This document shows positions 1 to 64,000 of a DNA stretch of 64,000 nt, piece by piece. The notes below the pieces were generated by a model. It saw nothing but the letters and a program-made list of their open reading frames with translations. It did not search any database and was not told where the DNA came from. The translations under genes and the position numbers were made by a program. Positions within the stretch are counted from its first letter, which is position 1. Each line of letters starts with the position of its first letter. Origin of the DNA: Planktothrix tepida (GTDB lineage: Bacteria > Cyanobacteriota > Cyanobacteriia > Cyanobacteriales > Microcoleaceae); assembly GCF_904830955.1 (NCBI RefSeq), contig NZ_LR882970.1. One strand, given 5' to 3'.

Positions 1-434
1 ACCTATCTTTAAAAATAGATATTCCTGAAAAAGAACCGATTTATAGTGTAGGAAATGAGGAACAACTTTATCGGGTTATTTTTAATTTAGCCATTAATGC
101 GATTCAATATACTCCCCCTAAAGGGCAAATTATTTTCTGTTTATATTCTAGTCATCAACAAGCGATTATTCAAGTCAAAGATACAGGAATTGGCATTCCT
201 TTAACCGAACAATCTCGAATATTTGATCGCTTTTATCGGGTACATAGCGATCGCTCTCGCAAAACCGGAGGATCAGGCTTAGGATTAGCCATTGTTAAAG
301 CCATTGTTAAAGCGCATCGTGGTAGTATTGAGGTAGAAAGTCAACCCGGAATCGGTAGCACTTTTACGATTCGATTACCCCTGAAACCAACTGCAACCCT
401 TGTCTGTTATTCTAAAGGGAAAGCATCAGGATAA
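1..434 (+). CDS. Sensor histidine kinase, C-terminal HATPase_c portion (5'-partial, runs off the window start)
   Basis: Translation in the frame ending at TAA 432-434 gives ...NAIQYTPPKGQIIFCLYSSHQQAIIQVKDTGIGIPLTEQSRIFDRFYRVHSDRSRKTGGSGLGLAIVKAIVKAHRGSIEVESQPGIGSTFTIRLP, which carries the N, G1, F and G2 boxes of histidine-kinase ATPase domains. Confidence 0.8.
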   Translation, partial: LSLKIDIPEKEPIYSVGNEEQLYRVIFNLAINAIQYTPPKGQIIFCLYSSHQQAIIQVKDTGIGIPLTEQSRIFDRFYRVHSDRSRKTGGSGLGLAIVKAIVKAHRGSIEVESQPGIGSTFTIRLPLKPTATLVCYSKGKASG

Positions 435-566
435 TTTTCCGGTTAGATTATAAACATTTGCTATTTTTTCTAAAGTTTTTTAAACTCGATCTAGACTTTC
501 TAGTTACTGGAGACTTTATACTAGAACTATTAATAGAAGTCTTAAATTAATCAGAGGAAATAGACT

Positions 567-1157
567 ATGAAAATCAACCGATCTTATACTCAGATTAAAG
601 GATTTGCGATCGCCACAGGTATTGCATTGATTTTTCTGGGTTATTCCCATCCTTTATTTGCACAGCCGAACTTCAATTCTTCCCAGCAAAATCTTACAGA
701 GGACAATGATGTTGATCCCCCCTGTCGCGAACTGATTGGGCAAAATCATCCCATGATGGGTCAAGGTTGGTGGGGAAATTCTTCCGGGGGAAAAGGTCAA
801 TATTCCCGTTCAATGTATGATCCAAGTCGTGTAGAAACAATTCAAGGAACCGTAATTGAAATACAAGGCGGAAATCGTGGAAATCGAATGCCTCACGGGA
901 TGTATTTACTCATTAAAACTAATACAGAAACCCTCGGAATTCATGTTGGGCCAGTGTGGTATTTAGAACAACAAAACTTTCAAATTAAACCCAATGATGT
1001 TTTAGAAGTGACAGGAACGCGAGTGAATTGGGGAGGACAACAAACTTTAATGGTCGGAGAAATTAAAAAAGGAAATCAAACCTTACAATTACGGGATGCA
1101 AAGGGTTATCCTCGATGGATAGGATGGCAACAACAAACCCCTAGAAGTAATCGTTAA
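567..1157 (+). CDS. Hypothetical secreted protein with signal peptide; possible OB-fold and a Met/Gly/Trp-rich segment
   Basis: 196-aa ORF. The N-terminal hydrophobic stretch followed by AQP fits a signal peptide. No family was recognised with confidence. It lies directly downstream of the histidine kinase. Confidence 0.5.
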   Translation: MKINRSYTQIKGFAIATGIALIFLGYSHPLFAQPNFNSSQQNLTEDNDVDPPCRELIGQNHPMMGQGWWGNSSGGKGQYSRSMYDPSRVETIQGTVIEIQGGNRGNRMPHGMYLLIKTNTETLGIHVGPVWYLEQQNFQIKPNDVLEVTGTRVNWGGQQTLMVGEIKKGNQTLQLRDAKGYPRWIGWQQQTPRSNR

Positions 1158-1247
1158 TTCCCAAATATTAATTTGATCCGGTATCTTTGATCTTGAAAGG
1201 TCAAGGATAGCCAGATTTTAACAGAATTGGTCTTATAATTACCCTTG

Positions 1248-1410
1248 CTAACTCGCCGTTAAAAATAGATAATCGGTGTAACCTTTCTCTAAATTCTGAT
1301 CTCCTTTGCCGTAAAACGTTGCAAAATCAGGAGTATTAAAAGCAGCATCTGTTGCCAAACGTTCAGCTAAATCAGGGTTAGCAATGAATAATTTTCCAAA
1401 AGAAATCAAT
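1248..1410 (-). pseudogene. Remnant of an Old Yellow Enzyme (NADH:flavin oxidoreductase) C-terminus
   Basis: Only the last ~50 aa (ISFGKLFIANPDLAERLATDAAFNTPDFATFYGKGDQNLEKGYTDYLFL) match the conserved OYE/NemA C-terminal block. The TIM-barrel body is absent. Confidence 0.5.
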
Positions 1411-1560
1411 TTCTTTCTGAGAGCTACCACCGCTTTAAACCATTGGTTGGAAATTGCGATTGCTGATAATGGCATTAATATTTCTAAAGAGGTTCAGCAT
1501 CAGATTTTTAATCCATATTTGCCTTTATATTTCCACCTTACTAAATCTCTATGTTAGCTG
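1384..1560 (+). pseudogene. Histidine kinase ATPase-domain fragment
   Basis: A 58-aa frame reads ...ALNHWLEIAIADNGINISKEVQHQIFNPY, a G1/F-box signature of HK ATP-binding domains with no upstream HisKA. It overlaps the OYE fragment and the yhaV 3' end. Confidence 0.35.
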
Positions 1561-2038
1561 CTTTCTCCAAACGATTCGTTTCGCTAGTTGCCTCTTTGAG
1601 TAAATCATCCCAATTATCAGGAGGATAGCCACTGTCAAGCATTTTCTTAAAAACTCGATAAGCGTCTGTATTACTATCGTAAGCTCGTTTAGAGTTTTCA
1701 TCGTTAACCCAAGCGTAGACAATTATTTTGCTTTCTTGATGAAATCGAAAGAACAACCGATATTGTTGAAAAAATTTTGCTCTAAACCAGTGTTTGTAAT
1801 CATCTCCAAGGGTACTCCCTTGACGATACTCGCTACGGGTTGGATCTTGAGGAATAGTATCAAATGCTAACTTTGCGATCGCAGCTAGACGCTTTGTAGC
1901 ATTTTTCTTTTTGTAGTCTTGAGGATACTTCTGGCGCAACTGTTCAACCTGGGTCAGAAGTTCTTCAAACTGGTTAAGAAATAGAGGATGAGCAAATAGA
2001 TTCCACCCATTAATGACAAGCGGTTGATTGACAAACAC
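1541..2038 (-). CDS. yhaV: Type II toxin YhaV (ribosome-dependent RNase)
   Basis: Collinear match to E. coli YhaV: INGWNLFAHPLF vs VNGWALYAHPCF, and YRLFFRFHQESKIIVYAWVNDENSKRAYDSNTDAYRVFKKMLDSGYPPDNW vs YRLFFRYSEKEKVIILGWMNDENTLRTYGKKTDAYTVFSKMLKRGHPPADW. The sequence was recalled from memory. Confidence 0.88.
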   Translation of the reverse strand: MFVNQPLVINGWNLFAHPLFLNQFEELLTQVEQLRQKYPQDYKKKNATKRLAAIAKLAFDTIPQDPTRSEYRQGSTLGDDYKHWFRAKFFQQYRLFFRFHQESKIIVYAWVNDENSKRAYDSNTDAYRVFKKMLDSGYPPDNWDDLLKEATSETNRLEKAANIEI

Positions 2039-2040
2039 AC

Positions 2041-2373
2041 TTACTCATCCTCATCCAAAAGTGGTGCATCCAGATCCAGATCAACATCAGAAACCAACGA
2101 CTGAACACGGTTGACTAAATCAGAGCTAAGTGTTTCTAAGTGCTGAGGATTGTTTTTAATATCTTGTGCTAGAAAATTCAGAAATTCTCCAAGTATTGGA
2201 TCATTTTCTGTTGTGTCAGTACGAGAAATGACGACTTGACCGTCAGACTGGAGGGTGTAGCAAATTTTATCACGTTTATTCAAGCCCAGAGCTTTGCGAA
2301 TCGGCTCAGGAATTGTAGTCTGATAACGATCTGTGAGAGTAGATTCTGAGCATGGGGCGGGTTTTACAGTCAT
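2041..2373 (-). CDS. prlF: Type II antitoxin PrlF (AbrB/SpoVT fold)
   Basis: YQTTIPEPIRKALGL and FLNFLAQDIKNNPQ match PrlF motifs. There is an acidic C-terminal tail. Its stop is 2 nt upstream of the yhaV start, so the two are translationally coupled. Confidence 0.88.
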   Translation of the reverse strand: MTVKPAPCSESTLTDRYQTTIPEPIRKALGLNKRDKICYTLQSDGQVVISRTDTTENDPILGEFLNFLAQDIKNNPQHLETLSSDLVNRVQSLVSDVDLDLDAPLLDEDE

Positions 2374-2523
2374 AGCGACCTCTAAACCGATGGATTAAAC
2401 TGTATTTCTAAGGTAATGCAATTACATTGTCTTGTCAAGATTGACATGATTGAGACTTAATAATGATTCAGTCTATAAGCTGTAATATAATAAATCTATA
2501 TACCCAGACACAAGAGATATAGT

Positions 2524-3234
2524 ATGTTTGAAGTAGAAGAATATTTATTCCCAAATTCTGATACAGTTGAAGGTCATCCAACACATGATGAATATATTAA
2601 TTGCCCTGCAAGCGCATTTCTGAAGTTCTGTGTCAGTGCAAAAGACTCTATTGAATATTGTAAAAACAACTTCCCCAATAACTATAACAATCCTGCGAAT
2701 TTGACTCGGGATAGCAACATTATAACGCAGCATATTATAAATTCTACACTAGCACTCTTAATGGGGCACTTTGAAACGTATCAAAAATATTTATTTGCTG
2801 GCATATTTGAAAAGACTATATATTTACAAGATTTTAAGGCTGATGCTTTTTTTAATAGCTTAGGTTTTAAACATGGAATATTAGAAATTAAGTCAATTCA
2901 TTTACTCGGATATAGAGGAGAAAGTGCAGTTACAACGGGAATTATATTAGCTGATACGTTTGTTCATACTGCTGCAACCCTCACTAAGCCAGATGCACAA
3001 AAAGTACAAAGGTTAAATGATTTTGCAGGAAAAAATATAATTTTCAAGAACAATTTTATTTATGAATTAGCAAAACGAATGCACAGAATGGTTAAAGAGG
3101 CAAACGCAAGGATAAGCAATCCTTTCATGGAGCGACTGAGAAGTGATTGTAATCAACAAGAACGAGACAGTATAAAATTATTTTTTGAAGTAAAAACTCT
3201 TGATCGTAAATGGAAAAATTTCAACTTTGAATAA
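2524..3234 (+). CDS. Hypothetical protein in an AT-rich, HIP1-free islet; possible orphan defense/abortive-infection gene
   Basis: 236-aa ORF. Composition is strongly AT-rich compared with flanking genes. No recognisable catalytic motif. It is divergent from the prlF-yhaV pair. Confidence 0.5.
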   Translation: MFEVEEYLFPNSDTVEGHPTHDEYINCPASAFLKFCVSAKDSIEYCKNNFPNNYNNPANLTRDSNIITQHIINSTLALLMGHFETYQKYLFAGIFEKTIYLQDFKADAFFNSLGFKHGILEIKSIHLLGYRGESAVTTGIILADTFVHTAATLTKPDAQKVQRLNDFAGKNIIFKNNFIYELAKRMHRMVKEANARISNPFMERLRSDCNQQERDSIKLFFEVKTLDRKWKNFNFE

Positions 3235-3369
3235 AACTGACTCAATTCTCAGCTTATTCCTAAATCAACCCTCATCCTTTCCCCGAACAACGAACTGACC
3301 TGCTACCATAGTCATCAACTTGAACGACTCAAGACTCAATACCAGATTGTTTTAATTTTCCCAACATCA

Positions 3370-5007
3370 ATGAGAACTTCAAAACTTTTATCTCGGACAA
3401 GCACTCAGTCAGCAAAATTTACCGTTTCCAGCTTAATTTTCTTTTCTTTACTCGTTTTTTCTCCCATTCCCACCCTCGCCCAAGACCCAGACCCCCAAGC
3501 TCAAAACACCAACCCAACGTTAAAAATCGGTGTAGTGCAACACTTTGGCCAAAAACCCACCGATCAACTCATTCTCAAAGCACAACCGGGAGATCACTTA
3601 ACCCTAGAGTTTCAAACGCCCCAAGGAGACAAAGAACTGCATACGGAGACGGTGATCCTGAAAATCGGAGTTGAACCCCTCCCTGAACCTGAAGTTGAGG
3701 AAAGGGTGGTTTTGAGTACCCACCGCAGCTATGAAAATGCTGAAGAAGATGCTCAAAAATGGCGAGCGCTCGGTTTAGAAGTAGAATTAGCTCAACCGGA
3801 TCGTTGGCAAGTTTGGGGGAAACGTAGCGTCTATAATACCCCCCTGCTGCGACGTTGGTTAATCGATAGTTTACAAGCCCAAGGTCATAAAATCCCTAGT
3901 TTGGAAACTCAAGTTCTCACCCAAAAACGTACCCCCTATTGGACAACCGCAGGATATCGTTACAACCGTAATCAACTGGAGATTACAACCCCCCAGAATG
4001 TGATTCAAGTGAGTCAAAAACCGAATGATCCCCAACCTCTGGTTTATGGGGGAAGTTTACAACTGCAACCCGATGCTTACGGAACCTACACCCTGGTTAA
4101 TAACGTGCCATTAGAGACTTATTTACGGGGTGTCGTGCCACATGAAATTGGAGCTTGGCCCCCGGAGGCGTCTATCGAAGCCCAAGCGGTTTTAGCGCGA
4201 ACCTATGCGTTACGAAATCTGCGACGATTTGAAGCGGATAATTATCATCTCTGTGCTAATACGGACTGTCAAGTGTATAAAGGGTTAACGGAAGTTTATC
4301 CCAGTACGGATGAAGCCATTGATGTTACGAGTGGTTTAGTTTTAACCTATAACAATCAATTGACGGATGCGGTGTATTTTTCCACCAGTGGGGGAGTTAC
4401 TGCTAATTATAATGATATTTGGAATGGGGAACCGCGACCTTATTTACAAGGAATTATTGATGCTCCGAATAAAATTTGGGATTTATCTCAACAAAATTTA
4501 GCGTCAGAACCGAATTTTCGACGGTTTATGAATTTGCAAAAGGGATTTAATGAAACCGGAGAATATGATTTTCGCTGGCGAGAAGAAACAACTTTAGAAT
4601 CCATTGCAGAACAATTGCGGTATTACTTGAAACGGCGCAATCTGCCTGATGCCAATTTTAAAAAAGTTCAAAAAATTGAAATTGTAGAGCGATCGCAAAC
4701 GGGACGAGTTTTGAAAATGACGGTAACGACAGATCAAGGCGTTTTGGAAATTTCTAAGGATGAAATCCAAAGTGCTTTTTTACCCCCGATTAGCACGTTA
4801 TTTTATATTGATCCGGTTTACAACCCTAACAAAACCTTGAAAGGTTACGTCTTTGTTGGGGGTGGTTATGGACATGGGGTAGGTATGAGTCAAACGGGTT
4901 CTTATCACTTGGCTAAATTGGGATGGTCAAGCGAGGAAATTTTAAACTTTTACTTCCCTGGAACCCAACTACAACCGTTTAATACTGTGATGCAGTTGGG
5001 ACAATAA
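3370..5007 (+). CDS. SpoIID/LytB domain protein (secreted)
   Basis: Signal peptide, then the SpoIID core block YLRGVVPHEIGAWPPEASIEAQAVLARTYALRNLRRFEADNYHLCANTDCQVYKG, and the C-terminal GGGYGHGVGMSQTGSYHLA motif. Confidence 0.85.
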   Translation: MRTSKLLSRTSTQSAKFTVSSLIFFSLLVFSPIPTLAQDPDPQAQNTNPTLKIGVVQHFGQKPTDQLILKAQPGDHLTLEFQTPQGDKELHTETVILKIGVEPLPEPEVEERVVLSTHRSYENAEEDAQKWRALGLEVELAQPDRWQVWGKRSVYNTPLLRRWLIDSLQAQGHKIPSLETQVLTQKRTPYWTTAGYRYNRNQLEITTPQNVIQVSQKPNDPQPLVYGGSLQLQPDAYGTYTLVNNVPLETYLRGVVPHEIGAWPPEASIEAQAVLARTYALRNLRRFEADNYHLCANTDCQVYKGLTEVYPSTDEAIDVTSGLVLTYNNQLTDAVYFSTSGGVTANYNDIWNGEPRPYLQGIIDAPNKIWDLSQQNLASEPNFRRFMNLQKGFNETGEYDFRWREETTLESIAEQLRYYLKRRNLPDANFKKVQKIEIVERSQTGRVLKMTVTTDQGVLEISKDEIQSAFLPPISTLFYIDPVYNPNKTLKGYVFVGGGYGHGVGMSQTGSYHLAKLGWSSEEILNFYFPGTQLQPFNTVMQLGQ

Positions 5008-5023
5008 CAAAAACTCCAAGTTC

Positions 5024-5064
5024 AACGTTGAAAGATATCAATAACGCTGAACTTGGAATCAAAA
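5024..5064. terminator. Hairpin between the convergent SpoIID and petF genes; candidate bidirectional terminator
   Basis: CCAAGTTCAACG (5024-5035) and CGCTGAACTTGG (5053-5064) form an 11/12-bp stem with a 17-nt loop, lying between the two stop codons. Confidence 0.4.
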
Positions 5065-5072
5065 ACTCATCA

Positions 5073-5381
<309 letters not shown>

Positions 5382-5784
5382 TCATAAATTTCGATAAAAT
5401 TTGAAAAATCTCTTAGGCTTCACCAAAGCGTTCACTCGCCTTTGTTGACATCACAGATTTTTTTCACCCTTTGATATTAAGAGAAAAAGTGAAAGATGTA
5501 AAACAGGATTAACCTAAATTGTGAATGGGATTTATTATAATTTTTTATAATTATATCTTAATTGCTTATAGTTCACCTGTTGATGATTGACCCTAGAATT
5601 ATCTCAGATCAAGGCTCTGAGAAAGGCATGAAGTTAGGTCAGTGGCAGTCCAAACTCTCAATTTTTCTTCCCTAGACCTTGACTTCAGCCTTTCAATTCA
5701 TTGAAGTCGTTTGCCCATTAGGAGATCAAAGCTTAATGTTGAGTCAGATGGGTCAACCTTAAACTCTGAACCCTAACCCAAGGA

Positions 5785-6105
<321 letters not shown>

Positions 6106-6412
6106 CTATAAAAATCACTTATGCAAATCAAAAGCGTTAATTAGCCTTCGTTTGCATCGCCGATTTATTTTACCTCTCGATATTAGAAGAAAAAGTGAAG
6201 AATGTAAAACCTTGTTAAGCGACCTTTTGAAAGGGATTTATTATAAATTTTTCTAATTACATCTTGATTACTTATATCTAGTCTTTGTGTCCCAGGGAGA
6301 AGAGCAGATTAGAGAAACCAGGGGAGAATGGGACAGATGGGGTTTTAGTTGCTGGTTAAGTGGGTGTAGGGTATTAAGTCGGATGAATATTTGAGATCAG
6401 GAGTTGGTGATC

Positions 6413-7423
6413 ATGAGTCAATCTTTAGATTTATCTTGGGGTAAGGTTTCTCAACCCCTAGGAGTGGGTATTGTTGGGACAGGATATGCAGCAAAAATGC
6501 GAGCAACAGCCTTAAAGGCCGATGAGCGATCGCAACTTGTGGCCATTTCGGGTCATACCTCCGCTTCAACCCTTGCGTTGAGTCAAGAATTTGATGTGAC
6601 AGTATCGGCATCTTGGACAGATTTAGTCCAACGACCGGATATCGATTTAGTCATGATTTGTACAATTAATCGAGATCATGGCCAGATTGCTCGTCACGCC
6701 TTAGAACAGGGTAAACACGTCGTTGTCGAATATCCCCTGAGTTTAGATCCCCAGGAAGCAGAATCTTTAATTACCCTCGCCCAAGAGAAAAACAAACTCC
6801 TCCATGTTGAACATATTGAACTCTTGGGGGGACTGCACAACGCAATCAAAGCATCCCTAGCAGCTATTGGTCAAGTATTTTATGTTCGCTATGTCACGTT
6901 TAACCCCCAACATCCAGCCTCTCGGAAATGGACATATCAACCGTCTTTATTTGGGTTTCCCCTGAGTGGAGCTTTGTCCCGTTTGCATCGGTTTACGGAT
7001 TTATTTGGAACCGTAGCCAGTGTTAACTGTCAAAATCAATATTGGGAGATTGAACCGGATCTGTACAAAGCTTGTTTATGTCATGCCCAGTTAACCTTTA
7101 ATAATGGCATCCTGGGAGAATCGGTTTATGGTAAAGGGGAGGTTTTTTGGCAGTCGGAAAATACGTTTACCCTCTATGGAGAACAGGGAACATTAATTTT
7201 TACCCCCGAAAAGGGCCAACTGATTCAAAACGATACCATTCAAACCCTTGAAGTTGCTTCTCGTCGGGGATTATTTGTTAAAGATACCCAAATGGTTTTA
7301 GATTGTCTCTACCAAGGAACCCCCCTTTATGTAACACCAGAAGCCAGTTTATATAGTCTAAAAGTGGCTGAGGCGGCCCGACAGTCGAGTTTATCCGGGC
7401 AAAAATACAATCTAAATCCCTAG
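6413..7423 (+). CDS. bvdR: Biliverdin reductase (Gfo/Idh/MocA-like fold)
   Basis: GKHVVVEYPLSLDPQEAESLITLAQEKNKLLHVEHIELLGG aligns with human BVR-A [41 protein letters not shown] (recalled). FGFPLSGALSRLHRFTDLFG aligns with [20 protein letters not shown]. The N-terminal GIVGTGYAA Rossmann motif is present. The ATG at 6413 is preferred over the upstream TTG 6404 because an AGGAG sits 10 nt upstream. Confidence 0.75.
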   Translation: MSQSLDLSWGKVSQPLGVGIVGTGYAAKMRATALKADERSQLVAISGHTSASTLALSQEFDVTVSASWTDLVQRPDIDLVMICTINRDHGQIARHALEQGKHVVVEYPLSLDPQEAESLITLAQEKNKLLHVEHIELLGGLHNAIKASLAAIGQVFYVRYVTFNPQHPASRKWTYQPSLFGFPLSGALSRLHRFTDLFGTVASVNCQNQYWEIEPDLYKACLCHAQLTFNNGILGESVYGKGEVFWQSENTFTLYGEQGTLIFTPEKGQLIQNDTIQTLEVASRRGLFVKDTQMVLDCLYQGTPLYVTPEASLYSLKVAEAARQSSLSGQKYNLNP

Positions 7424-7562
7424 AAGATTTTCTCTGTTAGAAGCTGAAATTGATCGGGATATCCTCAAAAATCACATTAAAATCCGTAATTTTAGCTATT
7501 CTATCAGAGATGTTTTTCAAGAGTTATGCGATCGCTATTCGCCACAAACGAGGTTAACCGAT

Positions 7563-7970
7563 ATGTCCATTAAACCTAGCCAATTAATCATAGCAGGTGG
7601 AATCGGGGTGATTGCTGGGGTAACAATTGCTGTGATGACGGTTCAGTCTCCCTCATCGAAATCGTCCCCTACTCCTCAAACCCAGTCTCCTCGACCTTCT
7701 GAACCCCCCATTACCTCAGTTCCCGCATCCGTTCCCAACACACCACCACCATCGGAAAGTCGTCCGATTGCTGTCATTAAACCCCCTGTGGAGGGTTGCA
7801 AAGTTAGCACAGCCGTTGTCAAAGATCCCGATCCACCATTGAACGTTCGTTCAACACCGGAAGTAACAGAGGGTAATATTGTCGGTCAATTGAATAATAA
7901 TACCTTTGTTTTTGTAATTGAAGAAAAAAGTAGACTTATTGCCTGTAGACTTATTGCCTACAAAAGTTGA
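7563..7970 (+). CDS. Membrane-anchored Pro-rich protein with a bacterial SH3-like (SH3b) domain, apparently 3'-truncated
   Basis: TM helix, then a P/S/T-rich linker, then LNVRSTPEVTEGNIVGQLNNNTFVFVIEE, an SH3b signature. The reading frame leaves the SH3b fold exactly where the AT-rich restriction-modification block begins (~7926). Confidence 0.5.
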   Translation: MSIKPSQLIIAGGIGVIAGVTIAVMTVQSPSSKSSPTPQTQSPRPSEPPITSVPASVPNTPPPSESRPIAVIKPPVEGCKVSTAVVKDPDPPLNVRSTPEVTEGNIVGQLNNNTFVFVIEEKSRLIACRLIAYKS

Positions 7971-7980
7971 TGATATTCAC

Positions 7981-8238
7981 GTGAATATAAATTCAAAACA
8001 AAATATTAAATATCGCTTTGGTAAAGCCATAAGGCGACGTCGCCGAGAGTTAGACCTATCTCAAGAAGATCTAGCAGAACGCTCAGAACTTCATCGCACC
8101 TATATTTCGAGTATAGAGAGAGGTCAGCGAAACCCCTCTTTAGAAAATATTGAAAAGATAGCACAAGCTTTGAGGATTTCTATCTCTGATTTGTTTGCAA
8201 AATATAGTATAGAGGAAGAGAAGGAAACGGATGAGTAA
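7981..8238 (+). CDS. Controller (C) protein of a restriction-modification system, HTH_XRE family
   Basis: LDLSQEDLAERSELHRTYISSIERGQRNPSLENIEKIAQALRISISDLF is the canonical C-protein helix-turn-helix. The start is uncertain: GTG 7981, or the TTG at 7918 used in the ORF track. Its stop overlaps the ATG of the downstream gene. Confidence 0.75.
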   Translation: MNINSKQNIKYRFGKAIRRRRRELDLSQEDLAERSELHRTYISSIERGQRNPSLENIEKIAQALRISISDLFAKYSIEEEKETDE

Positions 8239-9190
8239 GGAACATTGGTTTTTAAAACAAGAAACAGAGAAGGATACGAAATATACAATTAAAGGTAGTG
8301 AGGTTTACCAAACACTATATCCACAAATTAAAGATAAGATTGATAAAAATGAATCAGTTATTGATATTCTCACTTGGATAGAGGCAGAAGTAAAAACAGC
8401 TTATAATGAAGCTTATAAAGGTTCTGAAATCGAGCTAACCCAAGGTGCACTGAATAATTGTAGAGGTCAATGGAATGAATTCTTAATTACTAGCTTTTTA
8501 GCTGAAATTGCTATAGATTTCTATTCAACTCATAAACTCTATTTTGTACCTTTTCGCTTAGCACGTTCTGGGGAAACTAATAAAACTGTTAAGAAACCGA
8601 AATCACAAAAAAAGGGAACGAGTCAGGAAACTGTATCAACTGAGGAAACTGTATCATCAGAAGCAGCATCCAAGTTTTTAGCACTCTTTCATAAAGATGA
8701 ATTTAAAGAGAACAAAGGCTTACACCATATTAATCAATTCAAAGATAACATATTTTTTTCGAGTCCTGACTATGTTTTATCAATCTTAGATGATCAAGGC
8801 TTGTTTAATCAGATTCAACCTTTATTAAATCAACAAGCAAACGAAGCGGAATCTTTAGGAACTGAAATTTATAAATTATTACAAGGTAAACTAAAAGCGC
8901 AAGAAGTTAAAGCAGTCCTATCTGTCAAAATTTCTAACCGTCCAGATCGTCGTTATCAAGCATTATATGAAACAGCAATGATCAAAGCGATTGGATATGC
9001 TTGTGGGCAAAACTGGAAATATTATATGGTTACGGCAAAACAAGCTTCACTATCAGATGTAAAAATTTTTACTAAAGGAATTGCACCTCATGGAATCGCC
9101 ATTAAGCGAGAATTGATAAGCGTAGATCAGGTTTACTCCTGTTCTAATAAACAAGATTTGATCAAGTTAGTCGAAGATGCTTTACCCTAA
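8231..9190 (+). CDS. Putative type II restriction endonuclease
   Basis: 319-aa AT-rich ORF. It is translationally coupled to the C-protein (ATGA overlap) and convergent with a cytosine-5 methyltransferase. A D...E-x-K-like arrangement (VIDILTWIEAEVK) is compatible with the PD-(D/E)XK fold. No family was assigned. Confidence 0.55.
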   Translation: MSKEHWFLKQETEKDTKYTIKGSEVYQTLYPQIKDKIDKNESVIDILTWIEAEVKTAYNEAYKGSEIELTQGALNNCRGQWNEFLITSFLAEIAIDFYSTHKLYFVPFRLARSGETNKTVKKPKSQKKGTSQETVSTEETVSSEAASKFLALFHKDEFKENKGLHHINQFKDNIFFSSPDYVLSILDDQGLFNQIQPLLNQQANEAESLGTEIYKLLQGKLKAQEVKAVLSVKISNRPDRRYQALYETAMIKAIGYACGQNWKYYMVTAKQASLSDVKIFTKGIAPHGIAIKRELISVDQVYSCSNKQDLIKLVEDALP

Positions 9191-9199
9191 TCATTAGGA

Positions 9200-10411
9200 T
9201 TAGATCGTATATTTTTCAGAACTACTATAAACCAATGGTAATTCTAATTGGTGAATCATAGGAACTTTATAGGTTAAATATTTTTGGCTTAGAAAATCTA
9301 AAATCGTTTCAGCGATACCTCTAGCTGCTAAATAAGGAACACCATTACCAATCGTTTTAAACATACTACTGAGACTCATTTTAGAAGGTAATACAAATTC
9401 TTTAGGTAAAGATTGTATTGCCAGTGCTTCTGCTGCTGAAATACGGCGAATTTTATAGGGATGGAGATGAACTTCATTATTACCATAACAAGCGGTTGGA
9501 GAATAACGCCATCGATGAAGACGTTTATAGGATTTTTTGCAATCATCTCCTTCAGGAATGATACTAAACTTAGCTAAACCTGCTCTGGGTTTAAAATAGT
9601 GTTCTGCGTTAGGATGAAAAACAACATTATTTTTTCTAAACCAATATTCAACCGTTAATTCTTCAGGAATACCCGGAGGACAATCTAAAACAGAATTTTC
9701 TACAAATGAATCTAATTTAGGCCAGGAATAAGAGAAAACCTGATCTCTAGGATAGATAATATGTTGTTTCCAAGGAAATAAGCCATCAGGAATTACTGAA
9801 CTATAACAGCTATCAAAACCTATATTATTGAGTAATGATTCTTGAAAACCAATTAAGATCAGTCGATCTCGATCTTGGGGAACTCCATATTCAATGGCAT
9901 TAATTAAACGTTCGGTCAAACGATAATTATTGAACGTAAGTTTTCGCTTCATTTCTTCATAAAACATTCGGTGTTTTTTCGTAGACCATAACCCCTTAAC
10001 ATTCTCAAAAACAAAAAAATCGGGTCGCTGCTGACAAATTAACTCAACGTAACACGCTGTCAATTTTCCTTGATCACCATTTTTACCTCGATTTTTCCCC
10101 CCTACAGAAAAATCAGGACAGGGAGGGCCAGCAATAAAACCAATTAAATCTGAAGTTTGGCGAGTTTGTTTAACTAAAACTTGTAAATGCTCTTTTCGAT
10201 TTCCTTCTGTTAAGTTAATAATATCATCCTCAAAATATCCATATTCGGGTTCAGGAATTCCTAAGATTTGTCGAGAGTAACAATAAGCCTCTAAAAATGG
10301 CGGGTAAATTTCATTAACAAAAGCAACATTAAAGCCACTATGTTCAAACCCTAAATCTAAAAAACCTGCGCCAGAAAAAAAAGAAAATAATTGAATATTC
10401 TTAGAATTCAT
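9200..10411 (-). CDS. DNA (cytosine-5)-methyltransferase
   Basis: m5C MTase motifs are present: I FSGAGFLDLGF, IV GPPCPDFS, VI ENV, VIII QDRDRL. Composition is AT-rich like the neighbouring REase and C genes. Confidence 0.85.
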   Translation of the reverse strand: MNSKNIQLFSFFSGAGFLDLGFEHSGFNVAFVNEIYPPFLEAYCYSRQILGIPEPEYGYFEDDIINLTEGNRKEHLQVLVKQTRQTSDLIGFIAGPPCPDFSVGGKNRGKNGDQGKLTACYVELICQQRPDFFVFENVKGLWSTKKHRMFYEEMKRKLTFNNYRLTERLINAIEYGVPQDRDRLILIGFQESLLNNIGFDSCYSSVIPDGLFPWKQHIIYPRDQVFSYSWPKLDSFVENSVLDCPPGIPEELTVEYWFRKNNVVFHPNAEHYFKPRAGLAKFSIIPEGDDCKKSYKRLHRWRYSPTACYGNNEVHLHPYKIRRISAAEALAIQSLPKEFVLPSKMSLSSMFKTIGNGVPYLAARGIAETILDFLSQKYLTYKVPMIHQLELPLVYSSSEKYTI

Positions 10412-10545
10412 TATATTTAATGTAAAATTTATTAAAGATATTAAACTTTTTATATGGAATTATATTTTGGTTCACTCCCACTGCATAAAAAGGGCGATCG
10501 CATTCAATCACCCCCTTCATTATACTAATCGATTGTCTAAAGCGA

Positions 10546-11964
<1,419 letters not shown>

Positions 11965-12072
11965 TTAATCGAATGTTAGTTAATCAAAATTAGACAAGAG
12001 TATCCATGACTTAAAATCCTGCGGATTCAAAGTCCAACCTCGATTAAGAATTAGGGAAACTAAACCAGGAAA

Positions 12073-13575
12073 TTATTTAAAATCTGACAGGGAAATTTCG
12101 TCATCATCTGAAGAACCGGTTAATCCGTCGATATCAATATCGTCCATATCTCCAGTTGTTAAATCACCCATATCGTCGAGATTAAAATCCCCTAAATCAT
12201 CGGATGAAAAATCATCATCCCCTAATCCTAAATCGTCTAAATTATCTCCGGTATCGAGATCCAGGCCATCGGAAGAGTTATCTTCCCCCAATCCTAAATC
12301 ACCCAGATCATCATCCAGACTTGAATCTGTATCTCCTAATTCCAACCCTCCTAAATCATCAGAACCAAGGTCGTCAGCTTCTAGGCTGATTTCTCCATCT
12401 AAGTCATCTGCGGCTAAAACTTCCGACTCTAAGCTGAGATCGTCCATTCCATCTGAACCCAGATCATCGGAGGATTCCAAACCAAAATCGATATCATCGC
12501 TTGTCTCCGTGTCTTCACCCAGTTCCGTATTAACGTTGTCGTCCCAGACATCAGATTCGGTATCAATGTCTAATTCAGCCGATTCCGTTTGCGAATCTAA
12601 GCTCAAATCGAAATCATCAGATGTCATCTCATCGGAGTCTAAACCCATGTCTAGGTCATCAGCACCCATCTCATCGGAATCTAAACCCATGTCTAGGTCA
12701 TCAGCACCCATCTCATCGGAATCTAAGCCCATGTCTAGGTCATCAGCACCCATCTCATCGGAATCTAAGCCCATGTCTAGGTCATCAGCACCCATCTCAT
12801 CGGAGTCTAAACCCATGTCCAGGTCATCAGCACCCATCTCATCGGAATCTAAGCCCATGTCTAGGTCATCAGCACCGACGGCTTCTGATTCATCCTCCAA
12901 CCCTAGATCAAAGTCTTCCTCGGCTACGCTAGCCGTCTCTGTGTCGATATCTAAATCCAGATCCCCATCGACATCAGTGTCCTCCATTGCCTCTGCATCC
13001 AGATCATCCATTCCGAAATCATCATCCATGCCGGAATCATCCAGGCCCATCTCATCGATGGTGATTTCTTCTTCGGTATCAAGCTCGAGTTCATCGGAGT
13101 CATCCAGGGTATCGGCAATCACCGCAGCCCCTCCAACAACAGCGGCAGCACTGGCAACGGCCACGGCAGCACCCGCTATATTGGGTTGTTCTACCAGAGT
13201 CACTTCCTCCTCTAAATTCAGTGTCTCTGGAGGGGCCGGAGGAACCGGAGTTGGCGTTGGAACAACTACCGTTGGAGATTCTCCTGGGGTAGGCCTAATG
13301 CCCAACGCTATATCGGGATCAAAATTCAGCCCTAAAACATCAATCAGTTTTTCAGGATCTGGATTGAGTTTAGAAAAGGGCAACATGAGTTGGGCTGCCT
13401 CTGGGTCAAGCGCGTTGATCGTTCCCAAAATGAGGGAGGAGGCGGGTCTTCGACCCCCATCGGGGGTCGGTATTGAATTCAAATCCATTTGCAGTACCAG
13501 CCACTCTCGATTGGCTTGGTAATATTGCAACCACTTATCTTTAAGCGCGGTGGTAAAGTCTTTGAAGAAAGCCAT
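12073..13575 (-). CDS. Conserved cyanobacterial ORF between chlL and chlN, with a hyper-acidic tandem-repeat C-terminal region (N-terminal domain recalled as DUF5331-like)
   Basis: N-terminus MAFFKDFTTALKDKWLQYYQANREWL, then a Pro-rich linker, then D/E/G/L/M-rich sequence including six perfect GADDLDMGLDSDEM repeats. The position between chlL and chlN is conserved in other filamentous cyanobacteria (recalled). Confidence 0.55.
   Translation of the reverse strand: MAFFKDFTTALKDKWLQYYQANREWLVLQMDLNSIPTPDGGRRPASSLILGTINALDPEAAQLMLPFSKLNPDPEKLIDVLGLNFDPDIALGIRPTPGESPTVVVPTPTPVPPAPPETLNLEEEVTLVEQPNIAGAAVAVASAAAVVGGAAVIADTLDDSDELELDTEEEITIDEMGLDDSGMDDDFGMDDLDAEAMEDTDVDGDLDLDIDTETASVAEEDFDLGLEDESEAVGADDLDMGLDSDEMGADDLDMGLDSDEMGADDLDMGLDSDEMGADDLDMGLDSDEMGADDLDMGLDSDEMGADDLDMGLDSDEMTSDDFDLSLDSQTESAELDIDTESDVWDDNVNTELGEDTETSDDIDFGLESSDDLGSDGMDDLSLESEVLAADDLDGEISLEADDLGSDDLGGLELGDTDSSLDDDLGDLGLGEDNSSDGLDLDTGDNLDDLGLGDDDFSSDDLGDFNLDDMGDLTTGDMDDIDIDGLTGSSDDDEISLSDFK
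12620..12895. repeat. Perfect 42-bp tandem repeat, ~6.5 copies, in frame within the acidic protein gene
   Basis: The unit CATCTCATCGGARTCTAARCCCATGTCTAGGTCATCAGCACC is repeated head-to-tail with only 1-2 variable positions. Confidence 0.9.
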
Positions 13576-13611
13576 AACCTCTATATCCTCATCCTGAGAT
13601 AGCTAGACATA

Positions 13612-14478
13612 TTAAACCATCATCAGGTCTAGCTCATCTTCCTGACTTTGAACAAGGGGTTGAGTCGGATTTAGATAAAAATCTGATAACAAGGTGAATA
13701 AATCCCGATCTGGCGCGTCTTGAGGAACTACTCCTTCGGGTTGTGACAGCAGTTGATCGGCAATATTCAGATAATAATCACAAACGTAGTTGAGGGATGG
13801 ATCACTTTCGGCCATCTCAAACAAGGTTTTTCCTTTAACGCGGGACACCCGAATGTCCTCGATTAAGGGTAATACCTCTAAAACAGGCATGGGAACGGAT
13901 TCAATATATTTTTCAATCAGATCCCTTTTGGAGGTGCGATTTCCGATTAATCCAGCTAATCGTAAAGGGTGAGTCCGGGATTTTTCGCGGACTGAGGCGG
14001 CGATGCGGTTGGCTGCAAATAGGGCATCAAAGCCATTATCGGTGACAATGACGCAATAGTCGGCATAGTTGAGGGGGGCAGCAAACCCACCACAAACCAC
14101 GTCCCCTAAAACGTCAAACAGAATCACATCGTATTCGTCAAAGGCGTTGAGTTCTTTGAGGAGTTTGACGGTTTCTCCCACAACGTAACCGCCACATCCT
14201 GCGCCTGCTGGAGGGCCACCTGCTTCTACGCAATCGACACCCCCATAGCCTTTATAAATCACGTCTTCTGGCCAAATATCTTCGTAATGAAAGTCTTTTT
14301 CTTGCAAGGTATCAATAATCGTGGGGATTAAAAATCCTGTGAGGGTAAAGGTGCTGTCGTGTTTGGGATCGCAGCCAATTTGCAGGACTTTTTTACCTCG
14401 TTTGGCTAAAGCGGCTGAGATATTACAGCTTGTGGTTGATTTACCAATTCCGCCTTTACCGTAGACTGCTAATTTCAC
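13612..14478 (-). CDS. chlL: Light-independent protochlorophyllide reductase iron-sulfur ATP-binding protein
   Basis: [25 protein letters not shown] Walker A and the NifH-like fold. The CGGF cysteine ligand motif is present. Confidence 0.95.
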
Positions 14479-15163
14479 GCTGGCTTCTCCTTAATCGGTT
14501 TTTATTAAAAACTGTTGACGGTTGACTGCTGGAGCAGTGGGTTTTCTGGTTCGATACAGCCATTATTGGCATAACTACCCCAGAAAATAAAGGGGCAAGT
14601 TTAATGGATTGGGCTATAAACTCAAGCTTTCTAGTTTATTAAAGATTTATTTTAATTTAATCAACCCAGAATCAGCTTCAAGCTTTCTTTTAAAAAAAAT
14701 TATTATTTTATATAACAATTTTTATAAAAATGGTTACAATAAGCAAAAAAATAAAATAGAAGTGTCTGCAACGGTAAAAAAGTTACCCCCACTGATCACC
14801 CCAGATCAAAGAGAGTTAGGAGTCTTGACCAAGGGTTTCCCTGGGTAAAATTTTGATGAATATTAAATCTTTCCGGTGTAATTGAGGAATTTTTTCAAAA
14901 AAACACTAAGCAATTGTACGGATTATTTTCAGGAAAAACCTTTAAAAATCTCAGGATCAAAATCAAAGGAGTTAAATGTTAATTTTTGCAAAATTCTCTG
15001 AATCACACTGGAAAGTAGAAAGTGAAAAGTGGAACGGGTGTCCCGCCCGTCAAAAGTCTTCAAAAGTCAAAAGTTTCAGGAAAACAGGCAAGATGCCTGT
15101 TCCACGAGATGAGCGATCGCCAATCAGTTAAAATTAAAATCAAGACTGATAATGCTGATAGCC

Positions 15164-15385
15164 ATGAAGATTTTACAAGACTATACGATTGTTACCCGTC
15201 CTGATGATAACGGAACGTTTGTTGCTTATGTTCCAGCAATTTTGGGTTGTCATGCTTGGGGAAAAAGCTCACAAGAAGCTTTATCTGAATTAGTTTATGT
15301 TTTTGAAATGATTCAGGAAGAATATCAAGACAAAGGAGAGACATTACCGGAAGATGTTGAGTTGGTGGTTGCTAATGCCAGCTAA
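15164..15385 (+). CDS. hicB: HicB-family antitoxin
   Basis: YTIVTRPDDNGTFVAYVPAILGCHAWGKSSQEALSELVYVFEMIQE matches the HicB/UPF0150 pattern (xYxVxxExDGGYVAxVPxLPGCxxxG). It overlaps the hicA start. Confidence 0.7.
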   Translation: MKILQDYTIVTRPDDNGTFVAYVPAILGCHAWGKSSQEALSELVYVFEMIQEEYQDKGETLPEDVELVVANAS

Positions 15386-15590
15386 AGTTAAAGAGTTAGA
15401 AAAAGTTGCCCGAATATTAGGGTTTGAAAAAGTTAGACAGAAAGGAAGTCATGCTCGTTGGCAACATCCAGATGGACGAGCAACAACAATCCCGATTCAT
15501 GGGAATGCTGAAATAGGTGGTTGGCTGTTGTCCCAAATTTTGAAGCAAATGGGAATTACTGAAACAGAATTTAATCAATTTAGAAAGTAG
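15375..15590 (+). CDS. hicA: HicA-family toxin (mRNA interferase)
   Basis: KVKELEKVARILGFEKVRQKGSHARWQHPDGRATTIPIHGNAEIGGWLLSQILKQMGI is the HicA/YcfA signature. The ATG at 15375 is preferred over the track start 15354. Confidence 0.72.
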   Translation: MPAKVKELEKVARILGFEKVRQKGSHARWQHPDGRATTIPIHGNAEIGGWLLSQILKQMGITETEFNQFRK

Positions 15591-15614
15591 CTTAATCATC
15601 TGATAACTAAGTTA

Positions 15615-15639
15615 GGGCGGGAAAACCCCGCCCCTACTG
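15615..15639. repeat. GGGCGGG-N5-CCCGCCCCTAC hairpin element, copy 1
   Basis: Perfect 7-bp GC stem with a 5-nt loop followed by CTAC. It sits between the convergent hicA and ShlB-family genes. The same element occurs at 44849-44871. Confidence 0.6.
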
Positions 15640-15642
15640 GGA

Positions 15643-17469
15643 TTAAGGGGTATAAGTAACACCAAAATAAATTCCATCATCTTGAATATTATTGCCTCGA
15701 TCATCGATACCAATGAGGGGAAGACCATAATCAAGGCGGAGATTTAACCCGGAAACTGGTTGCCAAATTACGCCTAATCCTGCACCTGCTAAAAAGGTTT
15801 TACCAATAATCCGGTTGGGATTTCTGTCATTGTTCCAAACCCCACCAAAATCAATAAAGGGCGCTAGTTGAAATACAGGTTCAGAGTCTTGATTTCGATC
15901 TAGGGTAATTCGATCTTCGAGGGAAATCCGAAAGCCATTATCTCCAGCCCGGACGTTTTGACGATATCCTCTTAAAGATAAAGCTCCTCCAATCACAAAT
16001 TGCTGGGAAGGAAATAACGGATCAGCCGATAGTTGAATATCGCCTTGAGCAATTAATAAATTATCTTCCCCTAGTCGTTGTACCCGTTGGACTTGACCTA
16101 ACCAACTCAAAAAGGAAGCATTGGGTGTGCCGACATCCGTAGCGCCGAGAATATCTAAACCCAGGTTAAATTGCGATCGCAAAGCCCAAGCCCCTTCCGT
16201 ATCTCGAATCACATAATCTTGTCCAAACTTCAAAACACTGGTGCGCGTATACCCATTACTATCTGGCCCGGATGCAAAAGGTTCTCCGTTATTATCTAAA
16301 AGGGTTTGACTATCTTGATACGCAAAGCCAAAAGATAAAGCTAATTCAGCGATGGGGTTACGGATAATTGGCTGACGATAACTGATTTCATAGCGTTGAG
16401 ATTTTCCTTCAATATTCAACGCATCAAAGGGATCTTGAATAATGCGGTTTTGGTAAGGTTGGACTCGCAATTGTATAGTTCCGTTCATGGGGTTGATGGG
16501 AATGCTATACAAGGCGTCGATAATATCCGATTCACCATCCGCAATTAAACGAGTCGTATTGTAGGATAGTCCCAGAAAGTCTCCCCGACCTGTTAGGTTA
16601 AGATGACGCACACTAATTCCCATGCGTTCAGAACCGATGCTTGGGGGGGAATAGTTATCAATATTGAGACTCACCCCGAAAGGCGGTGCTTCTACCACTC
16701 GAACAATCAGAATACTTTGGCCTTCTTGGGTTCCCGCCCTTAAACTAGCTTCTACACTTTCAAATAAGGGATTAATGCGTAACAGTCGCAATTGATCTTC
16801 TAAGGAGGCCGTACTCAGGGGTTTTTCCGCGCCTAAACGAATGCGACTGGTGATATAGGACGGATGGAGGCGTTTGATTCCTTCAACTTCAATATTTTCT
16901 AAAGTTCCTTCAATGACCTGAATCTCGACAATGCCATTGTTAATCGTTTGTTCAGGAACAATTGCCCTAGAGGTAATGTAACCTCGTTCTAAATAAATCG
17001 CTGTAATTTTATCGGCGAGTTCCCGTAGTTCCGTCAGAGTCACAGAACGATTTTCTAGGGGGGTAACTAAGGTTTGAAGTTCCTCTGAAGTGAGAATTGT
17101 GCTACCTGTAACGTTAATTTTTTGAACGGGAATGGGGGTTTCATCTGTGGGTGGGTTCGGCGTTGGGCTAGGAGTGGGAGTGGGTTGTAACTCTGGGTTA
17201 TTGGGGGGTTCCGGTTTAGGCGGAATAGGAGGTCGTGGTAAAAATCGATCTTTGTTGGGATCGGGTTGGGGAACTTGGGGCGGAATATTAATTGATCCGC
17301 CTTGGGCCAAAGTCGGACAATTTTGGCGATCGCACAACTCCCCAGTCGCAGCAAAGGAACGAGTTTGAGAAAGACCTTGACGAGAAAATAGGGATAAAAC
17401 CAGCAATAGGGTACTGGTTAAAATCACTCCACACTGACGAAAATGAATCAGATTTTCACTCCTACCCAT
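15643..17469 (-). CDS. ShlB/FhaC/HecB-family two-partner-secretion transporter (TpsB, POTRA + 16-strand barrel)
   Basis: Signal peptide and Pro-rich linker, then the POTRA block INVTGSTILTSEELQTLVTPLENRSVTLTELRELADKITAIYLERGYITSRAIVPEQTINNGIVEIQVIEGTLENIEV, then a C-terminal beta-barrel ending in F/Y-x-F-like residues. Confidence 0.8.
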   Translation of the reverse strand: MGRSENLIHFRQCGVILTSTLLLVLSLFSRQGLSQTRSFAATGELCDRQNCPTLAQGGSINIPPQVPQPDPNKDRFLPRPPIPPKPEPPNNPELQPTPTPSPTPNPPTDETPIPVQKINVTGSTILTSEELQTLVTPLENRSVTLTELRELADKITAIYLERGYITSRAIVPEQTINNGIVEIQVIEGTLENIEVEGIKRLHPSYITSRIRLGAEKPLSTASLEDQLRLLRINPLFESVEASLRAGTQEGQSILIVRVVEAPPFGVSLNIDNYSPPSIGSERMGISVRHLNLTGRGDFLGLSYNTTRLIADGESDIIDALYSIPINPMNGTIQLRVQPYQNRIIQDPFDALNIEGKSQRYEISYRQPIIRNPIAELALSFGFAYQDSQTLLDNNGEPFASGPDSNGYTRTSVLKFGQDYVIRDTEGAWALRSQFNLGLDILGATDVGTPNASFLSWLGQVQRVQRLGEDNLLIAQGDIQLSADPLFPSQQFVIGGALSLRGYRQNVRAGDNGFRISLEDRITLDRNQDSEPVFQLAPFIDFGGVWNNDRNPNRIIGKTFLAGAGLGVIWQPVSGLNLRLDYGLPLIGIDDRGNNIQDDGIYFGVTYTP

Positions 17470-17681
17470 AAAATGCCTACTTTTGGTGAACGATGGGGTT
17501 GGTGGCTAACTAGGTTAAGTTTAGTTTAGATTAGAAAACAGGCAACAGTGAATAGGAGCGGAATTGAATACGGTCGAGATTAATGCAGACAACCCCCAAA
17601 AAATCGGGTTTCTGAAAAAAATATCTTGATTTTTCTCTCTAAAATTAGAGTCAAAAACTCGGTTTTTAGAGAGGGACTGAA

Positions 17682-18575
17682 TTAATTGATTTGAATTTTT
17701 AAAATAGGCGCATCAAGAATTGTCTGAGCTTTATTTTTTTCATTTTGAGTTTCTTTTAAAGCCGGATCAAAACCAATAGATTGTAAGAGTTGATTCCATT
17801 GATTTTTAATCGCTACATCTCTGGATTGTTCTAATCGTAAGCTGGCTAAAGTTGCAATTGTTTCATACCAAAGTCCCTGTTGAACATAGAGTTTAAGCTT
17901 TTCTAAGGGATCTTGAGTTTGCTCTAATTGACGTTTTTGATCATTCGTTAAAGTGGCTAAATTAATCCATCCACTTACAAGAATATCTTTTGAAGAATCA
18001 CTGACATCACATTTAATAGTCAGATACCAGCGATAATTTTTATCGTCTTCTAAAGTAATAAATTTAGAGTTAGGAGACCATTGAATTCCCACAATTCCAG
18101 GGCGATCAATATTGAGGGTAAAGGTGGTTTTATATAGGGTTTTATCGATTTCATCGGTAATTTCAAATTCAGTTACCTTTTGATCGAGTGTCCCTGGAAT
18201 ATAAAGAAAAAAGGCAGGTTGTTTTGACGCTGTGCGCCCCATTGTAGACTCTGGGATTAAGGCAGTCACTGGACTGGGACAATCTCCACCCCGAGTTCCG
18301 CCCCCTTCCCGACGCCCCGGTACACCCCGTTGAGGTGGGGTAAAGGCATTCCAATTCGTAAAGGGTGAATGACCCGTGGGCGAGGAGGGTTCAGAGTTCT
18401 GAGCCTTGTCCCCCTGTCTAGGAGTGATTCCCTGCTGTTCATCTCCCCCAAGAGGAGGTAAAGATGCTGAATGGGCGATGGGTACAATTAAACTATTGCC
18501 CAAAATGATTTGCAACAGTAACGTTAGTCCAAGTGTTGCACGGTGGAGGAAAAACATTGGCCTAGCCATAATCAA
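17682..18575 (-). CDS. Secreted protein, DUF928-like (family often paired with ShlB/FhaC genes in cyanobacteria)
   Basis: Signal peptide, a G/P/R-rich segment, then a conserved C-terminal ~180 aa (FFLYIPGT...YRWYLTIKCD...GWINL). The family assignment is from memory of the gene-neighbourhood pattern, not an alignment. Confidence 0.4.
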   Translation of the reverse strand: MIMARPMFFLHRATLGLTLLLQIILGNSLIVPIAHSASLPPLGGDEQQGITPRQGDKAQNSEPSSPTGHSPFTNWNAFTPPQRGVPGRREGGGTRGGDCPSPVTALIPESTMGRTASKQPAFFLYIPGTLDQKVTEFEITDEIDKTLYKTTFTLNIDRPGIVGIQWSPNSKFITLEDDKNYRWYLTIKCDVSDSSKDILVSGWINLATLTNDQKRQLEQTQDPLEKLKLYVQQGLWYETIATLASLRLEQSRDVAIKNQWNQLLQSIGFDPALKETQNEKNKAQTILDAPILKIQIN

Positions 18576-18772
18576 TGAAGCTCACCGATTAGCAGAGTAG
18601 CATTTCTTGACAGAACTATTGTATCCAATGTTCCTGCGAAAGTTGTCAAAATCTGTGCTTAATCTTAAATGTTTGAGGCGAAATCGGATTTGAGGAAACG
18701 GTTGGTTTTGTTTCCGATGGTTAATCTGAAGTTTGACCTCATACACGCACTAAAGATCGTTATTTTATCACC

Positions 18773-20476
18773 ATGACAATTTCTATGAATCTTAACTCAC
18801 CAACTTTGGGGCAAAATACGGGTTTTAAACCCCGGACAATTCGACCGATGGGGGTTTCTGCTTTATATGGGTTAATTGGGGTAGGAAATTCCTTATTTGC
18901 CGTTGATACCTTACGCGGATTTTTACTTAAAATTGACCCCAAAACCGATAATGCAACGGTGGTTAATCCTGATTTAACGTTAGCATTTAGAGATGTTACA
19001 GGGTTAGCGGTCTGGGAAAATACCCTTTGGTTTACTCGCGGTCGAGAAGTTTATTATTGTCCCCAAGTGATTGCAGGGAATTCTATTGTTAATCTTGAGC
19101 CTCTATTGTTTCTGGAATTACCTTATGCTGTCACCGGAATTGCGGTTTGGGAATCTACCCTTTATTTAGCTTGTGATCGACTGGCTTCTATCTTAGTTTA
19201 TAGTCGCAATACCCGACAGGAAATTACGCGCTTCCATTCCCCAGGAATTGGAGTAGAAAATCTCACGATTAAAAATGAGGAATTATGGGTTTGTGATCGA
19301 GAAGAACAAACGGTATATTGTTTAGAACGGGGAACGGGAGAAACGCGATTTAGTGTGTTAACACCGTTTGAATCTCCCACGGGATTAACCTTTTATACTG
19401 ATCCTGAAACGGGTGAGGAAGTTCTTTATGTTGCCTATGCTGGGGATGAGCTTTATATTCGAGATAATCCCAGTTCCTATGAACAATTTCAATTAGCAAA
19501 ACGCGATCGCACGTTTATCCATCCTCTCTATTTTCATTATAACGAATCCGAGCATTATGCTACATCTAATGGCTATTTGATCGAAATGTCTTATGTAGAA
19601 GAGTTAGAACCGTTAGATGCCGTTTACATTGAAGATTTAGAATGGCGAATTGCTTTACCGTCTAATACGAAACGGCAAAAAGTTGTGGAAGTGTCTTATA
19701 TTGGGATTCCCTTTAGGGAAGAAATTGAAGAGGGGGAAAAAGTCGCGGTTTTCAGATTTAATCCGTTAACTTCAACAGAACGTTTAATTTTTGGTTGGAA
19801 AGCGTTGTTAGAAGTTAGAAGTATTAAATATCAAATTAATCCTCGTCAGGTGGAAAATATTCCTCGTTTGTCACCGGATTTTCCCCAAAAATATTTAGTT
19901 GATGATGATCATTTAGCCATGAATACGGCTATTGTTCAAGAAGCCGCCCAAGCTGCGATTCGCAATGAAACTAATTTTTTACGGCAACTTTTAAGTATTC
20001 GCAATTATGTTTATGATCAGTTATCCTATAGTCTGACTTCTAAGATTGAAAATCCTGATGTGGTTTTGAAGCGAGGGATTGGTTCCTGTGGGGAATATGT
20101 AGGAGTTTTATTAGCTTTAGCCCGATTAAATGGCATTGCTTGCCGCACCATTGGACGGTATAAATGTCCGCAGTTTGCTGACCGTCGAGGGGTTTCTTTA
20201 GAACCTGAATATAATCATGTTTGGTTGGAATTTTATATTCCGGGTTTCGGTTGGGTTCCCATGGAATCTAACCCGGATGATATTCAAGAAGGGGGGCCCT
20301 ATCCGTTGCGGTTTTTTATGGGTTTAGCTTGGTATCATATTGAAATTGGCAAAGGAATCCGCTTTCAACGATTAACCAATCAAGGGGTTGATGTTGACCG
20401 AGAAAAAGTCTCTGTGGGTACTTTAGCAATTAATCATGTTCGGTTTACTATTTTAGATGAGTTACCTGCGGTTTAA
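18773..20476 (+). CDS. Transglutaminase-like (cysteine protease fold) domain protein with an N-terminal beta-rich domain
   Basis: C-terminal core GIGSCGEYVGVLLALARLNGIACRTIGRY...EYNHVWLEFYIPGFGWVPMESNPDD gives the Cys-His-Asp transglutaminase-like triad context. Confidence 0.72.
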   Translation: MTISMNLNSPTLGQNTGFKPRTIRPMGVSALYGLIGVGNSLFAVDTLRGFLLKIDPKTDNATVVNPDLTLAFRDVTGLAVWENTLWFTRGREVYYCPQVIAGNSIVNLEPLLFLELPYAVTGIAVWESTLYLACDRLASILVYSRNTRQEITRFHSPGIGVENLTIKNEELWVCDREEQTVYCLERGTGETRFSVLTPFESPTGLTFYTDPETGEEVLYVAYAGDELYIRDNPSSYEQFQLAKRDRTFIHPLYFHYNESEHYATSNGYLIEMSYVEELEPLDAVYIEDLEWRIALPSNTKRQKVVEVSYIGIPFREEIEEGEKVAVFRFNPLTSTERLIFGWKALLEVRSIKYQINPRQVENIPRLSPDFPQKYLVDDDHLAMNTAIVQEAAQAAIRNETNFLRQLLSIRNYVYDQLSYSLTSKIENPDVVLKRGIGSCGEYVGVLLALARLNGIACRTIGRYKCPQFADRRGVSLEPEYNHVWLEFYIPGFGWVPMESNPDDIQEGGPYPLRFFMGLAWYHIEIGKGIRFQRLTNQGVDVDREKVSVGTLAINHVRFTILDELPAV

Positions 20477-20587
20477 ACAGTACAAACTCGGTTTCTCGGT
20501 TGTAGAAGGGGTGATGATCAATGAATTGATGTCATCTCTCCTACCTTTTCAATTAAAATGGATAAAAACTGCTTTTTGAATTGACCT

Positions 20588-20737
20588 ATGGAAGTTTTAC
20601 AACAGTTGACAATTGTTGATATTTTGGTATTGGTTGCTTTCTCTCTGCTGATTATTTTTACGGGGGGTGTAATTTATTTAACTCTCGCAGAATGGCGCGA
20701 TCGCAGACGCAGAGAAGAAGAAAAACGTCTACGGTAA
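20588..20737 (+). CDS. Candidate 49-aa single-pass membrane protein, below the ORF-track length cutoff
   Basis: MEVLQQLTIVDILVLVAFSLLIIFTGGVIYLTLAEWRDRRRREEEKRLR: one hydrophobic helix followed by a basic tail. This architecture is typical of small photosynthetic or respiratory complex subunits, but no specific identity was established. Confidence 0.3.
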   Translation: MEVLQQLTIVDILVLVAFSLLIIFTGGVIYLTLAEWRDRRRREEEKRLR

Positions 20738-20749
20738 GTCAGTTATCAG

Positions 20750-20776
20750 TAGAGACGTGCCATGGCACGTCTGTAC
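20750..20776. repeat. 27-bp palindromic element TAGAGACGTGCCATGGCACGTCTGTAC flanked by CAGTTATCAG direct repeats
   Basis: Central perfect 18-bp palindrome GACGTGCCATGGCACGTC. CAGTTATCAG sits at 20740-20749 and 20777-20786. The same 28-mer occurs twice inside the tnpB element at 60002-60029 and 60430-60457. Confidence 0.7.
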
Positions 20777-20802
20777 CAGTTATCAGTTATCAGTTCTATA
20801 TT

Positions 20803-21882
20803 TTAATGAAATAAATGAATATTAAAATACAAGATTGCTAAATAACTAATCAGCCAAGCCCCTAAACTTAATTTAATCGTAGTATCTTGAATTAAAATGC
20901 GGCTGGGTTCTTCTCCTTCAGCTAAAACTGTAACTAACCATTTATAGTGCATTACGGCATAATAAACAATCGGGACGGTAATGACTAAAGAAGGATTTTT
21001 ACCCGATGTTATTGTAAATAAAGCATAACACATAATGGTCATTGTTGCTGTGCTATTGAGAAGAGAATCTAAATAAGGTAAGGTGTATTGAGAGAGAACT
21101 GGACGTTGTTGGTTTTTTCTTCCTCGTTGATAAAATAAGTGCAAATAAGAGCGTTCTAACGGTGCTGATTTTTCATGTTCTGGAGGTATATTTTCAGACT
21201 CTAAACTGTCTTGATGGTTTTGAAAATGCAAGAGAGATAAAAGTTCAGAACGTCGCTTAGAAAACCCTAAAAATAGAGTTAGAAAAAAGGTACATAAAAC
21301 AATCCAAGCCGTTGGCATATCTCCTAACGCATAGATTCCTGCTAATAGCCTTAACACAAACCCAAAGGCAATGCAATTCACATCAAATAAAGCTATATTT
21401 TTAAGTCTGAGAGAATAAGCAATATTATTAATGGCGTAAAGTAAAACACAAATTAATGTGGGAATTCCTAACGAATAAGCACCTAAAAACGAAAGCGTTG
21501 CTAAACAAAATGCGATCGCTAACCCCAGTTTAACTGAAACTTGACCACTCGCAAGGGGACGATACTTTTTTTTCGGATGCAGGCGATCGCGTTCTCGATC
21601 TTGAATATCATTAAAAATATAAATGGCTGATGCCATTGCTGAGAAGAAAATTACCGTTAATCCTGATAGCAAAATGCTCTGGGGTTGTAATAGTCTACCA
21701 CCAAACAAAAGTCCGGCTAAACAGAATAAATTTTTTGTCCATTGGTGGGGACGAAGAAGTTTGATTAGGGGGGGAAGGGTTTTAGATTGAGTCGATACAA
21801 ATAAAGGATCAGTGGTATCAGAAATTGTCTCTAATACAGAAGTAGAATCACCTGAATAATAATCTTGATTTGCTGGTTTCAT
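20803..21882 (-). CDS. UbiA-family prenyltransferase of the decaprenyl-phosphate 5-phosphoribosyltransferase type
   Basis: LRPHQWTKN near the N-terminus is the RPxQWxKN signature of Rv3806c-like polyprenyl-phosphate phosphoribosyltransferases. It also has two Asp-rich motifs (NDIQDRERD) and 8-9 TM helices. Confidence 0.75.
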   Translation of the reverse strand: MKPANQDYYSGDSTSVLETISDTTDPLFVSTQSKTLPPLIKLLRPHQWTKNLFCLAGLLFGGRLLQPQSILLSGLTVIFFSAMASAIYIFNDIQDRERDRLHPKKKYRPLASGQVSVKLGLAIAFCLATLSFLGAYSLGIPTLICVLLYAINNIAYSLRLKNIALFDVNCIAFGFVLRLLAGIYALGDMPTAWIVLCTFFLTLFLGFSKRRSELLSLLHFQNHQDSLESENIPPEHEKSAPLERSYLHLFYQRGRKNQQRPVLSQYTLPYLDSLLNSTATMTIMCYALFTITSGKNPSLVITVPIVYYAVMHYKWLVTVLAEGEEPSRILIQDTTIKLSLGAWLISYLAILYFNIHLFH

Positions 21883-21925
21883 GAATCCTTTAACTCCTCA
21901 CAGCTTACTTTAATGGTTTTTTATT

Positions 21926-22288
21926 TCAACGAGACATAATAACAATTCCAGCCACAATCAAGCTTAATCCTATCATTTGATTGATTCCAAACCGTTCTCC
22001 TAAAAATAAACTTCCCATGAATGCAACTAAGCTAAAACCAATAGCAGCAAAGACAGGATAAGCAATGGAAACGGGTAAGCGATCTAAGGCTTTAGCAAAG
22101 ACAATTAAGTTAATTCCATAGACGAGGATTGCAGCAATAAACCAAGGAGATAATAATAGAGTCAGTAAACTGGGATCAGGGGCTTCTAGTCGGGATTTTT
22201 TTAGTAATAAATTGCCAATTCCCGTGTTCATAGCCGCAATTAAAACTAAACTCCATGAAATCCAATTAGCTGAGTTAATATTGTTCAC
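21926..22288 (-). CDS. Small 4-TM DMT/SMR-like protein, ArnE/ArnF-like (lipid-linked sugar flippase subunit family)
   Basis: 120 aa. The EamA half-domain pattern is SIAYPVFAAIGFSLVAFMGSLFLGERFGINQMIGLSLIVAGIVIM. Confidence 0.6.
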   Translation of the reverse strand: MNNINSANWISWSLVLIAAMNTGIGNLLLKKSRLEAPDPSLLTLLLSPWFIAAILVYGINLIVFAKALDRLPVSIAYPVFAAIGFSLVAFMGSLFLGERFGINQMIGLSLIVAGIVIMSR

Positions 22289-22333
22289 GATTTGTTATTC
22301 AAATAGCTAAGTTAATCATTGTTAAAAATTAGT

Positions 22334-23359
22334 TTAGGAGAGTTGTTTTAACACCCAAAGTAATTTTTCTTTGACGGGGCGACGATGGGCTGAACCTGCT
22401 TTTTCCGCTTGCAGTTGATTATAGTTCTTTTGGAACCAATCATAACTTTCTCGGAACATTTCATCATTAGAATATTTGGGTTTCCAGCCGAGTTTTAGCA
22501 GAGGATCAACATCAAAATAAAATTCTTTGTGATAGGTTAAATAATGCCAAGGGGCGAGAGGACTTAACCCCATCCAGTCTAATAGTTGTAAAGTTCCAAT
22601 TGTTAGTCCAGTGGGTAAACTTTTAACTTGAGATTTTGTTCCTGCATATTCAATTAAATGTTCTAATCCTTCTCGTAACGTGCCAAAACGATCGGTTCCG
22701 ACATTATAGATTCCGGGTTGACCTAAATCAAGAGCAAGAAGATAGGCATCCATCAAATCATGAGCATGAACAAACTGAAATTTAACGTTACCACTTCCAA
22801 TCACATAAACATTCTTTCCTTCTTGAATCCATTCAAATAATATCTGAAAAATCCCTAATCTTCCTTCGCCTAAAATAGTTCGGGGACGAATCACAATTAA
22901 GGGTAAACCACCTTGATCACAAATCTCTCTAACCGCTAATTCTCCAGCTAATTTTGCCCGTCCATAAATCTCAACAGCTTTTGTCGGGGTATCGTTGGTA
23001 ATCGGACATTCAGCCTCTCCAAATAAAGCACTAGAACTCATGTGAATAAAACTTTTGACTCCGGCTTTTACGGCTTCTTCGGCGGCGATTTTGCTTCCTT
23101 CAACGTTGACCTCCCAGAATTTATTACCGGATTTTGTTAAGGGAACTAAAGCCACATTATGATGAACAATATCAATTCCTTCCATCGCTTTTGCAACCCC
23201 AGTGCGATCGCAAATATCACAGTTAATAAATTCAATTTCTGGGGGACGGGTCGGATCTTCCCAAATATCTAAAATTTTAACGTCTTCTCCCCGTTCATAT
23301 AATCGACGCGCAATTAAATTTCCTAAAAACCCTGATCCCCCCGTAATTAAGTGCTTCAT
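22334..23359 (-). CDS. NAD-dependent epimerase/dehydratase (extended SDR)
   Basis: ITGGSGFLGNLIARRL Rossmann motif and a YxxxK active site. Confidence 0.8.
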   Translation of the reverse strand: MKHLITGGSGFLGNLIARRLYERGEDVKILDIWEDPTRPPEIEFINCDICDRTGVAKAMEGIDIVHHNVALVPLTKSGNKFWEVNVEGSKIAAEEAVKAGVKSFIHMSSSALFGEAECPITNDTPTKAVEIYGRAKLAGELAVREICDQGGLPLIVIRPRTILGEGRLGIFQILFEWIQEGKNVYVIGSGNVKFQFVHAHDLMDAYLLALDLGQPGIYNVGTDRFGTLREGLEHLIEYAGTKSQVKSLPTGLTIGTLQLLDWMGLSPLAPWHYLTYHKEFYFDVDPLLKLGWKPKYSNDEMFRESYDWFQKNYNQLQAEKAGSAHRRPVKEKLLWVLKQLS

Positions 23360-23480
23360 AAAGTTCTGTTTGTCCTCAACACCATTTGTTTTTTCGTATC
23401 ATAAACGAAAGTTACCCATTCGTAAAGGTTAAACTCTAGGAACTTGATTAAAATAGTAAGTCGATACTAAGTTTATTTTT

Positions 23481-24047
23481 TTAGGTTGACAATTTAGAAG
23501 AAACCTTCCATACATAAAATCTAATTAAATCATACACTAAAGCCCCCCACTCGTAAACTAAATTAGCGGGCAAATAATGATAAAATAAAAGACGAAATGG
23601 CATTCTTCGATAGGCGAGTTCAGGATAAGAAGTAATAACTTCTTGGACGTTATAGCCACAGAGTTTAAACATTAACTGACTTCGTAAAGCATGGGGTTTA
23701 TTACAATATAAAATAACATCATCTAATGGCCATTTTTCTTGCTGTTCTAACCATTTTCTTAATAATCTAGCATTATCAAAAGTATCCAAATAGGGACGAT
23801 CTTTAACATTCTCAGGAACAATAACTTGGAGTTCAGGACGATAATGTAAAAGATATTTTGCAGCACACTGTTCTTCTGATTCAGGACAATCAAAGGAATT
23901 ACCCGGAGAAATAAAGACTTTTTCCTCAACAGAAACCTGCTTTAAAACTTGTTGTAAAACTGCTTCAAAATAATTGGATAAAAAGTAGTATTGGGCGAAA
24001 TCTTCCCGATAAACTAATCCTTCTGTTACGACAATATGGCTAACCAT
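23481..24047 (-). CDS. ElyC/SanA/YdcF (DUF218) family protein
   Basis: VFISPGNS...DTFDNARLLRKWL...ILYCNKPHALR matches the DUF218 core (SGG...T.eNA...VTS.hH). Confidence 0.62.
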   Translation of the reverse strand: MVSHIVVTEGLVYREDFAQYYFLSNYFEAVLQQVLKQVSVEEKVFISPGNSFDCPESEEQCAAKYLLHYRPELQVIVPENVKDRPYLDTFDNARLLRKWLEQQEKWPLDDVILYCNKPHALRSQLMFKLCGYNVQEVITSYPELAYRRMPFRLLFYHYLPANLVYEWGALVYDLIRFYVWKVSSKLST

Positions 24048-24049
24048 GA

Positions 24050-25114
24050 TTAATCTAATCCTCCATAATTTTCAAAAATCCAGGTTAAGCTTCTTCGCAT
24101 TCCTTCTTCTAAGGAAATTGTAGGGTGATACCCTAATTCTCGTTGAGCTTTAGCCACAGAACAAGCAATGGTTTTATTCATTTCTGAGAGAACATGAATT
24201 TTTTGATGATAGAATCCTAGAGCTTGTAATGTTCCATCTACCACGAAAGCAACTTCACTGGCTAATCCCGGTAATTTTAAGCGTTTATGGCTACAAGATT
24301 GGTTAAATTCTGTTTCTAATAATCGTTCAATGGTATCAATAATTTCATTCATAGAGTAGGGACGTTCATCGGCTATCCAATAAATTTCTCCATTGGCTTT
24401 TTCAGTAATTGCGGCTAATAATAATCCTTGACAAAGATTATCGACATAAGCCATTGACCGGAGATTATTCCCATCTCCAACAATCGGCCCTTTTCCATCT
24501 CGAATCATTTTAAAAAAGAGGGTTTGGCGTTGAGGTTGATGGAGGCCATAAAACCAAGGAGGACGGATAACAACGGTTTCAATTTCTCCCTGTTGCTGAT
24601 AGTTTTTAACTTCTAATTCCATCAGCATTTTTGAACGTCCATAGTTCATATAGGGATGATAGGGAGAGATTTCATCGAATAAATGATCAGGATGGGGATT
24701 ACAACCACAGGGAGAATTGGAAGAGACAATAATCGCTCGTTTTACACCTCTACAAATGGCAGAATTTAATAGATTTTTAGTTCCTTCTACATTAATTTGA
24801 TAAAAGTCTGATACTTTTTGCGGGTGAATAATTCCAGCCGTATGAAATAAAATAGCATTTTCGGCATTTTCACAAAAGCGATCGCAATCTTGGGGGTTTC
24901 TTAAGTCCCCTTGATAAACTTCAATTTGATCTGAGATCTTTTGCAATAGGGTTATATCTTGATTGGGTAAAATTAAACACCGAATTTTCAAGTTATTTTG
25001 AGGTTGATTTAAGGGTTCAAAATCGGGTAATCCTTTAACCAAAGATTCGACTAAACGAATCCCTAACCATCCTAATGCACCTGTTACTAAAATAAGGTTA
25101 GTTTTTAATTCCAT
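24050..25114 (-). CDS. NAD-dependent epimerase/dehydratase (extended SDR), second copy
   Basis: VTGALGWLGIRLVESL Rossmann motif. Separated from the DUF218 stop by 2 nt. Confidence 0.8.
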   Translation of the reverse strand: MELKTNLILVTGALGWLGIRLVESLVKGLPDFEPLNQPQNNLKIRCLILPNQDITLLQKISDQIEVYQGDLRNPQDCDRFCENAENAILFHTAGIIHPQKVSDFYQINVEGTKNLLNSAICRGVKRAIIVSSNSPCGCNPHPDHLFDEISPYHPYMNYGRSKMLMELEVKNYQQQGEIETVVIRPPWFYGLHQPQRQTLFFKMIRDGKGPIVGDGNNLRSMAYVDNLCQGLLLAAITEKANGEIYWIADERPYSMNEIIDTIERLLETEFNQSCSHKRLKLPGLASEVAFVVDGTLQALGFYHQKIHVLSEMNKTIACSVAKAQRELGYHPTISLEEGMRRSLTWIFENYGGLD

Positions 25115-25188
25115 AACTTTATTATTCTTTATTATGGTTATAGTTTAGCATTAATTAGGGATATAAGAGCTAAAAAAAGTAATTTTTT

Positions 25189-26646
25189 CTAAATTTTATT
25201 TAAGAATTTTAGCGCATTTCGACGAGCGATCGCCATAATTGAACCTTGAGGATTGACCCCTGGTGCGGTACACAGTAAACTAGCATCAGCAATATATAAA
25301 TTATTGAATCCATGAACTTTTCCAAAGGAATTAACGGCACATTTTTGTAAATTTTCTCCCATTGGACAGGAGGAAAAAACATGAACGGTCATTAGATTTG
25401 TTTGTTTTATCGGCAATTGTTCTGCTATTGTAGTTAAATCTTGGGGATGGGTCAAGGGAGAAGTATTAGAAATACTAGGATAGAGAATTTTAGCATCCGC
25501 TTCAAACAATAATAACGCTAATTTTTGTAAGGCTTCTGATAAATCTTTTAAATCTTGAGAAGTTAGTTTATAGCGAACTAAAGGATCATTATAAAAGGGA
25601 ATATTTCTGACTGTCCCAAAACTTTCCCCAGTAATCATAGCATAATAAATTGCCATGTTTTGCCAATGTTTTTTAACGGTTTCTGTATATTGAGGATGGT
25701 CAGTCATTCCCACCGATAAATAAGGGGGAGAACTAATCGAACATCCGAAACTAAATCGAGGAAAAAATTCTTTGACTTGATGAACAGGAACCCCCATATC
25801 TAAGGCGTTAATTTCTTGATCAAATTGAGCAATTATTTTAACGGTTGGGTGCATTTTTAAGGAGTTTCCAATATTATTTTTAATTCCGCTTCGTCTTAAT
25901 AACGCTGGAGTTTGAATTGCACCACAACAAACAAATACGGTTTCGGCTTGAATTTTAATCGGATTTTCTGGGATATTATTCCCTTGACGAGTTCCTGTTA
26001 AAATCCAAGTTTTATCTGTTTCTTTAAGGGTTTTAATCCGAGTGTTTGCTAAGAGTTTACAGCCAGCTTTTAAAGCTCTAGGAATAAAGGTTTTCGTCAT
26101 AGATTGTCGAGTTCCTTTGGGAACGGAAGTTTCATCAGATTCTTCATAACGAAACCATCGAGGAACTTCTAAAGATTGCCAACCTAAACGCATCGCACCT
26201 TCGTGTAATTTTAAAGATGCGGTTGGAGCTTTCCCCGGTAAATAACAGACGTTAACCGCTTGTTCACAGGCTTCAAAATGAGGGATTAAATCAGCTTCTG
26301 TTAAAGCATCTACTTCAAATTCTGTGCGCCATTGTTCTAAAATATTCAAGGGTGTTCGATGATAAAGTCCGCTATTAATTTCACTTCCTCCTCCGACACA
26401 TCGACCTTCAACATATTGAATTTTGGGTTGACCAAAGGCTGCGGTTAACCCCCCATTTCGGTATTTTTGTACCATTTCTTCAACGGAAAAGGGTTGACAG
26501 GATTCTAAGGGTAAATCGTCGCCTTCTTCTATTAATAAAACATCCCGTCCGGCTTCAGCTAATAAACAGGCGGTAATTGCTCCCCCAGGGCCAGAACCAA
26601 TGATAGCAATTTCAACTTTTAAATCACATTCTGAAGCTTGAAGCAT
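25189..26646 (-). CDS. GMC-family FAD oxidoreductase
   Basis: IAIIGSGPGGAITACLLAEAGRDVLLIEEG FAD-binding fingerprint and the C-terminal GMC signature GKVHGFNNLYIADASLLCTAPGVNPQGSIMAIARRNA. Confidence 0.85.
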   Translation of the reverse strand: MLQASECDLKVEIAIIGSGPGGAITACLLAEAGRDVLLIEEGDDLPLESCQPFSVEEMVQKYRNGGLTAAFGQPKIQYVEGRCVGGGSEINSGLYHRTPLNILEQWRTEFEVDALTEADLIPHFEACEQAVNVCYLPGKAPTASLKLHEGAMRLGWQSLEVPRWFRYEESDETSVPKGTRQSMTKTFIPRALKAGCKLLANTRIKTLKETDKTWILTGTRQGNNIPENPIKIQAETVFVCCGAIQTPALLRRSGIKNNIGNSLKMHPTVKIIAQFDQEINALDMGVPVHQVKEFFPRFSFGCSISSPPYLSVGMTDHPQYTETVKKHWQNMAIYYAMITGESFGTVRNIPFYNDPLVRYKLTSQDLKDLSEALQKLALLLFEADAKILYPSISNTSPLTHPQDLTTIAEQLPIKQTNLMTVHVFSSCPMGENLQKCAVNSFGKVHGFNNLYIADASLLCTAPGVNPQGSIMAIARRNALKFLNKI

Positions 26647-26657
26647 AATATTAATAA

Positions 26658-27035
26658 TCAGTTACTTGATGAATGAATTGACTCAGATTGCCAATATAAT
26701 ACCACTAGACTTTCATAAAATCGCATCACATCTCGACAAATTTGGTAGGGTGAATTTTTCCAAGTTTCAACTTGAAGTTTACGAATAGATGGGGACTGAC
26801 AATGAAAGAAGGAACCTCGACGAAGCAAACCCCAAAAATCAAAAATTAACGTTAATAAAAATAAGGGAAATTGTAGATAATCAGGCATTCGATTCTGTTG
26901 TTCTAAAACAAACTTAACAACAGAATTATGGGGAAATTTTAGGGGAGTACAATCGGCTGGAAAACGCTGATCAATTAAAGAATAACACAACGCAGAGACA
27001 GTATTCACAAACAGTTGTTGAATCATAGTTGACAA
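26658..27035 (-). CDS. Hypothetical small protein, cotranscribed upstream of the GMC oxidoreductase
   Basis: 125-aa ORF in an operon-like position, 11 nt from the oxidoreductase. No family recognised. Confidence 0.4.
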   Translation of the reverse strand: MSTMIQQLFVNTVSALCYSLIDQRFPADCTPLKFPHNSVVKFVLEQQNRMPDYLQFPLFLLTLIFDFWGLLRRGSFFHCQSPSIRKLQVETWKNSPYQICRDVMRFYESLVVLYWQSESIHSSSN

Positions 27036-27084
27036 TCCGGCTTACTTCATTTAAGATCTGGCAATGTTTTTATGATAATCTCGA

Positions 27085-28887
27085 ATGAACCTGCGTGCGC
27101 CATCTATTTCTACTCACATTCCTTTAATTATTTTATATCTAATCCCTCCCTTGGCAACGGCTTCGTTTATTCTTTATTATGGAGTCGATGTCCCTTATCA
27201 TGATCAATGGATATTACCTAATTTATTTGAGAAATTTAAAACCGGAACTTTACAATTTATTGATTTATTTAATTTACATAATTATCATCGATTAGTTTTC
27301 CCTAAATTAATTTTTTTGAGCTTAGGTTTAACGTCAGATTGGAATATTTATGCAGAGCTAATTTGCAGCTTTTTACTAGCAATTCTAACCTTTTTATGTC
27401 TTTATCAACTCTCCAAACTCACGAACCCTGCTCAACAAGATAACTTGTTTCATCTGACAAACCTGCTAACCAGTTTAGTGTTTTTTTCTTGGATTCAATA
27501 TCAAAATTGGCTTTGGGGATTTCAAGTTGCTATATTTTTAATTAATTTTTGTACTATTTTTGCTTGTTTATTATTGTCTTATCCTAAGTTTTTATCGACT
27601 AAATGGCAATATATTGGCTCGGCTATTTTATGTGGAATCGCTAGTTTTTCTTCGGCTCAAGGTTTAGCATCTTGGCTGGCTTTAATTCCCTGCGTTTTAG
27701 GGTTAGAAGGAAATTTGACTCAAAAGCGAAAGCGTCTCTTCGTTTGGATTTTATTATTTTTAATTTCTGTATATCTTTATTTCCTAGGTTATCAACCCGA
27801 TGAAGCGTTAAAAAATGATGCGTTTAAAAATAATCCTGATTTAGCTCAAAATCCTACTTTATTTTTAATTCATTTTCTATTTAATATTATTGCTTCTCCC
27901 TTAATAGGTTCCCTGCAATGGTCTTGGATTTTGGGTTTGATCATCCTTTGCTATTTCTTTTATCTCCTCTATGAACTGTTAATTAAAAATCCTCATCTCT
28001 ATTCTTTAACCTTTCCTTGGATATCCATTGGGTTATTTGGCTTGCTTTCAAGTGTTCTGATTGCCAAGGGACGCTATTATTTAGGCTCCGATTATGCTAT
28101 TTTACAAGGTTCTCGCTTTACCACTCATACTTTATTATTATTCGTCGCTATCTTTCAACTGAGTTTGATTTGGGTTCGCTTCAAACTTTCTGCTTTAGAC
28201 TTATTAAAGAATCAGGTAATTAATACTGTCCTAACCTATGGTGTGTTAGTCGGTATTGTAGGGATTTTAACAATATTGAGAGGGGAATATGCTGTTATTC
28301 AAGCAACGGATTTAAGTTTTTTCTTAAAGAGTGGTCAAACCTGTTTAACACTCATTGATTATCTGGAAGATTCTCCTTTTCTGAACACTTCAGTAGACAG
28401 TTGTTTAGTCAGAATTTATCCTGATGCTTCCTTTTTAAGACAGGAGGTAAAAAAACTAAAAAACTTACAATTAAGAACTTTTGCTGAAACAGTTCCTTTT
28501 GTATCTGACCCTAATTTAAAATATGGGTATCTTCATCCTTTACCCAATAATGAGCCTTTAGTCATTCGGCGCAAAATGCCGATGAGTTTAAGCGGGTGGG
28601 CAATTCTCCCAGATTCCCAACAACAACCTAATCTTATTTTTCTGTCCTATAATAATCAAAAATCCTTTTTTGCGAATGCTTATATTACAGTGGCTAGACC
28701 TGATATTGCTGAATTATTAAAATCAAAATCCTATACAAGAGCCGGATGGCAAATTGTTTTTTCAGGGGAATCTCTTCCTGTAGGCGAGAACAAGATTAAA
28801 GCCTGGGTTTATGATCCCAAACGTCAACAATTTATTCAATTAAATGGGGAAATTTCTGTAACCGTTAAACCCAAAAAGAAACCCTAA
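27085..28887 (+). CDS. Polytopic membrane protein, putative GT-C-fold glycosyltransferase
   Basis: ~12 predicted TM helices, then a ~200-aa soluble C-terminal domain. An acidic motif (YYGVDVPYHDQW) lies in the first extracytoplasmic loop, as in GT-C enzymes (ArnT/AftA/Emb-like). Assignment rests on architecture and context only. Confidence 0.45.
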   Translation: MNLRAPSISTHIPLIILYLIPPLATASFILYYGVDVPYHDQWILPNLFEKFKTGTLQFIDLFNLHNYHRLVFPKLIFLSLGLTSDWNIYAELICSFLLAILTFLCLYQLSKLTNPAQQDNLFHLTNLLTSLVFFSWIQYQNWLWGFQVAIFLINFCTIFACLLLSYPKFLSTKWQYIGSAILCGIASFSSAQGLASWLALIPCVLGLEGNLTQKRKRLFVWILLFLISVYLYFLGYQPDEALKNDAFKNNPDLAQNPTLFLIHFLFNIIASPLIGSLQWSWILGLIILCYFFYLLYELLIKNPHLYSLTFPWISIGLFGLLSSVLIAKGRYYLGSDYAILQGSRFTTHTLLLFVAIFQLSLIWVRFKLSALDLLKNQVINTVLTYGVLVGIVGILTILRGEYAVIQATDLSFFLKSGQTCLTLIDYLEDSPFLNTSVDSCLVRIYPDASFLRQEVKKLKNLQLRTFAETVPFVSDPNLKYGYLHPLPNNEPLVIRRKMPMSLSGWAILPDSQQQPNLIFLSYNNQKSFFANAYITVARPDIAELLKSKSYTRAGWQIVFSGESLPVGENKIKAWVYDPKRQQFIQLNGEISVTVKPKKKP

Positions 28888-28936
28888 ACCCTTAAAATAG
28901 AAAACAATAGAATTATTAGAAAAATATTTACCCGTT

Positions 28937-30028
28937 ATGAAACCAGAAAATGAAATTATTTTAATCGGAGGCGGTTTAATCGGATTATCCCTAGCCGTTG
29001 AGTTAAAATTACGAGGGGCAACGGTAACCGTTCTAAGTCGAAATCAACAGGAAGCAGCAGGTTTAGTCGGGGCTGGAATGTTAGCTCCCCAAGCCGAACA
29101 AATTCCTCCTGGCCCCATGCTAGACTTATGTTTACGTAGTCGCGCCCTCTATAACGACTGGACACGCAAACTGGAGAAACTCACAGGATTAGAAACTGGA
29201 TATTGGCCCTGTGGGATTTTAGCCCCCGTTTATGAACGTCCCGACTCTACGACCTTACCCCAAACCCCAGATACACCGAGTTACTGGCTAGAACGAGAAG
29301 CGATTTTACAGCAGCAGCCGGGGTTAGGGGATGACGTTGTGGGGGGGTGGTGGTTTCCCCAGGATGGTCAAGTGGATAACCGTCGGGGGTTAGTCAAAAC
29401 CTTGTACAGGGCGGCTCAGGAATTAGGCGTTAAAATTATAGAAGAAATCACAGTCAAAACCTTAGTAACTTCCCCAGAAAAGGTAACGGAAATTATCACC
29501 AATCAAGGAAATTTTAGCGCCGATCATTATATTTTAACAACGGGAGCTTGGGCTGGAGACTTATTATCCATTCCCGTGTATCCCCGCAAGGGACAAATGT
29601 TATCCGTTCGAGTTCCTGATGATTTTGAACCCTTACCTTTAAAACAAGTTTTATTCGGTTCTAATATTTATATTGTCCCCCGTCGAGATGGTTTAATTGT
29701 GATTGGCGCGACATCAGAAGACGTGGGATTTACCTGCGGTTTAACCCCCAATGGTATTGAAACCTTACTCTCAGGAGCGATACGATTATATCCGATTTTA
29801 AAAGAGTTTCCCATTCAAGAATTTTGGTGGGGATTTCGACCGGAAACGCCTGATTTATTACCCCTATTAGGGCCGAGTTATTGGGACAATTTAACCTTAG
29901 CCGTCGGTCATTATCGCAATGGAATTTTATTGGCTCCGGTTACGGCTGAATTAATTTCTAATTGGGTTTTAGACGGACAATATGATCCTTTATTCGAGCA
30001 GTTTAGAAGCGATCGCTTTCACCCCTAA
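28937..30028 (+). CDS. thiO: Glycine oxidase
   Basis: IILIGGGLIGLSLAVEL FAD motif and overall DAO-family match, with the ThiO-specific C-terminal HYRNGILLAP block. Confidence 0.85.
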   Translation: MKPENEIILIGGGLIGLSLAVELKLRGATVTVLSRNQQEAAGLVGAGMLAPQAEQIPPGPMLDLCLRSRALYNDWTRKLEKLTGLETGYWPCGILAPVYERPDSTTLPQTPDTPSYWLEREAILQQQPGLGDDVVGGWWFPQDGQVDNRRGLVKTLYRAAQELGVKIIEEITVKTLVTSPEKVTEIITNQGNFSADHYILTTGAWAGDLLSIPVYPRKGQMLSVRVPDDFEPLPLKQVLFGSNIYIVPRRDGLIVIGATSEDVGFTCGLTPNGIETLLSGAIRLYPILKEFPIQEFWWGFRPETPDLLPLLGPSYWDNLTLAVGHYRNGILLAPVTAELISNWVLDGQYDPLFEQFRSDRFHP

Positions 30029-30082
30029 AATCTAAAATTATCAGATATATAGAAAGCTGAAACCCTTTCACTTCTTACTGTT

Positions 30083-30123
30083 TGCTGTTCGCTGTTCCCT
30101 GTTCCCTGTTCCCTGTTCCCTGC
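30083..30123. repeat. Heptanucleotide short tandem repeat (CTGTTCC)n, ~5 copies
   Basis: GCTGTTCGCTGTTCCCTGTTCCCTGTTCCCTGTTCCCTG, an STRR-like repeat typical of filamentous cyanobacteria. Confidence 0.85.
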
Positions 30124-30135
30124 TATAAAATCCTT

Positions 30136-30744
30136 ATGAAATGGGTCTATGAAAATTGGGATTTAGAAACCGACCTAGGGTTTATCATCCAGTGGATTTT
30201 TGTCACCCTAGCGGGATTTTTAGTCAGTTTAATTTGGATAGAAATTGGAGAAAGACCTGATTTAGGAGCTTTAGAAGGAGCCGTTGGCGGATTAATTATT
30301 AGTGTGTCTCAATGGTTTGTTCTCAAAGACCATATTTCCCAGAGTTGGCGATGGATTTTTGTCCATGTTTTAATCTGGACAATCATTGGGTTAACTCCCA
30401 TAGGACTCTTGGGTTGGGTCATTCCCCGAACCTTAAATCTCACCCCTCGAATTGTTTATGGTGTAATCGAGGGAGCCAAATTAGGACTTTGTTTAAGCAT
30501 TGGACAATGGTGGGTCTTACGCACCGAAGTCTTGAAACCCTGGCGATGGATTATAGCTAGTGTACTGTCGTGGGGGATAGCATTACCCATCGGTTGGATG
30601 TTTGGGGGAATTTTACGTCAGGGGACAAGTTTTTTTCTGGGAGATGTGTTGGGTTTAGTCCTGGTTTGGACAATCGTTGCAGGGATGACAGGAATCGCAC
30701 TAACTCGGTTATTGTGGTATCCTGTTAGATCGGGTAATTGGTAG
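30136..30744 (+). CDS. Membrane protein built from an internal tandem duplication
   Basis: SQWFVLKDHISQSWRWIFVHVLIWTIIGLTPIGLLGWVIPRTL and GQWWVLRTEVLKPWRWIIASVLSWGIALPIGWMFGGILRQG are clear repeats. The ATG at 30136 is preferred because the track start 30082 lies inside the STR. Confidence 0.5.
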   Translation: MKWVYENWDLETDLGFIIQWIFVTLAGFLVSLIWIEIGERPDLGALEGAVGGLIISVSQWFVLKDHISQSWRWIFVHVLIWTIIGLTPIGLLGWVIPRTLNLTPRIVYGVIEGAKLGLCLSIGQWWVLRTEVLKPWRWIIASVLSWGIALPIGWMFGGILRQGTSFFLGDVLGLVLVWTIVAGMTGIALTRLLWYPVRSGNW

Positions 30745-31249
30745 GAAGCATCAATTGTTTACGAAGATCAACCTCCGTTGTCTCTTCCGTGTGATTGGGA
30801 AAGAATGGCTCAGAGGAAACTCCAGGTGAAGTTAAAACTTCCACGGAATACACTGGTTCCGACTGATGCTCCTGTTGCTGGGATGAGTGATGCACCTCTA
30901 TTCCTCCAGTAAAAATCAATTCTGTCGGATCAGGTTGAATATTTAAGAGAATTTTGGGCCCCGATATCGCTAAGTGAATTACTTGTCCATCCACTAAGGG
31001 AACTTGTTGAACCGCTTGTCCATTAACATAGGTTCCATTGGTTCCCAGATTCACAACAACCCAATCTTCACTTTGGCGACGAATCTCGACATGATACCGA
31101 GACACAACCGCACTATAGAGAACAACATCATTCTTGAGCGATCGCCCAATCCGAATCACATTGTCCTTTTTAAAGACCCAACTGCGGACAGGAATCGATT
31201 GGAGAGGATGTAATAATGTTAGTTTAATCACATTGGCAAAATCTAACAA
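30725..31249 (-). CDS. FHA domain protein
   Basis: IRIGRSLKNDVVLYSAVVSRYHVEIRRQ...VNLGTNGTYVNG is an FHA core. Confidence 0.7.
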   Translation of the reverse strand: MLDFANVIKLTLLHPLQSIPVRSWVFKKDNVIRIGRSLKNDVVLYSAVVSRYHVEIRRQSEDWVVVNLGTNGTYVNGQAVQQVPLVDGQVIHLAISGPKILLNIQPDPTELIFTGGIEVHHSSQQQEHQSEPVYSVEVLTSPGVSSEPFFPNHTEETTEVDLRKQLMLPTNYPI

Positions 31250-31496
31250 TCAACAGCTACGCCCTAAACTTATTTTAAATGGGAAATCTCAGATTTTGGA
31301 TGGGGATATAGGGCGATTAAGGATTAAGGTTTCCCCCGAATCAAACATTCAGGAGAACTCACTCCCCCCACCATCCAAAAATCCTGGCTTTCAAAAGCTC
31401 TCGTGCAGTTGGGCATTCATTGATAACGGGTAAATTTGCTGTTTTGTACTGAACGACCCTCTACCCTCTGCCCCTGTACTCTGAGTTCTGAATCCT

Positions 31497-32234
31497 CTAG
31501 GACAGTTGAAAAATAAACGAAACTAAATCTCCTTTTCCTAAAGAAATGCGATCGCCGGGTCTTAACCGATGTCGATTTCCTTTGGGAAGAGAGATATTAT
31601 TAATATAAGTGCCATTTGAACTGCCCACATCTTCAATATAGTACGCATCGCCCTCCATCCGAATATCAGCATGGGTGCGAGAAACAATTTCTGAGTTGGG
31701 AAATCCCGAAACATCAACATCCGGGGGCACTAAATCATTAGGTTTTCCTAAATGAATCACCGAGACATTTTGAGGTAATTCTACAGTGGCATTGGTTTGA
31801 ACATGAATCAGCTTCGCCGCCTGTCGCTGTAACTGAGTCGCAGCCGCCTGGAAAGCTTGAGCTATATTAGCTGGGGGTTCCGCAACCGTCACGACAGGAA
31901 CTACAGCCGGAGGAGTCGTGAGCGTCGCATCAGGAACAGCCGGAGATTTTTCTAAATTCGGCCCGGAACTGATCACCGGTTGAGGCTGAGGTTCAGCGAT
32001 GGGTTCATCAGGAGGGGTAACCAAAGTCGGAATTAAGCCTTCGTTTTCACCTGAATTCGTTGGGGTAGATGTAGGCTGTAAATTCGACCCACATTGACCA
32101 CAAAAAGCCGCATCCGTTTGTACCGTCGCCCCACAATGGGGACAACTCGTCATCGAAGGCAAAGGCGTATAACAAGCTTCACATTGCGTCGCGCCTTCTG
32201 GATTTTGATAATTACAATTGGGACAAACAATCAT
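31497..32234 (-). CDS. Zinc-ribbon + Pro-rich linker + FHA domain protein
   Basis: N-terminal CPNC...CEAC...CPHC...CGQC double zinc ribbon. C-terminal FHA: SRTHADIRMEGDAYYIEDVGSSNGTYINN. Confidence 0.7.
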   Translation of the reverse strand: MIVCPNCNYQNPEGATQCEACYTPLPSMTSCPHCGATVQTDAAFCGQCGSNLQPTSTPTNSGENEGLIPTLVTPPDEPIAEPQPQPVISSGPNLEKSPAVPDATLTTPPAVVPVVTVAEPPANIAQAFQAAATQLQRQAAKLIHVQTNATVELPQNVSVIHLGKPNDLVPPDVDVSGFPNSEIVSRTHADIRMEGDAYYIEDVGSSNGTYINNISLPKGNRHRLRPGDRISLGKGDLVSFIFQLS

Positions 32235-32294
32235 GGATTTTGATGGAAAAATTTGAGTGAGATTAAGGGTTCAGATGCTTAATTTTGGCAAATT

Positions 32295-33047
32295 TTAAGT
32301 TAAATTGGCTCCTGCTGCGGCATCTAATAACCACCATAATTCCCCAACCGGTTGAATCAGTCGGCTAGGGTAGGCGATCGCATCGGCTTCCGAGGCAAAC
32401 ACCTGGGCCAAAGGTTCCTGTTTATTTGCCCCCGTAACCAAAAACATCACACAGCGAGCGTGATTAATCAGGGGTACGGTAAAGGTAATCCGAGGTTGAC
32501 CGTCTTTATTGCCAACGGTAATCAAGCGATCTTGAACGGTTAAGGCTTCGGTATGGGGAAATAACGATGCCGTGTGAGCATCATCCCCCATCCCCAATAA
32601 AACCACATCAAAAACGGGGAATTCTCCGGCATTGAGATGAAAAAACTGCTCTAATTCCCGATTGTAGGTTTCGGCATCAACCTTGGGGTCGTTAGCTGCC
32701 GTTGGCATCGGATGAAGATGAGTGGGGGGGAAATTAACTTGATCTAGCCAAGCTTGTCGCGCCATGCGTTGGTTACTGTCGGGATGATCAGACCGAACAT
32801 AACGTTCATCTCCCCAAAAGACATGAATTTTATCCCAAGGTAACGCTTGTTGAGCTAACGCTTCATATAACGGTTTAGGGGTGCTCCCTCCTGCTAAAGC
32901 GATTGTAAATTGATCCCGACTTTGAAGCGCGTCTTTAATTTTAACCAGAAGAATATCTAAAGCTCGCTGAGTGATTTCTTCTTTATTCGCTAGAATTTCT
33001 ATAAATTTTTCCATTAGGGTAGCCTCAAAGGTTAATTTAGGCATCAA
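32295..33047 (-). CDS. pgl: 6-phosphogluconolactonase
   Basis: FTIALAGGSTPKPLYEALA...IHVFWGDERYV is the Pgl/DevB signature. The true start may be the internal MEKF, giving 238 aa. Confidence 0.85.
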   Translation of the reverse strand: MMPKLTFEATLMEKFIEILANKEEITQRALDILLVKIKDALQSRDQFTIALAGGSTPKPLYEALAQQALPWDKIHVFWGDERYVRSDHPDSNQRMARQAWLDQVNFPPTHLHPMPTAANDPKVDAETYNRELEQFFHLNAGEFPVFDVVLLGMGDDAHTASLFPHTEALTVQDRLITVGNKDGQPRITFTVPLINHARCVMFLVTGANKQEPLAQVFASEADAIAYPSRLIQPVGELWWLLDAAAGANLT

Positions 33048-33154
33048 AGCAACAGGCTACAATAATGATAAGAGGTTTTGTCCGTTCGCGGTTGAGGTTT
33101 AGCACCCAGCAGTTAAGCTCAATGTTGAAAGTTAACAGTTGACTTCCCCCTAAT

Positions 33155-33325
33155 CCCCTTGTCCCCTTGTCCCCTTGTCCCCTTGTCCCCTTGTCCCCTT
33201 GTCCCCTTGTCCCCTTGTCCCCTTGTCCCTTGTCCCCTTGTCCCTTGTCCCTTGTCCCCTTGTCCCTTGTCCCCTTGTCCCCTTGTCCCCTAATCCCCCT
33301 ATCCCCTTGTCCCCCATCCCCTGAC
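33155..33325. repeat. Octa/heptanucleotide STR (CCCCTTGT)n, ~20 copies
   Basis: An uninterrupted run of CCCCTTGT/CCCTTGT units. Track ORF 33167-33382 is an artefact of this repeat. Confidence 0.9.
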
Positions 33326-33368
33326 TTCCCCTGTTCCTTTCAAAGCAGCAATAAGCTGTCTGTAAGCT

Positions 33369-34574
33369 ATGTCTATTTATAAACGACTTCCTGAATTGAT
33401 TCGTACTGTGGGAGAAGAATTGCAGTTTCTTTTACAACCTCGTATTTGGGGTTCTGTCAGTGTGGTGGTGGTGGTGGGAATTTTCTTTTGGCAGTTTTCC
33501 GAACACCCCGAATGGTTTAGTTTGGATCAAGAATCAACCCTTGATTCTGGTAACTCCGCGAGTCAACTTACCCCAGAAGAACAATCAATTGCGGCGGATA
33601 TTGATAGTTCTAAAGTGTTATTAGATGAGTTAAATCACAATAATTCATTCCTTGCACCTTTAAATACAACGATTTCACTCGGAACAGACTTATTTAAACA
33701 AGCTCAGGAAGCTGCTAAAAAGCCGGAATCCTCCTCGAATTCCAATCCTCTCGTAGACGCTATCCTCTCAGAATCAGCCCCCAAAACTCAACCCTCAATA
33801 TCGGTACAGGGGAATACTTCAACTCCTGTTAACAATCTGAATTCAGGTTCTGGTAATCCTTCAACTCCTACCGAGTCCAATCCTAACATCGGTTTAAATC
33901 AATCCGCAGAAACAACCAACCCCCAAACGACAACCACGGCTTTACAACAAGCGATGCAGAACTATCTGCAAACCCAGCAGACCGAAAATAAAGATCTGGC
34001 TGTACCCTCTAACACAGCGACTGAATCCTCACCAACCTCAGAAGTCCAAGAAACCAAGCCATCAACACTTTCACCAAATACCCTAACAAATCCCAACGCC
34101 GCGTTAAATCCCCTCTCAGGAACACCAGTAGGTGTGACACCCTTTACAGCTACTCCCACCATTACAGGACAGGCGATTCAACCGAGTTGGAGTGTTCCCA
34201 GAGCCAATACTAATCCTGTGGTGGGTACAGTTCCCCTTCCCGCTCCAAATCCCTACCAAACCAACGTGACCCTGCCTCCGGTTGTTCCTACCGTGCCCAC
34301 AGTAACACCTGGAACAGCCCCCAACCCTGGATATTCTAACCTCAATTCACTTCCGATAAATAACACTGCACCCTCCTATTCCGTCACGCCGAATACAGGG
34401 AGTTACAGCACGGTTCAACCCGTTCAACCGAATAGTTACATGACCCCCAGTAATATGAATCCCAACCTACAACCGGGTCAAATTGGTCAAACCCAACCTA
34501 ATTTTTCTGTTCCCAATCGTGTTCCAGGTCGTTATATTGGAGGGGGGGAAATTAATACGTTTGCCAATCCTTAG
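33369..34574 (+). CDS. Membrane-anchored low-complexity protein rich in Pro/Thr/Ser/Asn/Gln
   Basis: One TM helix (VSVVVVVGIFFW), then ~330 aa of PT-rich, Q/N-rich sequence. No catalytic domain. Confidence 0.5.
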   Translation: MSIYKRLPELIRTVGEELQFLLQPRIWGSVSVVVVVGIFFWQFSEHPEWFSLDQESTLDSGNSASQLTPEEQSIAADIDSSKVLLDELNHNNSFLAPLNTTISLGTDLFKQAQEAAKKPESSSNSNPLVDAILSESAPKTQPSISVQGNTSTPVNNLNSGSGNPSTPTESNPNIGLNQSAETTNPQTTTTALQQAMQNYLQTQQTENKDLAVPSNTATESSPTSEVQETKPSTLSPNTLTNPNAALNPLSGTPVGVTPFTATPTITGQAIQPSWSVPRANTNPVVGTVPLPAPNPYQTNVTLPPVVPTVPTVTPGTAPNPGYSNLNSLPINNTAPSYSVTPNTGSYSTVQPVQPNSYMTPSNMNPNLQPGQIGQTQPNFSVPNRVPGRYIGGGEINTFANP

Positions 34575-34747
34575 TTACTAATTAAATGGATGATAGCGTT
34601 AAAATCAGCGTCGCACTCTGGGGCAGTGGGCTAAAGTTTTGCTGTCAATCTTTAACTTCTCTAACTTTAAAACCTGAAATTTTACTTTGGTGTGATTTAA
34701 TTCCTGATTTATGGGATAATAAGAATGATAAAGATCATTTATGATAA

Positions 34748-35914
34748 TTGCTAATCACAAAAAATATGCTGACGCGGATCTATGTTAATAACTTTAGATG
34801 CCTAGTCAATTTTGAATTGACATTAGATAGCTTAAATCTCTTTCTAGGTTCAAATGGTTCGGGAAAAACTACTGTTTTTGATGTTTTAAGAAAACTACAA
34901 AAATTTATTATAGGTGATCAAGCTTTCCAACAAGATTATAAAGTATCAGATTTGTTTAAAAACAATGATTTAACAAGATGGCAAAAATCCCAGATTCAAA
35001 AATTTGAATTGGATATTCAAGGAAATGGTGGCATTTATAAATATACCCTAGAGATCGAACATCAAGGAGAGTATGCACCTCCTAGAATGCGACTAGAAAG
35101 CTTAACTTTTGACGGACAACCTCTATTTAATTTCTGGGTTGATGCGGGCGATAGAGGTATGCCTGTAGGTCAAGCTAGGCTTTATAATGACGATCCTAAT
35201 CGTGAAGGTGCTTTTTTACCGTTTTTTGATTGGTCGCGTTCTGGTATTGGTTTTATTTATGAAAGACCTGACAATCAAAAGCTGACCTGGTTCAAAAAAA
35301 GGATTGCTAACTTTTTTATTGTCGAGATCAACCCTTTTGTCATGGAATCAGAAAGCCGTCAGGAGGCAAGTTTGCCGACTTGGGATATGTCAAACTATGC
35401 AGCTTGGTACAGCTATTTATCTCAGGAATCTCAAGGTAAAATACTTAAACTAACGCTGGAATTACAAAATATTATCAAGGGATTTGATTCATTTCAAAAT
35501 CCTAAATCTGGTGATGTTAGGATTTTATCAGCATCTTTTACCCGTCCTAGCAAAACTACTTATCGACTTAATGAATTATCGCAAGGTCAAAAAGTTTTGA
35601 TTGCGCTATATACCTTAATATATTGTTCTCCTGATGAGAATTTTACGTTGTGTATTGATGAACCCGAAAATTTCCTAGCTTTACCGGAAATAAGACCTTG
35701 GTGGGATCAGGTGATGGAGTATTGTGTTAACAATGAAGCACAAGTAATGTTAATTTCTCATCACCCATCATTAATTAATTACTTAGCAAGCAATTCAGGT
35801 TATTGGTTTGAACGAGAAGATAATGAAACTGTCCGCGTACAGCGAATTACTGATAATAAAGAAGGTTTATCAGTTGCTAAACTTATAGAACTTGGATGGA
35901 TTTATGACGAGTAG
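34748..35914 (+). CDS. ABC-type (AAA_21/AAA_15-like) ATPase of a two-gene defense-like module
   Basis: Walker A GSNGSGKTT, ABC signature LSQGQK, Walker B LCIDEPENFL, H-loop ISHHP, and an N-terminal IYVNNFRCL motif typical of OLD/AriA/GajA-type ATPases. Composition is AT-rich. Confidence 0.8.
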   Translation: MLITKNMLTRIYVNNFRCLVNFELTLDSLNLFLGSNGSGKTTVFDVLRKLQKFIIGDQAFQQDYKVSDLFKNNDLTRWQKSQIQKFELDIQGNGGIYKYTLEIEHQGEYAPPRMRLESLTFDGQPLFNFWVDAGDRGMPVGQARLYNDDPNREGAFLPFFDWSRSGIGFIYERPDNQKLTWFKKRIANFFIVEINPFVMESESRQEASLPTWDMSNYAAWYSYLSQESQGKILKLTLELQNIIKGFDSFQNPKSGDVRILSASFTRPSKTTYRLNELSQGQKVLIALYTLIYCSPDENFTLCIDEPENFLALPEIRPWWDQVMEYCVNNEAQVMLISHHPSLINYLASNSGYWFEREDNETVRVQRITDNKEGLSVAKLIELGWIYDE

Positions 35915-36500
35915 ATATTATGATTTACCAGAAGTAACTATTCTCTGTGAAGATATTGACCAAGAGCGATTTATTAGAGAATATTTGATCTGTCGGGGAT
36001 TTAACAAGCGCAAAATTAAAGACTTTGGCAATCCTAAAGGGCAAACAATTAAGAATAACAATGCTTTGATTGTCAGGTATTATCCAAAGCTTATTAACAG
36101 TTATAGAAGTCGTAACTATAGAAATATTGCTGTAGTAGTGATGATTGATGCTGATAACGATACCCTATCTCATAGAATGCGTTCTTTACATATAGCATTA
36201 GACGAAACAGCAGGTAAGTTAAACCAAGATCCTCGAAAATCTGGTGATAAAGTTGCTATTTTTGTACCAGCTCGAAATATTGAAACGTGGTTTCGTTATA
36301 TTAATAGCTATCCGTCAAGTCATCACTGTGATGAGATGACTGATTATAAAGATAAAACAATGAGTCCAGAAGAGAGGATTGAATTAGCGGAAAGATCAGC
36401 TAGAATATTGGCTAGAGAAATATGTCCTCAAGGAGTCGATGCTATTGCTTTGCCTTCTCTACGTTATGCTTGTAGGGAGTTGCAAAGGTTATGGTTGTAA
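35892..36500 (+). CDS. TOPRIM-like small protein (DUF4276/DUF4435-like) partnered with the ATPase
   Basis: VTILCEDIDQERFI provides the conserved Glu on strand 1, and IAVVVMIDADNDTL provides the DxD motif with the spacing expected of TOPRIM. The ORF overlaps the ATPase stop by 11-23 nt (ATG 35892 or 35904). Confidence 0.6.
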   Translation: MDGFMTSRYYDLPEVTILCEDIDQERFIREYLICRGFNKRKIKDFGNPKGQTIKNNNALIVRYYPKLINSYRSRNYRNIAVVVMIDADNDTLSHRMRSLHIALDETAGKLNQDPRKSGDKVAIFVPARNIETWFRYINSYPSSHHCDEMTDYKDKTMSPEERIELAERSARILAREICPQGVDAIALPSLRYACRELQRLWL

Positions 36501-36523
36501 ATTTGGAGATCAGCATCATGTTT

Positions 36524-37702
36524 CTACTTAGAAGCACGAACTAATAAAAAACTTGCAATTCCAATACCTAAAAATGTTGGCAACCAAGCCGCGAAAAAGG
36601 GAGTGAGAATTTCTTTTTGACCCAAGGCTCCGGTGATAAACGAGAGTAAATAATATCCGAAAATCACGATAACGCTAATCCCGAAACTGGTCGCTCGGCT
36701 GGTACTTTGGGGTCTACTGCCTAATGCTACCCCCAATAACGCAAAGACTACACAGGAGAATGGGAGAGCATATTTTTGTTGAATTCTAACCTTGGTTTTA
36801 ACAATTCTTTGTTGATCACCGCTCAATTTCATTAACTTTAAATAATCTTGAGCTTGAGCAATATTCATCTCATCAAAATCTCGTTTTTTGGACGCTAAAT
36901 CCATTGGAGTGCGAGAGAGTTTAAGCTGTTTATGATCAAATCGAACAATATTACGATAAGAACCATCGGGATTAACAATATACACCGTACCATTAAAGAA
37001 ATCCCAAGTATTTTGGGCGAAATTCCAATTGGCAGATTTGGAAGAAATAATTTGAGTTAATTCCGGTTGAGAACGATCTAAAATCGTCACTTCCAACATT
37101 TGACCGCGATCAAATTTTTCAGCATAAAACAATCGCACTAAGCGACTAAATTTTTTATCTGTTCCTTCAATTTTTATTTTCTCATATTCGGGATAAAAAA
37201 TATTATCTTCCTGAATGGGAAGGTTGCCTTCATTTAACGCTTGTTCATAGGTGACAGAGGCTTGATAATTAGCAGCCGGAACAATCACTTCATTAAACGC
37301 AAACGTTAAACCTGTAATCAAAAAACTAAAGATTAAAGTTGGTATTAGTAACCGATATAAACTAATTCCACAACTTCTGAGAGCAATTAATTCACTATCA
37401 CTGGATAAACGGCCATAAACCATTAATGCACTTAAAATCATCGCCATCGGAAAGGCTAAAACGATGAATTCCGGCATTTTTAAGAGAAAAATCTGAACAG
37501 CAATGGAAACCGCCATCCCCGATTCTGCCACTTGTCGAACTAGGTCAAAAACCGTTCCCACCGTGAGGGCAACGGAGCTAAATAATCCGACTCCAAAGAC
37601 AAAGGGCGGAATGATTTCTTGGATTAAATATCGATCTAAAATTGAGAGATAGGGCAGGAAAATTTTACCTGAACCCAACGGTTTAAAAAGAGTAATTTTC
37701 AT
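36524..37702 (-). CDS. LPS export permease, LptF/LptG (YjgP/YjgQ) family
   Basis: ILDRYLIQEIIPPFVFGVGLFSSV start, 6 TM helices and a periplasmic beta-jellyroll insert. It overlaps lptB by 4 nt. Confidence 0.8.
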   Translation of the reverse strand: MKITLFKPLGSGKIFLPYLSILDRYLIQEIIPPFVFGVGLFSSVALTVGTVFDLVRQVAESGMAVSIAVQIFLLKMPEFIVLAFPMAMILSALMVYGRLSSDSELIALRSCGISLYRLLIPTLIFSFLITGLTFAFNEVIVPAANYQASVTYEQALNEGNLPIQEDNIFYPEYEKIKIEGTDKKFSRLVRLFYAEKFDRGQMLEVTILDRSQPELTQIISSKSANWNFAQNTWDFFNGTVYIVNPDGSYRNIVRFDHKQLKLSRTPMDLASKKRDFDEMNIAQAQDYLKLMKLSGDQQRIVKTKVRIQQKYALPFSCVVFALLGVALGSRPQSTSRATSFGISVIVIFGYYLLSFITGALGQKEILTPFFAAWLPTFLGIGIASFLLVRASK

Positions 37703-38427
37703 AGTTGAAAACTGTCACCAAGATAATACTGCCGCACTAGGGGATTATTGTAGAGTTCTTCGGCGGTTCCCGATGCAAAAATTTGTCCATCCCGCATAAT
37801 ATAGGCTCGGTCTGTAATCGCTAAGGTTTCTCGGACGTTATGATCCGTAATTAAGATTCCCAGATTGCGAGTGCGTAATTGAGCGACGATTTCTTGAATT
37901 TCAGAAACCGCAATCGGGTCAACTCCGGCAAAGGGTTCATCTAAGAGTAAAAACTGAGGCAATTCTAACCCCGCCGCTAAGGAACGAGCTAATTCTGTGC
38001 GTCGTCGTTCTCCTCCAGAAACTTGATAGCCTAAAGTGGAGGCAACTTTTTCTAAACGAAACTCCCGCAACAGAGTATGCAGACGTTTTTGCCATAAATG
38101 ACGCGGAACACGAGTTTCCTGCAAAACCAATAAAATATTATCCCTGACACTGAGATGGCGAAAAATACTGGCTTGTTGAGTTAAATAACCAATGCCTAAC
38201 CGGGCGCGTTGATGAATGGGTAAATGGGTAATATCAAGTTCATTGAGATAAACATTTCCTTGGGTTGGTTTTTCTAACCCCGTTGCAATATAAAATGTCG
38301 TGGTTTTTCCGGCACCATTTGGCCCTAATAATCCCACAATTTCCCCTTGAGAAACGGAGAGATTAACTCGACTGACAACGGTGCGTTTACGGTAAGATTT
38401 GTGAATATTCTCCAGCACTATTTTCAT
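37699..38427 (-). CDS. lptB: LPS export ABC transporter ATP-binding protein
   Basis: GLLGPNGAGKTT Walker A, LSGGERRR signature, LLLDEPFAGVD Walker B. 242 aa. Confidence 0.9.
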   Translation of the reverse strand: MKIVLENIHKSYRKRTVVSRVNLSVSQGEIVGLLGPNGAGKTTTFYIATGLEKPTQGNVYLNELDITHLPIHQRARLGIGYLTQQASIFRHLSVRDNILLVLQETRVPRHLWQKRLHTLLREFRLEKVASTLGYQVSGGERRRTELARSLAAGLELPQFLLLDEPFAGVDPIAVSEIQEIVAQLRTRNLGILITDHNVRETLAITDRAYIMRDGQIFASGTAEELYNNPLVRQYYLGDSFQL

Positions 38428-38449
38428 AACGGGGTTTGTTAGAAATAAT

Positions 38450-38995
38450 TTAAGGGTTACGAGGTGCTGAAGGTGAACTTAACGGGGTTTTAAACGCAGG
38501 TTTAGGATTAAAAGGTTCCACCGTTGCGTTTTTAGGGCTGGCGGTTTCATCGGGGACTAAATACATCGATTCTACTTGTCCGCCTCCTTGAGGTAAAGCA
38601 ATAAATCGTCCTTCATCAATCAAATAGGTGACGGTTTCACCTCGAATAGTGTTGCCTTCTTGCAAAACAAACACATTCCCACTCAGAACAATGCGACGTT
38701 CTCGACTAAAATATTGCGCTTGGGCGGCAGTGGCTTGAATACTGCGGGCGGGATAGTTAATCTGGACGTTACCCCGTGCGGTAACAATTCCCGTTTGAGC
38801 ATCCGCTTCTTGAATATCAGACCGAACGGTCATCGCCCGTCCCACAGCGTTTTTAGCCGCAGGTACGGTTTGTGCATAGCTAGGGGAGGAACTCATCACG
38901 CTATCTGTGACCAAACTACTGATTAGAGCAAAGGGTAACAGCAGTGTGAACCCCAAGGGGAGAGTGATTGATTTTAACAGCTTGGCAATCAGCAT
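38450..38995 (-). CDS. LptA/LptC (OstA-like N-terminal domain) periplasmic LPS transport protein
   Basis: TARGNVQINYPARSIQATAAQAQYFSRERRIVLSGNVFVLQEGNTIRGETVTYLIDEGRF is an OstA-like beta-jellyroll repeat. It sits directly upstream of lptB. Confidence 0.7.
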   Translation of the reverse strand: MLIAKLLKSITLPLGFTLLLPFALISSLVTDSVMSSSPSYAQTVPAAKNAVGRAMTVRSDIQEADAQTGIVTARGNVQINYPARSIQATAAQAQYFSRERRIVLSGNVFVLQEGNTIRGETVTYLIDEGRFIALPQGGGQVESMYLVPDETASPKNATVEPFNPKPAFKTPLSSPSAPRNP

Positions 38996-39132
38996 TATGA
39001 CCTTAAAAATCCTAAAACGGTAACTGGGTGATGCAATTGAGCAATCAACGGTTTTAATACGAACAATAAAAGTTTATTAAGTCTGTGTGCCTATTGTACT
39101 CGATTATTGAATGTTGACGGTTAGCGGTTGAT

Positions 39133-39195
39133 TCCCCCTCTTCTCTCTCCGTTTCCCCTTCTCCCCCTTCTCCCCGTTTCCCCCTCTCCCCTCAG
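39133..39195. repeat. CT-rich imperfect short tandem repeat (CCCCTTCT/CCCCGTTT-like units)
   Basis: Low-complexity pyrimidine repeat immediately 3' of lemA. Confidence 0.7.
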
Positions 39196-39199
39196 TCCT

Positions 39200-39976
39200 C
39201 TACGGAATATTAACTTTAGGAACTGTTTTATCCTCAGCTTGGAAATAAGGTTGTTCTTGAAAATTGAAAAGGGAACTGATCAAAATATTAGGAAAAGTTT
39301 GTAGAGATTGATTATAATTCTTGACAGCTTGGTTATAGCGTTGGCGTTCTGTGGCGATGCGATTTTCAGTTCCCGCTAGTTCATATTGAAGATTACTAAA
39401 GGTTTGAGAAGATTGCAGTTGGGGGTTAGTCGCTGCATATTGATTCAATTGTTGAATAACCGTACTGATTTGAGTGCTGGCTGCTATTTTTTCGGGGATA
39501 GAATTGGCTTTTAAATAAGATTCTCTGGATTGAATTAAAAGTTGAATAATTTCTTTTTCCTGTTTAGCTTGGGCGTTTGTAACTGCGACTAAATTAGGAA
39601 TTAAATCGGCACGACGTTGCATTTGGTTTTCTACTTGCGCCCAGGAAGCATTAACATTTTGTTTGTGGCTGGCAAGAGAATTATAAATCAAAATACTCCA
39701 GAGTAGGATAACGCCAGCAATTCCCATCCCAACTTTTTGTAAAACTTTATTTTTTTCTTGAGATTGTTGCCGTTCAATCTCTTGTCGTTGATGTGTCTCC
39801 CGAACTTCTTGAATCGCTTTTTCAATCAATTCTGGGGGGATGGATACTTCTTTTCCAGCCTGTTGTAACGCTTCTACAGAATAACTATTATTGGATTCAG
39901 AATACAGTCGAGATGCAACTTCTAACACTTCAGATGCAATCTCTTCAGGAATTTTAGAATTTTCGGGATTGTTCAT
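39200..39976 (-). CDS. lemA: LemA family protein
   Basis: NASWAQVENQMQRRADLIPNLVAVTNAQAKQEKEIIQLLIQSRESY matches the LemA core. It has an N-terminal extension and one TM helix. Confidence 0.75.
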   Translation of the reverse strand: MNNPENSKIPEEIASEVLEVASRLYSESNNSYSVEALQQAGKEVSIPPELIEKAIQEVRETHQRQEIERQQSQEKNKVLQKVGMGIAGVILLWSILIYNSLASHKQNVNASWAQVENQMQRRADLIPNLVAVTNAQAKQEKEIIQLLIQSRESYLKANSIPEKIAASTQISTVIQQLNQYAATNPQLQSSQTFSNLQYELAGTENRIATERQRYNQAVKNYNQSLQTFPNILISSLFNFQEQPYFQAEDKTVPKVNIP

Positions 39977-40201
39977 AGGAGTTTCTCTCCATCAATTTTA
40001 GCATTCAAACCCCTAAAATAGAATATTTTTATAGGGATTAAAAAGTGTTAATCTTTTTGAAAAAGGCTTTTTTTAAAGGGTAATAAGTATTATTTCCTCT
40101 GGACTAGCCTCAAAATAGATCGGATGCGGGTTTCCAGACATCCTACAAATCACCTATCATTTGATTAAAGTAGATTAGCCGGAACGTTTAGGACGTAGAC
40201 A

Positions 40202-43003
40202 ATGGTATCTCCCGAATCCTCATCAATGTCTTCTGATTCGACCTTAGAACCCATTACCACTTGGCACAGCTTCGCTGCTGAGAAAGCCCTTAAGGTACTC
40301 GATACAGATAGCGAAACAGGGTTAACCCCACAACAGGTGACTCAACGACAAGAACAATATGGTCTGAATGAATTAGAAGAAGGCGCGGGTCGCAGTCCCT
40401 TGGAGATTTTATGGGATCAGTTCACGAATATTATGCTCGTGATGCTGATTGCTGTCGCCATTGTATCTGCCTTTATCGATTTACGAAAGGGGGCTTTTCC
40501 CAAGGACGCCGTTGCCATTTTTGCGATTGTGATTTTGAATGGGATGTTGGGCTATTTCCAAGAAAGCCGTGCAGAACAAGCCTTAGCTGCCCTAAAACGG
40601 ATGTCTTCACCCAAAGTTAGGGTGATGCGGGACGGTAAGCTGTTGGAAGTTTCAGCGAAAGAATTGGTTCCAGGGGATATTATGTTTCTCGAAGCGGGGG
40701 TGCAAATTCCGGCGGATGGTCGCTTAATTGAAGCTCAGAATTTGCAAGTCCGAGAAGCCGCCTTAACGGGAGAAGCGGAAGGGGTGATTAAAAAACCCAG
40801 TGTGGAATTACCCGAAGATGCACCGTTAGGCGATCGCATTAATATGGTATTCATGGGGACGGAAGTTGTCCAGGGACGGGGAGAAGTCATTGTCACCAAT
40901 ACCGGAATGACGACGGAACTGGGACGCATTGCGGAAATGATTCAGGGAGTCGAAAGTGAACCCACTCCCCTCCAGCAACGGATGTCTCAGTTAGGAAATG
41001 TGTTGGTTAGTGGGTCTTTAGCCTTAGTCGCCTTGGTGGTGATTGGTGGCGTGATTAGAACGGGCAGTTTTAGTAGTTTAGAAGATTTATTAGAAGTTTC
41101 GCTGAGTATGGCGGTGGCCGTTGTTCCCGAAGGTTTACCGGCGGTGGTAACGGTGACTTTAGCCATTGGAACCCAACGCATGGTACGACGCCATGCCTTA
41201 ATTCGTAAACTCCCGGCGGTGGAAACCCTGGGTTCTGTTACCACTATTTGTTCGGATAAAACCGGAACTCTCACCCAAAATAAAATGGTGGTACAATCAG
41301 TTTATACCTTAAATGAAGTGTTTCAAGTCACCGGAGAAGGGTATGCTCCCGTTGGGGAATTACGATTGATCACCTCTGATGAAAATAGCACCCTCTCTCC
41401 TGCTGCTGAAGTTTTACAACCTATTTTAACAGCCTGTGTTTTATGTAATGATGCTCAATTACAACAAGATAAAAATCAATGGATTATTTTAGGAGATCCC
41501 ACAGAAGGAGCGTTATTATCGTTAGCGGGAAAAGTCGGTTTATTTAGAGAAACTCATAATCAACAAAACCCCCGTATTGCTGAAATTCCTTTCTCTTCAG
41601 AACGCAAGCGCATGAGTGTGATTTGTCAATCTGATGATGAATTTTCGATGTTTACAAAAGGATCACCGGAGTTGATTTTAGCTCAATGTGATGCTGTTTT
41701 GGTGGGGAATACAACGGTTTCTTTAACTGAAGTTGACCGCCAACGAATTCTCGACCAAAATAATGAAATGGCCGGAAAAGGATTACGAGTTTTAGGATTT
41801 GCCACTCGATCTTTAACAACATTACCTGAAGAAGGCACTGAAGAAGCCGCCGAACAGGAATTAGTTTGGTTAGGATTAGTGGGAATGTTAGATGCGCCCC
41901 GTCCTGAAGTTCGAGAAGCGGTTAAACGGTGTCGAGAAGCCGGAATTCGTCCAGTGATGATTACCGGAGATCATCAATTAACGGCGAAAGTCATTGCTCA
42001 AGATTTAGGGATTGCTTCCCCTGATGATTTAAGTTTAACAGGTCAAGAATTACAGAAACTTTCTCAAACAGAATTAGAACAAGAAGTTGAACAAGTCAGT
42101 GTTTACGCCAGGGTTTCTCCTGAACATAAACTTCGCATTGTTCAAGCCTTGCAAAAGAATGGTGAATTTGTAGCCATGACCGGGGATGGAGTCAATGATG
42201 CTCCCGCCTTAAAACAAGCCGATATTGGCATTGCGATGGGAATTACCGGAACCGATGTTAGTAAAGAAGCCAGTGATATGATTTTGCTGGATGATAACTT
42301 TGCCACCATTGTTGCCGCCACAGAAGAAGGACGAGTGGTTTATAGTAATATTCGCCGTTTTGTTAAATATATTCTCGGTAGTAATATTGGGGAAGTTTTA
42401 GTAATTGCCTCTTCTCCGATTTTAGGTTTAGGGGGTGTTCCTTTATCGCCATTACAAATTTTATGGATGAACCTTGTCACGGATGGTTTACCTGCTTTAG
42501 CCTTAGCGATGGAGCCCGCCGAACCTGCGGTGATGCAACGTCCTCCTAATGATCCCCGTGAAAGTATTTTTGCGCGAGGATTAGGATTATATATGGTGAG
42601 AATTGGGATTATTTTTGCCATTTTAACGATTGTTTTAATGGTTTGGGCTTACGATCATACTAAAATCGCGGGTAATCCTGAACGTTGGAAAACAATGGTG
42701 TTTACAACCTTATGTTTAGCCCAAATGGGTCATGCTATAGCAGTACGTTCTGATAACCAATTAACAATACAAATGAATCCCGCAACCAATCCTTATCTTT
42801 GGGCTGCGGTTTTATTAACTACCGTTCTTCAGTTACTATTAATTTATGTTCCGCCCTTACAAAGTTTCTTTGGAACTCACCCGTTAACGTTCACTGAATT
42901 GTTAATCTGTTTAGGTTTTAGTGCCTTAATGTTTATCTGGATTGAAATGGAAAAACTGGTTCAAAGATGGTTTTTCCAACGTCGTCAAACCCCCAGTTTG
43001 TAA
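40202..43003 (+). CDS. pacL: Calcium-translocating P-type ATPase (PacL/SERCA-like)
   Basis: [14 protein letters not shown] phosphorylation motif, [30 protein letters not shown] hinge, 10 TM helices. 933 aa. Confidence 0.9.
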
Positions 43004-43305
43004 AGGATAACTCTTAATTGAAACCCCAAGATAACGATTATAAACTCGGTTTTTGGGTCTGGTGACATTGACGTTTGACAGGGTTAGTGGTAGCGTTGCA
43101 CTCAACAACCTACGGCTAACCCTATCCTTTTTAAAACGGTCTTTGTTGTGTTTGGGTTTCGTCCCTGAACCTAACTTCCGAGTGGGTGTTGTGAGTTTCA
43201 CTCAACAGTATTGCCAATTGACCCCATTCGCCATAGAATCAGGACGAGAACCCAGGGTGCTGGAAATGGGGAAATAATTAATCAGGAATATAGCCAAAAA
43301 CACTT

Positions 43306-44817
43306 ATGAGTTACCTAAATTTAATTTCTTTTTTGGGAATCTTTGGCTTATGCTTTATAGCTTGGTTATTCTCAGAAAATAAACGAGTCATCCCTTGGCG
43401 AACAATGGGTTTAGGGATTGGCTTACAATTGGTTTTAGCCTTTTTCGTATTTCTTTTCCCACCCACCAGAACGGCTTTAGAATGGTTTAGTAGCCTCCTC
43501 GATAGCTTATTTACAGCCGCAGATACAGGGGCTAGATTTGTTTTTGGGAAAAATATTGTCCCCATTCCTGGGCAAACCCCCGATGTAAATTTAGGTTATA
43601 TTTTTGCATTTAGAGCTTTACCAACCGTTATTTTCTTCTCTGGCTTAATGGCACTGTTATATAACTTAGGTGTGATTCAAGTTGTTACCAATATTTTTGC
43701 TAAGTTATTCTATAAAACGATGCGTTTAAGTGGGGCAGAAGCCTTAAGCGGTGCAGCCAATATCTTTGTCGGAATTGAAGCCGCCATTGTGGTTAAACCC
43801 TACTTAGAAAAGATGACCCGTTCTGAACTGTGTGCGATTCTAAGTTGTTGTTTTGGAACGGCTGCTTCATCAACCTTAGCCATTTATGTCAGTTTCTTAA
43901 GACCCGTTTTTCCGAATATTTTAGGGCATTTAGTGTCCGCGTCTATCATGGCGATTCCAGCCTGTTTTGTGATTTCTAAAATCTTAGTTCCTGAAACCGA
44001 CAAACCCTTAACATTAGGAAAATTACCCGAAGAAAAGAAAGAAGAAAACTTAATTACCCACGAAGACGGAGAACCCCATTTAGAAACCGTTGGCGGTGAA
44101 CTGATGGAGCGAGTTAGCCCCCTAGACTCAGCCATTATTGGAGCCTTAGATGGGGTGAAAATGTCCGTAGCCATTGCTGCGGTTTTGATCTTAATTTTAG
44201 GATTAGTTTCTTTAGTGAATCAATTTTCAGCCTGGTTAGGTTTATTACCAAGTCCGGTGGGAGATGTTTTTAAAGTTTTAACGTTAGCGAATATTTTGGG
44301 ATTTATATTTTATCCCTTAACAATTTTAACAGGAGTTCCCTTTGAAGATTCTTGGACAGCTTCAGTCATTATTGGTCGTCGGTTATTAGAAACAGCAATT
44401 CCTCCCTATCAAGCCTTAGCAGAAGCCGCCAAAGAAGGATTAATTACTCCTAGAACCGTGTTAATTGTTAGTTATGCTTTATCAGGTTTTGCCCATGTAG
44501 CTTCGGTGGGAATTTTCGTGGGGGGAATGGTCGGTTTAGTTCCTTCTCGGCGAAAAGATATTTCCGAATTAGGGTGGAAAGCTTTATTTGCTGGAACATT
44601 AGCTACGATGATGATTGCTTGTTTAGCCGGATTCTATGATAATGGGAATCCAAGTATTATGGGTGAACCTGCGACAACCCCGGCCGTTAGCACCCCTGCG
44701 GCTCCTAATACAACGGTTTCACCCACGCCAACCCCTGCGCCGACGGTAACTCCAACCCCTAAACCTTCTCCTTCCCCTAAAGCGACAACAGCACCCTCTG
44801 AAAAGCCTAAATCTTAG
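43306..44817 (+). CDS. nupC: Concentrative nucleoside transporter (NupC/CNT family) with a Pro/Thr-rich C-terminal tail
   Basis: CNT-family topology with conserved GxEAA.VxKPY and SCCFGTAASSTLAIYVS blocks. Confidence 0.85.
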   Translation: MSYLNLISFLGIFGLCFIAWLFSENKRVIPWRTMGLGIGLQLVLAFFVFLFPPTRTALEWFSSLLDSLFTAADTGARFVFGKNIVPIPGQTPDVNLGYIFAFRALPTVIFFSGLMALLYNLGVIQVVTNIFAKLFYKTMRLSGAEALSGAANIFVGIEAAIVVKPYLEKMTRSELCAILSCCFGTAASSTLAIYVSFLRPVFPNILGHLVSASIMAIPACFVISKILVPETDKPLTLGKLPEEKKEENLITHEDGEPHLETVGGELMERVSPLDSAIIGALDGVKMSVAIAAVLILILGLVSLVNQFSAWLGLLPSPVGDVFKVLTLANILGFIFYPLTILTGVPFEDSWTASVIIGRRLLETAIPPYQALAEAAKEGLITPRTVLIVSYALSGFAHVASVGIFVGGMVGLVPSRRKDISELGWKALFAGTLATMMIACLAGFYDNGNPSIMGEPATTPAVSTPAAPNTTVSPTPTPAPTVTPTPKPSPSPKATTAPSEKPKS

Positions 44818-44848
44818 GTCAAGAGAGAGTAGCAGCTGACTGAATTAT

Positions 44849-44871
44849 GGGCGGGATGACCCCGCCCCTAC
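44849..44871. repeat. GGGCGGG-N5-CCCGCCCCTAC hairpin element, copy 2
   Basis: Identical stem and CTAC tail as the copy at 15615-15639, with a different loop (ATGAC). It lies between nupC and the SLC13 transporter. Confidence 0.6.
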
Positions 44872-44922
44872 AAACCCCCAATTGCGATTTTCTGAGTTTC
44901 GATACACCCGATTAGATTTTTC

Positions 44923-46728
44923 ATGACCAATATTATTCTGACTCTTAGTATTGTTGTTCTGGCTTTAATTGCCTTTATTTTTGAGTGGCTTCCCGTTGAT
45001 TTAACAGCCCTCACCGTTACCGTTGTATTAATGATTTTGAAGCTCGTTACACCGGATGAAGGCATATCTGGGTTTGGTAACTCTGCCACAATTACGGTGA
45101 TGGCAATGTTTATTTTAAGTGCTGGAATTACTAAAACAGGAGTTGTACAAACCGTTCGAGATGGGTTAGTGAAATGGGGCGGAAAAACCGCTAACCAACA
45201 AATTTTCGTTATGGGATTAATTGTTGGCCCCATTACGGCATTTATTAATAACACCGCAGTAGTTGCGATTTTCTTACCCATTATTGAAGATTGGTGTCGC
45301 AAACAAAAAATTTCCCCCTCTAAATTATTAATTCCTCTTTCCTATGTAACCGTTTTAGGGGGAATGATTACCGTCATTGGAACCTCAACCAACGTTTTAG
45401 CCAGTGGTATTTCTAAACAACTTGGATATGGGGAATTTCAGTTATTTCAGTTTACGGTATTAGGCATTGTCACCTTTATTATCGGTTTAATTTATTTAGC
45501 TATTATTGCTCCTCGGCTCTTACCTGACCGTAAACCCCCCAATTTTGAGGTTCTTGAACAGGAATATGGGTTAAAAGATTATGTCAGTGAACTCGTGATT
45601 ACTCCTCGTTCTAGTTTGGTGGGACAAACCGTTAACGAAAGTGAAATTCAACGCAAATTTGATTTAGATGTACTTGAATTAATTCAAAATAAAATGCGCT
45701 TTCCCCAACCTTTGGGGGATAAAGTGTTAAATGCAGGAGATATTTTAATTGTTCGCAGTAGTCGAGAAGATTTACTCAAAATTCGCGATGAGAGAGGTTT
45801 AGAACTGCTTCCTGATGTTAAGTTTAAAGAGGAATCCTTAGAAACAGTATTGAGTTCAGGAGAAGAAAAAATAGCCGAAGTTTTAATTTTATCTAATTCT
45901 CGATTAATTGGAACAACTTTAAAAGATTTAAGATTTCGTCAACGCTATAACGCAACGGTTTTAGCCATTCGTCGTGGTTCAGAATTAGTTCAAGGACGAT
46001 TAGGGAAAGTTCCCTTAAGATTTGGGGATTTGTTATTACTTCAAGGCCCTAAACAAAGCTTTATTGGGTTACAAACCACACGGGAACTATTAGTTTTAGA
46101 AGAACGAGATGTAGAAAACCTAAGACAAGATAAAGCTTGGGTCGCACTGGCAATTATTTTAGGCGTTATTGTTCTCGCTGCTTTTAATATTATGCCAATT
46201 TTGGTTAGTGCTTTAGCAGGTGTGATTTTAATGGTGATTACAGGATGTATTAAACCCGGAGAAATCTATGGTGCTGTCCGTTGGGATGTCATCTTTTTAT
46301 TAGCAGGATTAATTCCATTAGGAATTGCAATGGATAAATCCGGTGCAACTCAATGGTTAGCTGATACATTGGTCGGTTTTGGCGGTCATTTATCCGGTTA
46401 TTGGATTTTATTATTCTTCTATATTGCCACATCAATTCTGACAGAAATTCTCTCGAATAATGCAACGGTTGTTTTAATGATTCCGATTGCGGTAAAAGTT
46501 GCTATAACATTAGGCTTAAATCCCTTTGCCTTTATGTATGCTGTTACCTTTGCCGCTTCTAATAGTTATATGACCCCCATTGGTTATCAAACGAATACAA
46601 TGGTTTACAGCCCTGGAGGATATAAATTTTTCGACTTTACCCGTGTTGGAGCTCCTTTGAATTTAATCCTAACTATTGTCACCCCATTATTAATTGTTTG
46701 GTTATATGGATTATCCCCCATCAAATAG
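44923..46728 (+). CDS. SLC13/DASS-family anion permease with two central TrkA-C (RCK_C) domains
   Basis: N- and C-terminal transporter halves flank two TrkA_C-like modules (LVGQTVNESEIQRKFDLDVLELIQ... and LIGTTLKDLRFRQRYNATVLAIRRG...). Confidence 0.85.
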   Translation: MTNIILTLSIVVLALIAFIFEWLPVDLTALTVTVVLMILKLVTPDEGISGFGNSATITVMAMFILSAGITKTGVVQTVRDGLVKWGGKTANQQIFVMGLIVGPITAFINNTAVVAIFLPIIEDWCRKQKISPSKLLIPLSYVTVLGGMITVIGTSTNVLASGISKQLGYGEFQLFQFTVLGIVTFIIGLIYLAIIAPRLLPDRKPPNFEVLEQEYGLKDYVSELVITPRSSLVGQTVNESEIQRKFDLDVLELIQNKMRFPQPLGDKVLNAGDILIVRSSREDLLKIRDERGLELLPDVKFKEESLETVLSSGEEKIAEVLILSNSRLIGTTLKDLRFRQRYNATVLAIRRGSELVQGRLGKVPLRFGDLLLLQGPKQSFIGLQTTRELLVLEERDVENLRQDKAWVALAIILGVIVLAAFNIMPILVSALAGVILMVITGCIKPGEIYGAVRWDVIFLLAGLIPLGIAMDKSGATQWLADTLVGFGGHLSGYWILLFFYIATSILTEILSNNATVVLMIPIAVKVAITLGLNPFAFMYAVTFAASNSYMTPIGYQTNTMVYSPGGYKFFDFTRVGAPLNLILTIVTPLLIVWLYGLSPIK

Positions 46729-46788
46729 TAGAGAAGAAGCGGTAGTTCACCAATACTAAACCCCGGGTTAATTCTAATTTTTGCTATA

Positions 46789-47280
46789 CTATTGAACAGC
46801 CATTGTCACTAATTCTTGGAGCTTTTGATCGAGCATTTCTGCAACTCTCAAAATTTTCGGATTCTCAAATCTACCTAATAGAGATGAAGGTTGATCATAG
46901 GTAATATAAGTTTTGCCATTATATTCATCATACACAAACAATCGCAGGGGAACGTAAAGACCGACTGCCGGGTCTTCTTCAAACATTTGATTCGCAATCA
47001 GGGGATTACCAATTATATAAAGTTTAGCTTGTTTAAATTTGCCACATAAGGAAAGCACTTTACCAGATTCAAGGTGTGTAAAAATCATTAAATCATGTTT
47101 ACCCACCATTGATTTAACTGCATTTTCTACTTCTGTAAAAGAGGCATTTGCATCTATCAACTTTTGAAAAATCAGATTATTAGCTTTACCAACCATTGAC
47201 TCTATAGCCGTGGTGACTTGGGCAAAGGATTTTTCTGAAGACACTTTTATGTGGTTTACGGTGAAATTAATAGTTTCCAT
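46789..47280 (-). CDS. DUF302 domain protein
   Basis: 163 aa. GNPLIANQMFEEDPAVGLYVPLRLFVYD fits the DUF302 core. Confidence 0.6.
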   Translation of the reverse strand: METINFTVNHIKVSSEKSFAQVTTAIESMVGKANNLIFQKLIDANASFTEVENAVKSMVGKHDLMIFTHLESGKVLSLCGKFKQAKLYIIGNPLIANQMFEEDPAVGLYVPLRLFVYDEYNGKTYITYDQPSSLLGRFENPKILRVAEMLDQKLQELVTMAVQ

Positions 47281-47317
47281 ATCTGTTAATTTCGGCTTTT
47301 ACAAATATTTTAAATAT

Positions 47318-47360
47318 CTAATTTTTAAACCCCTAGCCAATAGCAAGGGGTTTAATATTT
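47318..47360. terminator. Stem-loop AAACCCCT-N11-AGGGGTTT followed by a T-run; candidate intrinsic terminator
   Basis: 8-bp stem. On the + strand it is followed by TAATATTTTTTTT, and on the - strand by TTTAAAAATT. It sits just 3' of the ACP gene. Confidence 0.4.
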
Positions 47361-47380
47361 TTTTTCAGACCTGAATTAGC

Positions 47381-47653
47381 TTATAATCCAGCTAGATATT
47401 TTGATAAAGACTCAATTGAGGGGTAATCATAGGTTATGGTTGGATCAATAGAACCTCCCAACCAGTTCTCTAAATCGCTAGTTAATCCAATAGTCGCTGA
47501 GGAATCCAAGCCATAGCGGTCAAAAGAAGCTTTAACATCAACTTCATTGGGATCAATTTCCAGAAGTTGGGCTATATAAGAAACCAACCAAGCTTGAATA
47601 GCAGATTGGTTCTTGTGGGTTTCAACAGCGATTTCTTGATTTTGAATTGCCAT
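47381..47653 (-). CDS. Stand-alone acyl carrier protein
   Basis: 90 aa with the phosphopantetheine-attachment motif YGLDSSATIGL. It is cotranscribed with four desaturases and a FAAL. Confidence 0.75.
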   Translation of the reverse strand: MAIQNQEIAVETHKNQSAIQAWLVSYIAQLLEIDPNEVDVKASFDRYGLDSSATIGLTSDLENWLGGSIDPTITYDYPSIESLSKYLAGL

Positions 47654-47862
47654 GATAATTTTTTCCTGAATGGGTCTGGGATAAAAATTTTGCTCACCAA
47701 AAATGGGAGCAATGGATTGGGTCGTTAAAAGTCCCTTCCCTAAATTATAAACCTAAATTTCTGGGTTTTTTTCTGGGTTTTTATGAGTGAACATTAAATT
47801 TCTAAAACAAGAAAATTAGGTTCATAATTAAGACAGTAGACGAGATAGATTTTAGTATCCTG

Positions 47863-48828
47863 CTATGTTGCCTTTCTAGCTGCTAAAAAAGCTTTTTTAG
47901 CTTTGATAGTATCGGCTTTAGGAATCTTGACATCCCAAATTAAACCCAGCTTTTCTAAAATGAGGACAACCCAGCCCCCGATATCAACTTGCCACCAGTC
48001 GAAACCAAAAATGGCTGATTGCGGAAAAGCATGGTGACTATTGTGCCATCCTTCACCCAAGGAAGGAAGAGCCAGCCAGAGATTGTTCCGGCTGTGATCA
48101 GGGGTATTAAAGGAGCGACCGCCAAGGACGTGACAAAAAGAGTTGACGCCATTGATGAGGTTATTGACAAAGAACATCCGCACCAGTCCTCCCCAAAGAA
48201 AGCCTTGAAAAGCTCCCAGCCATGAGTTTGTCAAAACACCGCCTAGGATAGCAGGAATGACCAGTCCTAAAATCACCCACAGCCAATAATATCGGCTCGC
48301 TGTTGTTAGGGCTTTGTCCCGCAGTAAGTCTGGAACATAGTGGATGGTATTGGGGTGTTCTCTGTTGGTCGCTAACCAGCCATCATGAGCGTGCCAAAAG
48401 CCTTTGATCTGATCCGTAACTCCTTCTCCAAAAAGATGGGGAGAATGAGGATCTCCGGGTTGATCGGCATATTCATGATGACGACGATGGGCGGCTACTG
48501 CCAACAGCAAGGGGCCAGGGGCTGCCATAGAACCTAGAATTGCTAAGGTCACTCTAACAACGACATTAGCTTTAAACGCATTATGGCTAAAAAGGCGATG
48601 CCAACCCACAGTAAAGCCAATTTGAGTTAAGAACCACAAACTGATAAACAGCCCTAAGTCCACCCAAGTCATAGGAATTCCGAACAATAGTAAAACAATG
48701 GCGGTGATGAATCCCAAAAAAGGTACAACTTCAAACAAGATGAAGTGTATGGTTTGAGGAACTCTCAGGTGAGGGGCTGTGACGGTTTTTTGTCTTTTGT
48801 CTGGATTAACAAGAGGCTCTGTAATCAT
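47863..48828 (-). CDS. Membrane fatty-acid desaturase, Delta9 acyl-CoA/acyl-lipid type, paralog 1
   Basis: Three His boxes: HRLFSH, HRRHHEYAD, HNSHHAFP. 4 TM helices. Confidence 0.85.
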   Translation of the reverse strand: MITEPLVNPDKRQKTVTAPHLRVPQTIHFILFEVVPFLGFITAIVLLLFGIPMTWVDLGLFISLWFLTQIGFTVGWHRLFSHNAFKANVVVRVTLAILGSMAAPGPLLLAVAAHRRHHEYADQPGDPHSPHLFGEGVTDQIKGFWHAHDGWLATNREHPNTIHYVPDLLRDKALTTASRYYWLWVILGLVIPAILGGVLTNSWLGAFQGFLWGGLVRMFFVNNLINGVNSFCHVLGGRSFNTPDHSRNNLWLALPSLGEGWHNSHHAFPQSAIFGFDWWQVDIGGWVVLILEKLGLIWDVKIPKADTIKAKKAFLAARKAT

Positions 48829-48894
48829 TGGATCAGCTAGGTTTATGATTGCGGTTAATCATTGCTTTTCTGGGTTTAATGCTCAACTTGAAGG

Positions 48895-49827
48895 CTAGTT
48901 GCAGGCTTCATTACAACTCACCTTTCTTTTTTTAGCGGCGATCGCTTCGGCTGTAGGCATTTTCAAGTCCCAAACCAAACCTAGCTTTTCCAGTAGTCGA
49001 ATCACGAAGCCACCGACATCGATTTGCCACCAGTGGAAACCATGAATAGCCGCATAAGGAAAAGCATGGTGGTTGTTGTGCCATTCTCCACAGGTGAACA
49101 AGGCAACCCAGAGGTTATTGCGGCTATAGTCGTCAGTCTCAAAGGGACGATTTCCTAAGAGATGGGCCAGAGAGCCAACCGTCCAAAAACCTAAATGGTG
49201 TTGAAGGAAGATACGGAGAAAGCCGCCCCATAATGTTCCGGTCAACGCCCCCATCCAAGTTCCGGTGATTACTCCACCAATAACACCAGGAATCGCTACT
49301 CCCAAAAATAGCCACAAATAATAAAGTTGGCTAATTCTGTTCAGCATGGGATCTCGCACCATGTCTTTAGCAAAGACAAAGGTGTTCGTGAGTTCATGAT
49401 TGAATGTCCAACCGACATGAGAATGCCATACACCTTCTAAAAAGCCCAATTTTTGCTCTTCTTTAACAAAGGGAGAATGGGGATCTCCGGGGGTATCGCT
49501 GTATTTGTGGTGACGGCGATGGGTGGCTACCCAATAATTGAGGGGGCCTTCTGCGGCCATAGAACCCAGGACAGCCAGGATAATTCTCACCGTCTGATTA
49601 GCCCCGAAGGCGCAGTGGGCAAAGTGTCTATGCAGCCCTACTGTTACGCCAATCGCTGTTAAAAAATACATAATTAGCAATAGCCAGATATCTACGGCAC
49701 TAACACCGATCTGAAAAGCCAGGACTACTGCTGCTACAGATCCGCTTAAGGGAATGATGAGATTGCTGATGCCGTGAATTTCTTGTTGTCTTTTCAGGCG
49801 ATCGCTTTTAATTGTGATTGCTTGCAT
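48895..49827 (-). CDS. Membrane fatty-acid desaturase, paralog 2
   Basis: His boxes HRHFAH, HRRHHKYSD, HNNHHAFP. Confidence 0.85.
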   Translation of the reverse strand: MQAITIKSDRLKRQQEIHGISNLIIPLSGSVAAVVLAFQIGVSAVDIWLLLIMYFLTAIGVTVGLHRHFAHCAFGANQTVRIILAVLGSMAAEGPLNYWVATHRRHHKYSDTPGDPHSPFVKEEQKLGFLEGVWHSHVGWTFNHELTNTFVFAKDMVRDPMLNRISQLYYLWLFLGVAIPGVIGGVITGTWMGALTGTLWGGFLRIFLQHHLGFWTVGSLAHLLGNRPFETDDYSRNNLWVALFTCGEWHNNHHAFPYAAIHGFHWWQIDVGGFVIRLLEKLGLVWDLKMPTAEAIAAKKRKVSCNEACN

Positions 49828-49864
49828 TGTTGGCTCAACCTACATAAGTTTTGTAGTCGGGACT

Positions 49865-50884
49865 TTAATCCTGAGCTAGGGTAATTGTTTTCGCCTCTAT
49901 CATCTTGGCGGTGGGCAGATTTACATCCCAAGCCCAGCCTAATTTTTCCAAGATCCAAATTACTGCATAACCAATATCAATTTGCCACCCTTTCAAACCG
50001 ATAGCAGCAGAGCTTTCAAACGCATGGTGATTGTTTTGCCAAGACTCGCCAAACGTTGGGATAGCCACCCAAGGGTTATTCTTGCTTTGATCGCCTGTCT
50101 TAAAACCACGAGTCCCATAAACATGAGAGACGGAATTAACGCTCAATATGATGTTATCTACAATAAACAGGCGCACAACACCACCCCAAAGAAAGCCTTG
50201 CAATGCTCCTATTAGGGACAAATGAAGTAGTCCGCCGATCATAGTAGGAATCGCTAGACCCAGAAGCACCCAAACTAGATACAATCGGCTAATTTTGGAT
50301 ATGCTTTGATCTCGCAGGAGTTCAGGGGCATAATAGGTTGGATTAGGATAATCATGATCAATCAGCCAGCCAACATGGGAATGCCATAATCCCTTGAGAG
50401 TTCCGAGAAATCCCTGACCGTGAAGATTAGGGGAATGGGGATCACCGGGTAGATCACTGCACTCATGATGGCGACGATGAACGGCTACCCAGGAAATTAA
50501 GGGCCCTTGGGCAGCTACAGAACCCAATATGGCGAATATCACCCGAATGCTCTGGTGAGTTTTAAAAGCACGATGGGTATAGTAGCGATGAAAACCGACA
50601 CTCACCCCGGTCATGGTCAAAGCCCACATCACAATCAGCATTCCGATCTCGATTGGCCCAATGGGTAGCCACAAAAGAGAAATGATCGCCACAATTGTTC
50701 CTAAAAAGGGAATGAAATTGTACCACCAAAAATGTTTATATTGCAGTCCTTTAATGTAGTCATTGCTAATAACCTTTGTCTTCTGATTGGGTATGGCAGT
50801 ATCGAAATGTGTTGTCATTCTCTGAACTCCTAATAGATGACGCAATACAAAAATTTGGCAGTGAAAAAATCCGGATTCAGTCAA
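49865..50884 (-). CDS. Membrane fatty-acid desaturase, paralog 3
   Basis: His boxes HRYYTH, HRRHHECSD, QNNHHAFE. Confidence 0.85.
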   Translation of the reverse strand: MTESGFFHCQIFVLRHLLGVQRMTTHFDTAIPNQKTKVISNDYIKGLQYKHFWWYNFIPFLGTIVAIISLLWLPIGPIEIGMLIVMWALTMTGVSVGFHRYYTHRAFKTHQSIRVIFAILGSVAAQGPLISWVAVHRRHHECSDLPGDPHSPNLHGQGFLGTLKGLWHSHVGWLIDHDYPNPTYYAPELLRDQSISKISRLYLVWVLLGLAIPTMIGGLLHLSLIGALQGFLWGGVVRLFIVDNIILSVNSVSHVYGTRGFKTGDQSKNNPWVAIPTFGESWQNNHHAFESSAAIGLKGWQIDIGYAVIWILEKLGWAWDVNLPTAKMIEAKTITLAQD

Positions 50885-50889
50885 GTTTA

Positions 50890-51876
50890 CTAGAAATTGC
50901 TGGCATCTATTGTTAAATTTTCTGACTGTTTGTTAACCTTCAACTTTTCTGCAATCATCCCGGCTGTGGGGGTTTTGAGATCCCAAGCTAAACCTACTTT
51001 TTGGAGAGCCAGAATCACCCCACCGCCAATATCAATTTGCCACCATTTCAGACCTAACAAGGCTGAGTGTGGAAAAGCATGATGATTGTTATGCCAAGCT
51101 TCTCCAAAGTTGGCTAGAGATAGCCAGAATGTGTTGTGGCTTTGCTCTTCGGTATCAAAGGGGCGTTGTCCATAATAGTGAGCAATGGAGTTAATCGTCC
51201 AAAAGGCATGATTAACCCAAAAGATTCGCACCAATCCCCCCCAGAGAAATCCTTGTAAAATGCCTATCCAAGTTCCCGTGAGAAGTCCGTCTACAATTGC
51301 CGGAATGGCTAAACCCAGGATAACCCAAGTCAGATAGAAACGATTGACTTTGGTAATTATTGGATCTCTGAGCAAGTCTTTAGCAAAAACAACCGTATTG
51401 GTAACGTCACTGTTCAACATCCAAGCAACTTGACCATGCCACAATCCCCGCAGAGTTGCCCATTTTTCTCCTTTGTATATTAAGGGGGAGTGGGGATCCC
51501 CTGGGCGATCGCTATACTTATGATGCCGACGGTGAATACTTGCCCATTGAATAACAGGCCCTTGAGCGGACATACATCCTAATATTGCTAACAGGATTCT
51601 AATGACTGTATTTGTCTTAAAAGCACCGTGAGCAAAATGTCGATGAAAACCCACTGTTATTCCCAGCATTGTCAAGGTATACATGACCAGAAATAGTCCA
51701 ATGTCTACTGAACTGATCCCAAACTTAAAAGTTGTATAAATGGCTATTAATAACCCAAAAAAAGGAATCAAGATAGTAGCAAAGGCGTAACGCTGTTGCA
51801 GGGATTTAAGATAATCATTTTCTAGGGTGATCTTGGGGCTTATATTGGGTGTTGGGCTATCCACGGGTATAGACAT
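50890..51876 (-). CDS. Membrane fatty-acid desaturase, paralog 4
   Basis: His boxes HRHFAH, HRRHHKYSD, HNNHHAFP. Only 5 nt separate it from paralog 3. Confidence 0.85.
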   Translation of the reverse strand: MSIPVDSPTPNISPKITLENDYLKSLQQRYAFATILIPFFGLLIAIYTTFKFGISSVDIGLFLVMYTLTMLGITVGFHRHFAHGAFKTNTVIRILLAILGCMSAQGPVIQWASIHRRHHKYSDRPGDPHSPLIYKGEKWATLRGLWHGQVAWMLNSDVTNTVVFAKDLLRDPIITKVNRFYLTWVILGLAIPAIVDGLLTGTWIGILQGFLWGGLVRIFWVNHAFWTINSIAHYYGQRPFDTEEQSHNTFWLSLANFGEAWHNNHHAFPHSALLGLKWWQIDIGGGVILALQKVGLAWDLKTPTAGMIAEKLKVNKQSENLTIDASNF

Positions 51877-51936
51877 TGATCTTTCCTCAATTTACCTAGG
51901 TTTAAATAGCAGGGGAAAATTTAAAACTCAAGGAAT

Positions 51937-53682
51937 TTATAACTCCGATTTTCCAATCTTTCCCCCGACAATATTGAGAGTTTCGCACAGAAACTTTTCT
52001 TTGCAAATACGCCGTTGAATTTTGCCACTGGAAGTTTTAGGAATACTCCCCGTTTTAATCAGTACCGTGCCATAAGCCTGGATTTCATGTTGCTGCATGA
52101 TGGCTTCGCCGATTTCTGCTACGACCTCTTTGACATTCAGATGTCGTAAATGTGTCCGTTCGACTTCAGCTACTATGACTAACTGCTCTGTATTATCTTT
52201 TTCTATTGCAAAAGCTGCACAACAATTGCCTCGCAACGCTGGATGGCTGGTTTCTACTGTTATTTCAATATCTTGGGGGTAATAATTGCGACCTCTAATA
52301 ATAATCATATCTTTCATCCGTCCCGTGATGAATAGCTCACCCTCTCGCAAAAATCCTAGATCTCCAGTGCGGAGAAACGGCCCATGATGAGGATCTGCTA
52401 GATAAGCTCCAAAGGCTTGTTCTGAAAGTTCCGGTTGGTTCCAATAGCCTTGGGCAACACTTTCACCCGATACCCAGATTTCCCCGACTTGACCTGAATG
52501 ACATTGCTGAAAAGATTCGGGTTCAACGATGACAATTTTGGTATCTAGCCAACCTCGTCCACATCCAACGAGATGTCTAACATTTTCAACGTCTTTAGAT
52601 GCTTCTGTCACCCCATTTTGCTCTAATGCGTCGGCTGCAACGGTGCAGTAAATGGGTTCTTCTTGAACCAGTCCCCCTGAAATCATTAAGGTAGATTCAG
52701 CCATCCCATAGCAGGGATAAAAACTCTTAGCCGGGAAACCACAAGGGGCAAATTTAGCAATAAAACGCTCTAAAGTTTCTCTCCGCACGGGTTCAGAACC
52801 ACTGTAAGCACTTTCCCAGCTACTGAGGTCGAAGGTTTCAAGTTGTTCATTGGTAATCTTCTGAACGCAAAGATCGTAGGCAAAATTAGGCCCGCCGCAG
52901 TGGGTTGCTTTGTAGTTTGTAATTGCCTGTAGCCATCGCCAAGGGTGTTGGATAAAACTTTCGGGTTTCATCAATACGCCCATAAATCCGGTGTACAAAG
53001 GCTGAATAATTCCATCAATTAGACCCATATCATGAAAACTGGGTAGCCAGCTAACCGATATACTGTCTTGTGTCAGTTGAAAGGCTTGTTTGATATACTG
53101 CGAATTGTGGAGTAAATTACCATGAGTTACCATTACTCCTTTTGGTGTTCCTGTCGATCCAGATGTGTATTGGAGAAAAGCTAAAGAATCTATTGTTGTT
53201 GTTGATTTCTCCCAATTTGAAGCTAGATCAATACTAATTTCATCGCTAACTATTAAAGGTAAAGTTGCTAATTCGGGATAATGAGTTAGTTGTGATTTGA
53301 GTTTGCTGAATAGAGATGTTGTAGTTAGTGCTAATGTTGCTTGTGAATCTGATTTGATTGTTAAAAGCCGAGTTGCTGGTCTGTTGGGTCGAGGAGGATT
53401 AACAGGAACTGCGATCGCATCAGCATATAAACATCCAAAAAAAGCACTAATAAATTCTAAACCGGGTGGATATAATAATAATACTCTTTCGCCCCGATTA
53501 ATTTTCTGACCCAGTTGATAGGCAATTGCTCTGGCTTTTTGATCCAATTCTTGATAGGTTAATTGATCTGATTCTTGTTCTCCATTTGGAAGAAACTTAA
53601 ATGCTATTTGGTTAGGTTGAGCAACGGCCTGATCCCGTAGTATTTCTACTAAAGTTAAATCCCTTTTTTCTATTTTCCCCAT
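51937..53682 (-). CDS. Fatty acyl-AMP ligase (FAAL)
   Basis: LQYTSGSTGTPKGVMVTHGNLL AMP-binding motif, with the FAAL-type insertion and a C-terminal GKIQRR block. Confidence 0.85.
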   Translation of the reverse strand: MGKIEKRDLTLVEILRDQAVAQPNQIAFKFLPNGEQESDQLTYQELDQKARAIAYQLGQKINRGERVLLLYPPGLEFISAFFGCLYADAIAVPVNPPRPNRPATRLLTIKSDSQATLALTTTSLFSKLKSQLTHYPELATLPLIVSDEISIDLASNWEKSTTTIDSLAFLQYTSGSTGTPKGVMVTHGNLLHNSQYIKQAFQLTQDSISVSWLPSFHDMGLIDGIIQPLYTGFMGVLMKPESFIQHPWRWLQAITNYKATHCGGPNFAYDLCVQKITNEQLETFDLSSWESAYSGSEPVRRETLERFIAKFAPCGFPAKSFYPCYGMAESTLMISGGLVQEEPIYCTVAADALEQNGVTEASKDVENVRHLVGCGRGWLDTKIVIVEPESFQQCHSGQVGEIWVSGESVAQGYWNQPELSEQAFGAYLADPHHGPFLRTGDLGFLREGELFITGRMKDMIIIRGRNYYPQDIEITVETSHPALRGNCCAAFAIEKDNTEQLVIVAEVERTHLRHLNVKEVVAEIGEAIMQQHEIQAYGTVLIKTGSIPKTSSGKIQRRICKEKFLCETLNIVGGKIGKSEL

Positions 53683-53838
53683 TATTAATACTCAAAAGCT
53701 ATATACAGCACATCTACGACATACTACCATTGTTACAATGCCTAAGTGAAGTACCACTGTCAACGTTTCACTAATGGCAGTGGGTACTCCTGCTTCATAG
53801 ACAAACGCCTCGCCCCCTACTCCCCAAAACCCAGATCA

Positions 53839-55350
53839 CTAAAATACTTCTAAATCTGAAAACCGCCCCATTTTTTGAGCCTGTGCAGCTTCACCACAAG
53901 TCGGAGGTGTGGGAAACATCTTACCTGGATTTGCCAAACCTTGAGGATTAAAAGCTAGGCGCGGCCATTGCATGGTATCTAAATCAATATGATTAAACAT
54001 TTCCGGCATCAAACATTTTTTATCAGCACCAATACCATGTTCTCCAGAAATACTTCCACCCACTCTCACACAAAGTTTTAGAATTTCGCCACTTAATTCT
54101 TCAACCTGTTTAAAAGCACCAGGAACGGAATGATCATAAAGAATGACTGGATGTAAGTTGCCATCACCCGCATGAAGGGCATTAGCAATACGATACCCAT
54201 ATTGATTTCCTAAAGCTGAAATTTCCTTAAGAACAGCGACTAATTGAGTCCGAGGGATCACTCCATCTTGAAGAAAATAATGACTTTGATAACCTAATGC
54301 AATTAGGGCTGTTTTACGTCCTTGCCAAAGTTTGATTCGCCTTTGTTCGTCACTAGCAATGATTACATTTCTGGCTCCGTTTTGTTGGCAAATTTTAGCA
54401 ACCTGCTGTTTACTGCTTTCAACTTCTACTGCTAAACCATCAACCTCTATCAACAAAACTGCCTCAGCATCTCTAGGATAACATCCGGTATTAATAACAT
54501 CTTCAATCGCTTTAATCGTAGTCCCATCCATTAATTCCATTGCCGCCGGAATTATTCCAGCACTAATAATATGAGTAACCGTATCACCTGCGGCTTCAAT
54601 AGTGGTAAAGTCTGCTAGAACAGTACCAATGGCTTCAGGTGTTTTAATAATGCGTAAAGTAATTTCTGTGGCAATACCTAGAGTGCCTTCTGAACCGATA
54701 AATAAACCCGTGAGATCATAACCGGGCATTTCTGAAATGATTCCCCCAACATCAACTACAGAACCGTCAGGAATTACCAATTTTAATCCCAAGACATGAT
54801 TCGTTGTTACTCCATATTTCAAGCAATGAATACCCCCCGCATTCTCCGCAATGTTACCCCCAATTGTACAAACCGTTTGACTGGAAGGATCTGGTGCATA
54901 ATAAAAACCTTTACCACTAATGGCTTGAGTCACCCAATTATTGATCACACCAGCTTGCACAATAATTCGCTGATTTTCTAGGTCAACTTTTAAGATTTTG
55001 TTCATTAAGGTGGTGACAATTAAAACACAATCTTCAACGGGTAGTGCACCTCCAGATAAACCTGTTCCCGCACCCCGCGTCACCCAAGGAATTTGGTTTT
55101 CATAACAGATTTTTACTACCTCTGCTACTTGTTCAGTAGTGCGGGGTAGTACCACTAATGCGGGACGTTGACGATAGCTTGTTAAACTATCACATTCATA
55201 GGTGAGCAATTCTTCCTGACGTTGGACAACTCCTTTTTTACCCACAACCGCCTCAAATTTTGGGGCAATTTTTTGCCATTGAGACACGCCATGGCTCTTC
55301 TGTACTTGTAGAGGAGAGGCGATATTCTGATTAATCATTTTGTCGATCAC
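53839..55350 (-). CDS. FAD-linked oxidase, GlcD/D-lactate dehydrogenase family
   Basis: FAD-binding PCMH domain (VVLPRTTEQVAEVVKICYENQIPWVTRGAGTGLSGGALP) plus a C-terminal FAD-oxidase domain. Confidence 0.8.
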   Translation of the reverse strand: MIDKMINQNIASPLQVQKSHGVSQWQKIAPKFEAVVGKKGVVQRQEELLTYECDSLTSYRQRPALVVLPRTTEQVAEVVKICYENQIPWVTRGAGTGLSGGALPVEDCVLIVTTLMNKILKVDLENQRIIVQAGVINNWVTQAISGKGFYYAPDPSSQTVCTIGGNIAENAGGIHCLKYGVTTNHVLGLKLVIPDGSVVDVGGIISEMPGYDLTGLFIGSEGTLGIATEITLRIIKTPEAIGTVLADFTTIEAAGDTVTHIISAGIIPAAMELMDGTTIKAIEDVINTGCYPRDAEAVLLIEVDGLAVEVESSKQQVAKICQQNGARNVIIASDEQRRIKLWQGRKTALIALGYQSHYFLQDGVIPRTQLVAVLKEISALGNQYGYRIANALHAGDGNLHPVILYDHSVPGAFKQVEELSGEILKLCVRVGGSISGEHGIGADKKCLMPEMFNHIDLDTMQWPRLAFNPQGLANPGKMFPTPPTCGEAAQAQKMGRFSDLEVF

Positions 55351-55388
55351 GCTAAAATAAAAAACGATATCCCTCGATTAAACATACC

Positions 55389-55646
55389 ATGACGGCTAAA
55401 GTAGAAATTTACACTTGGACTTATTGCCCTTTTTGCCCTAGAGCCAAAGCCTTACTTAAGAAGAAAGGGGTTGAATTTACTGAATACTCTATTGATGGGG
55501 ATGAAGACGCTAGAGCTAAGATGGCAGAACGAGCTAATGGCAGACGGAGTGTTCCTCAAATTTTCATCAATGATCAACATATTGGTGGTTTTGACGATAT
55601 TTCCGCATTAGATAAGCAGGGAAAACTGGACGAACTTTTACAATAA
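55389..55646 (+). CDS. grxC: Glutaredoxin 3
   Basis: CPFC active site, TVPQIFI and GGFDD motifs. 85 aa. Confidence 0.9.
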   Translation: MTAKVEIYTWTYCPFCPRAKALLKKKGVEFTEYSIDGDEDARAKMAERANGRRSVPQIFINDQHIGGFDDISALDKQGKLDELLQ

Positions 55647-55695
55647 CAGTATTCAAAGCCCACGTCTTTCAAGCGTGGGATGTAGAATACCTGCC

Positions 55696-56817
55696 TTAAT
55701 GGTCAAGTTCTTGCTTGACCAGTTCTTGAATATCTTGGGTAATAATTGAGCGAATATCAGTACCTTGATCATACATTTTTAACCACTTTTGTGCAGTATT
55801 TCCTTCCTGTAAAATTGTTTGTATAGGTAAGAGAAAATGCTCAAAGCCTTGCTGTTTTACGAAGGGCAAAACATCATTATAAATTTCATTAATCCAATGT
55901 CGAGCTAGAATTTTTCTACCGTCTTGCCAATGTCTTAACTCAGCTTCTAAACTAGATACTTTGACGGCGGCTTCATTCGCTTTTGTTAAATCAATTAAGT
56001 CTTGTTTCCGGGTTGTTGCTGGTAATTGACTCATTTCTAAAGGGTCAATTCTCGGATCATTAATCAATTGCAAAAGCCGCGCTTCTAACAAAGCGGTAAT
56101 AGCCAGAAGAGAATGAGGATCTGTCACTAAATCACAAATTCTGAGTTCTAGCCGATTAAGATCATAAGGTCGGCGATCGCCATTGGGTCGAACATTATCC
56201 CAATGATGACGAACATTAAACATTGTTCCTGTGGCTAAATGTCCTTCTACCCATTCAATATATTCGGCCTGATTTTCAAATAGGGGAATATGATATTGAG
56301 AATGGGGTAAAATGTGCCAGCGTGTAGAGTGATAACCCGTAATTTGATTATCCAGAAATGGAGAGGAAGCACTTAAGGCTAAATATAAGGGTGCTTCCAT
56401 TTTAATCAGCCGACAAGCTCGGATCAGCAGTTCTGGATCACTAAAACCAATGTTGATATGAACACTAGCAGTAACCACATTAGTTCCGTGGTTGCGCTCA
56501 ATATATTCTAAATAAGGATTTGTATCTCCTGAACGATAAAAGCGATCGCTTCCTCCTAATGATAATGTACTTCCAGGAATTAGGGTATATTCTCCCAAGG
56601 TTTGGAGATATTTTCTGAGTTGAATTCGCGGTAATATTAATTGACTTAAAAGCTGGTTATAGCTGGCAAGAGGTTCAGTTGTATATTCTATATGGCGCTC
56701 GTCTGTTTCTTGCATAAACCTATCCACTTTGCCGATAATTTTTTCAGCCAAAGGAATCGGATCACCTTGGGGAGTACCCAGAAATATTTCTAATTCAAAG
56801 CCTTTCGTTAATAGCAT
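55696..56817 (-). CDS. gshA: Glutamate--cysteine ligase, cyanobacterial/plant-type GshA
   Basis: MLLTKGFELEIFLG...IEYTTEP start and overall GCS2-family similarity (recalled). Confidence 0.72.
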   Translation of the reverse strand: MLLTKGFELEIFLGTPQGDPIPLAEKIIGKVDRFMQETDERHIEYTTEPLASYNQLLSQLILPRIQLRKYLQTLGEYTLIPGSTLSLGGSDRFYRSGDTNPYLEYIERNHGTNVVTASVHINIGFSDPELLIRACRLIKMEAPLYLALSASSPFLDNQITGYHSTRWHILPHSQYHIPLFENQAEYIEWVEGHLATGTMFNVRHHWDNVRPNGDRRPYDLNRLELRICDLVTDPHSLLAITALLEARLLQLINDPRIDPLEMSQLPATTRKQDLIDLTKANEAAVKVSSLEAELRHWQDGRKILARHWINEIYNDVLPFVKQQGFEHFLLPIQTILQEGNTAQKWLKMYDQGTDIRSIITQDIQELVKQELDH

Positions 56818-56822
56818 AATAT

Positions 56823-57959
56823 TTAATCCAAGTTAATGGTTTTAATTCCACTTTTTCCAGGAATTTTGGCAATTAGTAAATTAATGGCATTGACTACCGG
56901 ATCTAAATAAGCCTGGGTTAAAGTCGGATAAGGCTGAGGTTGGTTTTTGCCAATACCAAATTCTAATTTTTCCTCTTTTTCGGGTAGATATAAAGTCCCA
57001 AACATCCAGTCCCAAATTCCCAAAAACTCCCCGTAGTTCTTGTTAATGTGTTGGGGTGCTATGCTGTGATGAATTTGGTGTAGAACTGGACTTATAAAAA
57101 TATGGTTCCCTATCTTTCCATAATCAAGCCAGATGTGAGAATGGGCAAGATTACCACCTGCCATATAATATAGAGCGACCAAAAAATTCAGACCAAATAG
57201 AGTTATAACATGGATTTTACCAAAAAATAGATAAATTAGTATCCCTTGTAAAGGAGCGCTGATGGCTGTAGTAATCAGCTTTTTATTAAGTTCATATAAG
57301 GGGTGAGAACGATATAAACTAATGGGGGTCAAGACTTCACTGGAATGATGTAGACTGTGAAATTGCCACAGGATAGGATTTTGGTGATGCCAAGCATGGT
57401 TAAGGTAAGATGCAAAGTCAAAAACTGCAACAAATAAGAGGGTAAAAATCACGAGCGATCCCAAGTTTTCGGTTGTGAATCCGCCAAAATAACCAAAGGT
57501 TGCTTGCAGCCAATTATTGACTAGAGATGCTACTAATGATGTTTCAAACCACGCTAAACGCAAATTACCAGGAGCGAGAATATTATTGATGATAAAGATT
57601 TGATAATCTAGCAGGGCTGAAGGATGAAAGTAGATTTCTTTGGGGAAGCAAAAACTAAGAAATCCTTTAAAGTTAAGATCAGACTTAGGTTGCGATCGCC
57701 AATAAACCAGTCCAGCCAATAACAGAGAAGTTAATAAATATAGCCAATAAAGGCGACGGCTACCATTAAGGTGATGGAAGATTTGACTGCGAAAATATTC
57801 AAGAATTTGACCTAGTAATCTTTCTAGGTCTGCTACCCAAGTTGTTAATTCTGGTGTCATGGAATGTTTAGAAACAGAGAGTAGGGGGTGCTGAAATTTG
57901 CTAATTTTTATTACTGATTTAGCATTGGAGCCGAGACAAAAATATTTAGTCTGAGTCAA
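56823..57959 (-). CDS. Fatty acid hydroxylase / sterol desaturase superfamily membrane oxygenase
   Basis: His boxes HAWHHQ, FHSLHHSSE and LHQIHHS on a polytopic membrane scaffold. It overlaps the downstream DMT gene by 14 nt. Confidence 0.7.
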   Translation of the reverse strand: MTQTKYFCLGSNAKSVIKISKFQHPLLSVSKHSMTPELTTWVADLERLLGQILEYFRSQIFHHLNGSRRLYWLYLLTSLLLAGLVYWRSQPKSDLNFKGFLSFCFPKEIYFHPSALLDYQIFIINNILAPGNLRLAWFETSLVASLVNNWLQATFGYFGGFTTENLGSLVIFTLLFVAVFDFASYLNHAWHHQNPILWQFHSLHHSSEVLTPISLYRSHPLYELNKKLITTAISAPLQGILIYLFFGKIHVITLFGLNFLVALYYMAGGNLAHSHIWLDYGKIGNHIFISPVLHQIHHSIAPQHINKNYGEFLGIWDWMFGTLYLPEKEEKLEFGIGKNQPQPYPTLTQAYLDPVVNAINLLIAKIPGKSGIKTINLD

Positions 57960-58926
57960 CAGTAATTTCTTGAATGGCTGCTTTCTGAGAACCTTGAGCA
58001 GATTTAGCTAAATATATCCCAGCCAACACGGCAAAAAACGCTACCCAGTTGAGGATAGTGAGTTTTTCGGAAAATATTACCCAGGCTAATATGGCAGTAA
58101 TAATTGGATCAAGCAACAGAAACAAAGATACAAAACCTGATGAAAACTTTTTCAGGTTATGGAACATAATCACCGTCGCTAGAACTTGACAGAAAAGTGC
58201 GAGGGAAATTACGGCTAACCATCCATTCACGGAAATGGGAAAAATTTGATCATCAAAAATCAAAGTTATGGGTAACAGCCAAAGAGTTCTGAACAAACAA
58301 CTCCATAATATGATAGTTGTTGCCGAAAACTTAGCTCGTAGTTTTTCTGCACAGAGAGCATTGCCCGCATAAAATACAGATGAAAGTAAAGCGATCGCAT
58401 CTCCTCTAAAATGAGTGCTCGTTAAGTTAAAATCTTCAAAACCAATAGTTAACGCACCGACTGAAGCTAAAATCAAACCCATAATAAATTTGCTGTCAAA
58501 CCTGTGTTTTAAAAATAGCCAACCGCCTAAAGTGGCAAAGAATGGGGTGAAATTATGCAATAAATTGGAATTAGCGATATTGGTTTGAGTTAAAGACCAA
58601 GCCCAAGCCGTTAAATTAGCCGCACCAAAACCCGCAGCTAGTACAAATAATCCTATATCCTGAAGAGTCCAAGACTCCTGGGGTTTAGGGGGTTTCTGGG
58701 ATACTTTACTACTGATAATTGTGATGATCTCCCAAACCCCAAGGATGACAGTAGAAATCAAAAACCGATTAAAGACTGTAGCATTAGGACTAATTTCTTG
58801 TTCGCTGACTCTGATAAATATTGGTGCTAGAGACAACATAAATACTGCTAGGGGAATTAACAGTAAAGTGTTCAGAGTTGGTTTTGTTTCAGTTTGTACT
58901 TCTGGAACATTGACTGTGATAGTCAT
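57946..58926 (-). CDS. DMT-superfamily (EamA) transporter
   Basis: 10 TM helices with two EamA repeats. Confidence 0.75.
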   Translation of the reverse strand: MTITVNVPEVQTETKPTLNTLLLIPLAVFMLSLAPIFIRVSEQEISPNATVFNRFLISTVILGVWEIITIISSKVSQKPPKPQESWTLQDIGLFVLAAGFGAANLTAWAWSLTQTNIANSNLLHNFTPFFATLGGWLFLKHRFDSKFIMGLILASVGALTIGFEDFNLTSTHFRGDAIALLSSVFYAGNALCAEKLRAKFSATTIILWSCLFRTLWLLPITLIFDDQIFPISVNGWLAVISLALFCQVLATVIMFHNLKKFSSGFVSLFLLLDPIITAILAWVIFSEKLTILNWVAFFAVLAGIYLAKSAQGSQKAAIQEITVDSD

Positions 58927-59067
58927 AATTTATTAAGGAATGTTGATTGAACGGCAAGTATATACTTGGTGATGCTCAGACTACATATTGCAAGTTATTC
59001 TACAATATACCTGATTAAGCTTGATTCTATAATAGAAGATTAAGTATTTTAACTGACGAGGGGGTTT

Positions 59068-60465
59068 GGGGGAGCGATAAGTCCCACACTGAATTTCACA
59101 CTCACCAAAAGATAACCACCAAATCAGTGTGGGTTACATGGACTCCCCCAAGTTAATTTTAAGCGGTGAATCCCGACAAAATTAACAATAATATGTTAGA
59201 TTATATCTAATAGTTTTGAAAGCGATAATGTTTCAAGGGTATAAGTTCCGAATCTATCCAACGATTGAACATCAGATTGTCTTAGCCAAAAGCTTTGGCT
59301 GTTGTCGTTGGTATTGGAATTATGCCCTGAATTTGTGTCAAGAAACTTATAAACAAACAGGAAAAGGGTTATCAAGAAAAGCGATTCAAGGATTATTACC
59401 TCAACTGAAGAAGGAATATCCTTGGTTAAAAGATGCCTATTCTCAATGTTTACAAGTTGTCGCTCTTAATTTATCTACCGCTTACAAAAACTTCTTTGAA
59501 AAACGGGCTAGATTACCTCAATTCAAATCCAAACACGGTAGACAATCAATCAGTTATCCTCAAAATGTTACCTTTGAAGGGGATTATCTGAAATTACCCG
59601 GCAAGATTGGGTTGATTTATTGTCGTCGCCACCGAGAATTTGAGGGGACAATTAAAACCGTTACTATCTCAAAGAATCGTGACGGGAAATACTACGCATC
59701 CATCTTGGTTGATGATGGCAAGGAAATACCTAATTCATCAACTAATGGAAAAGCGATTGGGATTGATTTAGGATTAACCCATTTTGCAATTACCAGTGAT
59801 GGTGATAAATATAGTAACCTCAAACACTTTGCCAAACATCAACACAACTTAAAACGAAAACAACAAAAATTATCTCGTAAACAAAAAGGGAGTAATAGTA
59901 GACAAAAGGCCCGATTAAAAGTTGCTAAACTCCACGCTAAAATCGCTCGTTGCCGAGAAGATTTTCTGCACAAGCTATCCCGCAAGATAGTTAACGAAAA
60001 CGTAGAGACGTGCCATGGCACGTCTGTACTTGCTGTAGAAGATCTGGCAGTTAAGAATCTGGTCAGAAACCCTAAATTAGCTAAGGCAATTAGTGATTGT
60101 GGTTGGGGAATGTTCTGTACAATGTTGAAGTACAAAGCCGAAAAAGAAGGGAAAACCTATATCGAAATTGATCGGTTTTTCCCTTCTTCTAAAACTTGTA
60201 ATGTCTGCCTTAATCAAGTGGGTAGTTTACCCCTTGATATTAGAAGTTGGACTTGTGAAAATTGCCAAACTCTCCATGATCGAGATATAAATGCTTCAAT
60301 TAATATCAAAAATGAAGCCTTGCGGATTCTGTCGTTAGGAACTAGCGACACTGCCAATCTGAGGGGATGTAAGTCATCTGGTAAAACTTTTGTTCTATCA
60401 GATGCTATCCCCGTCGAAGTTGGAAGCCCGTACAGACGTGCCATGGCACGTCTCTACTCGTAGAG
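59068..60465 (+). mobile_element. IS200/IS605-family element carrying only tnpB (IS1341-like)
   Basis: An imperfect long hairpin at the left end (GGGGGAG..CCCACACTGA...TCAGTGTGGG..GACTCCCCC, 59068-59149), the tnpB ORF, and a right-end palindrome (60430-60457) just before the tnpB stop. No tnpA. Confidence 0.7.
59216..60463 (+). CDS. tnpB: TnpB (OrfB), RuvC-like RNA-guided nuclease of the IS605 family
   Basis: OrfB_IS605 N-terminus (YKFRIYPT), RuvC motifs (IGIDLGL...; AVEDLAVKNL), and a C-terminal zinc finger CNVCLN...CENCQTLHDRDINASINI. Confidence 0.88.
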   Translation: MKAIMFQGYKFRIYPTIEHQIVLAKSFGCCRWYWNYALNLCQETYKQTGKGLSRKAIQGLLPQLKKEYPWLKDAYSQCLQVVALNLSTAYKNFFEKRARLPQFKSKHGRQSISYPQNVTFEGDYLKLPGKIGLIYCRRHREFEGTIKTVTISKNRDGKYYASILVDDGKEIPNSSTNGKAIGIDLGLTHFAITSDGDKYSNLKHFAKHQHNLKRKQQKLSRKQKGSNSRQKARLKVAKLHAKIARCREDFLHKLSRKIVNENVETCHGTSVLAVEDLAVKNLVRNPKLAKAISDCGWGMFCTMLKYKAEKEGKTYIEIDRFFPSSKTCNVCLNQVGSLPLDIRSWTCENCQTLHDRDINASINIKNEALRILSLGTSDTANLRGCKSSGKTFVLSDAIPVEVGSPYRRAMARLYS

Positions 60466-60594
60466 AAGTGTGGGTAGTTCACGAGGCATCGCTCCAATAT
60501 TGCTAGAAGTGGTAAAATCCTAATTCAGCTATTCTCCTAGCTGCCACTATGGTTATTACTAACAATTCTCAAGCAATAAATAAAGAATATTTTT

Positions 60595-63500
60595 ATGGAA
60601 GCTATCGCAATAATTGGAATGGGTTGTCGTTTCCCCAAAGCTCAAGATATAGAATCCTTCTGGAGACTACTGAAGGAAGGCCTAGATGCCATCACTGAGA
60701 TCCCGATACAGCGATGGGATATTAATGATCTATATACTCCCAAAGCAGGTACACCGGGAAAAACCGTGTCCCGTTGGGGCGGCTTCTTAGATAATATCGA
60801 TCATTTTGATCCTGACTTTTTCGAGATTCCCGTCGGTGATGCCCAGCGCATAGACCCCCATCATAGACTGGTATTAGAGGTGGCTTGGGAATCTTTAGAA
60901 AATGCTGGTATCGTCCCCCATACATTAGCAGGTAGTAAAACAGGGGTATTCATTGGCATGAGCCAAAGCGATCATAATAGACTGCTTTATAAAGATATAT
61001 CTGCCATAGATGCTGAAGATGGGCCCCACACATTTCTTTGTTTTGTAGCTAATCGCTTATCTTACTTGTTAAATTTGCAAGGGCCTAGTTTAGCGATTGA
61101 TACCGCTTGTTCTTCCTCTCTTGTTGCTGTACATTTAGCTTGTGAGAGTTTACGCACTGGTGAGTCTAATTTGGCTATTACTGGAGGAGTATCTTTACGT
61201 TTATCTCCAGAAGAATCAATTGCTCTTTCTCTCAAAGGGATGCTATCTCCTGATGGTCGCTGTAAAACTTTTGATGCTGAAGCGAATGGTTTTGTTAGGG
61301 GTGAAGGGTGCGGAATTGTTGTTCTCAAACGCCTTGATGATGCCCTTAAAGATAGAGATAATATTCTAGCTGTTATTAGAGGGTCGGCTGTTAACCATAA
61401 TGGTCTGAGTCATGGGATTACATCTCCTAATGGACTGGCTCAACAAAGACTGCTTCAACAAGCGCTGGAAAATGCTGAAGTCTCACCCAATCAAATTGGT
61501 TATGTGGAAACCCACGGGACTGCTTCGGCTTTAGGAGATGCTATTGAATATAAAGCCTTAAAAACAATATTAATGCCAAATCGAGAACCAGATCAACCTT
61601 GTTGGCTGGGCTCAGTTAAAAGTAGTATTGGTCATTTAGAAGCGGCGGCTGGAATAGCAAGTTTAATTAAGGCAACCCTATCCCTGCAACATCGACAGAT
61701 TTTTCCTAATCTACATATTAAACAAGTCAATCCTTATATTTCTTTAGCCGGGACAACTTTCTCGATCCCAACCGCTTTAGAGCCTTGGACTTCAAGCACA
61801 GAGTCAAGATTTGCTGGAGTAAGTTCTTTTGGTTTTGGGGGTACTAACTGTCATGTCATTTTAGAAGAAGCTCCGTTATTACCTCGGAAAAGTATCACCC
61901 CGATGGAACGTCCCCTACATCTTCTGACCCTATCAGCCAAGAGCGAAAAGGCACTATTAGACCTGGCAAATCTTTATAGAGAAAACTTGCAGAACAGTGA
62001 TGCTAATTTTTCCCTAGCAGACTTCTGTTTCAGTGCTAATACCGGAAGAACTCATTTTGACCATCGTTTAGCTGTTGTGGCAGAATCACAGGCAGTATTG
62101 GTAGAAAAGTTAGCGACTATTGCTCATCAAACTGATATTTTGGGAAGGGATAAAAAGCGATCGCTCAAGGGTCAGCAACCCAAAATAGTATTTTTATTCC
62201 CTGGACAGGGGACTCAATATCTTAATTCCTGTCGTCAACTCTACGAAACTCAACCGACTTTTCGGGCTATTTTAGATCGCTGCCAAGAAATTCTCCGCCC
62301 TTATTTAGATCAGCCACTACTAAAAATTTTATATCCAGAATATCAGAACACAGCCACTCATTTATTAACTGAAACAGCCTATACCCAACCTGCTTTATTC
62401 GCCCTGGAATATGCCTTAGCTGAGTTATGGAAATCTTGGGGGATCATCCCGGATGCTGTTATGGGTTATAGCCTGGGTGAATATGTAGCAGCTTGTGTGG
62501 CTGGGGTGTTTAGTTTAGAAGATGCCCTCAGTCTAGTCGCCCAACGGGGACATTTAATGCAATCTTTATCGCCGCAGGGAGTAATGGTGGAGGTTTTGGC
62601 GGATGTGACCCAGGTGGAAACTGCTATTGCACCTTATCGATATAAGGTGGCGATCGCAGCCGTCAACAGTCCTAAAAATATCATTATTTCGGGTGAAATT
62701 GAGGCAGTTGAAGCCGTCGTCGCAACTTTGCAAAATGATAATATTAAAACCCGAAAGTTAAACTACAATCTAGCTTTCCATTCTCCTTTAATGGAACCCG
62801 TTGCCACCGCCTTTAAACCCATTGCTTCAACCATAACTTATTCATCCCCAAAAATTAGGATCATTTCTCCGATTACGGCACAGCCCATTCAAGCAGAAAT
62901 CGCAACTCCTGAATATTGGTGCAATCAGATTCACCAGCCAGTCCGATTTGCTGATAGCATCAAGACTCTTGATCATCAAGGTTATAAAGTCTTTGTGGAG
63001 GTAGGCCCCCAATCTCTACTTTTGGCAATGGGTAGAGAGTGTTTAGATCCGGGTGTGGGGGTTTGGTTAACGGGGGCTAGTTCCGATGGGTCAGACTGGC
63101 TACAACTCCTGCAAAATTTAGCAACTTTATATTTACAAGGAGTTCCTGTAGATTGGCATGGTTTTGATCGGGATTATCCTCGAAATTGGCAATTACTACC
63201 AACTTATCCCTTCCAAAAACAACGATACTGGTTTGATCAAGATGCCAATAGTTTTTACCAAACTACCCCATTATCAAACCCAGTATCAAACCCAGAAATA
63301 GCTTGTCAAAATAGTCTGAAAACCCCATCAAACCCCGATTTAAAAACAACTCTAAATTCTGATTCTACTGACGATTTAGCTTCATTGGTTTTGACTCCTA
63401 CAGCCGAATCAATTCAAAATTGGATAGTCAATTGGCTGCATCAAAATTTACCCGGAGAAATTCAATTAACAGACAATAGCAAATCAGGAAAATCTTTTCT

Positions 63501-64000
63501 GGATTATGGACTCAAATCCATAGGAGCAGTAAAATTAGCTAAAGATTTAGAACAATTGCTCGGACGTTCCTTAGAAGCCACAATTGTTTGGAATTTTCCG
63601 ACTATTGAATCTTTAGCGCTGCACTTAGCTGGTGATCCAGAAAACCCAGTTTCAACGGTTGAAGAGGAGCACAAAAAGTTAATCAGTCCATTCCCCGTTG
63701 GCAAAAAAGCGATGCAATTTAGCTTATTATATTTTGCCAGTAACGAAGCTGAATTCAAAGATGACAAGTACAGATTATTAATAGAAAGTAGCCAATTCGC
63801 TGATAAACATGGCTTTAGCGCAGTTTGGATACCCGAACGCCATTTTCATGCTTTTGGTGGACTTTACCCCAATCCTGCGGTTTTGGGTTCTGCTCTGGCA
63901 ATGGTAACAGATCGCATTCGTATTCGTGCGGGTAGCGTGGTTTTACCCCTACATAACCCTATCCGAGTGGCTGAAGAGTGGGCGGTGGTGGATAACCTTT
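60595..64000 (+). CDS. Type I polyketide synthase, KS-AT-ACP-LLM (luciferase-like monooxygenase) domains; 3'-partial
   Basis: KS: GMGCRFP...DTACSSSLVAVHLAC...HGTASALGD...GHLEAAAG. AT: GQGTQYL...GYSLGEYVA. ACP: DYGLKSIGAVKLA. Then MQFSLLYFASNEAEF...HGFSAVWIPERHFHAFGGLYPNPAVLG (LLM fold). There is no stop codon before the window end and no loading domain before the KS. Confidence 0.9.
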   Translation, partial: MEAIAIIGMGCRFPKAQDIESFWRLLKEGLDAITEIPIQRWDINDLYTPKAGTPGKTVSRWGGFLDNIDHFDPDFFEIPVGDAQRIDPHHRLVLEVAWESLENAGIVPHTLAGSKTGVFIGMSQSDHNRLLYKDISAIDAEDGPHTFLCFVANRLSYLLNLQGPSLAIDTACSSSLVAVHLACESLRTGESNLAITGGVSLRLSPEESIALSLKGMLSPDGRCKTFDAEANGFVRGEGCGIVVLKRLDDALKDRDNILAVIRGSAVNHNGLSHGITSPNGLAQQRLLQQALENAEVSPNQIGYVETHGTASALGDAIEYKALKTILMPNREPDQPCWLGSVKSSIGHLEAAAGIASLIKATLSLQHRQIFPNLHIKQVNPYISLAGTTFSIPTALEPWTSSTESRFAGVSSFGFGGTNCHVILEEAPLLPRKSITPMERPLHLLTLSAKSEKALLDLANLYRENLQNSDANFSLADFCFSANTGRTHFDHRLAVVAESQAVLVEKLATIAHQTDILGRDKKRSLKGQQPKIVFLFPGQGTQYLNSCRQLYETQPTFRAILDRCQEILRPYLDQPLLKILYPEYQNTATHLLTETAYTQPALFALEYALAELWKSWGIIPDAVMGYSLGEYVAACVAGVFSLEDALSLVAQRGHLMQSLSPQGVMVEVLADVTQVETAIAPYRYKVAIAAVNSPKNIIISGEIEAVEAVVATLQNDNIKTRKLNYNLAFHSPLMEPVATAFKPIASTITYSSPKIRIISPITAQPIQAEIATPEYWCNQIHQPVRFADSIKTLDHQGYKVFVEVGPQSLLLAMGRECLDPGVGVWLTGASSDGSDWLQLLQNLATLYLQGVPVDWHGFDRDYPRNWQLLPTYPFQKQRYWFDQDANSFYQTTPLSNPVSNPEIACQNSLKTPSNPDLKTTLNSDSTDDLASLVLTPTAESIQNWIVNWLHQNLPGEIQLTDNSKSGKSFLDYGLKSIGAVKLAKDLEQLLGRSLEATIVWNFPTIESLALHLAGDPENPVSTVEEEHKKLISPFPVGKKAMQFSLLYFASNEAEFKDDKYRLLIESSQFADKHGFSAVWIPERHFHAFGGLYPNPAVLGSALAMVTDRIRIRAGSVVLPLHNPIRVAEEWAVVDNL

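Follow-up and report, generated by a model that had tools for sequence, protein, structure and literature searches.

The window analyzed here comprises 64,000 nucleotides of a contig of Planktothrix tepida. Judged from its sequence, the region from 7930 to 10411 is an ordinary, complete, regulator-controlled restriction-modification (R-M) system composed of a controller gene (C), an endonuclease gene (R) and a cytosine-5 DNA methyltransferase gene (M). C (7981-8238) and R (8231-9190) are located on the plus strand in this order and encode proteins of 85 aa and 319 aa, respectively. M (9200-10411, 403 aa) is encoded convergently on the minus strand, with 9 bp between the stop codons of R and M. 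The region upstream of M up to the stop codon of chlN (10412-10545, minus strand) presumably carries the M promoter. At the other end, C is preceded by a predicted C-box (7930-7959) and by a shortened gene for an SH3b domain protein. Profile and structure matches for all three genes bear out the first-pass annotation, which had described a complete cassette of C-protein, endonuclease and m5C methyltransferase. No match to Rfam families was found within 7300-10700.

The cassette had a GC content of 33.4%, compared with 40.1% in the whole window, and no other 2.5-kb stretch was as AT-rich, in line with the AT-rich block noted before. A HIP1-free block, which had been noted as well, does exist around the cassette (2,966 bp), but it is only the sixth largest such gap in the window. 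Since five HIP1-free gaps are larger, the absence of HIP1 is not statistically distinctive and was rejected as evidence.

Methyltransferase, endonuclease and predicted target

The deduced M protein matched PF00145 (E-value 1e-46, 160 bits at a cut-off of 22) and TIGR00675 (1e-41, 143.5 bits at a cut-off of 100.65). Motifs I (FSGAG), IV (GPPCPDFS), VI (FENVKG, containing ENV) and VIII (PQDRDR, containing QDRDR), all of which had been reported earlier, could be read in the translation, and motif X (IGNGVP, containing GNGVP) was present as well. M.HaeIII and M.HhaI were the best solved structures. Compared with the M proteins of relatives the amino acid identity was 94-97% at dN/dS ratios of 0.08-0.13. 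The spacer between M and chlN, including its HIP1 site, was ~89% conserved with L052, L049 and the P. agardhii loci L081/L082. Cyanobacterial homologs of M with 63-67% identity carry the source label 'modification methylase NmeDIP'; M.NmeDI recognises RCCGGB (PMC2095814).

The 319 aa ORF, initially proposed as a translationally coupled endonuclease candidate, falls clearly into a family of nucleases, the CCGG-family of Cfr10I and Bse634I. The Pfam profile Bse634I (PF07832) matched residues 13-318 of 319 (8e-46, 157.1 bits, cut-off 27). Cfr10I and Bse634I were also recovered in the PDB search, with a pairwise similarity that was weak and limited to the core (phmmer E 1e-7 to 1e-5). The catalytic motif E83...P179-D180-X52-K233-X13-E247 was invariant in 19 homologs and could be aligned to Cfr10I/Bse634I; the family motif is E...PD-X46-53-K-X13-E (PMC3413111). 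Here E83, D180, K233 and E247 correspond to E80, D146, K198 and E212 of Bse634I. Additionally, R237-P238-D239-R240, N76 and G72 align with R202-P203-D204-R205, N73 and G69 of the same enzyme, in which the R-X-D-R stretch reads CCGG and Asn73 and Pro203 contact the outer base (PMC3413111).

The predicted target of the system is RCCGGY, with cleavage as R/CCGGY. This hexamer was fivefold depleted in the window (4 sites compared with 20.8 expected, P = 9e-6). TCCGGA was depleted even more strongly (1 compared with 19.5 expected, P = 7e-8) and was the most under-represented of 2,072 hexamers, so that avoidance by itself does not point to RCCGGY in particular. A system directed against TCCGGA, similar to Kpn2I or BspEI, would also fit the low count of this hexamer at other Planktothrix loci (1 compared with 28.7 expected). 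We nevertheless consider it unlikely. P238 of R corresponds to P203 of Bse634I; according to a published proposal this residue would collide with the methyl group if the outer base were T, and TCCGGA would thereby be excluded (PMC3413111). Moreover, the relatives of M carry the NmeDIP-like annotation, i.e. RCCGGB. Furthermore, TCCGGA was not depleted in the cassette host L054 (4 compared with 5.5), whereas ACCGGC/GCCGGT was depleted on contigs with distant cassettes (1 compared with 9.1); the pooled cassette-bearing contigs are too small to tell RCCGGY and TCCGGA avoidance apart. The avoidance of TCCGGA could also stem from another R-M system elsewhere in the genome.

Controller gene, C-box and predicted control circuit

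The HTH_3 profile matched the longer ORF 7918-8238 (3e-19) and the 85-aa protein (2e-19), and the nearest solved structures in the PDB search were C.BclI (1.5e-15), C.AhdI (7e-11) and C.Esp1396I (5e-9). The textbook C-protein HTH recognized earlier was recovered with controller structures as best matches. For annotation, GTG 7981 is the most likely start codon of C, in preference to TTG 7918, as the GTG is kept in all homologous cassettes. The recognition helix is of the HRTY type (...LHRTYIS...), and dN/dS of C compared with relatives was 0.12-0.18. The stop codon of C and the ATG of R overlap by 8 nt (ATGAGTAA, 8231-8238), an arrangement also found in L049, L052 and L054.

A direct repeat of 13 bp at 7931-7958 had been described upstream of C. 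The repeat is real; however, the exact unit is the 15-mer GTAGACTTATTGCCT, which contains the 13-mer and occurs twice in tandem (7930-7944 and 7945-7959). The left operator OL (GACTTATTGCC, 7933-7943), the spacer TGTA (7944-7947) and the right operator OR (GACTTATTGCC, 7948-7958) read GACT-TAT-TGCC-TGTA-GACT-TAT-TGCC. This 26-bp core was unique in the window and had no match in 100 shuffles. The published C-box consensus is GACT-N3-AGTC-N4-GACT-N3-AGTC, and a TGTA spacer has been linked to C proteins with an HRTY helix (PMC2175313). Half-boxes 1A and 2A (GACT), the TGTA spacer and the 11+4+11 spacing fit exactly, and half-boxes 1B and 2B (TGCC instead of AGTC) match at two of four positions each. 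The P. tepida C protein has the HRTY helix that pairs with this spacer in the same report.

The element was found before C in ten homologous cassettes, among them L049, L052, L054, L059, L060, L063, L070, L071 and L081/L082. In these relatives its distance to the GTG is the same, and several have full AGTC half-boxes. The more distant cassette L063 shows the textbook form TCACTTATAGTC-TGTA-GACTGATAGTC, and the counterpart in P. agardhii is GAGACTTATTGCCT-GTAGACTTATTGCCT. GTTGCTTATAGTAT was also present in the corresponding P. agardhii region.

Taken together, the consensus fit, the pairing of spacer and helix and the conservation before C favor one of two explanations offered earlier, that of a C-box-like operator: the repeat at 7930-7959 is, by prediction, the normal binding site of the C regulator, a PvuII-type C-box. 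As half-boxes 1B and 2B are degenerate in the Planktothrix clade, the affinity of C or the repression may differ from PvuII. The search for a second C-box in the window, including the region upstream of M (10412-10545), gave only a near-match at 57338, which is located in an unrelated gene and was attributed to chance.

A putative C-dependent promoter (7946-7977, plus strand) was read from the sequence. Its -35-like element TAGACT (7946-7951) overlaps the spacer and half-box 2A, its -10-like element (GATGAT/GATATT) is located at 7969-7977, and the transcript would start near GTG 7981. The geometry is kept in relatives and parallels PvuII (PMC2175313). As is expected of an activator-dependent promoter, it reached only 8 of 12 consensus matches, too few to be reported at the threshold used in the consensus scan.

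Homology to known systems suggests the following circuit. M would be transcribed on the minus strand from a promoter of its own, and C and R would form an operon on the plus strand, with a weak promoter overlapping the C-box and a transcript starting at or near GTG 7981. Activation of the operon would be brought about by a C dimer bound to OL (7933-7943), the distal operator; with more C, a second dimer on OR (7948-7958), which covers the -35 element, would repress it. Translation of R is probably coupled to that of C via the ATGAGTAA overlap. Cleavage by R would occur at R/CCGGY, and C5 methylation by M would protect these sites.

The truncated SH3b gene

The gene upstream of the C-box was claimed to be truncated exactly where the composition switches, and this holds: SH3b homology stops after K122 (base 7929), where the GC content falls. 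The native 5' part (7563-7929, plus strand, delimited by BLASTN against L052) comprises codons 1-122 with a TM helix, a Pro-rich linker and the first ~30 residues of SH3_3, so that the SH3_3 match covers only profile positions 3-32 of 54. The ORF then runs through 13 foreign codons (SRLIACRLIAYKS) from the C-box region to TGA at 7968-7970, resulting in a chimera of 135 aa (7563-7970). The other P. tepida assembly has the same chimeric ORF (L041; P0001). SH3b homologs have 209-248 aa, with 233-248 codons in intact ones, and continue with '...NGWL.I..P..GWVAKNRT...'. More distant homologs (P0006, P0008) had no conserved synteny.

L052 is the closest relative found (98.7% aa identity in chlN). 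Its gene order is an intact SH3b gene of 248 aa, a small hicB-like gene, C-R-M and chlN; the cassette of L049 adjoins chlN as well. The P. tepida SH3b part shares 82-88% amino acid identity with the L052 ortholog and 87% nucleotide identity with L052 3527-4009. In BLASTN, window 7447-7929 corresponds to L052 3527-4009 and window 7926-13151 to L052 4696-9782. The two segments share exactly 7926-7929 (AAAA), which is found in L052 at 4006-4009 and at 4696-4699, 690 bp apart, and homology to L049, L052 and L081 starts at 7926 in each case. P. tepida thus lacks the 690 bp that separate the segments in L052. At 7930-7931 P. tepida has GT and all relatives have TG, which leaves the exact junction uncertain by a few bases.

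We infer from these alignments that the SH3b gene was very probably truncated by a later deletion of 690 bp and not by insertion of the cassette. An ancestor of the Planktothrix-like clade would have carried a hicB-like-C-R-M unit beside chlN. In the P. tepida lineage a single deletion between the two AAAA microhomologies would then have removed the last 126 SH3b codons, the hicB-like gene and a distal third palindrome, and would have fused SH3b codon 122 directly to OL. Co-inheritance agrees with the dS values, which are similar in magnitude for C, R and M (0.13-0.31) and for chlN (0.28-0.38). The spacer between M and chlN is conserved in four lineages. Comparison with relatives recovered the intact SH3b gene and set the boundaries against L052, but no cassette-free site: none was recovered in a scan of genome contigs with the gfo oxidoreductase, and relatives at 85% identity keep fdx-fdx-gfo with synteny breaking directly after gfo.

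Interpretation of the locus

Overall, the locus very probably represents a resident, vertically inherited, PvuII-type C-controlled Type IIP R-M system with a later flanking deletion. A more far-reaching reading, which is tentative and rather improbable as a whole, combines three-site control in the Planktothrix clade, P. tepida as a natural mutant of this control and the R-M system as a deletion hotspot. Control in the clade may involve, besides the two operators, which are degenerate direct repeats, a distal site with strong palindromic symmetry (GTTACTTATAGTAT) located 21 bp further upstream; with this site lost, read-through from the promoter of the truncated SH3b gene may have made C/R expression in P. 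tepida partly C-independent. Depending on the species, deletions abut the cassette on both sides (SH3b and hicB-like genes in P. tepida, most of chlN in P. agardhii), which would fit a resident R-M system as a local deletion hotspot. In the literature nothing specific was found on R-M systems or methylome data of Planktothrix.

The system could also be decaying: after the deletion the C/R operon would be misregulated or R would have lost its activity, and M (with C) would in practice be an orphan whose methylation of RCCGGY serves other purposes. The dN/dS of R is 0.39-0.87 across relatives, well above that of M, and the near-neutral value of 0.87 between the window and L049 makes some loss of activity possible. 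R also contains a K/S/T/E-rich low-complexity insert of 30-40 residues (about aa 108-150) that varies among close relatives, and a Q (Q80) instead of the arginine found in all distant members. Owing to the deletion, OL has none of its native upstream DNA left, the distal palindrome included, and no terminator was found between the truncated SH3b gene and C, so that read-through from the upstream gene is possible and could disturb control. However, decay appears improbable to us. No lineage has a disrupted R ORF, all catalytic and DNA-contacting residues are conserved, RCCGGY avoidance persists, and R divergence is also high between L049 and L052, which both have intact upstream regions. Substitutions in R avoid conserved columns (3/85 in family-conserved columns compared with 66/234 in others), which, together with the low dN/dS of M and C (0.08-0.18), suggests that function is retained.

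An insertion of the cassette into a then intact SH3b gene of P. tepida, with the repeat as the scar of a target duplication, had been considered in the first-pass annotation. It would agree with the end of SH3b homology right at the GC drop with the repeat at the junction, and with more distant Planktothrix having neither SH3b nor C-R-M after the gfo oxidoreductase gene (6404-7423), but it is highly improbable: L052 has the cassette at the same place beside an intact SH3b gene, the missing SH3b 3' half was found neither downstream of the cassette nor anywhere else in the window (tblastn), the two repeat copies adjoin each other at one end instead of flanking the cassette and have no counterpart near 10412-10545 at the M end, no terminal inverted repeats or flanking duplications were found around the cassette, and cassettes at unrelated loci and of other genera have this repeat in front of C as well.

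Reading the locus as a resident system with a flanking deletion has some practical consequences. The 135-aa 'SH3 type 3 domain protein' of P. tepida should be annotated as a deletion-truncated chimera. A predicted RCCGGY restriction barrier with m5C protection is useful to know for transforming these bloom-forming cyanobacteria; transformation DNA could be pre-methylated or freed of RCCGGY sites. As to method, a compositional switch in a broken gene need not mark an insertion, as here the relatives reversed the inferred direction of the event. Beyond these points the cassette is a standard C-controlled Type II system.

Comparison with known systems

M resembles M.NmeDI (RCCGGB) and other RCCGGY m5C methyltransferases in that all canonical motifs are present and its homologs are labelled NmeDIP by annotation transfer. 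In contrast to the M.NmeDI system, its partner is Cfr10I-like and unrelated to R.NmeDI (PMC2095814). With Cfr10I/Bse634I (R/CCGGY, Type IIF) the P. tepida R shares PF07832, the E...PD-X52-K-X13-E motif, RPDR, the outer-base Asn and Pro and the depletion of RCCGGY in the host; it differs in its variable K/S/T/E-rich insert, and the similarity is limited to the core.

Csp231I and the Kpn2I roadblock (PMC4824078, PMC6237814), cases of natural C-independent or altered C regulation, are likewise C-associated R-M systems with a non-canonical upstream control region; the P. tepida cassette gives no sign of C-independent R expression.

The circuits of C.PvuII, C.BclI, C.AhdI and C.Esp1396I differ from the predicted control of the P. 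tepida locus in several respects. C starts with GTG in P. tepida, half-boxes 1B and 2B are TGCC and not AGTC, so that the C-box reads as a direct and not as an inverted repeat, and close relatives have the third palindrome 21 bp upstream of OL that was lost in P. tepida. Shared with these PvuII-type circuits are the small HTH_3 protein with an HRTY helix, the position of C directly upstream of R with an overlap, the two operators with GACT half-boxes, a 15-bp operator spacing and a TGTA spacer, the overlapping -35-like element and the near-leaderless start.

Genetic composition of the cassette

The first-pass annotation had proposed a complete controller, endonuclease and m5C-methyltransferase cassette in an AT-rich block, and ORFs and family searches bore out all three genes. 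The C-R-M block has a GC content of 33.4%, the lowest of any 2.5-kb stretch in the window. The controller gene C (ORF 7918-8238, plus strand, conserved start GTG at 7981) matched HTH_3 at 3e-19, its closest solved structures being the controller proteins C.BclI, C.AhdI and C.Esp1396I. The endonuclease gene R (8231-9190, plus strand) matched Pfam Bse634I (PF07832) at 8e-46, and a PDB search returned Cfr10I and Bse634I among the matches. The stop of C and the start of R overlap at ATGAGTAA. The methyltransferase gene M (9200-10411, minus strand) matched PF00145 at 1e-46 and also TIGR00675, and the full set of canonical m5C motifs is readable in its translation. R and M are convergent with stop codons 9 bp apart.

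The HIP1 motif (GCGATCGC) was found 33 times in the window, confirming a cyanobacterium. A HIP1-free gap does exist at the cassette as described before, but it is only the sixth largest in the window and thus unremarkable. Based on its sequence, the cassette is predicted to be a Type IIP R-M system (possibly of subtype IIF) under PvuII-type C control, with a nuclease of the Cfr10I/Bse634I family.

Truncation of the SH3b gene by a deletion

The membrane-protein gene upstream of C, here named SH3b', is a 135-aa ORF (7563-7970) whose SH3_3 profile match ends at position 32 of 54. Its homologs comprise 209-248 aa and run well past the '...FVFVIEEK' where the window gene breaks off. The ORF is 100% identical to the NCBI entry 'SH3 type 3 domain protein [Planktothrix tepida]', and the complete locus was found again in a second assembly of the species (GCA_900009145.1).

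The C-terminal ~126 codons of SH3b were not found anywhere in the 64-kb window, so the truncation is not a simple insertion. Using homologs of R we located the same cassette in other cyanobacteria. Locus L052 carries an intact SH3b (248 aa, full SH3_3 domain) followed by a 54-aa hicB-like gene, C, R, M, chlN and an acidic repeat protein. The order is Uma2, hicB-like, C-R-M and chlN in L049 (Oscillatoriales CG2_30_40_61), and Uma2 (or defence genes), hicB-like, C-R-M and a chlN remnant in P. agardhii. By BLASTN, window 7447-7929 corresponds to L052 3527-4009 and window 7926-13151 to L052 4696-9782; homology to L049 and to L081 of P. agardhii likewise starts at window 7926. Therefore, 690 bp present in the relatives are missing from P. 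tepida. Both breakpoints carry AAAA.

The intergenic region between M and chlN is ~89% conserved in four lineages, including a HIP1 site, and at synonymous sites C, R and M have diverged by amounts of the same order as chlN. Together with the gene order of the relatives, this indicates that the cassette was already resident beside chlN. The earlier claim that the cassette truncates SH3b therefore holds for the truncation but not for its cause: an insertion is refuted by L052, which holds both intact SH3b and cassette, and by the lack of the 3' half in the window. The deletion joined SH3b codon 122 to DNA just upstream of C, and the fused ORF reads 13 foreign codons through the C-box up to a stop at TGA 7968-7970.

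A second synteny breakpoint lies at 7403-7447. Homology to other Planktothrix species stops at the stop of the oxidoreductase gene gfo (6404-7423), at ~7403, and homology to L052 begins at 7447; upstream of SH3b, L052 has a NACHT-like gene in place of gfo.

At the P. agardhii locus most of chlN is deleted. Here (L081 6581-6855; also L082, L083 and L085) the cassette is followed only by a frameshifted remnant (aa ~372-468), and beyond it by rhodanese and sulfate-transporter genes. It is of modest interest that the deletion in P. tepida adjoins one side of the cassette and the deletion in P. agardhii the other. Some contigs of P. agardhii (L082-L085, e.g. L082 9693-12677) have GmrSD_N, AAA_15/DUF3696 and a 268-aa gene inserted between hicB-like and Uma2, giving the locus the appearance of a small defence island. 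The acidic protein (window 12073-13575, minus strand, 500 aa) is extremely acidic with GADDLDMGLDSDEM in six tandem copies; it is conserved in L049 and L052 with variable length.

The C-box and the lost distal palindrome

A tandem repeat upstream of C had been put forward as a 13-bp element, either a C-box-like operator or an insertion scar. The exact unit is a 15-mer, GTAGACTTATTGCCT, present twice at 7930-7959 and nowhere else in the window. An alignment of ten cassettes over the stretch that precedes the conserved GTG of C showed that both units are homologous to the textbook C-box, which supports the first alternative and rejects the scar. The boxes read TCACTTATAGTC-TGTA-GACTGATAGTC in L063, TCACTCAAAGTC-TGTA-GACCTATAGTC in L059, GAGACTTATTGCC-TGTA-GACTTATTGCC in P. 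agardhii and TAGACTTATTGCC-TGTA-GACTTATTGCC in the window, where GT at 7930-7931 in place of the relatives' TG is the sole junction-specific difference.

The published consensus is GACT-N3-AGTC-N4-GACT-N3-AGTC; the spacer TGTA goes with C proteins having an HRTY recognition helix, and the transcript that C activates is leaderless, with a -35 overlapped by the spacer and half-box 2A (Mruk et al. 2007, PMC2175313). The window C protein carries LHRTYIS. The left operator OL (7933-7943), TGTA (7944-7947), the right operator OR (7948-7958), a -35-like TAGACT (7946-7951), a -10-like GATGAT/GATATT (7969-7977) and the GTG at 7981 wholly match this PvuII-type geometry. The repeat is thus a predicted C-box. 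It resembles a direct repeat because the right half-boxes are degenerate (TGCC) in the window and the Planktothrix clade, unlike the consensus AGTC.

A third, well-formed palindrome, GTTACTTATAGTAT (TACT-TAT-AGTA), is located 21 bp upstream of OL, centre to centre, in the close relatives and L054 (L052 4677-4690; L049 5679-5692; L054 4681-4694; as GTTGCTTATAGTAT at L081 ~9400-9415, minus strand). It is deleted from the window and missing from more distant cassettes. Since L054 keeps it without a hicB-like gene, the palindrome is probably an element of C/R control, not of hicB-like. The latter (54 aa, HicB-like/UPF0150; L052 4410-4574, minus; L049 5410-5574, minus; L081 9517-9681, plus) is divergent and upstream of C in every Planktothrix-clade cassette except P. 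tepida, with no visible HicA partner. No terminator was found between SH3b' and C, so read-through transcription into C is possible. The natural operator-proximal deletion in P. tepida and the extra distal palindrome of the relatives are of modest interest.

Selection and recombination

Purifying selection on M and C is strong (dN/dS 0.08-0.18). The main rival to an active system is partial decay, since R evolves faster than its partners (dN/dS 0.39-0.87 among close relatives) and contains an insert rich in K/S/T/E (aa ~108-150) whose length varies even among these. Against decay, the R ORF is intact in all lineages compared, no family-invariant residue has been lost, and substitutions are scarce in conserved columns (3/85 vs 66/234). 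We therefore read R as predicted functional with fast-evolving surfaces.

Amino acid identities between the window and L049, L052 and L081 were 73-79% for R and 94-97% for M. Nucleotide identity to these loci is mosaic across window 7930-11952: C and chlN are nearest to L052, whereas L049 and P. agardhii are the closest for M and parts of R, a hint that cassette alleles have recombined.

Predicted specificity and comparison with known systems

RCCGGY is depleted in the window (4 observed, 20.8 expected, P = 9e-6). TCCGGA is rarer still (1, at 50870, vs 19.5, P = 7e-8), the lowest of 2,072 strand-collapsed hexamers, and is similarly scarce in other Planktothrix loci (1 vs 28.7); this is probably caused by another system. 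Site avoidance alone is not decisive for RCCGGY. Many further 6-bp palindromes are absent from the window, suggesting that the genome encodes several more R-M systems.

Relatives of M sharing 63-67% identity carry the source label 'NmeDIP'. The recognition sequence is RCCGGB for M.NmeDI and RCCGGY for both R.NmeDI and Cfr10I (PMC2095814). In Bse634I, catalysis depends on E80, D146, K198 and E212, the CCGG core is read by R202, D204 and R205 and the outer R:Y pair by P203 and N73, with P203 proposed to exclude TCCGGA (PMC3413111). The aligned residues of the window R are E83, D180, K233 and E247, R237, D239 and R240, and P238 and N76, so that all counterparts are present. Every testable sequence-level feature defining these families was found, and the cassette adds another, as yet uncharacterised, member to well-known families.

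Follow-up and report, generated by a model that had tools for sequence, protein, structure and literature searches.

A Planktothrix gene cluster, probably for extracytoplasmic pentofuranose addition, with a previously uncharacterised, putative sugar-remodelling module

Three-component pentofuranose systems consist of a polyprenyl-phosphate 5-phosphoribosyltransferase (PPPRS), a flippase and a GT-C glycosyltransferase, together with auxiliary epimerases (Kelly et al., PNAS 2024; PMC11127046). It has been demonstrated experimentally that these three components, with epimerases as an optional addition, add ribofuranose (Ribf) or xylofuranose (Xylf) to O antigens, as in the Citrobacter youngae O1/O2 system, ORF15-ORF14-ORF12 with ORF13 (Kelly et al., 2024; PMC11127046). 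Comparable gene sets include the mycobacterial decaprenyl-phosphoarabinose (DPA) pathway (Rv3806c, Rv3807c, DprE1, DprE2, Rv3789, Emb/Aft), the TfpW pilin D-arabinofuranose cluster of Pseudomonas aeruginosa Pa5196/PA7, the rhizobial HAD-UbiA/GtrA/DprE1/DprE2 clusters (R. leguminosarum pR132503, L085), and the GtrA/GtrB/GT-C and YfhO-type lipid-linked hexose systems.

A cluster that is most likely of the three-component kind, and related to the mycobacterial DPA pathway, lies in the window analysed here, a stretch of 64,000 nucleotides from Planktothrix tepida (contig NZ_LR882970.1). All eight open reading frames that a sequence-only reading had described between positions 20803 and 28887 were recovered, with identical coordinates and strands. 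Like the C. youngae system, the cluster combines a UbiA-type, PRPP-using synthase with a putative flippase of the small or multidrug transporter type, a GT-C enzyme with a C-terminal beta-rich (CBM-like) domain and cytoplasmic auxiliary short-chain dehydrogenases/reductases (SDRs), for which a role in altering pentose identity is proposed; both systems are modular, with auxiliary and GT-C genes gained and lost. The Planktothrix cluster differs, however, in its cyanobacterial host, in a flippase candidate of the SMR rather than the MATE family, in a synthase that carries no fused HAD phosphatase domain and is accompanied by no recognised phosphatase gene, and in an auxiliary set that has two extended SDRs beside a GMC oxidoreductase with its small partner instead of one SDR (Xylf) or DprE1/E2 (Araf). 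With the mycobacterial pathway it shares a homologous first enzyme and, as proposed here, the overall logic: PRPP would yield lipid-P-ribose-5-P, which would be dephosphorylated, epimerised by redox chemistry via a keto intermediate, flipped and handed to a GT-C enzyme for transfer. In contrast to that pathway, the cluster has an extra small subunit and no PAP2 phosphatase, and undecaprenyl phosphate presumably takes the place of decaprenyl phosphate as its carrier. In the Pseudomonas and rhizobial clusters, which are likewise Gram-negative, genes for redox enzymes and for large polytopic membrane transferases accompany those for a PPPRS and a flippase-type protein, but these clusters carry true DprE1/DprE2 homologs and GtrA-type proteins.

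The synthase (20803-21882, minus strand; 359 aa) belongs to the UbiA superfamily (Pfam UbiA, 93.3 bits) and is of the Rv3806c type. The RPxQWxKN signature previously noted in it is indeed present, as LLRPHQWTKN, and aligns with IRPRQWVKN of Rv3806c. Against the NCBIfam decaprenyl-phosphate phosphoribosyltransferase model NF008977 the protein scores 229.7 bits (cut-off 234), 4 bits short of the equivalog threshold, and a second such model gives 183.2 bits; the best NCBIfam model beyond the phosphoribosyltransferase/HAD-UbiA group reaches 62.5 bits, and those for heme o synthase, ChlG and UbiA at most 38 bits each. Its sole PDB sequence match is Rv3806c (8j8j/8j8k; E 8.6e-30). Of 12 Rv3806c residues with a role in binding PRPP, the 5-phosphate or the lipid phosphate, ten are identical here: R22, K28, Y70, N73 and D77 correspond to R44, K50, Y88, N91 and D95, and K87, R90, Y138, K143 and K191 to K105, R108, Y156, K161 and K209. 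The other two are conservatively substituted (Q135 by N153, Y157 by F175). Ordinary UbiA prenyltransferases show no conservation at two of the retained residues, K28 and Y70, according to the Rv3806c paper. The model scores, the PDB match and the retained binding residues place the protein with the phosphoribosyltransferases, as had been suggested, and not with chlorophyll or quinone prenyltransferases; homology and active-site conservation make it most likely a PPPRS. Cyanobacterial homologs are already named "decaprenyl-phosphate phosphoribosyltransferase" by PGAP. A 68% identical UbiA of Microcoleus vaginatus (L082) resides in a minimal SMR-UbiA-HAD-PMT_2 operon, which is a textbook three-component ribofuranose system. 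The Planktothrix enzyme also contains an insertion of about 45 aa (at about aa 215-258).

Adjacent to the synthase gene is that of a 120-aa SMR-family protein with four transmembrane segments (21926-22288, minus strand; Pfam Multi_Drug_Res 46.5 bits, cut-off 23.7), and this adjacency extends to cyanobacterial and Verrucomicrobiales loci, including the Microcoleus operon. It had been described as ArnE/F-like; a flippase-type reading is reasonable, but the protein is not an equivalog, as it scores 34.3 bits with ArnE (cut-off 92) and 26.6 bits, also below cut-off, with ArnF. We regard it as the candidate flippase for the lipid-linked pentose. No phosphoribose 5-phosphatase was recognised in the window, be it a HAD, PAP2 or metallophosphatase gene, nor was one in two related loci (L088 and L089). 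A candidate for this missing activity, or for another step related to the lipid carrier, is the DUF218-like (ElyC/SanA/YdcF-type) accessory protein (23481-24047, minus strand; 188 aa), which scores 26.6 bits with Pfam DUF218, slightly under the cut-off of 27.6, and has the invariant motifs SEE, DTFDNA and PHALRS. Its gene is limited to some Oscillatoriales loci (L001, L002, L003, L090), and non-cyanobacterial loci carry HAD (L004) or Metallophos (L084) genes instead.

The remaining membrane component is encoded divergently from the rest of the cluster (27085-28887, plus strand) and is a polytopic protein of 600 aa whose C-terminal part (aa ~480-600) forms a beta-sandwich domain. It has no Pfam match, and neither YfhO nor PMT_2 is matched at E <= 0.01. 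The GT-C fold anticipated earlier is shown by structure comparison, in which the arabinofuranosyltransferase AftB is the best match. An Asp following TM1 is invariant, and we propose this residue, Asp40 in the first extracytoplasmic loop, as catalytic and the C-terminal beta domain as carbohydrate-binding-like. The enzyme is proposed to transfer a pentofuranose from a putative lipid donor to a glycan acceptor. No sequence relation to the testable members of the three-component GT-C family could be detected; the protein likewise has no profile similarity to the membrane transferases of the Pseudomonas and rhizobial clusters and no detectable homology to the large membrane proteins beside the cassette in non-cyanobacterial loci. 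The family is also paired with other donor synthases: a Gloeothece paralogue adjoins a GtrA_DPMS+GT2 polyprenyl-P-sugar synthase. UniRef gives some members the label "YfhO family" or "RgtA/B/C/D-like". Both features recall the lipid-linked hexose systems, which use a GT2 donor synthase in place of the PRPP-dependent UbiA enzyme.

The new part of the cluster is its auxiliary module, a previously uncharacterised set in which a GMC flavoprotein is accompanied by a small helical protein and by two extended SDRs. The GMC-family FAD oxidoreductase (25189-26646, minus strand; 485 aa) is cytoplasmic and has no signal peptide; it matches Pfam GMC_oxred_N (109.6 bits) and GMC_oxred_C (66.4 bits) and carries an N-terminal GSGPGG motif. 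Among 11 orthologs of 51-93% identity, His422 and Asn465 are invariant at the usual GMC catalytic positions, and cellobiose dehydrogenase, cholesterol oxidase and pyranose oxidase are distant PDB relatives. We propose that it oxidises a sugar hydroxyl on the lipid-linked pentose. Directly upstream, in all loci, lies the small ORF (26658-27035, minus strand; 125 aa), which is a real gene, possibly starting only at Met4 of the listed frame. Its product has no match in Pfam, NCBIfam or PDB sequences and belongs to an unnamed family of five-helix proteins (~115-125 aa) with 443 representatives in a library of 1.84 billion proteins; an AF2 model is all-helical (pLDDT 92.9). Natural fusions join it to the GMC enzyme (P0307, P0295, P0371) and, in one case, to a PMT_2 GT-C (P0359). 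SDR1 (22334-23359, minus strand; 341 aa) is 3-beta-HSD/GalE-like (Pfam Epimerase 139.4 bits; TGxxGxxG motif), with Ser108-110, Tyr132 and Lys136 invariant in 11 orthologs of 44-99% identity; its top PDB matches are NSDHL (6jkg, E 2e-20) and UDP-glucose 4-epimerases. SDR2 (24050-25114, minus strand; 354 aa) has an OleD/dTDP-glucose-dehydratase-like fold (Pfam Epimerase 100.8 bits; top PDB match 1r6d), lacks the dehydratase Asp-Glu and keeps Ser131/132, Tyr158 and Lys162 invariant at 59-94% identity across phyla. Homology to the mycobacterial redox pair was considered and rejected for both enzyme types: DprE1 is a VAO-type FAD_binding_4 protein and not of the GMC fold, and DprE2 is a classical SDR of ~250 aa, unlike the extended SDRs of ~340-355 aa found here.

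The designation as an eight-gene cluster requires revision, as the full set is specific to the strain and the conserved core comprises five genes; the SMR, DUF218 and GT-C genes are accessory or variable. The core order small-GMC-SDR2-SDR1-UbiA recurs in 11 independent loci (the window, L001-L005, L007, L084 and L088-L090) of cyanobacteria, Verrucomicrobiales, a Deltaproteobacteria MAG and unclassified metagenome bacteria. Such repetition across several phyla places the grouping far beyond chance, and the expected co-occurrence in other genomes is thereby confirmed. All cassette-linked UbiA proteins fall into one neighbour-joining clade, 11 of whose 15 members adjoin the cassette, as opposed to none of the ~70 UbiAs outside it. 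At 15 other UbiA loci a DprE1/DprE2-like pair lies alongside, and this pair was never seen together with the GMC cassette. In a twelfth locus (L091) no UbiA gene lies closer than 8 kb to the GMC/SDR module, which may therefore also accept substrates other than sugars derived from phosphoribose.

We consider it probable that the cluster is a three-component-type system which attaches a pentofuranose, on the extracytoplasmic side, to a glycan of the cell envelope or the extracellular space after the module has remodelled the sugar. At the cytoplasmic face, the UbiA enzyme would use PRPP to place 5-phosphoribose on a polyprenyl phosphate (presumably undecaprenyl-P), and the 5-phosphate would be removed by the DUF218 protein or by a phosphatase encoded elsewhere. 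The GMC flavoprotein with its helical partner would then oxidise a ribose hydroxyl to a keto group, and the two NAD(P)-dependent SDRs would reduce or re-epimerise the keto sugar, giving a pentofuranose other than polyprenyl-P-ribofuranose. The simplest product would be the 2'-epimer Araf, as with DprE1/DprE2; the second SDR may add a 3'-inversion, leading to Xylf or Lyxf. This remodelling step is suggested by gene linkage, intact catalytic residues and the mutual exclusivity with DprE1/DprE2. Finally, the SMR protein would flip the lipid-linked sugar and the GT-C would pass it to the acceptor. The sequence-only reading had proposed a DPA-like pathway, and its phosphoribosyltransferase, GT-C fold and gene co-occurrence all withstood examination. 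Its statement that no such pathway is described in cyanobacteria does not hold as it stood, since the general type had been defined (Kelly et al., 2024; PMC11127046) and the cyanobacterial homologs carry a PGAP name.

As a specific sub-case of the three-component explanation, polyprenyl-P-D-arabinofuranose is plausible as the product, if on balance doubtful: the GMC enzyme would act as a DprE1 analogue (2'-oxidase) and one SDR as a DprE2 analogue (2'-keto reductase), as the sequence-only reading had suggested, and the GT-C would act as TfpW or Aft enzymes do. Beside PPPRS genes, a single genomic niche is filled by either the GMC cassette or the DprE1/DprE2-like pair in mutually exclusive fashion, AftB is the closest structure to the GT-C, and GMC enzymes commonly oxidise secondary sugar hydroxyls, with pyranose oxidase and cellobiose dehydrogenase among the distant matches. 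However, two SDRs are conserved where simple 2'-epimerisation needs one, and since the GMC protein and the SDRs are unrelated to DprE1/DprE2, their putative epimerase role rests on context. The presence of three redox enzymes rather than two would suit a different product, namely doubly epimerised D-lyxofuranose, xylofuranose or an oxidised or chain-shortened sugar, which we regard as unlikely. A single SDR (ORF13) suffices to convert Rib to Xyl, and Lyxf would require both inversions (Kelly et al., PMC11127046). In the chain-shortening variant, the GMC enzyme would oxidise C5' to a uronic acid, the NSDHL-like SDR1 would catalyse oxidative decarboxylation and SDR2 keto reduction, leaving a lipid-linked tetrofuranose; NSDHL, the closest solved relative of SDR1, is a decarboxylating 3-dehydrogenase, and many GMC enzymes, including the matched choline dehydrogenase and HMF oxidase, oxidise primary alcohols. 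This reasoning is purely chemical, however; no motif here separates decarboxylating from non-decarboxylating extended SDRs, and neither tetrofuranose nor lyxofuranose has been reported in bacterial glycans (for Lyxf: Kelly et al., PMC11127046).

The module might instead act on a precursor of the acceptor glycan, on an isoprenoid lipid such as a hopanoid or on the polyprenyl carrier; it would then stand beside a plain ribofuranose system of UbiA, SMR and GT-C, linked to it only through a common envelope structure. Both SDRs do match lipid-acting families (NCBIfam HpnA, OleD and SdmB; Pfam 3Beta_HSD), the C-terminal matches of the GMC protein are cholesterol-oxidase-like, the module of L091 has no UbiA close by, and L082 shows the UbiA clade working without the module. 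Yet the NCBIfam matches all lie far below their cut-offs, a PPPRS-type UbiA of one clade adjoins the module in 11 of 12 loci, the module and DprE1/DprE2 exclude each other, and one genome encodes a fusion of the small subunit with a GT-C, which together render this arrangement distinctly improbable. Phosphoribosylation of a non-polyprenyl or soluble acceptor, here by the UbiA homolog, has been reported for BtrL in butirosin biosynthesis, and SMR proteins are classical drug exporters, so that a small ribosylated natural product exported by an SMR pump might be imagined for a low-GC, patchily distributed cluster. We give this hardly any credence, because the lipid phosphate-binding residues (Rv3806c K28, Y157 and K191) are conserved, Y157 as F175, GT-C enzymes and polysaccharide genes accompany the cluster in relatives, and no scaffold-forming biosynthetic genes are present.

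The cluster is bordered by unrelated genes, ShlB/POTRA, DUF928 and transglutaminase on one flank and DAO and FHA on the other, and one flank is not the same among the closest relatives, which sets its limits at ~20.8-28.9 kb. No acceptor-glycan or polysaccharide genes were found near it within the window, and EPS/O-antigen genes (Wzz, Poly_export, Wzy_C) are present in related loci. Close relatives carry a ninth gene, for a second GT-C-like protein, that is absent from the Planktothrix window. The GC content of the cluster is low, and its distribution is patchy.

The eight open reading frames of the cluster were all found where the sequence-only reading had placed them. On the minus strand lie genes for a UbiA homolog (20803-21882), an SMR-type protein of 120 aa (21926-22288), an extended SDR of 341 aa (SDR1; 22334-23359), a DUF218-like protein (23481-24047), a second extended SDR of 354 aa (SDR2; 24050-25114), a GMC oxidoreductase (25189-26646) and a small protein of 125 aa (26658-27035). 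On the plus strand, divergent from the small ORF across a gap of about 50 bp, lies the gene for a polytopic membrane protein of 600 aa (27085-28887). Pfam and NCBIfam confirm the families of UbiA, the SMR-type protein, both SDRs and the GMC enzyme; the DUF218-like protein is a marginal Pfam case, and neither the small ORF nor the 600-aa protein has a match. The flanks are unrelated to the cluster: one side has ShlB/POTRA, DUF928 and transglutaminase-like genes, the other side genes for FHA proteins and a DAO flavoprotein. The DAO gene (28937-30028) was rejected as a cluster member, as it is conserved beside the cassette in Planktothrix-like genomes only.

The linkage of these genes holds well beyond the window. 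A UbiA profile scan covering one genome per GTDB species returned 80 loci, to which exact-protein look-ups added six UbiA loci, and the eight window proteins were run by tblastn against all of them. The order small protein-GMC-SDR2-SDR1-UbiA recurs across phyla in 11 loci, window included. The other cyanobacterial examples are Planktothrix mougeotii (L001), an Oscillatoriales MAG whose outer flanks are as in the window (L002), Limnoraphis (L003), Capilliphycus (L090) and Oscillatoria princeps (L088); beyond them the order occurs in Verrucomicrobiales (L004), a Deltaproteobacteria MAG (L007) and three unclassified loci (L005, L084, L089). In a rough neighbour-joining tree the cassette-linked UbiAs form one clade, with the cassette in 11 of 15 members as against none of about 70 UbiAs outside it. 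A twelfth locus (L091, 8001-13579) carries the module with no UbiA gene within 8 kb: here the small protein is fused to a PMT_2 protein, followed by GMC, SDR2 and SDR1, with GT2, GT4 and Wzy_C genes close by, so the module may not be confined to ribose-derived donors.

The sequence-only reading had assigned the UbiA homolog to the phosphoribosyltransferases of the Rv3806c type, and this assignment is upheld by several lines of evidence. The protein scores 229.7 bits (NF008977) and 183.2 bits (NF008978) against the NCBIfam models of decaprenyl-phosphate phosphoribosyltransferase, 62.5 bits against the best model beyond the PRTase/HAD-UbiA group, and at most 38 bits against heme o synthase (CyoE), chlorophyll synthase (ChlG) and 4-hydroxybenzoate prenyltransferase (UbiA), and its only PDB sequence match is Rv3806c itself (8j8j, E 8.6e-30). 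It is thus nearer to the Rv3806c-type enzymes than to any other UbiA subfamily. Both scores lie below the curated equivalog cut-offs of 234 and 207 bits, probably because of a hydrophilic insertion of about 45 aa (about aa 215-258, …LLHFQNHQDSLESENIPPEHEKSAPLERSYLHLFYQRGRKN…) that splits the Rv3806c match in two and is confined to the Oscillatoriales homologs of 340-370 aa, being missing from relatives of about 290 aa. Twelve residues form the Rv3806c sites for the pyrophosphate, ribose and 5-phosphate of PRPP, Mg2+ and the lipid phosphate (PMC10994848). When these were transferred to the window protein via a HMMER alignment, ten proved identical (R22, K28, Y70, N73, D77, K87, R90, Y138, K143 and K191, Rv3806c numbering) and two substituted (Q135 by Asn, Y157 by Phe), the Phe at position 157 also occurring in some mycobacteria; across 41 homologs most of these positions do not vary. 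K28 and Y70, both kept here, hold the ribose 5-phosphate in Rv3806c and are absent as conserved residues from ordinary UbiA prenyltransferases (PMC10994848). A tblastn search of phages with the UbiA protein gave a single unannotated 6.6-kb contig.

The closest described arrangement is the three-component system of Kelly et al. 2024, in which a HAD-fused UbiA-type synthase, a flippase and a GT-C that ends in a CBM put Ribf on the O antigen of Citrobacter youngae (PMC11127046). The window likewise encodes, within 8 kb, a predicted phosphoribosyltransferase, a candidate flippase and a GT-C-fold protein, and this trio also occurs in L001-L003, L088 and L090 and in the minimal system of L082. The 120-aa protein, which the sequence-only reading had described as ArnE/F-like and of flippase type, belongs to the SMR superfamily (Pfam, 46.5 bits; cut-off 23.7). 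Membership in ArnE/ArnF itself does not stand, the scores falling well under the cut-offs (ArnE, 34.3 against 92 bits; ArnF, 26.6 against 99 bits) and the window having one such gene where ArnE/ArnF is a heterodimer of two SMR-like subunits. Its gene accompanies UbiA in cyanobacterial and Verrucomicrobiales loci.

For the 600-aa protein, the GT-C fold proposed from sequence is supported by an AlphaFold2 model built with 50 homologs (mean pLDDT 91.9, pTM 0.90), whose top Foldseek matches are AglB, ArnT and STT3. An invariant Asp40 directly follows TM1; by the positive-inside rule it would lie in the first extracytoplasmic loop, the usual site of the catalytic acid in GT-C enzymes. The predicted structure of about aa 480-600 is a beta-sandwich like FN3-like and CBM-type modules. 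The likeness to GT136 is one of architecture only, seen in the polytopic domain, the invariant Asp that follows TM1 and the beta domain at the C-terminus. Profile comparisons of the family were negative with two rhizobial membrane proteins encoded beside DprE1/E2, with the YfhO-like (L005), 493-aa (L089) and 474-aa (L084) proteins, and with a 548-aa second GT-C-like protein of P. mougeotii. Homologs adjoin the cassette in divergent orientation in L001, L003 and L090, co-directionally in L088 and within the operon in L002.

A minimal form of such a system occurs in Microcoleus vaginatus WJT46-NPBG5, where an SMR-UbiA-HAD-PMT_2 operon (L082, 9669-13095) has no redox genes and encodes a UbiA 68% identical to that of the window. 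Judged by gene content, this cyanobacterial operon is apparently a complete three-component system of the ribofuranose type, and at that level it shows the window-type UbiA clade working in three-component systems of cyanobacteria. On the strength of the UbiA-SMR-GT-C trio and of this operon, the window cluster is read as a three-component pentofuranose system.

One component of the known systems, the phosphoribose 5-phosphatase, which may be a HAD PRP domain fused to the synthase or a PAP2 or other phosphatase of its own, has no recognised counterpart in the window. Pfam and NCBIfam find no HAD, PAP2 or Metallophos domain in the eight cluster proteins, and tblastn finds no HAD or Metallophos homolog in the whole 64 kb; among relatives a recognised phosphatase is encoded in L004 and L082 (HAD) and in L084 (Metallophos). 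The DUF218-like protein is a candidate for this step only by its position and because its family is genetically linked to the flux of undecaprenyl-linked glycans. It scores 26.6 bits against PF02698, whose gathering cut-off is 27.6, and its orthologs in L001 and L090 are likewise weak DUF218 matches. Compared by eye rather than in an alignment, its invariant motifs SEE, DTFDNA and PHALRS resemble the Thr/His/Glu triad that has been proposed for SanA (PMC12176290). The gene is found in some Oscillatoriales only (L001-L003, L090).

The enzymes of the cassette appear intact. The GMC protein belongs to the GMC oxidoreductases by its domains (GMC_oxred_N, 109.6 bits; GMC_oxred_C, 66.4 bits; both above cut-off), its GxGxxG motif and its His/Asn pair, and 11 orthologs all keep the N-terminal FAD motif GSGPGG and the catalytic H422 and N465 unchanged. 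Both SDRs have Ser/Tyr/Lys triads that are invariant across orthologs. Identity across phyla is 51-63% for GMC, 59-67% for SDR2 and 44-69% for SDR1. SDR2 was considered as a 4,6-dehydratase and rejected, as it does not have Asp-Glu following the catalytic Ser. The small ORF is a genuine gene: a profile search of 1.84 billion library proteins with the single window sequence as query found 443 representatives of its family (E <= 1e-3), and the gene always stands directly upstream of the GMC gene. Its domain is fused to the GMC N-terminus in P0307 (618 aa) and in the truncated P0295 and P0371, and in one case to a PMT_2-type GT-C (P0359, 675 aa, the L091 protein). The AlphaFold2 model is a five-helix bundle (pLDDT 92.9), for which no informative structural neighbour was found. 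A role as a TAT 'hitch-hiker' subunit was rejected, since the protein is devoid of a twin-arginine motif and the GMC enzyme begins at its FAD-binding fold.

What these enzymes do to the lipid-linked sugar is the point on which the possible readings diverge. The sequence-only reading had likened the oxidase and reductase to DprE1/DprE2, the mycobacterial pair that converts lipid-linked ribose to arabinose. In terms of homology the likeness fails, because DprE1 is a VAO-type FAD_binding_4 protein and DprE2 a classical SDR of about 250 aa, whereas the window encodes a GMC fold and extended SDRs of the Epimerase/3Beta_HSD type, and because rhizobial DprE1/DprE2-like proteins used as tblastn queries had no match in the cluster; a like function may nevertheless be served. 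A DprE1-like/DprE2-like pair adjoins UbiA in 15 other loci and never occurs together with the GMC cassette, and DprE1/E2 homologs occur where the product is Araf (PMC11127046). A 2'-epimerisation to Araf takes one oxidase and one reductase, and the invariant second SDR suggests further chemistry. This could be a 3'-inversion leading to Xylf or Lyxf; in C. youngae a single auxiliary cytoplasmic SDR, ORF13, turns the donor into Xylf, while Kelly et al. 2024 found Lyxf in no solved carbohydrate structure (PMC11127046). It could also be a 5'-oxidation followed by decarboxylation, a route considered because the nearest solved relative of SDR1 is the decarboxylating NSDHL.

The boldest reading is that the small protein, GMC, SDR2 and SDR1 form a non-homologous replacement of DprE1/DprE2 that yields a lipid-linked sugar donor new to biology, which we regard as a long shot. 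Candidate products would be polyprenyl-P-D-lyxofuranose, with both C2' and C3' inverted, or a chain-shortened tetrofuranose formed by 5'-oxidation and decarboxylation. If it were true, the GT-C of filamentous cyanobacteria would attach this sugar to their sheath, EPS or LPS, and the same decoration would be expected in some Verrucomicrobiota and Deltaproteobacteria. The pathway type as such is already known, and PGAP labels some cyanobacterial homologs decaprenyl-phosphate phosphoribosyltransferase. Full-text literature searches gave no account of the GMC/small/two-SDR module or of such a pathway in cyanobacteria, and searches on a cyanobacterial DPPRS pathway, on GMC enzymes with DprE1-type chemistry and on furanosidic pentoses of cyanobacterial EPS turned up no directly relevant paper other than PMC11127046 and PMC10994848.

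For the pentofuranose system that we favour, the proposed pathway would begin with PRPP-dependent synthesis of polyprenyl-P-ribose(-5-P) by UbiA, as homology and the conserved active site suggest. Cytoplasmic remodelling by GMC with the small protein, SDR2 and SDR1 would follow, to which linkage, intact catalytic sites, the fusions and the mutual exclusion with DprE1/E2 all point. The SMR protein would then flip the lipid-linked sugar, and the GT-C, whose fold is given by the model, would transfer it to a presumed acceptor. The cluster is a well-supported, cross-phylum and experimentally tractable lead. If confirmed, it would extend the three-component pentofuranose pathway to cyanobacteria and add a third, widely distributed route of lipid-linked ribose remodelling alongside DprE1/DprE2 and the single-SDR ORF13. 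As a DprE1-independent route, the module would bear on epimerase evolution and inhibitor specificity, and for glycoengineering it would supply new enzymes for lipid-linked pentofuranose donors. Pentoses occur unusually often in the exopolysaccharides and sheaths of cyanobacteria, and the EPS of Nostoc commune reportedly carries a ribofuranose side chain; the pathway would give a genetic handle on pentose addition in bloom-forming Planktothrix and related Oscillatoriales.

Several observations concern the setting of the cluster. Its eight proteins are 88-99% identical to their P. mougeotii counterparts (tblastn), from which the window organism is judged close to that species. The cluster is AT-rich (GC 0.33-0.37 against 0.41-0.46 in both flanks; window 20000-29000), and one flank is not alike between the window or L002 and P. 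mougeotii, both of which would fit a cassette that is mobile or exchanged horizontally. The segment at 15643-18575, upstream of the cluster, encodes an outer-membrane protein of the ShlB/FhaC two-partner-secretion type (608 aa, its N-terminal region rich in Pro) together with a DUF928 protein, a pair that also flanks the cluster in L002. No polysaccharide or acceptor-glycan genes were found in the window neighbourhood of the cluster; related loci sit amid Wzz, Poly_export, Wzy_C and GT2/GT4 genes.

The DprE1/DprE2-like loci (L009, L010, L013, L014, L018, L023, L025, L026, L035, L048, L050, L075, L078, L080 and L081) belong to many Betaproteobacteria and Gammaproteobacteria, Chlamydiales and Vicinamibacteraceae MAGs and usually include a HAD phosphatase, so that candidate Araf-type systems are widespread beyond Actinobacteria. 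The canonical DprE arrangement is seen on a rhizobial plasmid (L085), with HAD-UbiA, GtrA, FAD_binding_4 and adh_short genes and two membrane proteins.

Paralogues of the 600-aa GT-C, 35-44% identical to it, stand in other settings: beside a GtrA_DPMS+GT2 lipid-sugar synthase in Gloeothece verrucosa PCC 7822 (CP002198.1; L087, 8523-11650), and in a rhamnose/GT cluster, beside rmlC/rmlD/rmlA-like and GT2/GT4 genes, on a Planktothrix agardhii-type contig (L086, 10001-14405). The family thus pairs with different lipid-linked donors and apparently serves glycan modification in cyanobacteria generally, with several paralogues in each genome. Four relatives encode in addition a polytopic membrane protein of 540-970 aa without a Pfam match (L001, 4676-6322; L002, 6776-8407; L003, 5215-8127; L090, 7941-9569), which from its motifs, 'FLSDDF' after TM1 and 'NPVGYHLTN', looks like a PMT/TMTC-type GT-C. 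Its gene lies in the operon next to SDR1, with DUF218 as its other neighbour in L001-L003 and SMR in L090. At the corresponding site (23360-23480) the window has only a 121-nt spacer, so that its strain has one GT-C in this cluster where these relatives have two.

Follow-up and report, generated by a model that had tools for sequence, protein, structure and literature searches.

A stand-alone ABC ATPase and Toprim-like gene pair in Planktothrix tepida, a candidate anti-phage cassette and possible distant relative of HEC-01

A two-gene cassette encoding an ABC ATPase and a small Toprim-like partner was characterized computationally in a stretch of 64,000 nucleotides from the cyanobacterium Planktothrix tepida (contig NZ_LR882970.1), here called the window. 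The cassette is an accessory unit that was horizontally acquired and recently transferred. It is probably a mobile, stand-alone cassette in which an ABC ATPase with a Rad50/SMC/OLD-like head is coupled to a small, basic Toprim-like nuclease, and a distant member of the candidate defence type HEC-01. As part of this explanation, it probably also belongs more broadly to the group of split ABC ATPase and Toprim systems, together with PARIS, AbiL and the MAD3-MAD4 pair of MADS. The resemblance to known and candidate anti-phage systems suggests that the cassette may have an anti-phage role.

Gene organization and conserved motifs

Two overlapping open reading frames were confirmed on the plus strand of the window, 34748..35914 (388 aa) and 35892..36500 (202 aa), both counted from TTG starts. 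All ATPase homologues begin with MLxRIY and all partner homologues with MT(S/T), and the DNA similarity between loci sets in about 10-30 nt upstream of the ATG codons at 34766 and 35904. For these reasons the two ATG codons are the likely starts, giving proteins of 382 and 198 aa. The features of the locus are listed below.

34575..34765, plus strand: upstream intergenic region, presumed promoter and leader, 30.9% GC
34766..35914, plus strand: ABC ATPase, 382 aa, 44.5 kDa, pI 5.0 (the alternative TTG at 34748 gives 388 aa)
35904..35914, plus strand: 11-nt overlap of the end of the ATPase gene with the beginning of the partner gene, junction TTTATGACGAGTAG
35904..36500, plus strand: Toprim-like predicted metal-dependent nuclease, 198 aa, 23.3 kDa, pI 8.9 (the alternative TTG at 35892 gives 202 aa)
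36501..36523, no strand: right-hand edge of the inserted block, a spacer of 23 bp that ends at the lptF/G stop codon
36524-37702, minus strand: lptF/G, convergent with the cassette

The block of 1.95 kb is flanked by a conserved gene of 401 aa on one side and by the lptF/G-lptB-lptA operon on the other. The partner gene had been predicted to start within the stop codon of the ATPase gene, but the actual arrangement is the 11-nt overlap, which suggests translational coupling of the two genes. The junction TTTATGACGAGTAG was common to Planktothrix, Phormidium, Microcoleus and one metagenomic locus. In Thiomargarita the length of 11 nt was also kept with a different sequence (TTTATGACAACTAG), and in a more distant subfamily the overlap was 14 nt. 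In eight loci from seven further contexts the partner was located directly 3' of the ATPase, and an overlap of 11 or 14 nt was kept. Over these loci the identities of the two proteins dropped in parallel, from 96% to 45% for the ATPase (A) and from 85% to 33% for the partner (B). ATPase and partner are strictly paired.

The ATPase carries the Pfam domains AAA_15/AAA_21 and its N-terminal IYVNNFR motif corresponds to the start of AAA_15. The ABC ATPase is intact. The predicted full set of Walker A, signature, Walker B and H-loop motifs was present, and the following residues (382-aa numbering) were invariant in 36 homologues: G28, N30, G33 and K34 of Walker A, Q78, S272 and G274 of the signature, D298 and E299 of Walker B, and S331, H332 and H333 of the H-loop. 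The structure model of the ATPase showed a head similar to those of Rad50, SMC, PtuA and AriA.

The partner contains the motifs ILCED (E16, D17), IDAD (D82, D84) and PARNIETW (E127, W129). The Glu and DxD pair of the original prediction was confirmed as E16 with D82/D84 and is near-invariant in the family, while the third motif, PARNIETW, had been missed. Between 105 and 108 of the 108 family members, at identities as low as 24%, retained the motif residues; E16 was kept in 107 and D82 and D84 in all 108. A confident structure model of the partner was Toprim-like. In this model E16 follows the strand formed by residues 10-15 and D82-A-D84 the strand formed by residues 75-80, and the Glu, DxD and Glu motifs are placed at the ends of strands 1, 3 and 4. 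The predicted structure thus has the Glu ending strand 1 and the DxD after strand 3 of the Toprim signature, the placement of Glu, DxD and Glu that has been given for DUF4276, RloB, OLD and RNase M5 (PMC12065111). No significant match to the PDB was obtained for the model with Foldseek, and PDB sequence searches with the partner protein and two family profiles returned nothing meaningful.

Relationship to HEC-01 and other ATPase-Toprim systems

The closest named type, and the best match, was the PADLOC candidate HEC-01, which consists of an ABC ATPase and a DUF4276-type TOPRIM protein. HEC-01 stands for Hma-embedded candidate 1, and its prototype is from Pseudomonas agarici NCPPB 2472 (WP_060782633.1 and WP_060782632.1). 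In the PADLOC search the best match of the ATPase was the HEC-01A model PDLC04182 (E-value 2.3e-23); judged by sequence this is a full-length model match, residues 7-372 being aligned to model positions 3-380 of 406. The same model is shared with the prototype, for which it was the second-best model (2.9e-124). The ATPase aligned end to end with prototype HEC-01A at 21% identity (E 3e-11). As in HEC-01, the gene for an ABC ATPase of about 380-395 aa comes first and overlaps its direct neighbour on that strand, which encodes a Toprim-like protein of about 190-200 aa.

The HEC-01B models were the only models that consistently matched the partner. Matches to models 04200, 04202 and 04205 were weak (2.7e-5, 5e-4 and 5.4e-4, which are E-values and not PADLOC calls), and were seen in 23-28 of 50 family members with a best value of 1.9e-6. 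The DUF4276 protein of the prototype matches the same three models, and in both partners strand 1 is followed by acidic residues, with a DxD motif and another Glu further along. The window partner is, however, very divergent and only remotely related to the prototype protein. Comparison of the profile of the 108-sequence partner family with prototype HEC-01B was not significant (hhalign probability 4%, hmmsearch 4 bits), and the hhalign alignment was a spurious C-terminal one. Further differences are the cyanobacterial host, the overlap of 11 nt compared to 4 nt in the prototype, and the location of the cassette, which stands alone beside the lpt operon and not inside Hma or another defence system; no Hma system was seen among the window neighbours or in the other cassette contexts inspected.

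None of the Pfam models captured the partner family, which comprises about 1,700 clusters at 50% identity, at threshold. Scores of the window partner were below the gathering scores for both DUF3226 (14 against 27 bits) and DUF4276 (12.6 against 30.2 bits). Across 50 family members DUF3226 was matched in 30 (best 9.8e-6), DUF4276 in six and RloB in two, and a precomputed PF11536 match was found on a few homologues. Named family members are from filamentous cyanobacteria and giant sulfur bacteria. It is possible, although doubtful, that the partner represents a new Toprim-like effector clade unassigned by Pfam, and that it forms with the ATPase a stand-alone type of defence apart from PARIS, AbiL, MADS and the tested HEC-01. 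Trigger and target would be particular to such a new type, which would move between genera as two genes alone, with no mobility machinery.

AbiLi/AbiLii and MAD3-MAD4 combine an ABC ATPase with a RloB/DUF4276 Toprim-like partner (PMC12065111; PMC11464382), and AbiL, MAD3-MAD4 and PARIS have been grouped as the same ABC ATPase and Toprim-like architecture (PMC11464382). The window cassette is likewise an ABC ATPase and Toprim-like pair, but it matched the AbiL and MADS models only in part and less strongly than those of HEC-01: AbiLi gave 5.9e-19 and mad3 9.1e-19 for the ATPase, and NCBIfam MAD3 gave 45.7 bits with a cutoff of 420. In the partner homologues mad4 was matched in four of 50 and AbiLii in one of 50. 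No candidates for other MADS components were found among the genes adjoining the pair.

The pair had originally been regarded as a candidate PARIS/OLD-type system. The split architecture of ABC ATPase and Toprim-like protein stands, and is shared with PARIS (also called class 4 OLD-like), a two-gene operon of a split AAA_15/21 ABC ATPase and a separate Toprim-family effector. Membership of PARIS was rejected, since no match of the partner to the DUF4435 (PF14491) or PADLOC AriB models, nor to Toprim_Old, was found even at E <= 1. The matches of the ATPase to the PADLOC 'AriA' models PDLC02980 and PDLC02979 carry generic domain information only, because these models are identical in length and match coordinates to Pfam AAA_21 and AAA_15. 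The annotation lesson is that 'AriA'-labelled AAA_15/AAA_21 matches do not identify PARIS. Furthermore, both window proteins are smaller than those of PARIS, and the ATPase model lacks a long coiled coil and in structure resembles Rad50 and PtuA more than AriA. PARIS is frequently carried by phages and satellites, whereas no phage or satellite carriage of the cassette was seen in the collections searched. A true PARIS system, in which an AriA hexamer would hold the AriB DUF4435 nuclease until phage anti-restriction proteins free it to cut tRNA, is therefore extremely unlikely, the missing DUF4435 match having largely refuted it already. OLD and the class 2 protein GajA of Gabija have the ATPase and Toprim fused in a single polypeptide. 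The window pair, encoded by two separate genes, is for this reason neither an OLD nor a Gabija protein. It also differs from Gabija and from Septu PtuA, since neither a GajB helicase nor a PtuB HNH protein accompanies it.

Distribution and transfer of the cassette

Comparison of strains, proposed along with the original prediction, showed the cassette to be variably present. Neither gene was found at any of the 40 lptF/G-syntenic loci of related cyanobacteria. Planktothrix sp. FCentRs1_7 (L012) represents an empty site, where the flanking stop codons are separated by 97 unrelated bp. The upstream 401-aa gene is also present at this empty site and was therefore rejected as a component of the system. 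Outside this position the cassette was found in unrelated genomic contexts in Phormidium, Microcoleus, Thiomargarita, Nostoc and others, and in one of these CRISPR cas1/cas2 were located 4.5 kb away. Compared to a Planktothrix that has the cassette in the same position as P. tepida, the synonymous divergence was 0.12 for A and 0.17 for B, three to four times below that of the flanks (0.43 for lptF/G, 0.47 for lptB and 0.77 for the 401-aa gene). Even towards Microcoleus and Phormidium the synonymous divergence of the cassette was merely 0.20-0.38.

The same observations bear on the possibility that the genes are a housekeeping or stress pair for nucleic-acid processing, either a repair pair like SbcCD/Rad50-Mre11 or an RNase M5-like RNA maturation enzyme with an ATPase. 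Such a role is distinctly unlikely given that all 40 syntenic loci in relatives lack the genes and one close relative has an empty site, that contexts vary by genus, and that synonymous divergence is well under that of the flanks. The partner is also fast evolving (dN/dS 0.5-0.67), and the ATPase is broken (split) in the sister-subfamily cassette of Planktothrix sp. GU0601. The last two findings could instead point to a decaying, non-functional remnant of an acquired cassette, the partner dN/dS being raised (0.51-0.67). However, both frames are intact and of full length, no catalytic residue has been lost, dN/dS is below 1 in both genes and the overlap junction is conserved, which makes a remnant very unlikely.

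An explanation for the spread of the cassette could also be selfish addiction, with a nuclease toxin curbed by the ATPase and the unit kept through post-segregational killing, as in toxin-antitoxin pairs, or through general exclusion of foreign DNA. This is compatible with a compact unit of two overlapping genes that has spread horizontally in recent time, and with the designation of AAA_21 by Pfam as a putative AbiEii toxin domain. Classical toxin-antitoxin pairs often adjoin the cassette, a toxin-antitoxin gene being located within about 1.5 kb in four of the unrelated contexts, and the HEC-01 prototype gave no defence. Plasmid carriage was, on the other hand, not found in PLSDB, and the architecture equals that of validated abortive-infection systems, e.g. 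PARIS and AbiL. Addiction is rather unlikely as the explanation. Addiction and abortive infection have closely related mechanisms and can both hold. Searches of IMG/VR (pattern scan), INPHARED, PLSDB and PHROGs did not find the partner. The only plasmid relatives of the ATPase were 26% identical and located on two cyanobacterial plasmids; at the one inspected, from Dolichospermum, no annotated partner was seen beside the ATPase relative.

The block was described as AT-rich in the original prediction, and it is moderately so, with 34.7% GC compared to 40.1% for the window (5th percentile among equal-sized windows). It is, however, not the lowest region, since 8-10 kb and 24-28 kb of the window have a GC content as low or lower. 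The reported absence of HIP1 sites from the block was correct but has no value as evidence: with 33 sites in the window, about one per 1.9 kb, a block of 1.95 kb is expected to be without any about 37% of the time, and the zone without HIP1 extends over 32382-40829 and includes core lpt genes. HIP1 absence was therefore rejected as a sign of foreign origin. Mobility genes were, as predicted, not found among the ORFs of 30-41 kb. No tRNA genes were found in the whole 64-kb window, no Rfam matches in 33000-38000, and only chance-level matches to direct or inverted terminal repeats in 34400-36700. Promoter-like matches in 34575..34765 were of consensus level only and no more frequent than in shuffled expectation. 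The upstream region had no conserved similarity to cassette upstream regions in other contexts beyond the last 10-30 nt before the ATG, and on the 3' side the similarity to cassettes elsewhere stops at the stop codon of the partner.

Proposed mode of action and significance

For the PARIS system it is known that AriA sequesters AriB, which cleaves tRNA once released (PMC11464382), and P2 OLD is a tRNase that is opened by destabilisation of its tetramer (bioRxiv 10.64898/2026.07.10.737580). A similar logic of sensor and nuclease is plausible for the window pair. By analogy, the two proteins may form a complex in which the ATPase would act both as sensor and as scaffold, holding the nuclease inactive. 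A cue derived from phage or foreign DNA, read through ATP binding or hydrolysis, could release or open the nuclease. The putative acidic site (E16/D17, D82/D84 and E127) would then cut nucleic acid and halt growth of the infected cell. The target might be tRNA if the partner resembles AriB and P2 OLD, or DNA if it resembles GajA. Counting against a defence role, the cassette in the window is surrounded by housekeeping genes and not by a defence island, and the only HEC-01 tested, the prototype, gave no protection against a panel of E. coli phages.

Split ABC ATPase and Toprim systems form a class of abortive-infection immunity that is growing. PARIS and P2 OLD were lately shown to be tRNases. 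To our knowledge, no activity has been demonstrated for the DUF4276/DUF3226-type branch, the single tested member being negative. The cyanobacterial members, as far as the literature searched showed, are essentially uncharacterised, as had been claimed. Since the cyanobacterial family is large and strictly paired, has kept its catalytic residues and shows signs of recent transfer between genera, tests in a host that is nearer to its origin than E. coli would be reasonable.

The position occupied by the cassette holds other cargo in other Planktothrix, with GmrSD_N, HEPN and HigB in one (L007) and NYN with unknown genes in another (L005). Between lptF/G and the 401-aa gene there is thus a variable cargo site in Planktothrix, useful for following the turnover of defence genes in bloom-forming cyanobacteria.

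Gene layout and base composition

The interval 34575-36520 was found to be occupied by two ORFs on the plus strand, as in the original prediction, and the partner protein was 100% identical to PCC9214_02756 of the matching source strain, Planktothrix tepida PCC 9214. The predicted start sites and overlap were corrected slightly. The gene starts were set at 34766 and 35904 because the N-termini of homologues were consistently MLxRIY (ATPase) and MT(S/T) (partner), and DNA similarity between loci began just 10-30 nt 5' of those ATGs. The partner thus does not start within the ATPase stop codon; the two genes overlap by 11 nt.

The cassette and its flanking genes
33369-34574, plus strand: low-complexity 401-aa gene, no Pfam match
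34766-35914, plus strand: ABC ATPase gene, 382 aa, 44.5 kDa, pI 5.0
35904-36500, plus strand: partner gene, 198 aa, 23.3 kDa, pI 8.9
36524-37702, minus strand: lptF/G, convergent to the cassette; lptB and an lptA-like gene come next

A tandem array of the 8-nt unit TCCCCTTG (20.6 copies, 92% matches) was observed at 33154-33314, in the space separating pgl from the 401-aa gene; the array produces a spurious 71-aa PCPLVPLS ORF.

The GC content of the cassette block was 34.7%, compared to 40.1% for the window, placing it in the 5th percentile among equal-sized windows; some other parts of the window were equally low. The reported lack of the HIP1 motif (GCGATCGC) was correct for the block, but has no weight as an argument. 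At the density in the window of one site per 1.9 kb, zero sites are expected by chance in about 37% of cases, and the HIP1-free stretch of 8.4 kb (32382-40829) also covers the core genes pgl, lptF/G, lptB and lptA. A second HIP1-free gap of similar size was located at 40838-48937.

The ATPase and its Toprim-like partner

Of the two cassette proteins, one is an intact ABC ATPase and the other, its partner, is Toprim-like and has an acidic site that is conserved. The ATPase matched Pfam AAA_21 (3.5e-18) and AAA_15 (1.3e-16), and the Walker A, Q-loop, signature, Walker B and H-loop residues did not vary among 36 homologues with identities as low as 50%. In the ATPase comparison list, Rad50 (21.1), the Retron Ec83 ATPase (20.9), SMC heads (about 20.8) and PtuA (19.8) stood above AriA (16.9, rank 25), Retron Eco8 OLD (16.1), TsOLD (14.7) and GajA (13.2). 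On account of this ranking, the protein is assigned to the Rad50/SMC-like head class of ABC ATPases, recurrent in defence systems, and is not specifically AriA-like. The top PADLOC model was HEC-01A PDLC04182 (2.3e-23, full length). Two PADLOC "AriA" models, PDLC02980 (length 304) and PDLC02979 (length 373), also matched, with coordinates identical to those of AAA_21/AAA_15, and these matches therefore carry nothing specific.

No library searched gave the partner a name at curated thresholds. Pfam returned just DUF3226 (0.044) and DUF4276 (0.16), and no match was found in NCBIfam, PHROGs or, by sequence searches, the PDB. PADLOC returned three HEC-01B models (2.7e-5, 5e-4 and 5.4e-4) and one PDC-M38B model. 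The partner family is large, with 1,743 clusters (50% identity) at E <= 1e-3 and 498 at E <= 1e-30, and 50 members searched against Pfam and PADLOC showed the same pattern as the window protein.

Matches among the 50 partner-family members
Pfam DUF3226: 30/50, best 9.8e-6
Pfam DUF4276: 6/50
Pfam RloB: 2/50
PADLOC HEC-01B: up to 28/50
PADLOC PDC-M38B: 16/50
PADLOC PDC-M31B: 9/50
PADLOC mad4: 4/50
PADLOC AbiLii: 1/50
Pfam DUF4435 or PADLOC AriB: 0/50

An AlphaFold2 model of the partner (pLDDT 83.5, pTM 0.84) contained strand-helix units at 10-15, 38-41, 75-80 and 117-120, followed by three helices. The Glu ... DxD pair noted earlier was placed with E16/D17 after strand 1 and D82-A-D84 after strand 3, and P122...N125-I-E127-T-W129 followed strand 4. 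Among 108 family sequences, with identities as low as 24%, 105-108 conserve these residues. This placement agrees with the Toprim signature described for DUF4276, RloB, OLD and RNase M5 (PMC12065111), and the modelled partner is assigned as Toprim-like with good, if not complete, confidence.

The predicted split architecture, an AAA_21/AAA_15 ATPase with a separate partner bearing a Toprim signature, accordingly held; the PARIS and OLD family labels did not, so that the original interpretation is supported in part. That the pair is a true PARIS system is very unlikely, since the window partner, like its family, had no AriB match and the "AriA" matches are generic.

[quoted passage not shown] Its prototype comprises Pseudomonas agarici WP_060782633.1 (395 aa) and WP_060782632.1 (supplementary table 2, bioRxiv 10.1101/2024.01.29.577857), the latter (192 aa) labelled a "DUF4276 family protein". 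The window ATPase aligned end to end with the prototype ATPase (21% identity, E 3e-11), and its best model was the second-best model of the prototype. With the partner family profile, in contrast, no match to the prototype partner was obtained (hhalign probability 4%, hmmsearch 4 bits), although that protein matched the same models as the window family, HEC-01B 04202 (2e-30), 04205 (1e-14) and 04200 (1e-7). Because of the shared models and the end-to-end ATPase alignment, both proteins are, as judged by profile comparison, distant HEC-01 relatives linked via intermediate profiles. In our reading, the window pair belongs to this candidate type as a divergent member; at the sequence level it is a new divergent split ABC ATPase and Toprim-like two-gene system, nearest to HEC-01.

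The PADLOC-DB names PDLC04143 and PDLC04144 look swapped: the prototype Toprim protein matched "HEC-01A" PDLC04143 (3.9e-90) and the prototype ATPase "HEC-01B" PDLC04144 (3.6e-227), the latter also matched by the window ATPase.

Pairing, distribution and transfer

Pairing of the two genes is obligatory, and translational coupling is probable. In every informative locus the partner gene lay 3' of the ATPase gene, overlapping it by 11 or 14 nt, and the two proteins diverged in parallel across loci (ATPase 96% to 45%, partner 85% to 33% identity). One further locus, L002, held a distant ATPase without a partner.

The cassette is accessory, horizontally mobile and often adjoins toxin-antitoxin genes. 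In a synteny scan with the neighbouring LptF/G protein as query (one genome per species), neither gene was found within 7 kb at any of 40 syntenic lptF/G loci of related cyanobacteria. Among Planktothrix, the interval separating lptF/G from the 401-aa gene was a variable cargo site, and the islet was, as predicted, variably present. A housekeeping role in repair or RNA processing is considered quite unlikely.

Occupants of the site and other contexts of the cassette
L012 (Planktothrix sp. FCentRs1_7), 2901-2996: empty site, flanking stop codons 97 bp apart
L007 (Planktothrix sp. UBA8402), 5957-8713: GmrSD_N protein, split HEPN gene and HigB
L005 (Planktothrix sp.), 8180-11838: 3.7 kb with NYN protein and unknown genes
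L045-L048 (metagenomic Planktothrix): pair at exactly the same site, ATPase 96% identical
Phormidium: between dnaK and a DUF4112 gene
Microcoleus: between a PIN toxin-antitoxin pair and guaA
Thiomargarita: adjoining YefM/YoeB
L054: between PemK/MazE and Fic
L003 (metagenomic cyanobacterial contig), 4386-9231: between leuC and methyltransferase-leuD, cas1/cas2 4.5 kb downstream
Nostoc: adjoining a P-type ATPase

An addiction or toxin-antitoxin-like role for the pair is possible but improbable. In L003, an apparent leuC (Aconitase)/leuD (Aconitase_C) subunit pair was split by the cassette and the methyltransferase gene. In L054, a further gene (10144-10531), 4.6 kb from the same-family cassette, clearly matched Pfam DUF4276, and therefore the two Toprim-like lineages coexist in that genome. 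In one population (L046, 2096-3373), an RRXRR-HNH gene was inserted on the far side, between pgl and the 401-aa gene.

Across genomic contexts, similarity ended at the borders of the gene pair. Terminal repeats flanking the block, a tRNA gene anywhere in the 64-kb window and an Rfam match around the cassette were all looked for and not found. Screens of IMG/VR (pattern scan), INPHARED phages, PLSDB plasmids and PHROGs returned no hit to the partner. In the comparison of the window with L045, dS was 0.12 for the ATPase and 0.17 for the partner, compared to 0.43 for lptF/G, 0.47 for lptB and 0.77 for the 401-aa gene, the cassette being 3-4 times below its flanks. Towards Microcoleus and Phormidium, cassette dS was 0.20-0.38, below that of core genes compared between two Planktothrix lineages. 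Cassette dS being so far under that of flanks and core genes, the comparison indicates recent transfer or recombination, also between genera.

In comparisons of the window with L045, L049 and L050, the ATPase had dN/dS values of 0.14-0.19 and the partner had values of 0.51-0.67. By this measure both genes are under purifying selection, that of the partner being much more relaxed or more diversifying. That the cassette is a decaying remnant is very unlikely. In the assembly of Planktothrix sp. GU0601_MAG3 and one related to it (L057/L058, 3895-5564), a sister-subfamily cassette had its ATPase in pieces of 285 aa and 90-102 aa beside an intact partner; this split may reflect pseudogenization or a frameshift in the assembly.

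Proposed function

In PARIS, the AriA scaffold sequesters AriB, a phage protein triggers its release and AriB cleaves tRNA (PMC11464382). P2 OLD cleaves tRNA as well, and destabilisation of its tetramer opens the Toprim site (bioRxiv 10.64898/2026.07.10.737580). By analogy with both, the ATPase would sense an infection cue and restrain or activate the predicted nuclease, which would cut tRNA or DNA and lead to cell arrest. A defence or abortive-infection function is, on this analogy, the moderately probable role of the cassette. The split ABC ATPase and Toprim-like kind of system is already known, and the large family is well suited to experiment.

A convergent type II restriction-modification pair was also observed at 8231-10411, in a stretch of 33.9% GC. 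Its endonuclease gene (8231-9190, plus strand) is of the Cfr10I/Bse634I family (8e-46), and its methyltransferase gene (9200-10411, minus strand) is of the C-5 cytosine type (9.6e-47). The pair is a second defence locus in the window, about 25 kb from the cassette.

Follow-up and report, generated by a model that had tools for sequence, protein, structure and literature searches.

A predicted FAAL/ACP-loaded, four-desaturase, PKS-extended lipid pathway in an orphan gene cluster that Planktothrix tepida shares with a few other cyanobacteria

The analyzed stretch of DNA (hereafter, the window; 64,000 nucleotides) from Planktothrix tepida PCC 9214 probably carries an orphan biosynthetic gene cluster, present also in a few other cyanobacteria, for a lipid that is loaded by a fatty acyl-AMP ligase (FAAL) and an ACP, modified by four desaturases and extended by a PKS (Table 1). 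No publication linking a product to this cluster was found. Its predicted function marks it as a testable candidate for the cyanobacterial route to polyunsaturated or polyacetylenic lipids.

Table 1. Features of the P. tepida cluster and its surroundings in the window
Feature	Position	Strand	Basis and remarks
DUF302 protein	46789-47280	-	PF03625; directly downstream of ACP
ACP (stand-alone, JamC-type)	47381-47653	-	PF00550 at 5e-14
Des4 (fourth desaturase paralog; third box HNSHH)	47863-48828	-	PF00487, motifs
Des3 (third desaturase paralog)	48895-49827	-	PF00487
Des2 (desaturase; third histidine box QNNHH, not HNNHH)	49865-50818	-	PF00487, motif table
Des1 (JamB-type, delta-9-family membrane desaturase; third box HNNHH)	50890-51876	-	PF00487
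FAAL (JamA-type fatty acyl-AMP ligase)	51937-53682	-	PF00501 + PF23024
GlcD-like FAD-linked 2-hydroxy-acid oxidase	53839-55338	-	PF01565 + PF02913
Glutaredoxin GrxC	55389-55646	+	TIGR02181, 124 bits
GshA, cyanobacterial-type glutamate-cysteine ligase	55696-56817	-	TIGR02048 gshA_cyano, 550 bits
Fatty-acid hydroxylase / sterol-desaturase-family di-iron membrane enzyme	56823-57860	-	PF04116
EamA/DMT transporter	57946-58926	-	PF00892; divergent from PKS
IS200/IS605-family TnpB, between EamA and PKS	59216-60463	+	PF12323, PF01385, PF07282
Type I PKS, single module KS-AT-ACP-LLM(-TE), without loading domain	60595-64000	+	Pfam domains

The open reading frames for the FAAL, the four desaturases and the ACP, which an earlier note on this DNA had placed at 47381-53682, were found at exactly these coordinates. 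Of the one-strand operon claimed in that note, the common strand of the six genes was recovered, whereas co-transcription from FAAL to ACP is only suggested by this shared orientation and the short gaps (37-209 nt). The FAAL matched the NCBIfam fatty-acid--AMP ligase models at 1e-112 to 1e-142, and its best PDB matches include FadD32, FadD23 and FadD28, all of which are FAALs. This protein is 57% identical to the JamA-type FAAL of the Moorena producens PAL locus and 38% identical to the FAAL of the Streptomyces Mg1 polyyne cluster; for the ACP, in which the serine lies within GLDSS, the respective values are 64% (JamC-type ACP) and 33%. Together with the clustering of Des1 with JamB-type desaturases, these identities bear out the assignment of the cassette to the JamABC type.

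At the DNA level, repeats recur about every 1 kb, and Des1-4 share 44-51% pairwise identity, at the low end of the approximately 45-60% that had been estimated by eye for four divergent tandem paralogs. For Des2, a TTG start at 50884 was rejected in favor of the ATG at 50818 because the resulting 317-aa product is an exact database match. In a neighbour-joining tree, in which deep nodes are unresolved and no bona fide DesC sequence is included, the four proteins fall into four orthogroups, each with 100% bootstrap. Their order, retained in four cyanobacterial lineages, is the same in Planktothrix, Anabaena UHCC 0187 and Dolichospermum LEGE 00240, as well as in an uncultured cyanobacterial MAG, a Xenococcaceae MAG and JGI metagenome contigs. 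Judging from these sequences, the four desaturases are neither recent nor redundant copies. The earlier note had called for placing them in a phylogeny relative to JamB-type enzymes: Des1 groups with JamB-like desaturases (72% bootstrap), being 59-63% identical to the single JamB-type desaturases of FAAL-Des-ACP-PKS loci, and Des2-4 fall outside this clade. The Q-type desaturases with which Des2 clusters (90%) are single enzymes from non-cyanobacterial FAAL-Des-ACP-PKS loci (L019-L021), and orthologs of Des3 are present in L001, L003, L006, L013 and L017 at 72-97% identity. Des1, Des3 and Des4 retain the full set of eight histidines in the three boxes, and Des1 matches SCD1 (PDB 4YMK) at 7e-30.

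These data bear on the possibility that the cassette produces nothing beyond a terminal alkyne or alkene starter of the JamB kind and that the three additional desaturases are isoenzymes for different chain lengths or conditions, acting non-sequentially. Such a division of labor would be compatible with the membership of Des1 in the JamB type and with the variable number of desaturases in cyanobacterial cassettes, namely, one in L005, L007 and L125, two in L126, and apparently only Des2 and Des3 intact in a Synechococcus MAG locus. We nevertheless consider it unlikely: distant lineages have kept each of the four orthogroups, in an unchanged order and with the metal-binding motifs intact, which points to distinct functions that are all needed together, and in experimentally dissected triads, each desaturase is essential (PMC9828172).

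The type I PKS without a loading domain that had been noticed 7 kb from the cassette is real, at a distance of 6.9 kb. Its frame opens with the KS at residue 1, and the end of the window cuts the LLM domain; elsewhere, its full length is 1663 aa (P. pseudagardhii, L036; Planktothrix sp. FACHB-1365, L037), 1624 aa (L001, a contig of P. mougeotii type) or 1712 aa (L003). The KS contains the Cys169/His307/His347 triad. The AT has GYSLG in place of GHSxG, along with xAFHS, and the ACP domain has GLKS in place of GxDS; we assume that both domains are active despite these substitutions. The LLM monooxygenase domain scores 495 bits against TIGR04020 and matches PuwE (PDB 6KET) at 3e-123. The TE at the C-terminus is similar to editing thioesterases of type II (e.g., RifR and RedJ), and a cyanobacterial PKS-fused TE of this kind has been shown to edit, not release (PMC5707447). 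Neither the olefin-synthase domain set (no KR, no ST) nor the heterocyst-glycolipid set was detected in the PKS; these two pathways had been raised as possible alternatives.

In the window, the PKS is encoded on the strand opposite to the cassette, with the GshA, GrxC and GlcD-like genes, of housekeeping type, and an IS element between the two, so that co-regulation is not evident. In the metagenome contigs L003 and L004, however, FAAL, Des1-4, ACP, PKS and EamA are contiguous on one strand, and the same PKS is present wherever the sequence extends far enough past the cassette (L001, L003, L004, L013, L018 and L036-L038). This synteny supports the connection proposed earlier and the assignment of the PKS to the same cluster as the cassette.

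The distribution of the genes is hardly that of a membrane-lipid system, in which DesC-like acyl-lipid desaturases would tune membrane fluidity, the FAAL and ACP would recycle free fatty acids and the PKS would be an unrelated neighbor. The public annotation of the desaturases (acyl-CoA or delta-9 desaturase, or "palmitoyl-MGDG delta-7 desaturase"), the interleaved gshA, grxC and glcD-like genes and a tree that lacks a bona fide DesC leave some room for this scenario, but we regard it as highly improbable. Close homologs are limited to a handful of genomes, with only about five 90%-identity database clusters matching Des1 at 72% or more; the gene order is always FAAL-Des-ACP; the FAAL and ACP resemble proteins of a PKS pathway; the PKS directly follows the cassette in L003 and L004; and Planktothrix and Anabaena sp. 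UHCC 0187, which belong to different orders, share the block at 73-96% protein identity. Thus, as far as can be judged from sequence and gene context, the genes for Des1-4 are accessory, patchily distributed and accompanied by the same PKS wherever the sequence extends far enough, and are not tandem duplicates of a housekeeping desC.

The earlier note was silent on the genes that separate the cassette from the PKS. Among these, the EamA transporter, which comes after the PKS in L003 and L004, is a probable exporter of the product: homologs with at least 70% identity are few, and those with contexts that we read (L013, L018, L036, L037 and L043) are in loci of this cluster. One further homolog of this kind, in L123, adjoins fragments of an AMP-binding gene and a Tn3 transposase, and a Crinalium homolog (54%) is in an unrelated context. 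The fatty-acid hydroxylase probably acts as a tailoring enzyme in the form of the cluster seen in Planktothrix and in Anabaena-type loci. Its homologs with at least 77% identity are found only in genomes with this cluster (83% in Anabaena UHCC 0187), and the next matches are at most 49% identical and, where the source is named, not cyanobacterial; the L003 contig yielded no close homolog. Less certain is the role of the GlcD-like oxidase, either a housekeeping glycolate dehydrogenase (561 bits against TIGR00387, cut-off 568) or a tailoring enzyme. Its physical linkage to the cluster comes in three arrangements, and it is a direct neighbor of the cluster in L013, L018 and L043 as well as in Planktothrix (window, L036, L037); a 27,550-nt JGI contig carries a member of its 90%-identity cluster, and the L003 contig has the same size and source. 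GrxC and GshA occupy the same place in Anabaena UHCC 0187, L018 and L043 (90-96% identity); they are housekeeping in type, and their membership in the pathway is uncertain. The DUF302 gene is co-conserved in the Planktothrix and Anabaena/Dolichospermum loci (86-91% in L013, L014 and L018) and absent from L003 and L006.

The IS605-family TnpB is not part of the pathway. It is missing between EamA and PKS in L001 and L037, and its position varies (EamA/PKS gap in the window and L036, Des4/ACP gap in L037). Taken with the Des4 of only 269 aa called in L001 and L038, the shortened DUF302 gene of L038 and the remnant in L123, this variability could indicate that cassette and PKS have become uncoupled through IS605 insertions and rearrangements, leaving a decaying or silent cluster that yields no product in this strain. 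Such decay appears quite improbable given that no ORF of the cluster is truncated or frameshifted in the window and their motifs are intact, that TnpB is intergenic, between divergently transcribed genes, and that orthologs are 96-97% identical between Planktothrix species.

For a functional cluster, we infer the following scheme with respect to substrate, number and type of unsaturations, alpha-hydroxylation and release chemistry. The FAAL would adenylate a free fatty acid and load it onto the dedicated ACP, where the four non-redundant delta-9-family desaturases, with electrons probably supplied by the ferredoxin of the cell, would introduce several unsaturations, yielding a chain that carries double or triple bonds or a combination of the two. 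ACP-tethered desaturation has precedents in JamB and in a synergistic desaturase triad that requires FAAL, ACP and TE (PMC8406139, PMC9828172), and it is by analogy with these that sequential desaturation or acetylenation is suggested. Acetylenases and desaturases are indistinguishable by sequence, so that a polyyne is not established and a polyene can be read from the genes equally well. The modified acyl-ACP would then prime the KS of the single-module PKS, which would add one malonyl unit; the PuwE-like flavin monooxygenase domain would hydroxylate C-2 of the beta-ketoacyl intermediate, and the C-terminal TE would release the product. A plausible outcome is a 2-hydroxy-3-oxo acid, decarboxylation of which would give an alpha-hydroxy ketone; the cluster-specific hydroxylase may add a further hydroxyl, and EamA would export the product.

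Parts of this scheme can be recognized in three known systems. As in the puwainaphycin type (PuwC/PuwD/PuwE), the PKS would be primed by a FAAL and a stand-alone ACP, and the LLM domain resembles PuwE in its strong match, in reaching TIGR04020 and in its location after a non-reducing KS-AT-ACP module. The PuwE oxygenase domain has been assigned to the 2-hydroxyl of a 3-amino-2-hydroxy fatty acid (PMC4219810). The P. tepida cluster, however, lacks aminotransferase and NRPS modules, would release the chain by the fused TE directly after the LLM domain, and would modify the starter with desaturases rather than a reducing, methylating PKS module.

With JamABC of jamaicamide and homologous cyanobacterial PKS/NRPS cassettes, the cluster shares the gene order FAAL-desaturase-ACP, the close similarity of FAAL and ACP, and the apparent transfer of the product to a type I PKS that begins with a KS. 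JamA uses C6. JamABC, by contrast, includes a single desaturase, without counterparts of Des2-4 and the QNNHH box of Des2, and feeds a long PKS/NRPS line instead of one KS-AT-ACP-LLM-TE module.

The closest known analogue is the bacterial polyyne core (cay/pgn/ccn/col), the cay/pgn form of which was likewise not considered in the earlier note. Both follow a thiotemplated logic in which a FAAL and a dedicated ACP are combined with several co-clustered membrane desaturases and a thioesterase function. An HXXHH/QXXHH pair has been reported for the cay/pgn desaturases (PMC9828172), and one QXXHH enzyme occurs here (Des2) and in the homologous Streptomyces Mg1 cluster. Des2 and the Streptomyces Q-type desaturase do not group together (0% bootstrap), so that the desaturase expansion looks independent. 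All characterized polyyne clusters encode a delta-12-type desaturase and a rubredoxin; neither was detected in the window, nor was a stand-alone or desaturase-fused hydrolase/thioesterase, and there are four delta-9-type desaturases here versus two delta-9-type and one delta-12-type in the polyyne core. Despite its resemblance to the proteobacterial/actinobacterial "desaturase triad", the cluster thus falls outside that group: both FAAL and ACP belong to the cyanobacterial JamA/JamC type, and the chain is proposed to be extended by a PKS before release.

The earlier note had placed a fatty acyl-AMP ligase (FAAL), four tandem desaturases (Des1-Des4, numbered from the FAAL towards the ACP) and an ACP on a single strand, with a type I PKS that lacks a loading domain about 7 kb away, and both statements were borne out by the open reading frames and domain matches collected in the table. 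The genes of the cassette are separated by gaps of 37-209 nt; for Des2, the start was assigned to the ATG at 50818 rather than to a TTG farther upstream. All four desaturases belong to the fold family of the delta-9 stearoyl-CoA desaturase, are 44-51% identical to one another, and produce a repeat signal in the DNA with ~1-kb periodicity. A promoter scan yielded fewer promoter-like sites than were found in shuffled sequence, and a terminator scan detected only weak terminator-like sites.

Features of the cassette, the PKS and the intervening transposon gene, in window coordinates
Feature	Coordinates	Strand	Evidence and remarks
Stand-alone ACP, 90 aa	47381-47653	-	PF00550; serine within GLDSS
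Des4, FA_desaturase	47863-48828	-	FA_desaturase gene
Des3, FA_desaturase	48895-49827	-	FA_desaturase gene
Des2, FA_desaturase	49865-50818	-	317-aa product is an exact database match
Des1, FA_desaturase	50890-51876	-	SCD1 (PDB 4YMK) match at 7e-30
Fatty acyl-AMP ligase (FAAL)	51937-53682	-	PF00501, PF23024, NCBIfam FAAL models (1e-112 to 1e-142), PDB FAALs
IS200/IS605-family TnpB	59216-60463	+	HTH_OrfB_IS605, OrfB_IS605 and Cas12f1-like TNB domains; between EamA and PKS
PKS	60595-64000	+	KS from residue 1, then AT, ACP and LLM up to the window end

Planktothrix, Anabaena sp. UHCC 0187 and Dolichospermum sp. LEGE 00240 share the gene order FAAL-Des1-Des2-Des3-Des4-ACP, which was also found in an uncultured cyanobacterial MAG, a Xenococcaceae MAG and two JGI metagenome contigs. 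Exact protein matches (PCC9214_02764 and PCC9214_02774) assign the window to P. tepida PCC 9214; the fatty-acid hydroxylase, GlcD-like, DUF302 and Des2 proteins led to this assignment, and Des1 gave no exact match. P. pseudagardhii, P. mougeotii LEGE 06226 and Planktothrix sp. FACHB-1365 carry this cluster too, and related clusters occur in Anabaena, Dolichospermum and Aphanizomenon genomes. Across the tetrad, orthologs are 71-97% identical, compared with 44-58% for paralogs, and in a bootstrapped neighbor-joining (NJ) tree, Des1-Des4 form four orthogroups, each with 100% support. That four distinct lineages have been kept without a change of order speaks against redundancy and for four separate activities that are all required together. 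The tetrad appears to be an old conserved set. It is also the largest desaturase set among the cassettes found; other cyanobacterial cassettes carry one desaturase (L005, L007 and L125) or two (L126).

In our trees, which are NJ only, lack support at the deep nodes and do not include JamB, TtuB, Cay, Pgn or DesC reference sequences, Des1 joins, at 72% bootstrap, the single desaturases that Scytonema, Moorena producens PAL and a Nostoc MAG encode in canonical FAAL-Des-ACP-PKS/NRPS cassettes. The partners of Des2 (90% bootstrap) are single desaturases from FAAL-Des-ACP-PKS loci outside the cyanobacteria, in MAGs of Gammaproteobacteria, Vicinamibacteria and Proteobacteria. The histidine boxes are intact in all four desaturases, as tabulated by motif. 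In box 3, the Des2 orthologs without exception contain QNNHH instead of HNNHH, and most Des4 orthologs contain HNSHH. The QNNHH box was considered as a mark of orthology between Des2 and the Q-type polyyne desaturase, and this was rejected given the 0% bootstrap and 38% identity.

Several other cassettes combine related parts. In the Nostoc sp. MAG P3034 (L015, 603-11131), a different cassette consists of a class I/II aminotransferase (alpha-oxoamine-synthase-like), a FAAL, two acyl-CoA dehydrogenases, two JamB-like desaturases that are each paired with an ACP, and, at 85% identity, an ortholog of Des2. The picocyanobacterial MAG of Synechococcus sp. UW140 (L017, 7531-12707) encodes FAAL, Des2, Des3 and ACP that are 61-70% identical to those described here; no intact Des1 or Des4 ORF was found in this locus and no PKS in the 8 kb downstream. 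The locus may represent the cassette in a reduced or decaying form. Six loci in non-cyanobacterial MAGs (L019, L020, L021, L024, L025 and L031, from Gammaproteobacteria, Vicinamibacteria, Myxococcales, Pseudomonadales and Oxalobacteraceae) encode one to three delta-9-type desaturases, many with QNNHH, and, after these, a KS sharing 50-60% identity with the window PKS. The first five of these also encode FAAL and ACP; the L031 sequence ends just upstream of its desaturases, and this locus contains a related LLM domain as well. These PKS-primed multi-desaturase cassettes are distinct from the canonical polyyne core.

The PKS could be followed to its end in related loci, where the full-length protein consists of 1663 aa (P. 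pseudagardhii and Planktothrix sp. FACHB-1365), 1624 aa (the P. mougeotii-type contig) or 1712 aa (metagenome contig L003) and comprises a single module, KS-AT-ACP-LLM-TE. The KS carries the Cys-His-His triad. The AT contains GYSLG (residues 624-628 of the window PKS), compared with the usual GHSxG, together with the malonyl-like xAFHS motif, and the ACP attachment motif (residues 971-975) reads GLKS, compared with GxDS. The LLM domain passes the TIGR04020 model of the MupA/Atu3671 family of natural-product LLMs (495 bits, cut-off 244) and matches PDB 6KET, named PuwE, at 3e-123. The oxygenase domain of PuwE has been assigned the 2-hydroxyl of the 3-amino-2-hydroxy fatty acid in puwainaphycin biosynthesis (PMC4219810), and PKS-embedded LLMs are generally assigned alpha-hydroxylation or Baeyer-Villiger chemistry (PMC8739492). 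The C-terminal TE (PF00975; observed in L003, P. pseudagardhii and FACHB-1365) resembles the type II thioesterases RedJ and RifR. A metagenome scan with the LLM-TE region (tblastn panel) retrieved mostly LLM domains located beside adenylation-type (FAAL-like) or other PKS matches; the only hit of this cluster type was the related locus L043, and the L003 contig was not among the hits.

Gene order indicates that the PKS is part of the same cluster as the cassette. The four-desaturase set was found only in the FAAL-Des-ACP order, and the PKS accompanies it wherever the sequence extends far enough past the cassette. In the metagenome contigs L003 and L004, FAAL, the four desaturases, ACP, PKS and EamA are contiguous on one strand. 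In Planktothrix, Anabaena UHCC 0187 and the related loci L018 and L043, PKS and EamA are divergently transcribed neighbours, and four genes lie between them and the cassette: those for the fatty-acid hydroxylase, GshA, GrxC and a GlcD-like protein. The FAAL-Des1-4-ACP-DUF302 block (window 46789-53682) is inverted in Anabaena UHCC 0187 relative to the glcD-grx-gshA-hydroxylase-EamA-PKS block. Thus, the same parts occur in three arrangements, namely, that of Planktothrix, that of Anabaena UHCC 0187, and that of L003 and L004, in which the PKS immediately follows the cassette.

Homologs of the fatty-acid hydroxylase (PF04116) with at least 77% identity were found only in genomes that contain this cluster, and it is therefore a cluster-linked accessory gene; the next matches are at most 49% identical and, where the source is named, non-cyanobacterial. 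The L003 contig, however, showed no close homolog of the hydroxylase. There are few EamA homologs of at least 70% identity, and those with context examined are located in loci carrying this cluster, except for one (L123), which adjoins fragments of an AMP-binding gene and a Tn3 transposase and looks like a remnant. A neighbourhood of EamA, hydroxylase and gshA common to cyanobacteria in general was considered and rejected: the one distant EamA homolog examined, 54% identical and from Crinalium, is found in a different context, and no close hydroxylase homolog turned up outside genomes with the cluster.

GshA (TIGR02048, the gshA_cyano equivalog; 550 bits) and GrxC (TIGR02181) are both housekeeping in type, and the GlcD-like protein scores 561 bits against TIGR00387 (cut-off 568). 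In the window (53839-56817), in Anabaena sp. UHCC 0187 (L013, 14040-16953), and also in L018 and L043, these three genes lie inside the cluster. GshA and GrxC of Planktothrix and Anabaena sp. UHCC 0187 are 90-96% identical and occupy the same position, and all three genes are 86-96% identical between these members of Oscillatoriales and Nostocales, a level that equals that of the biosynthetic genes. These values suggest horizontal movement of the whole block, or else a role of gshA, grxC and the glcD-like gene in the pathway; the three may be cargo, tailoring or self-protection genes, or mere passengers. The glcD-like gene is linked to the cluster in both the Planktothrix and the Anabaena-type arrangements, and a member of its 90%-identity cluster on a JGI contig, perhaps that of L003, hints at such a linkage in the third.

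The TnpB gene has, within and near its 3' part, a 33-nt inverted repeat around the palindrome GACGTGCCATGGCACGTC (60001-60034 and 60425-60458), and a related copy of this repeat lies within the glcD-like gene (55277-55306). The insertion sites of IS605 TnpB differ among Planktothrix genomes; in FACHB-1365, the insertion is between Des4 and ACP. Elsewhere in the window (20803-26646, minus strand), a run of genes resembles an operon for polyprenyl-phosphate sugar or cell-envelope modification and appears to have no relation to the cassette; its products are a UbiA-family prenyltransferase, an SMR/EamA-like small membrane protein, two NAD-dependent epimerase/dehydratases, a DUF218 protein and a GMC oxidoreductase.

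The domain content, read by analogy with characterized systems, makes a general scheme of loading, desaturation, extension and release reasonably probable. FAAL would transfer a fatty acid to the ACP, and Des1-4 would desaturate the chain, either stepwise or as a complex, probably with ferredoxin, the usual donor for cyanobacterial acyl-lipid desaturases. The KS would then accept the chain and join one malonyl unit to it, the LLM would place a hydroxyl on C-2, and the TE would free a 2-hydroxy-3-oxo acid, which could decarboxylate to an alpha-hydroxy ketone. EamA might export the product, and the hydroxylase perhaps adds a further hydroxyl. That triple bonds are made, and not only double bonds, is a tentative proposition, which we consider the less probable outcome. 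Still more speculative, and in our estimate unlikely, is the full scenario of a cyanobacterial multi-desaturase machine that evolved apart from the proteobacterial/actinobacterial triad, in which four delta-9-type enzymes, with no need of a delta-12-type enzyme or rubredoxin, produce a conjugated ene-yne or polyyne on the ACP, the PKS module converts it into a reactive alpha-hydroxy-ketone-type lipid, and horizontal transfer carried the entire island, gshA and grxC with it, between Oscillatoriales and Nostocales. If this were the case, the lipid might be an allelochemical of benthic and bloom-forming Planktothrix and Anabaena/Dolichospermum, and the glutathione genes gshA and grxC would shield the producer from an electrophilic polyyne.

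Our literature search found neither a description of a four-desaturase cyanobacterial cassette nor a product assigned to this cluster. For P. tepida PCC 9214, Pancrace et al. 2017 (PMC5259702) list nothing but PKS-like orphan clusters "with no significant similarity in databases", and Anabaena UHCC 0187 is said to encode no known BGCs (PMC7232259). As of 2021-2023, no genes had yet been assigned to the ene-diynes and polyynes of cyanobacteria, the fischerellins among them (PMC8406139, PMC10088813): a 2021 survey in mBio lists the genes for fischerellin, a cyanobacterial polyyne, as unknown, and the sole cluster named in a 2023 review is a putative two-desaturase one for microcarbonin. The pairing of a multi-desaturase cassette with a PuwE-like hydroxylating and releasing PKS module is previously undescribed. 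The locus would be a second, apparently independent case in which several membrane desaturases act jointly on a single ACP-bound chain; enzyme complexes of this type are poorly understood. Polyynes and alkynes from bacteria have potent antifungal and algicidal activity and serve as click-chemistry handles. The locus is a compact, well-delimited candidate (FAAL, ACP and desaturase genes within ~8 kb, and a PKS of 5 kb) in a culturable strain. A bioactive product would also bear on the ecology of freshwater bloom and mat cyanobacteria.

Three unrelated origins raised in the earlier note fit the locus poorly. Housekeeping DesC genes, of which the tree has no true representative, would be near-universal in related cyanobacteria and independent of FAAL, ACP and PKS genes; instead, matches to Des1 of at least 72% come from only about five 90%-identity clusters in the database, and the desaturases keep company with FAAL, ACP and PKS. 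An olefin synthase (Ols/CurM) module has the KS-AT-KR-ACP-sulfotransferase-TE architecture with fused FAAL-ACP loading, whereas the PKS described here consists of KS, AT, ACP, LLM and TE only, with no KR or sulfotransferase, and FAAL and ACP are separate genes. Heterocyst glycolipid synthase (Hgl) is a multi-gene reducing PKS set with a glycosyltransferase and with no FAAL or desaturases, in contrast to the single non-reducing module observed here; the conserved block contains no glycosyltransferase, and the cluster is also present in non-heterocystous Planktothrix.

The resemblance to JamABC is closer. The stand-alone FAAL, a JamA homolog, is 57% identical to the Moorena JamA-type FAAL, the stand-alone ACP, a JamC homolog with the GLDSS serine, is 64% identical to the Moorena JamC-type ACP, and delta-9-family desaturases are located between the two, with Des1 grouping with L005 and L007, single-desaturase cassettes that serve as JamB-type proxies (72% bootstrap). 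The difference is in the number of desaturases, four here compared with the one-enzyme scheme in which a single desaturase acts twice on a short-chain acyl-ACP to yield a terminal alkyne.

In mechanism, the nearest precedent is thiotemplated polyyne biosynthesis in bacteria: FAAL charges a dedicated ACP with a C14-C18 fatty acid, three desaturases, none of them dispensable, make up to four triple bonds, a thioesterase frees the acid, and a rubredoxin raises the yield (PMC8406139, PMC9828172). As the reference for this pathway, and a proxy for Cay/Pgn, we used plasmid pSMg1-1 of Streptomyces sp. Mg1 (FAAL-Des-Des-ACP-Des-hydrolase-rubredoxin-P450), the only carrier of the canonical core in the plasmid collection searched; plasmid loci of B. 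gladioli BSR3 and a Polaromonas locus were rejected as cay-type clusters, being other cassettes with two desaturases. The window shares with this core the thiotemplated logic, an HXXHH/QXXHH desaturase pair, and FAAL with a dedicated ACP, though these are only 38% and 33% identical to the Streptomyces ones. The polyyne triad combines two JamB-related desaturases with one of the delta-12 type (CayE/PgnH), whereas the window encodes four delta-9-type enzymes, and tblastn with the Streptomyces member detected no delta-12-type desaturase in it. Likewise, the window yielded no homolog of the Streptomyces Mg1 stand-alone hydrolase and no significant tblastn match to its rubredoxin, which is also absent from rare polyyne clusters (Mullins et al.). 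The thioesterase is stand-alone or fused to the third desaturase in the polyyne core, compared with the PF00975 domain at the PKS C-terminus here. In NJ trees with unsupported deep nodes and without Cay/Pgn sequences, none of the Streptomyces triad members groups with Des1-4. With three defining polyyne features missing, FAAL and ACP nearer to JamA and JamC, and Des2 set apart, the locus is best described, on sequence comparison, as a putative expansion of the JamABC-type cassette of cyanobacteria, convergent in design with the polyyne triad and joined to a PKS module that is PuwE-like, hydroxylating and terminating.
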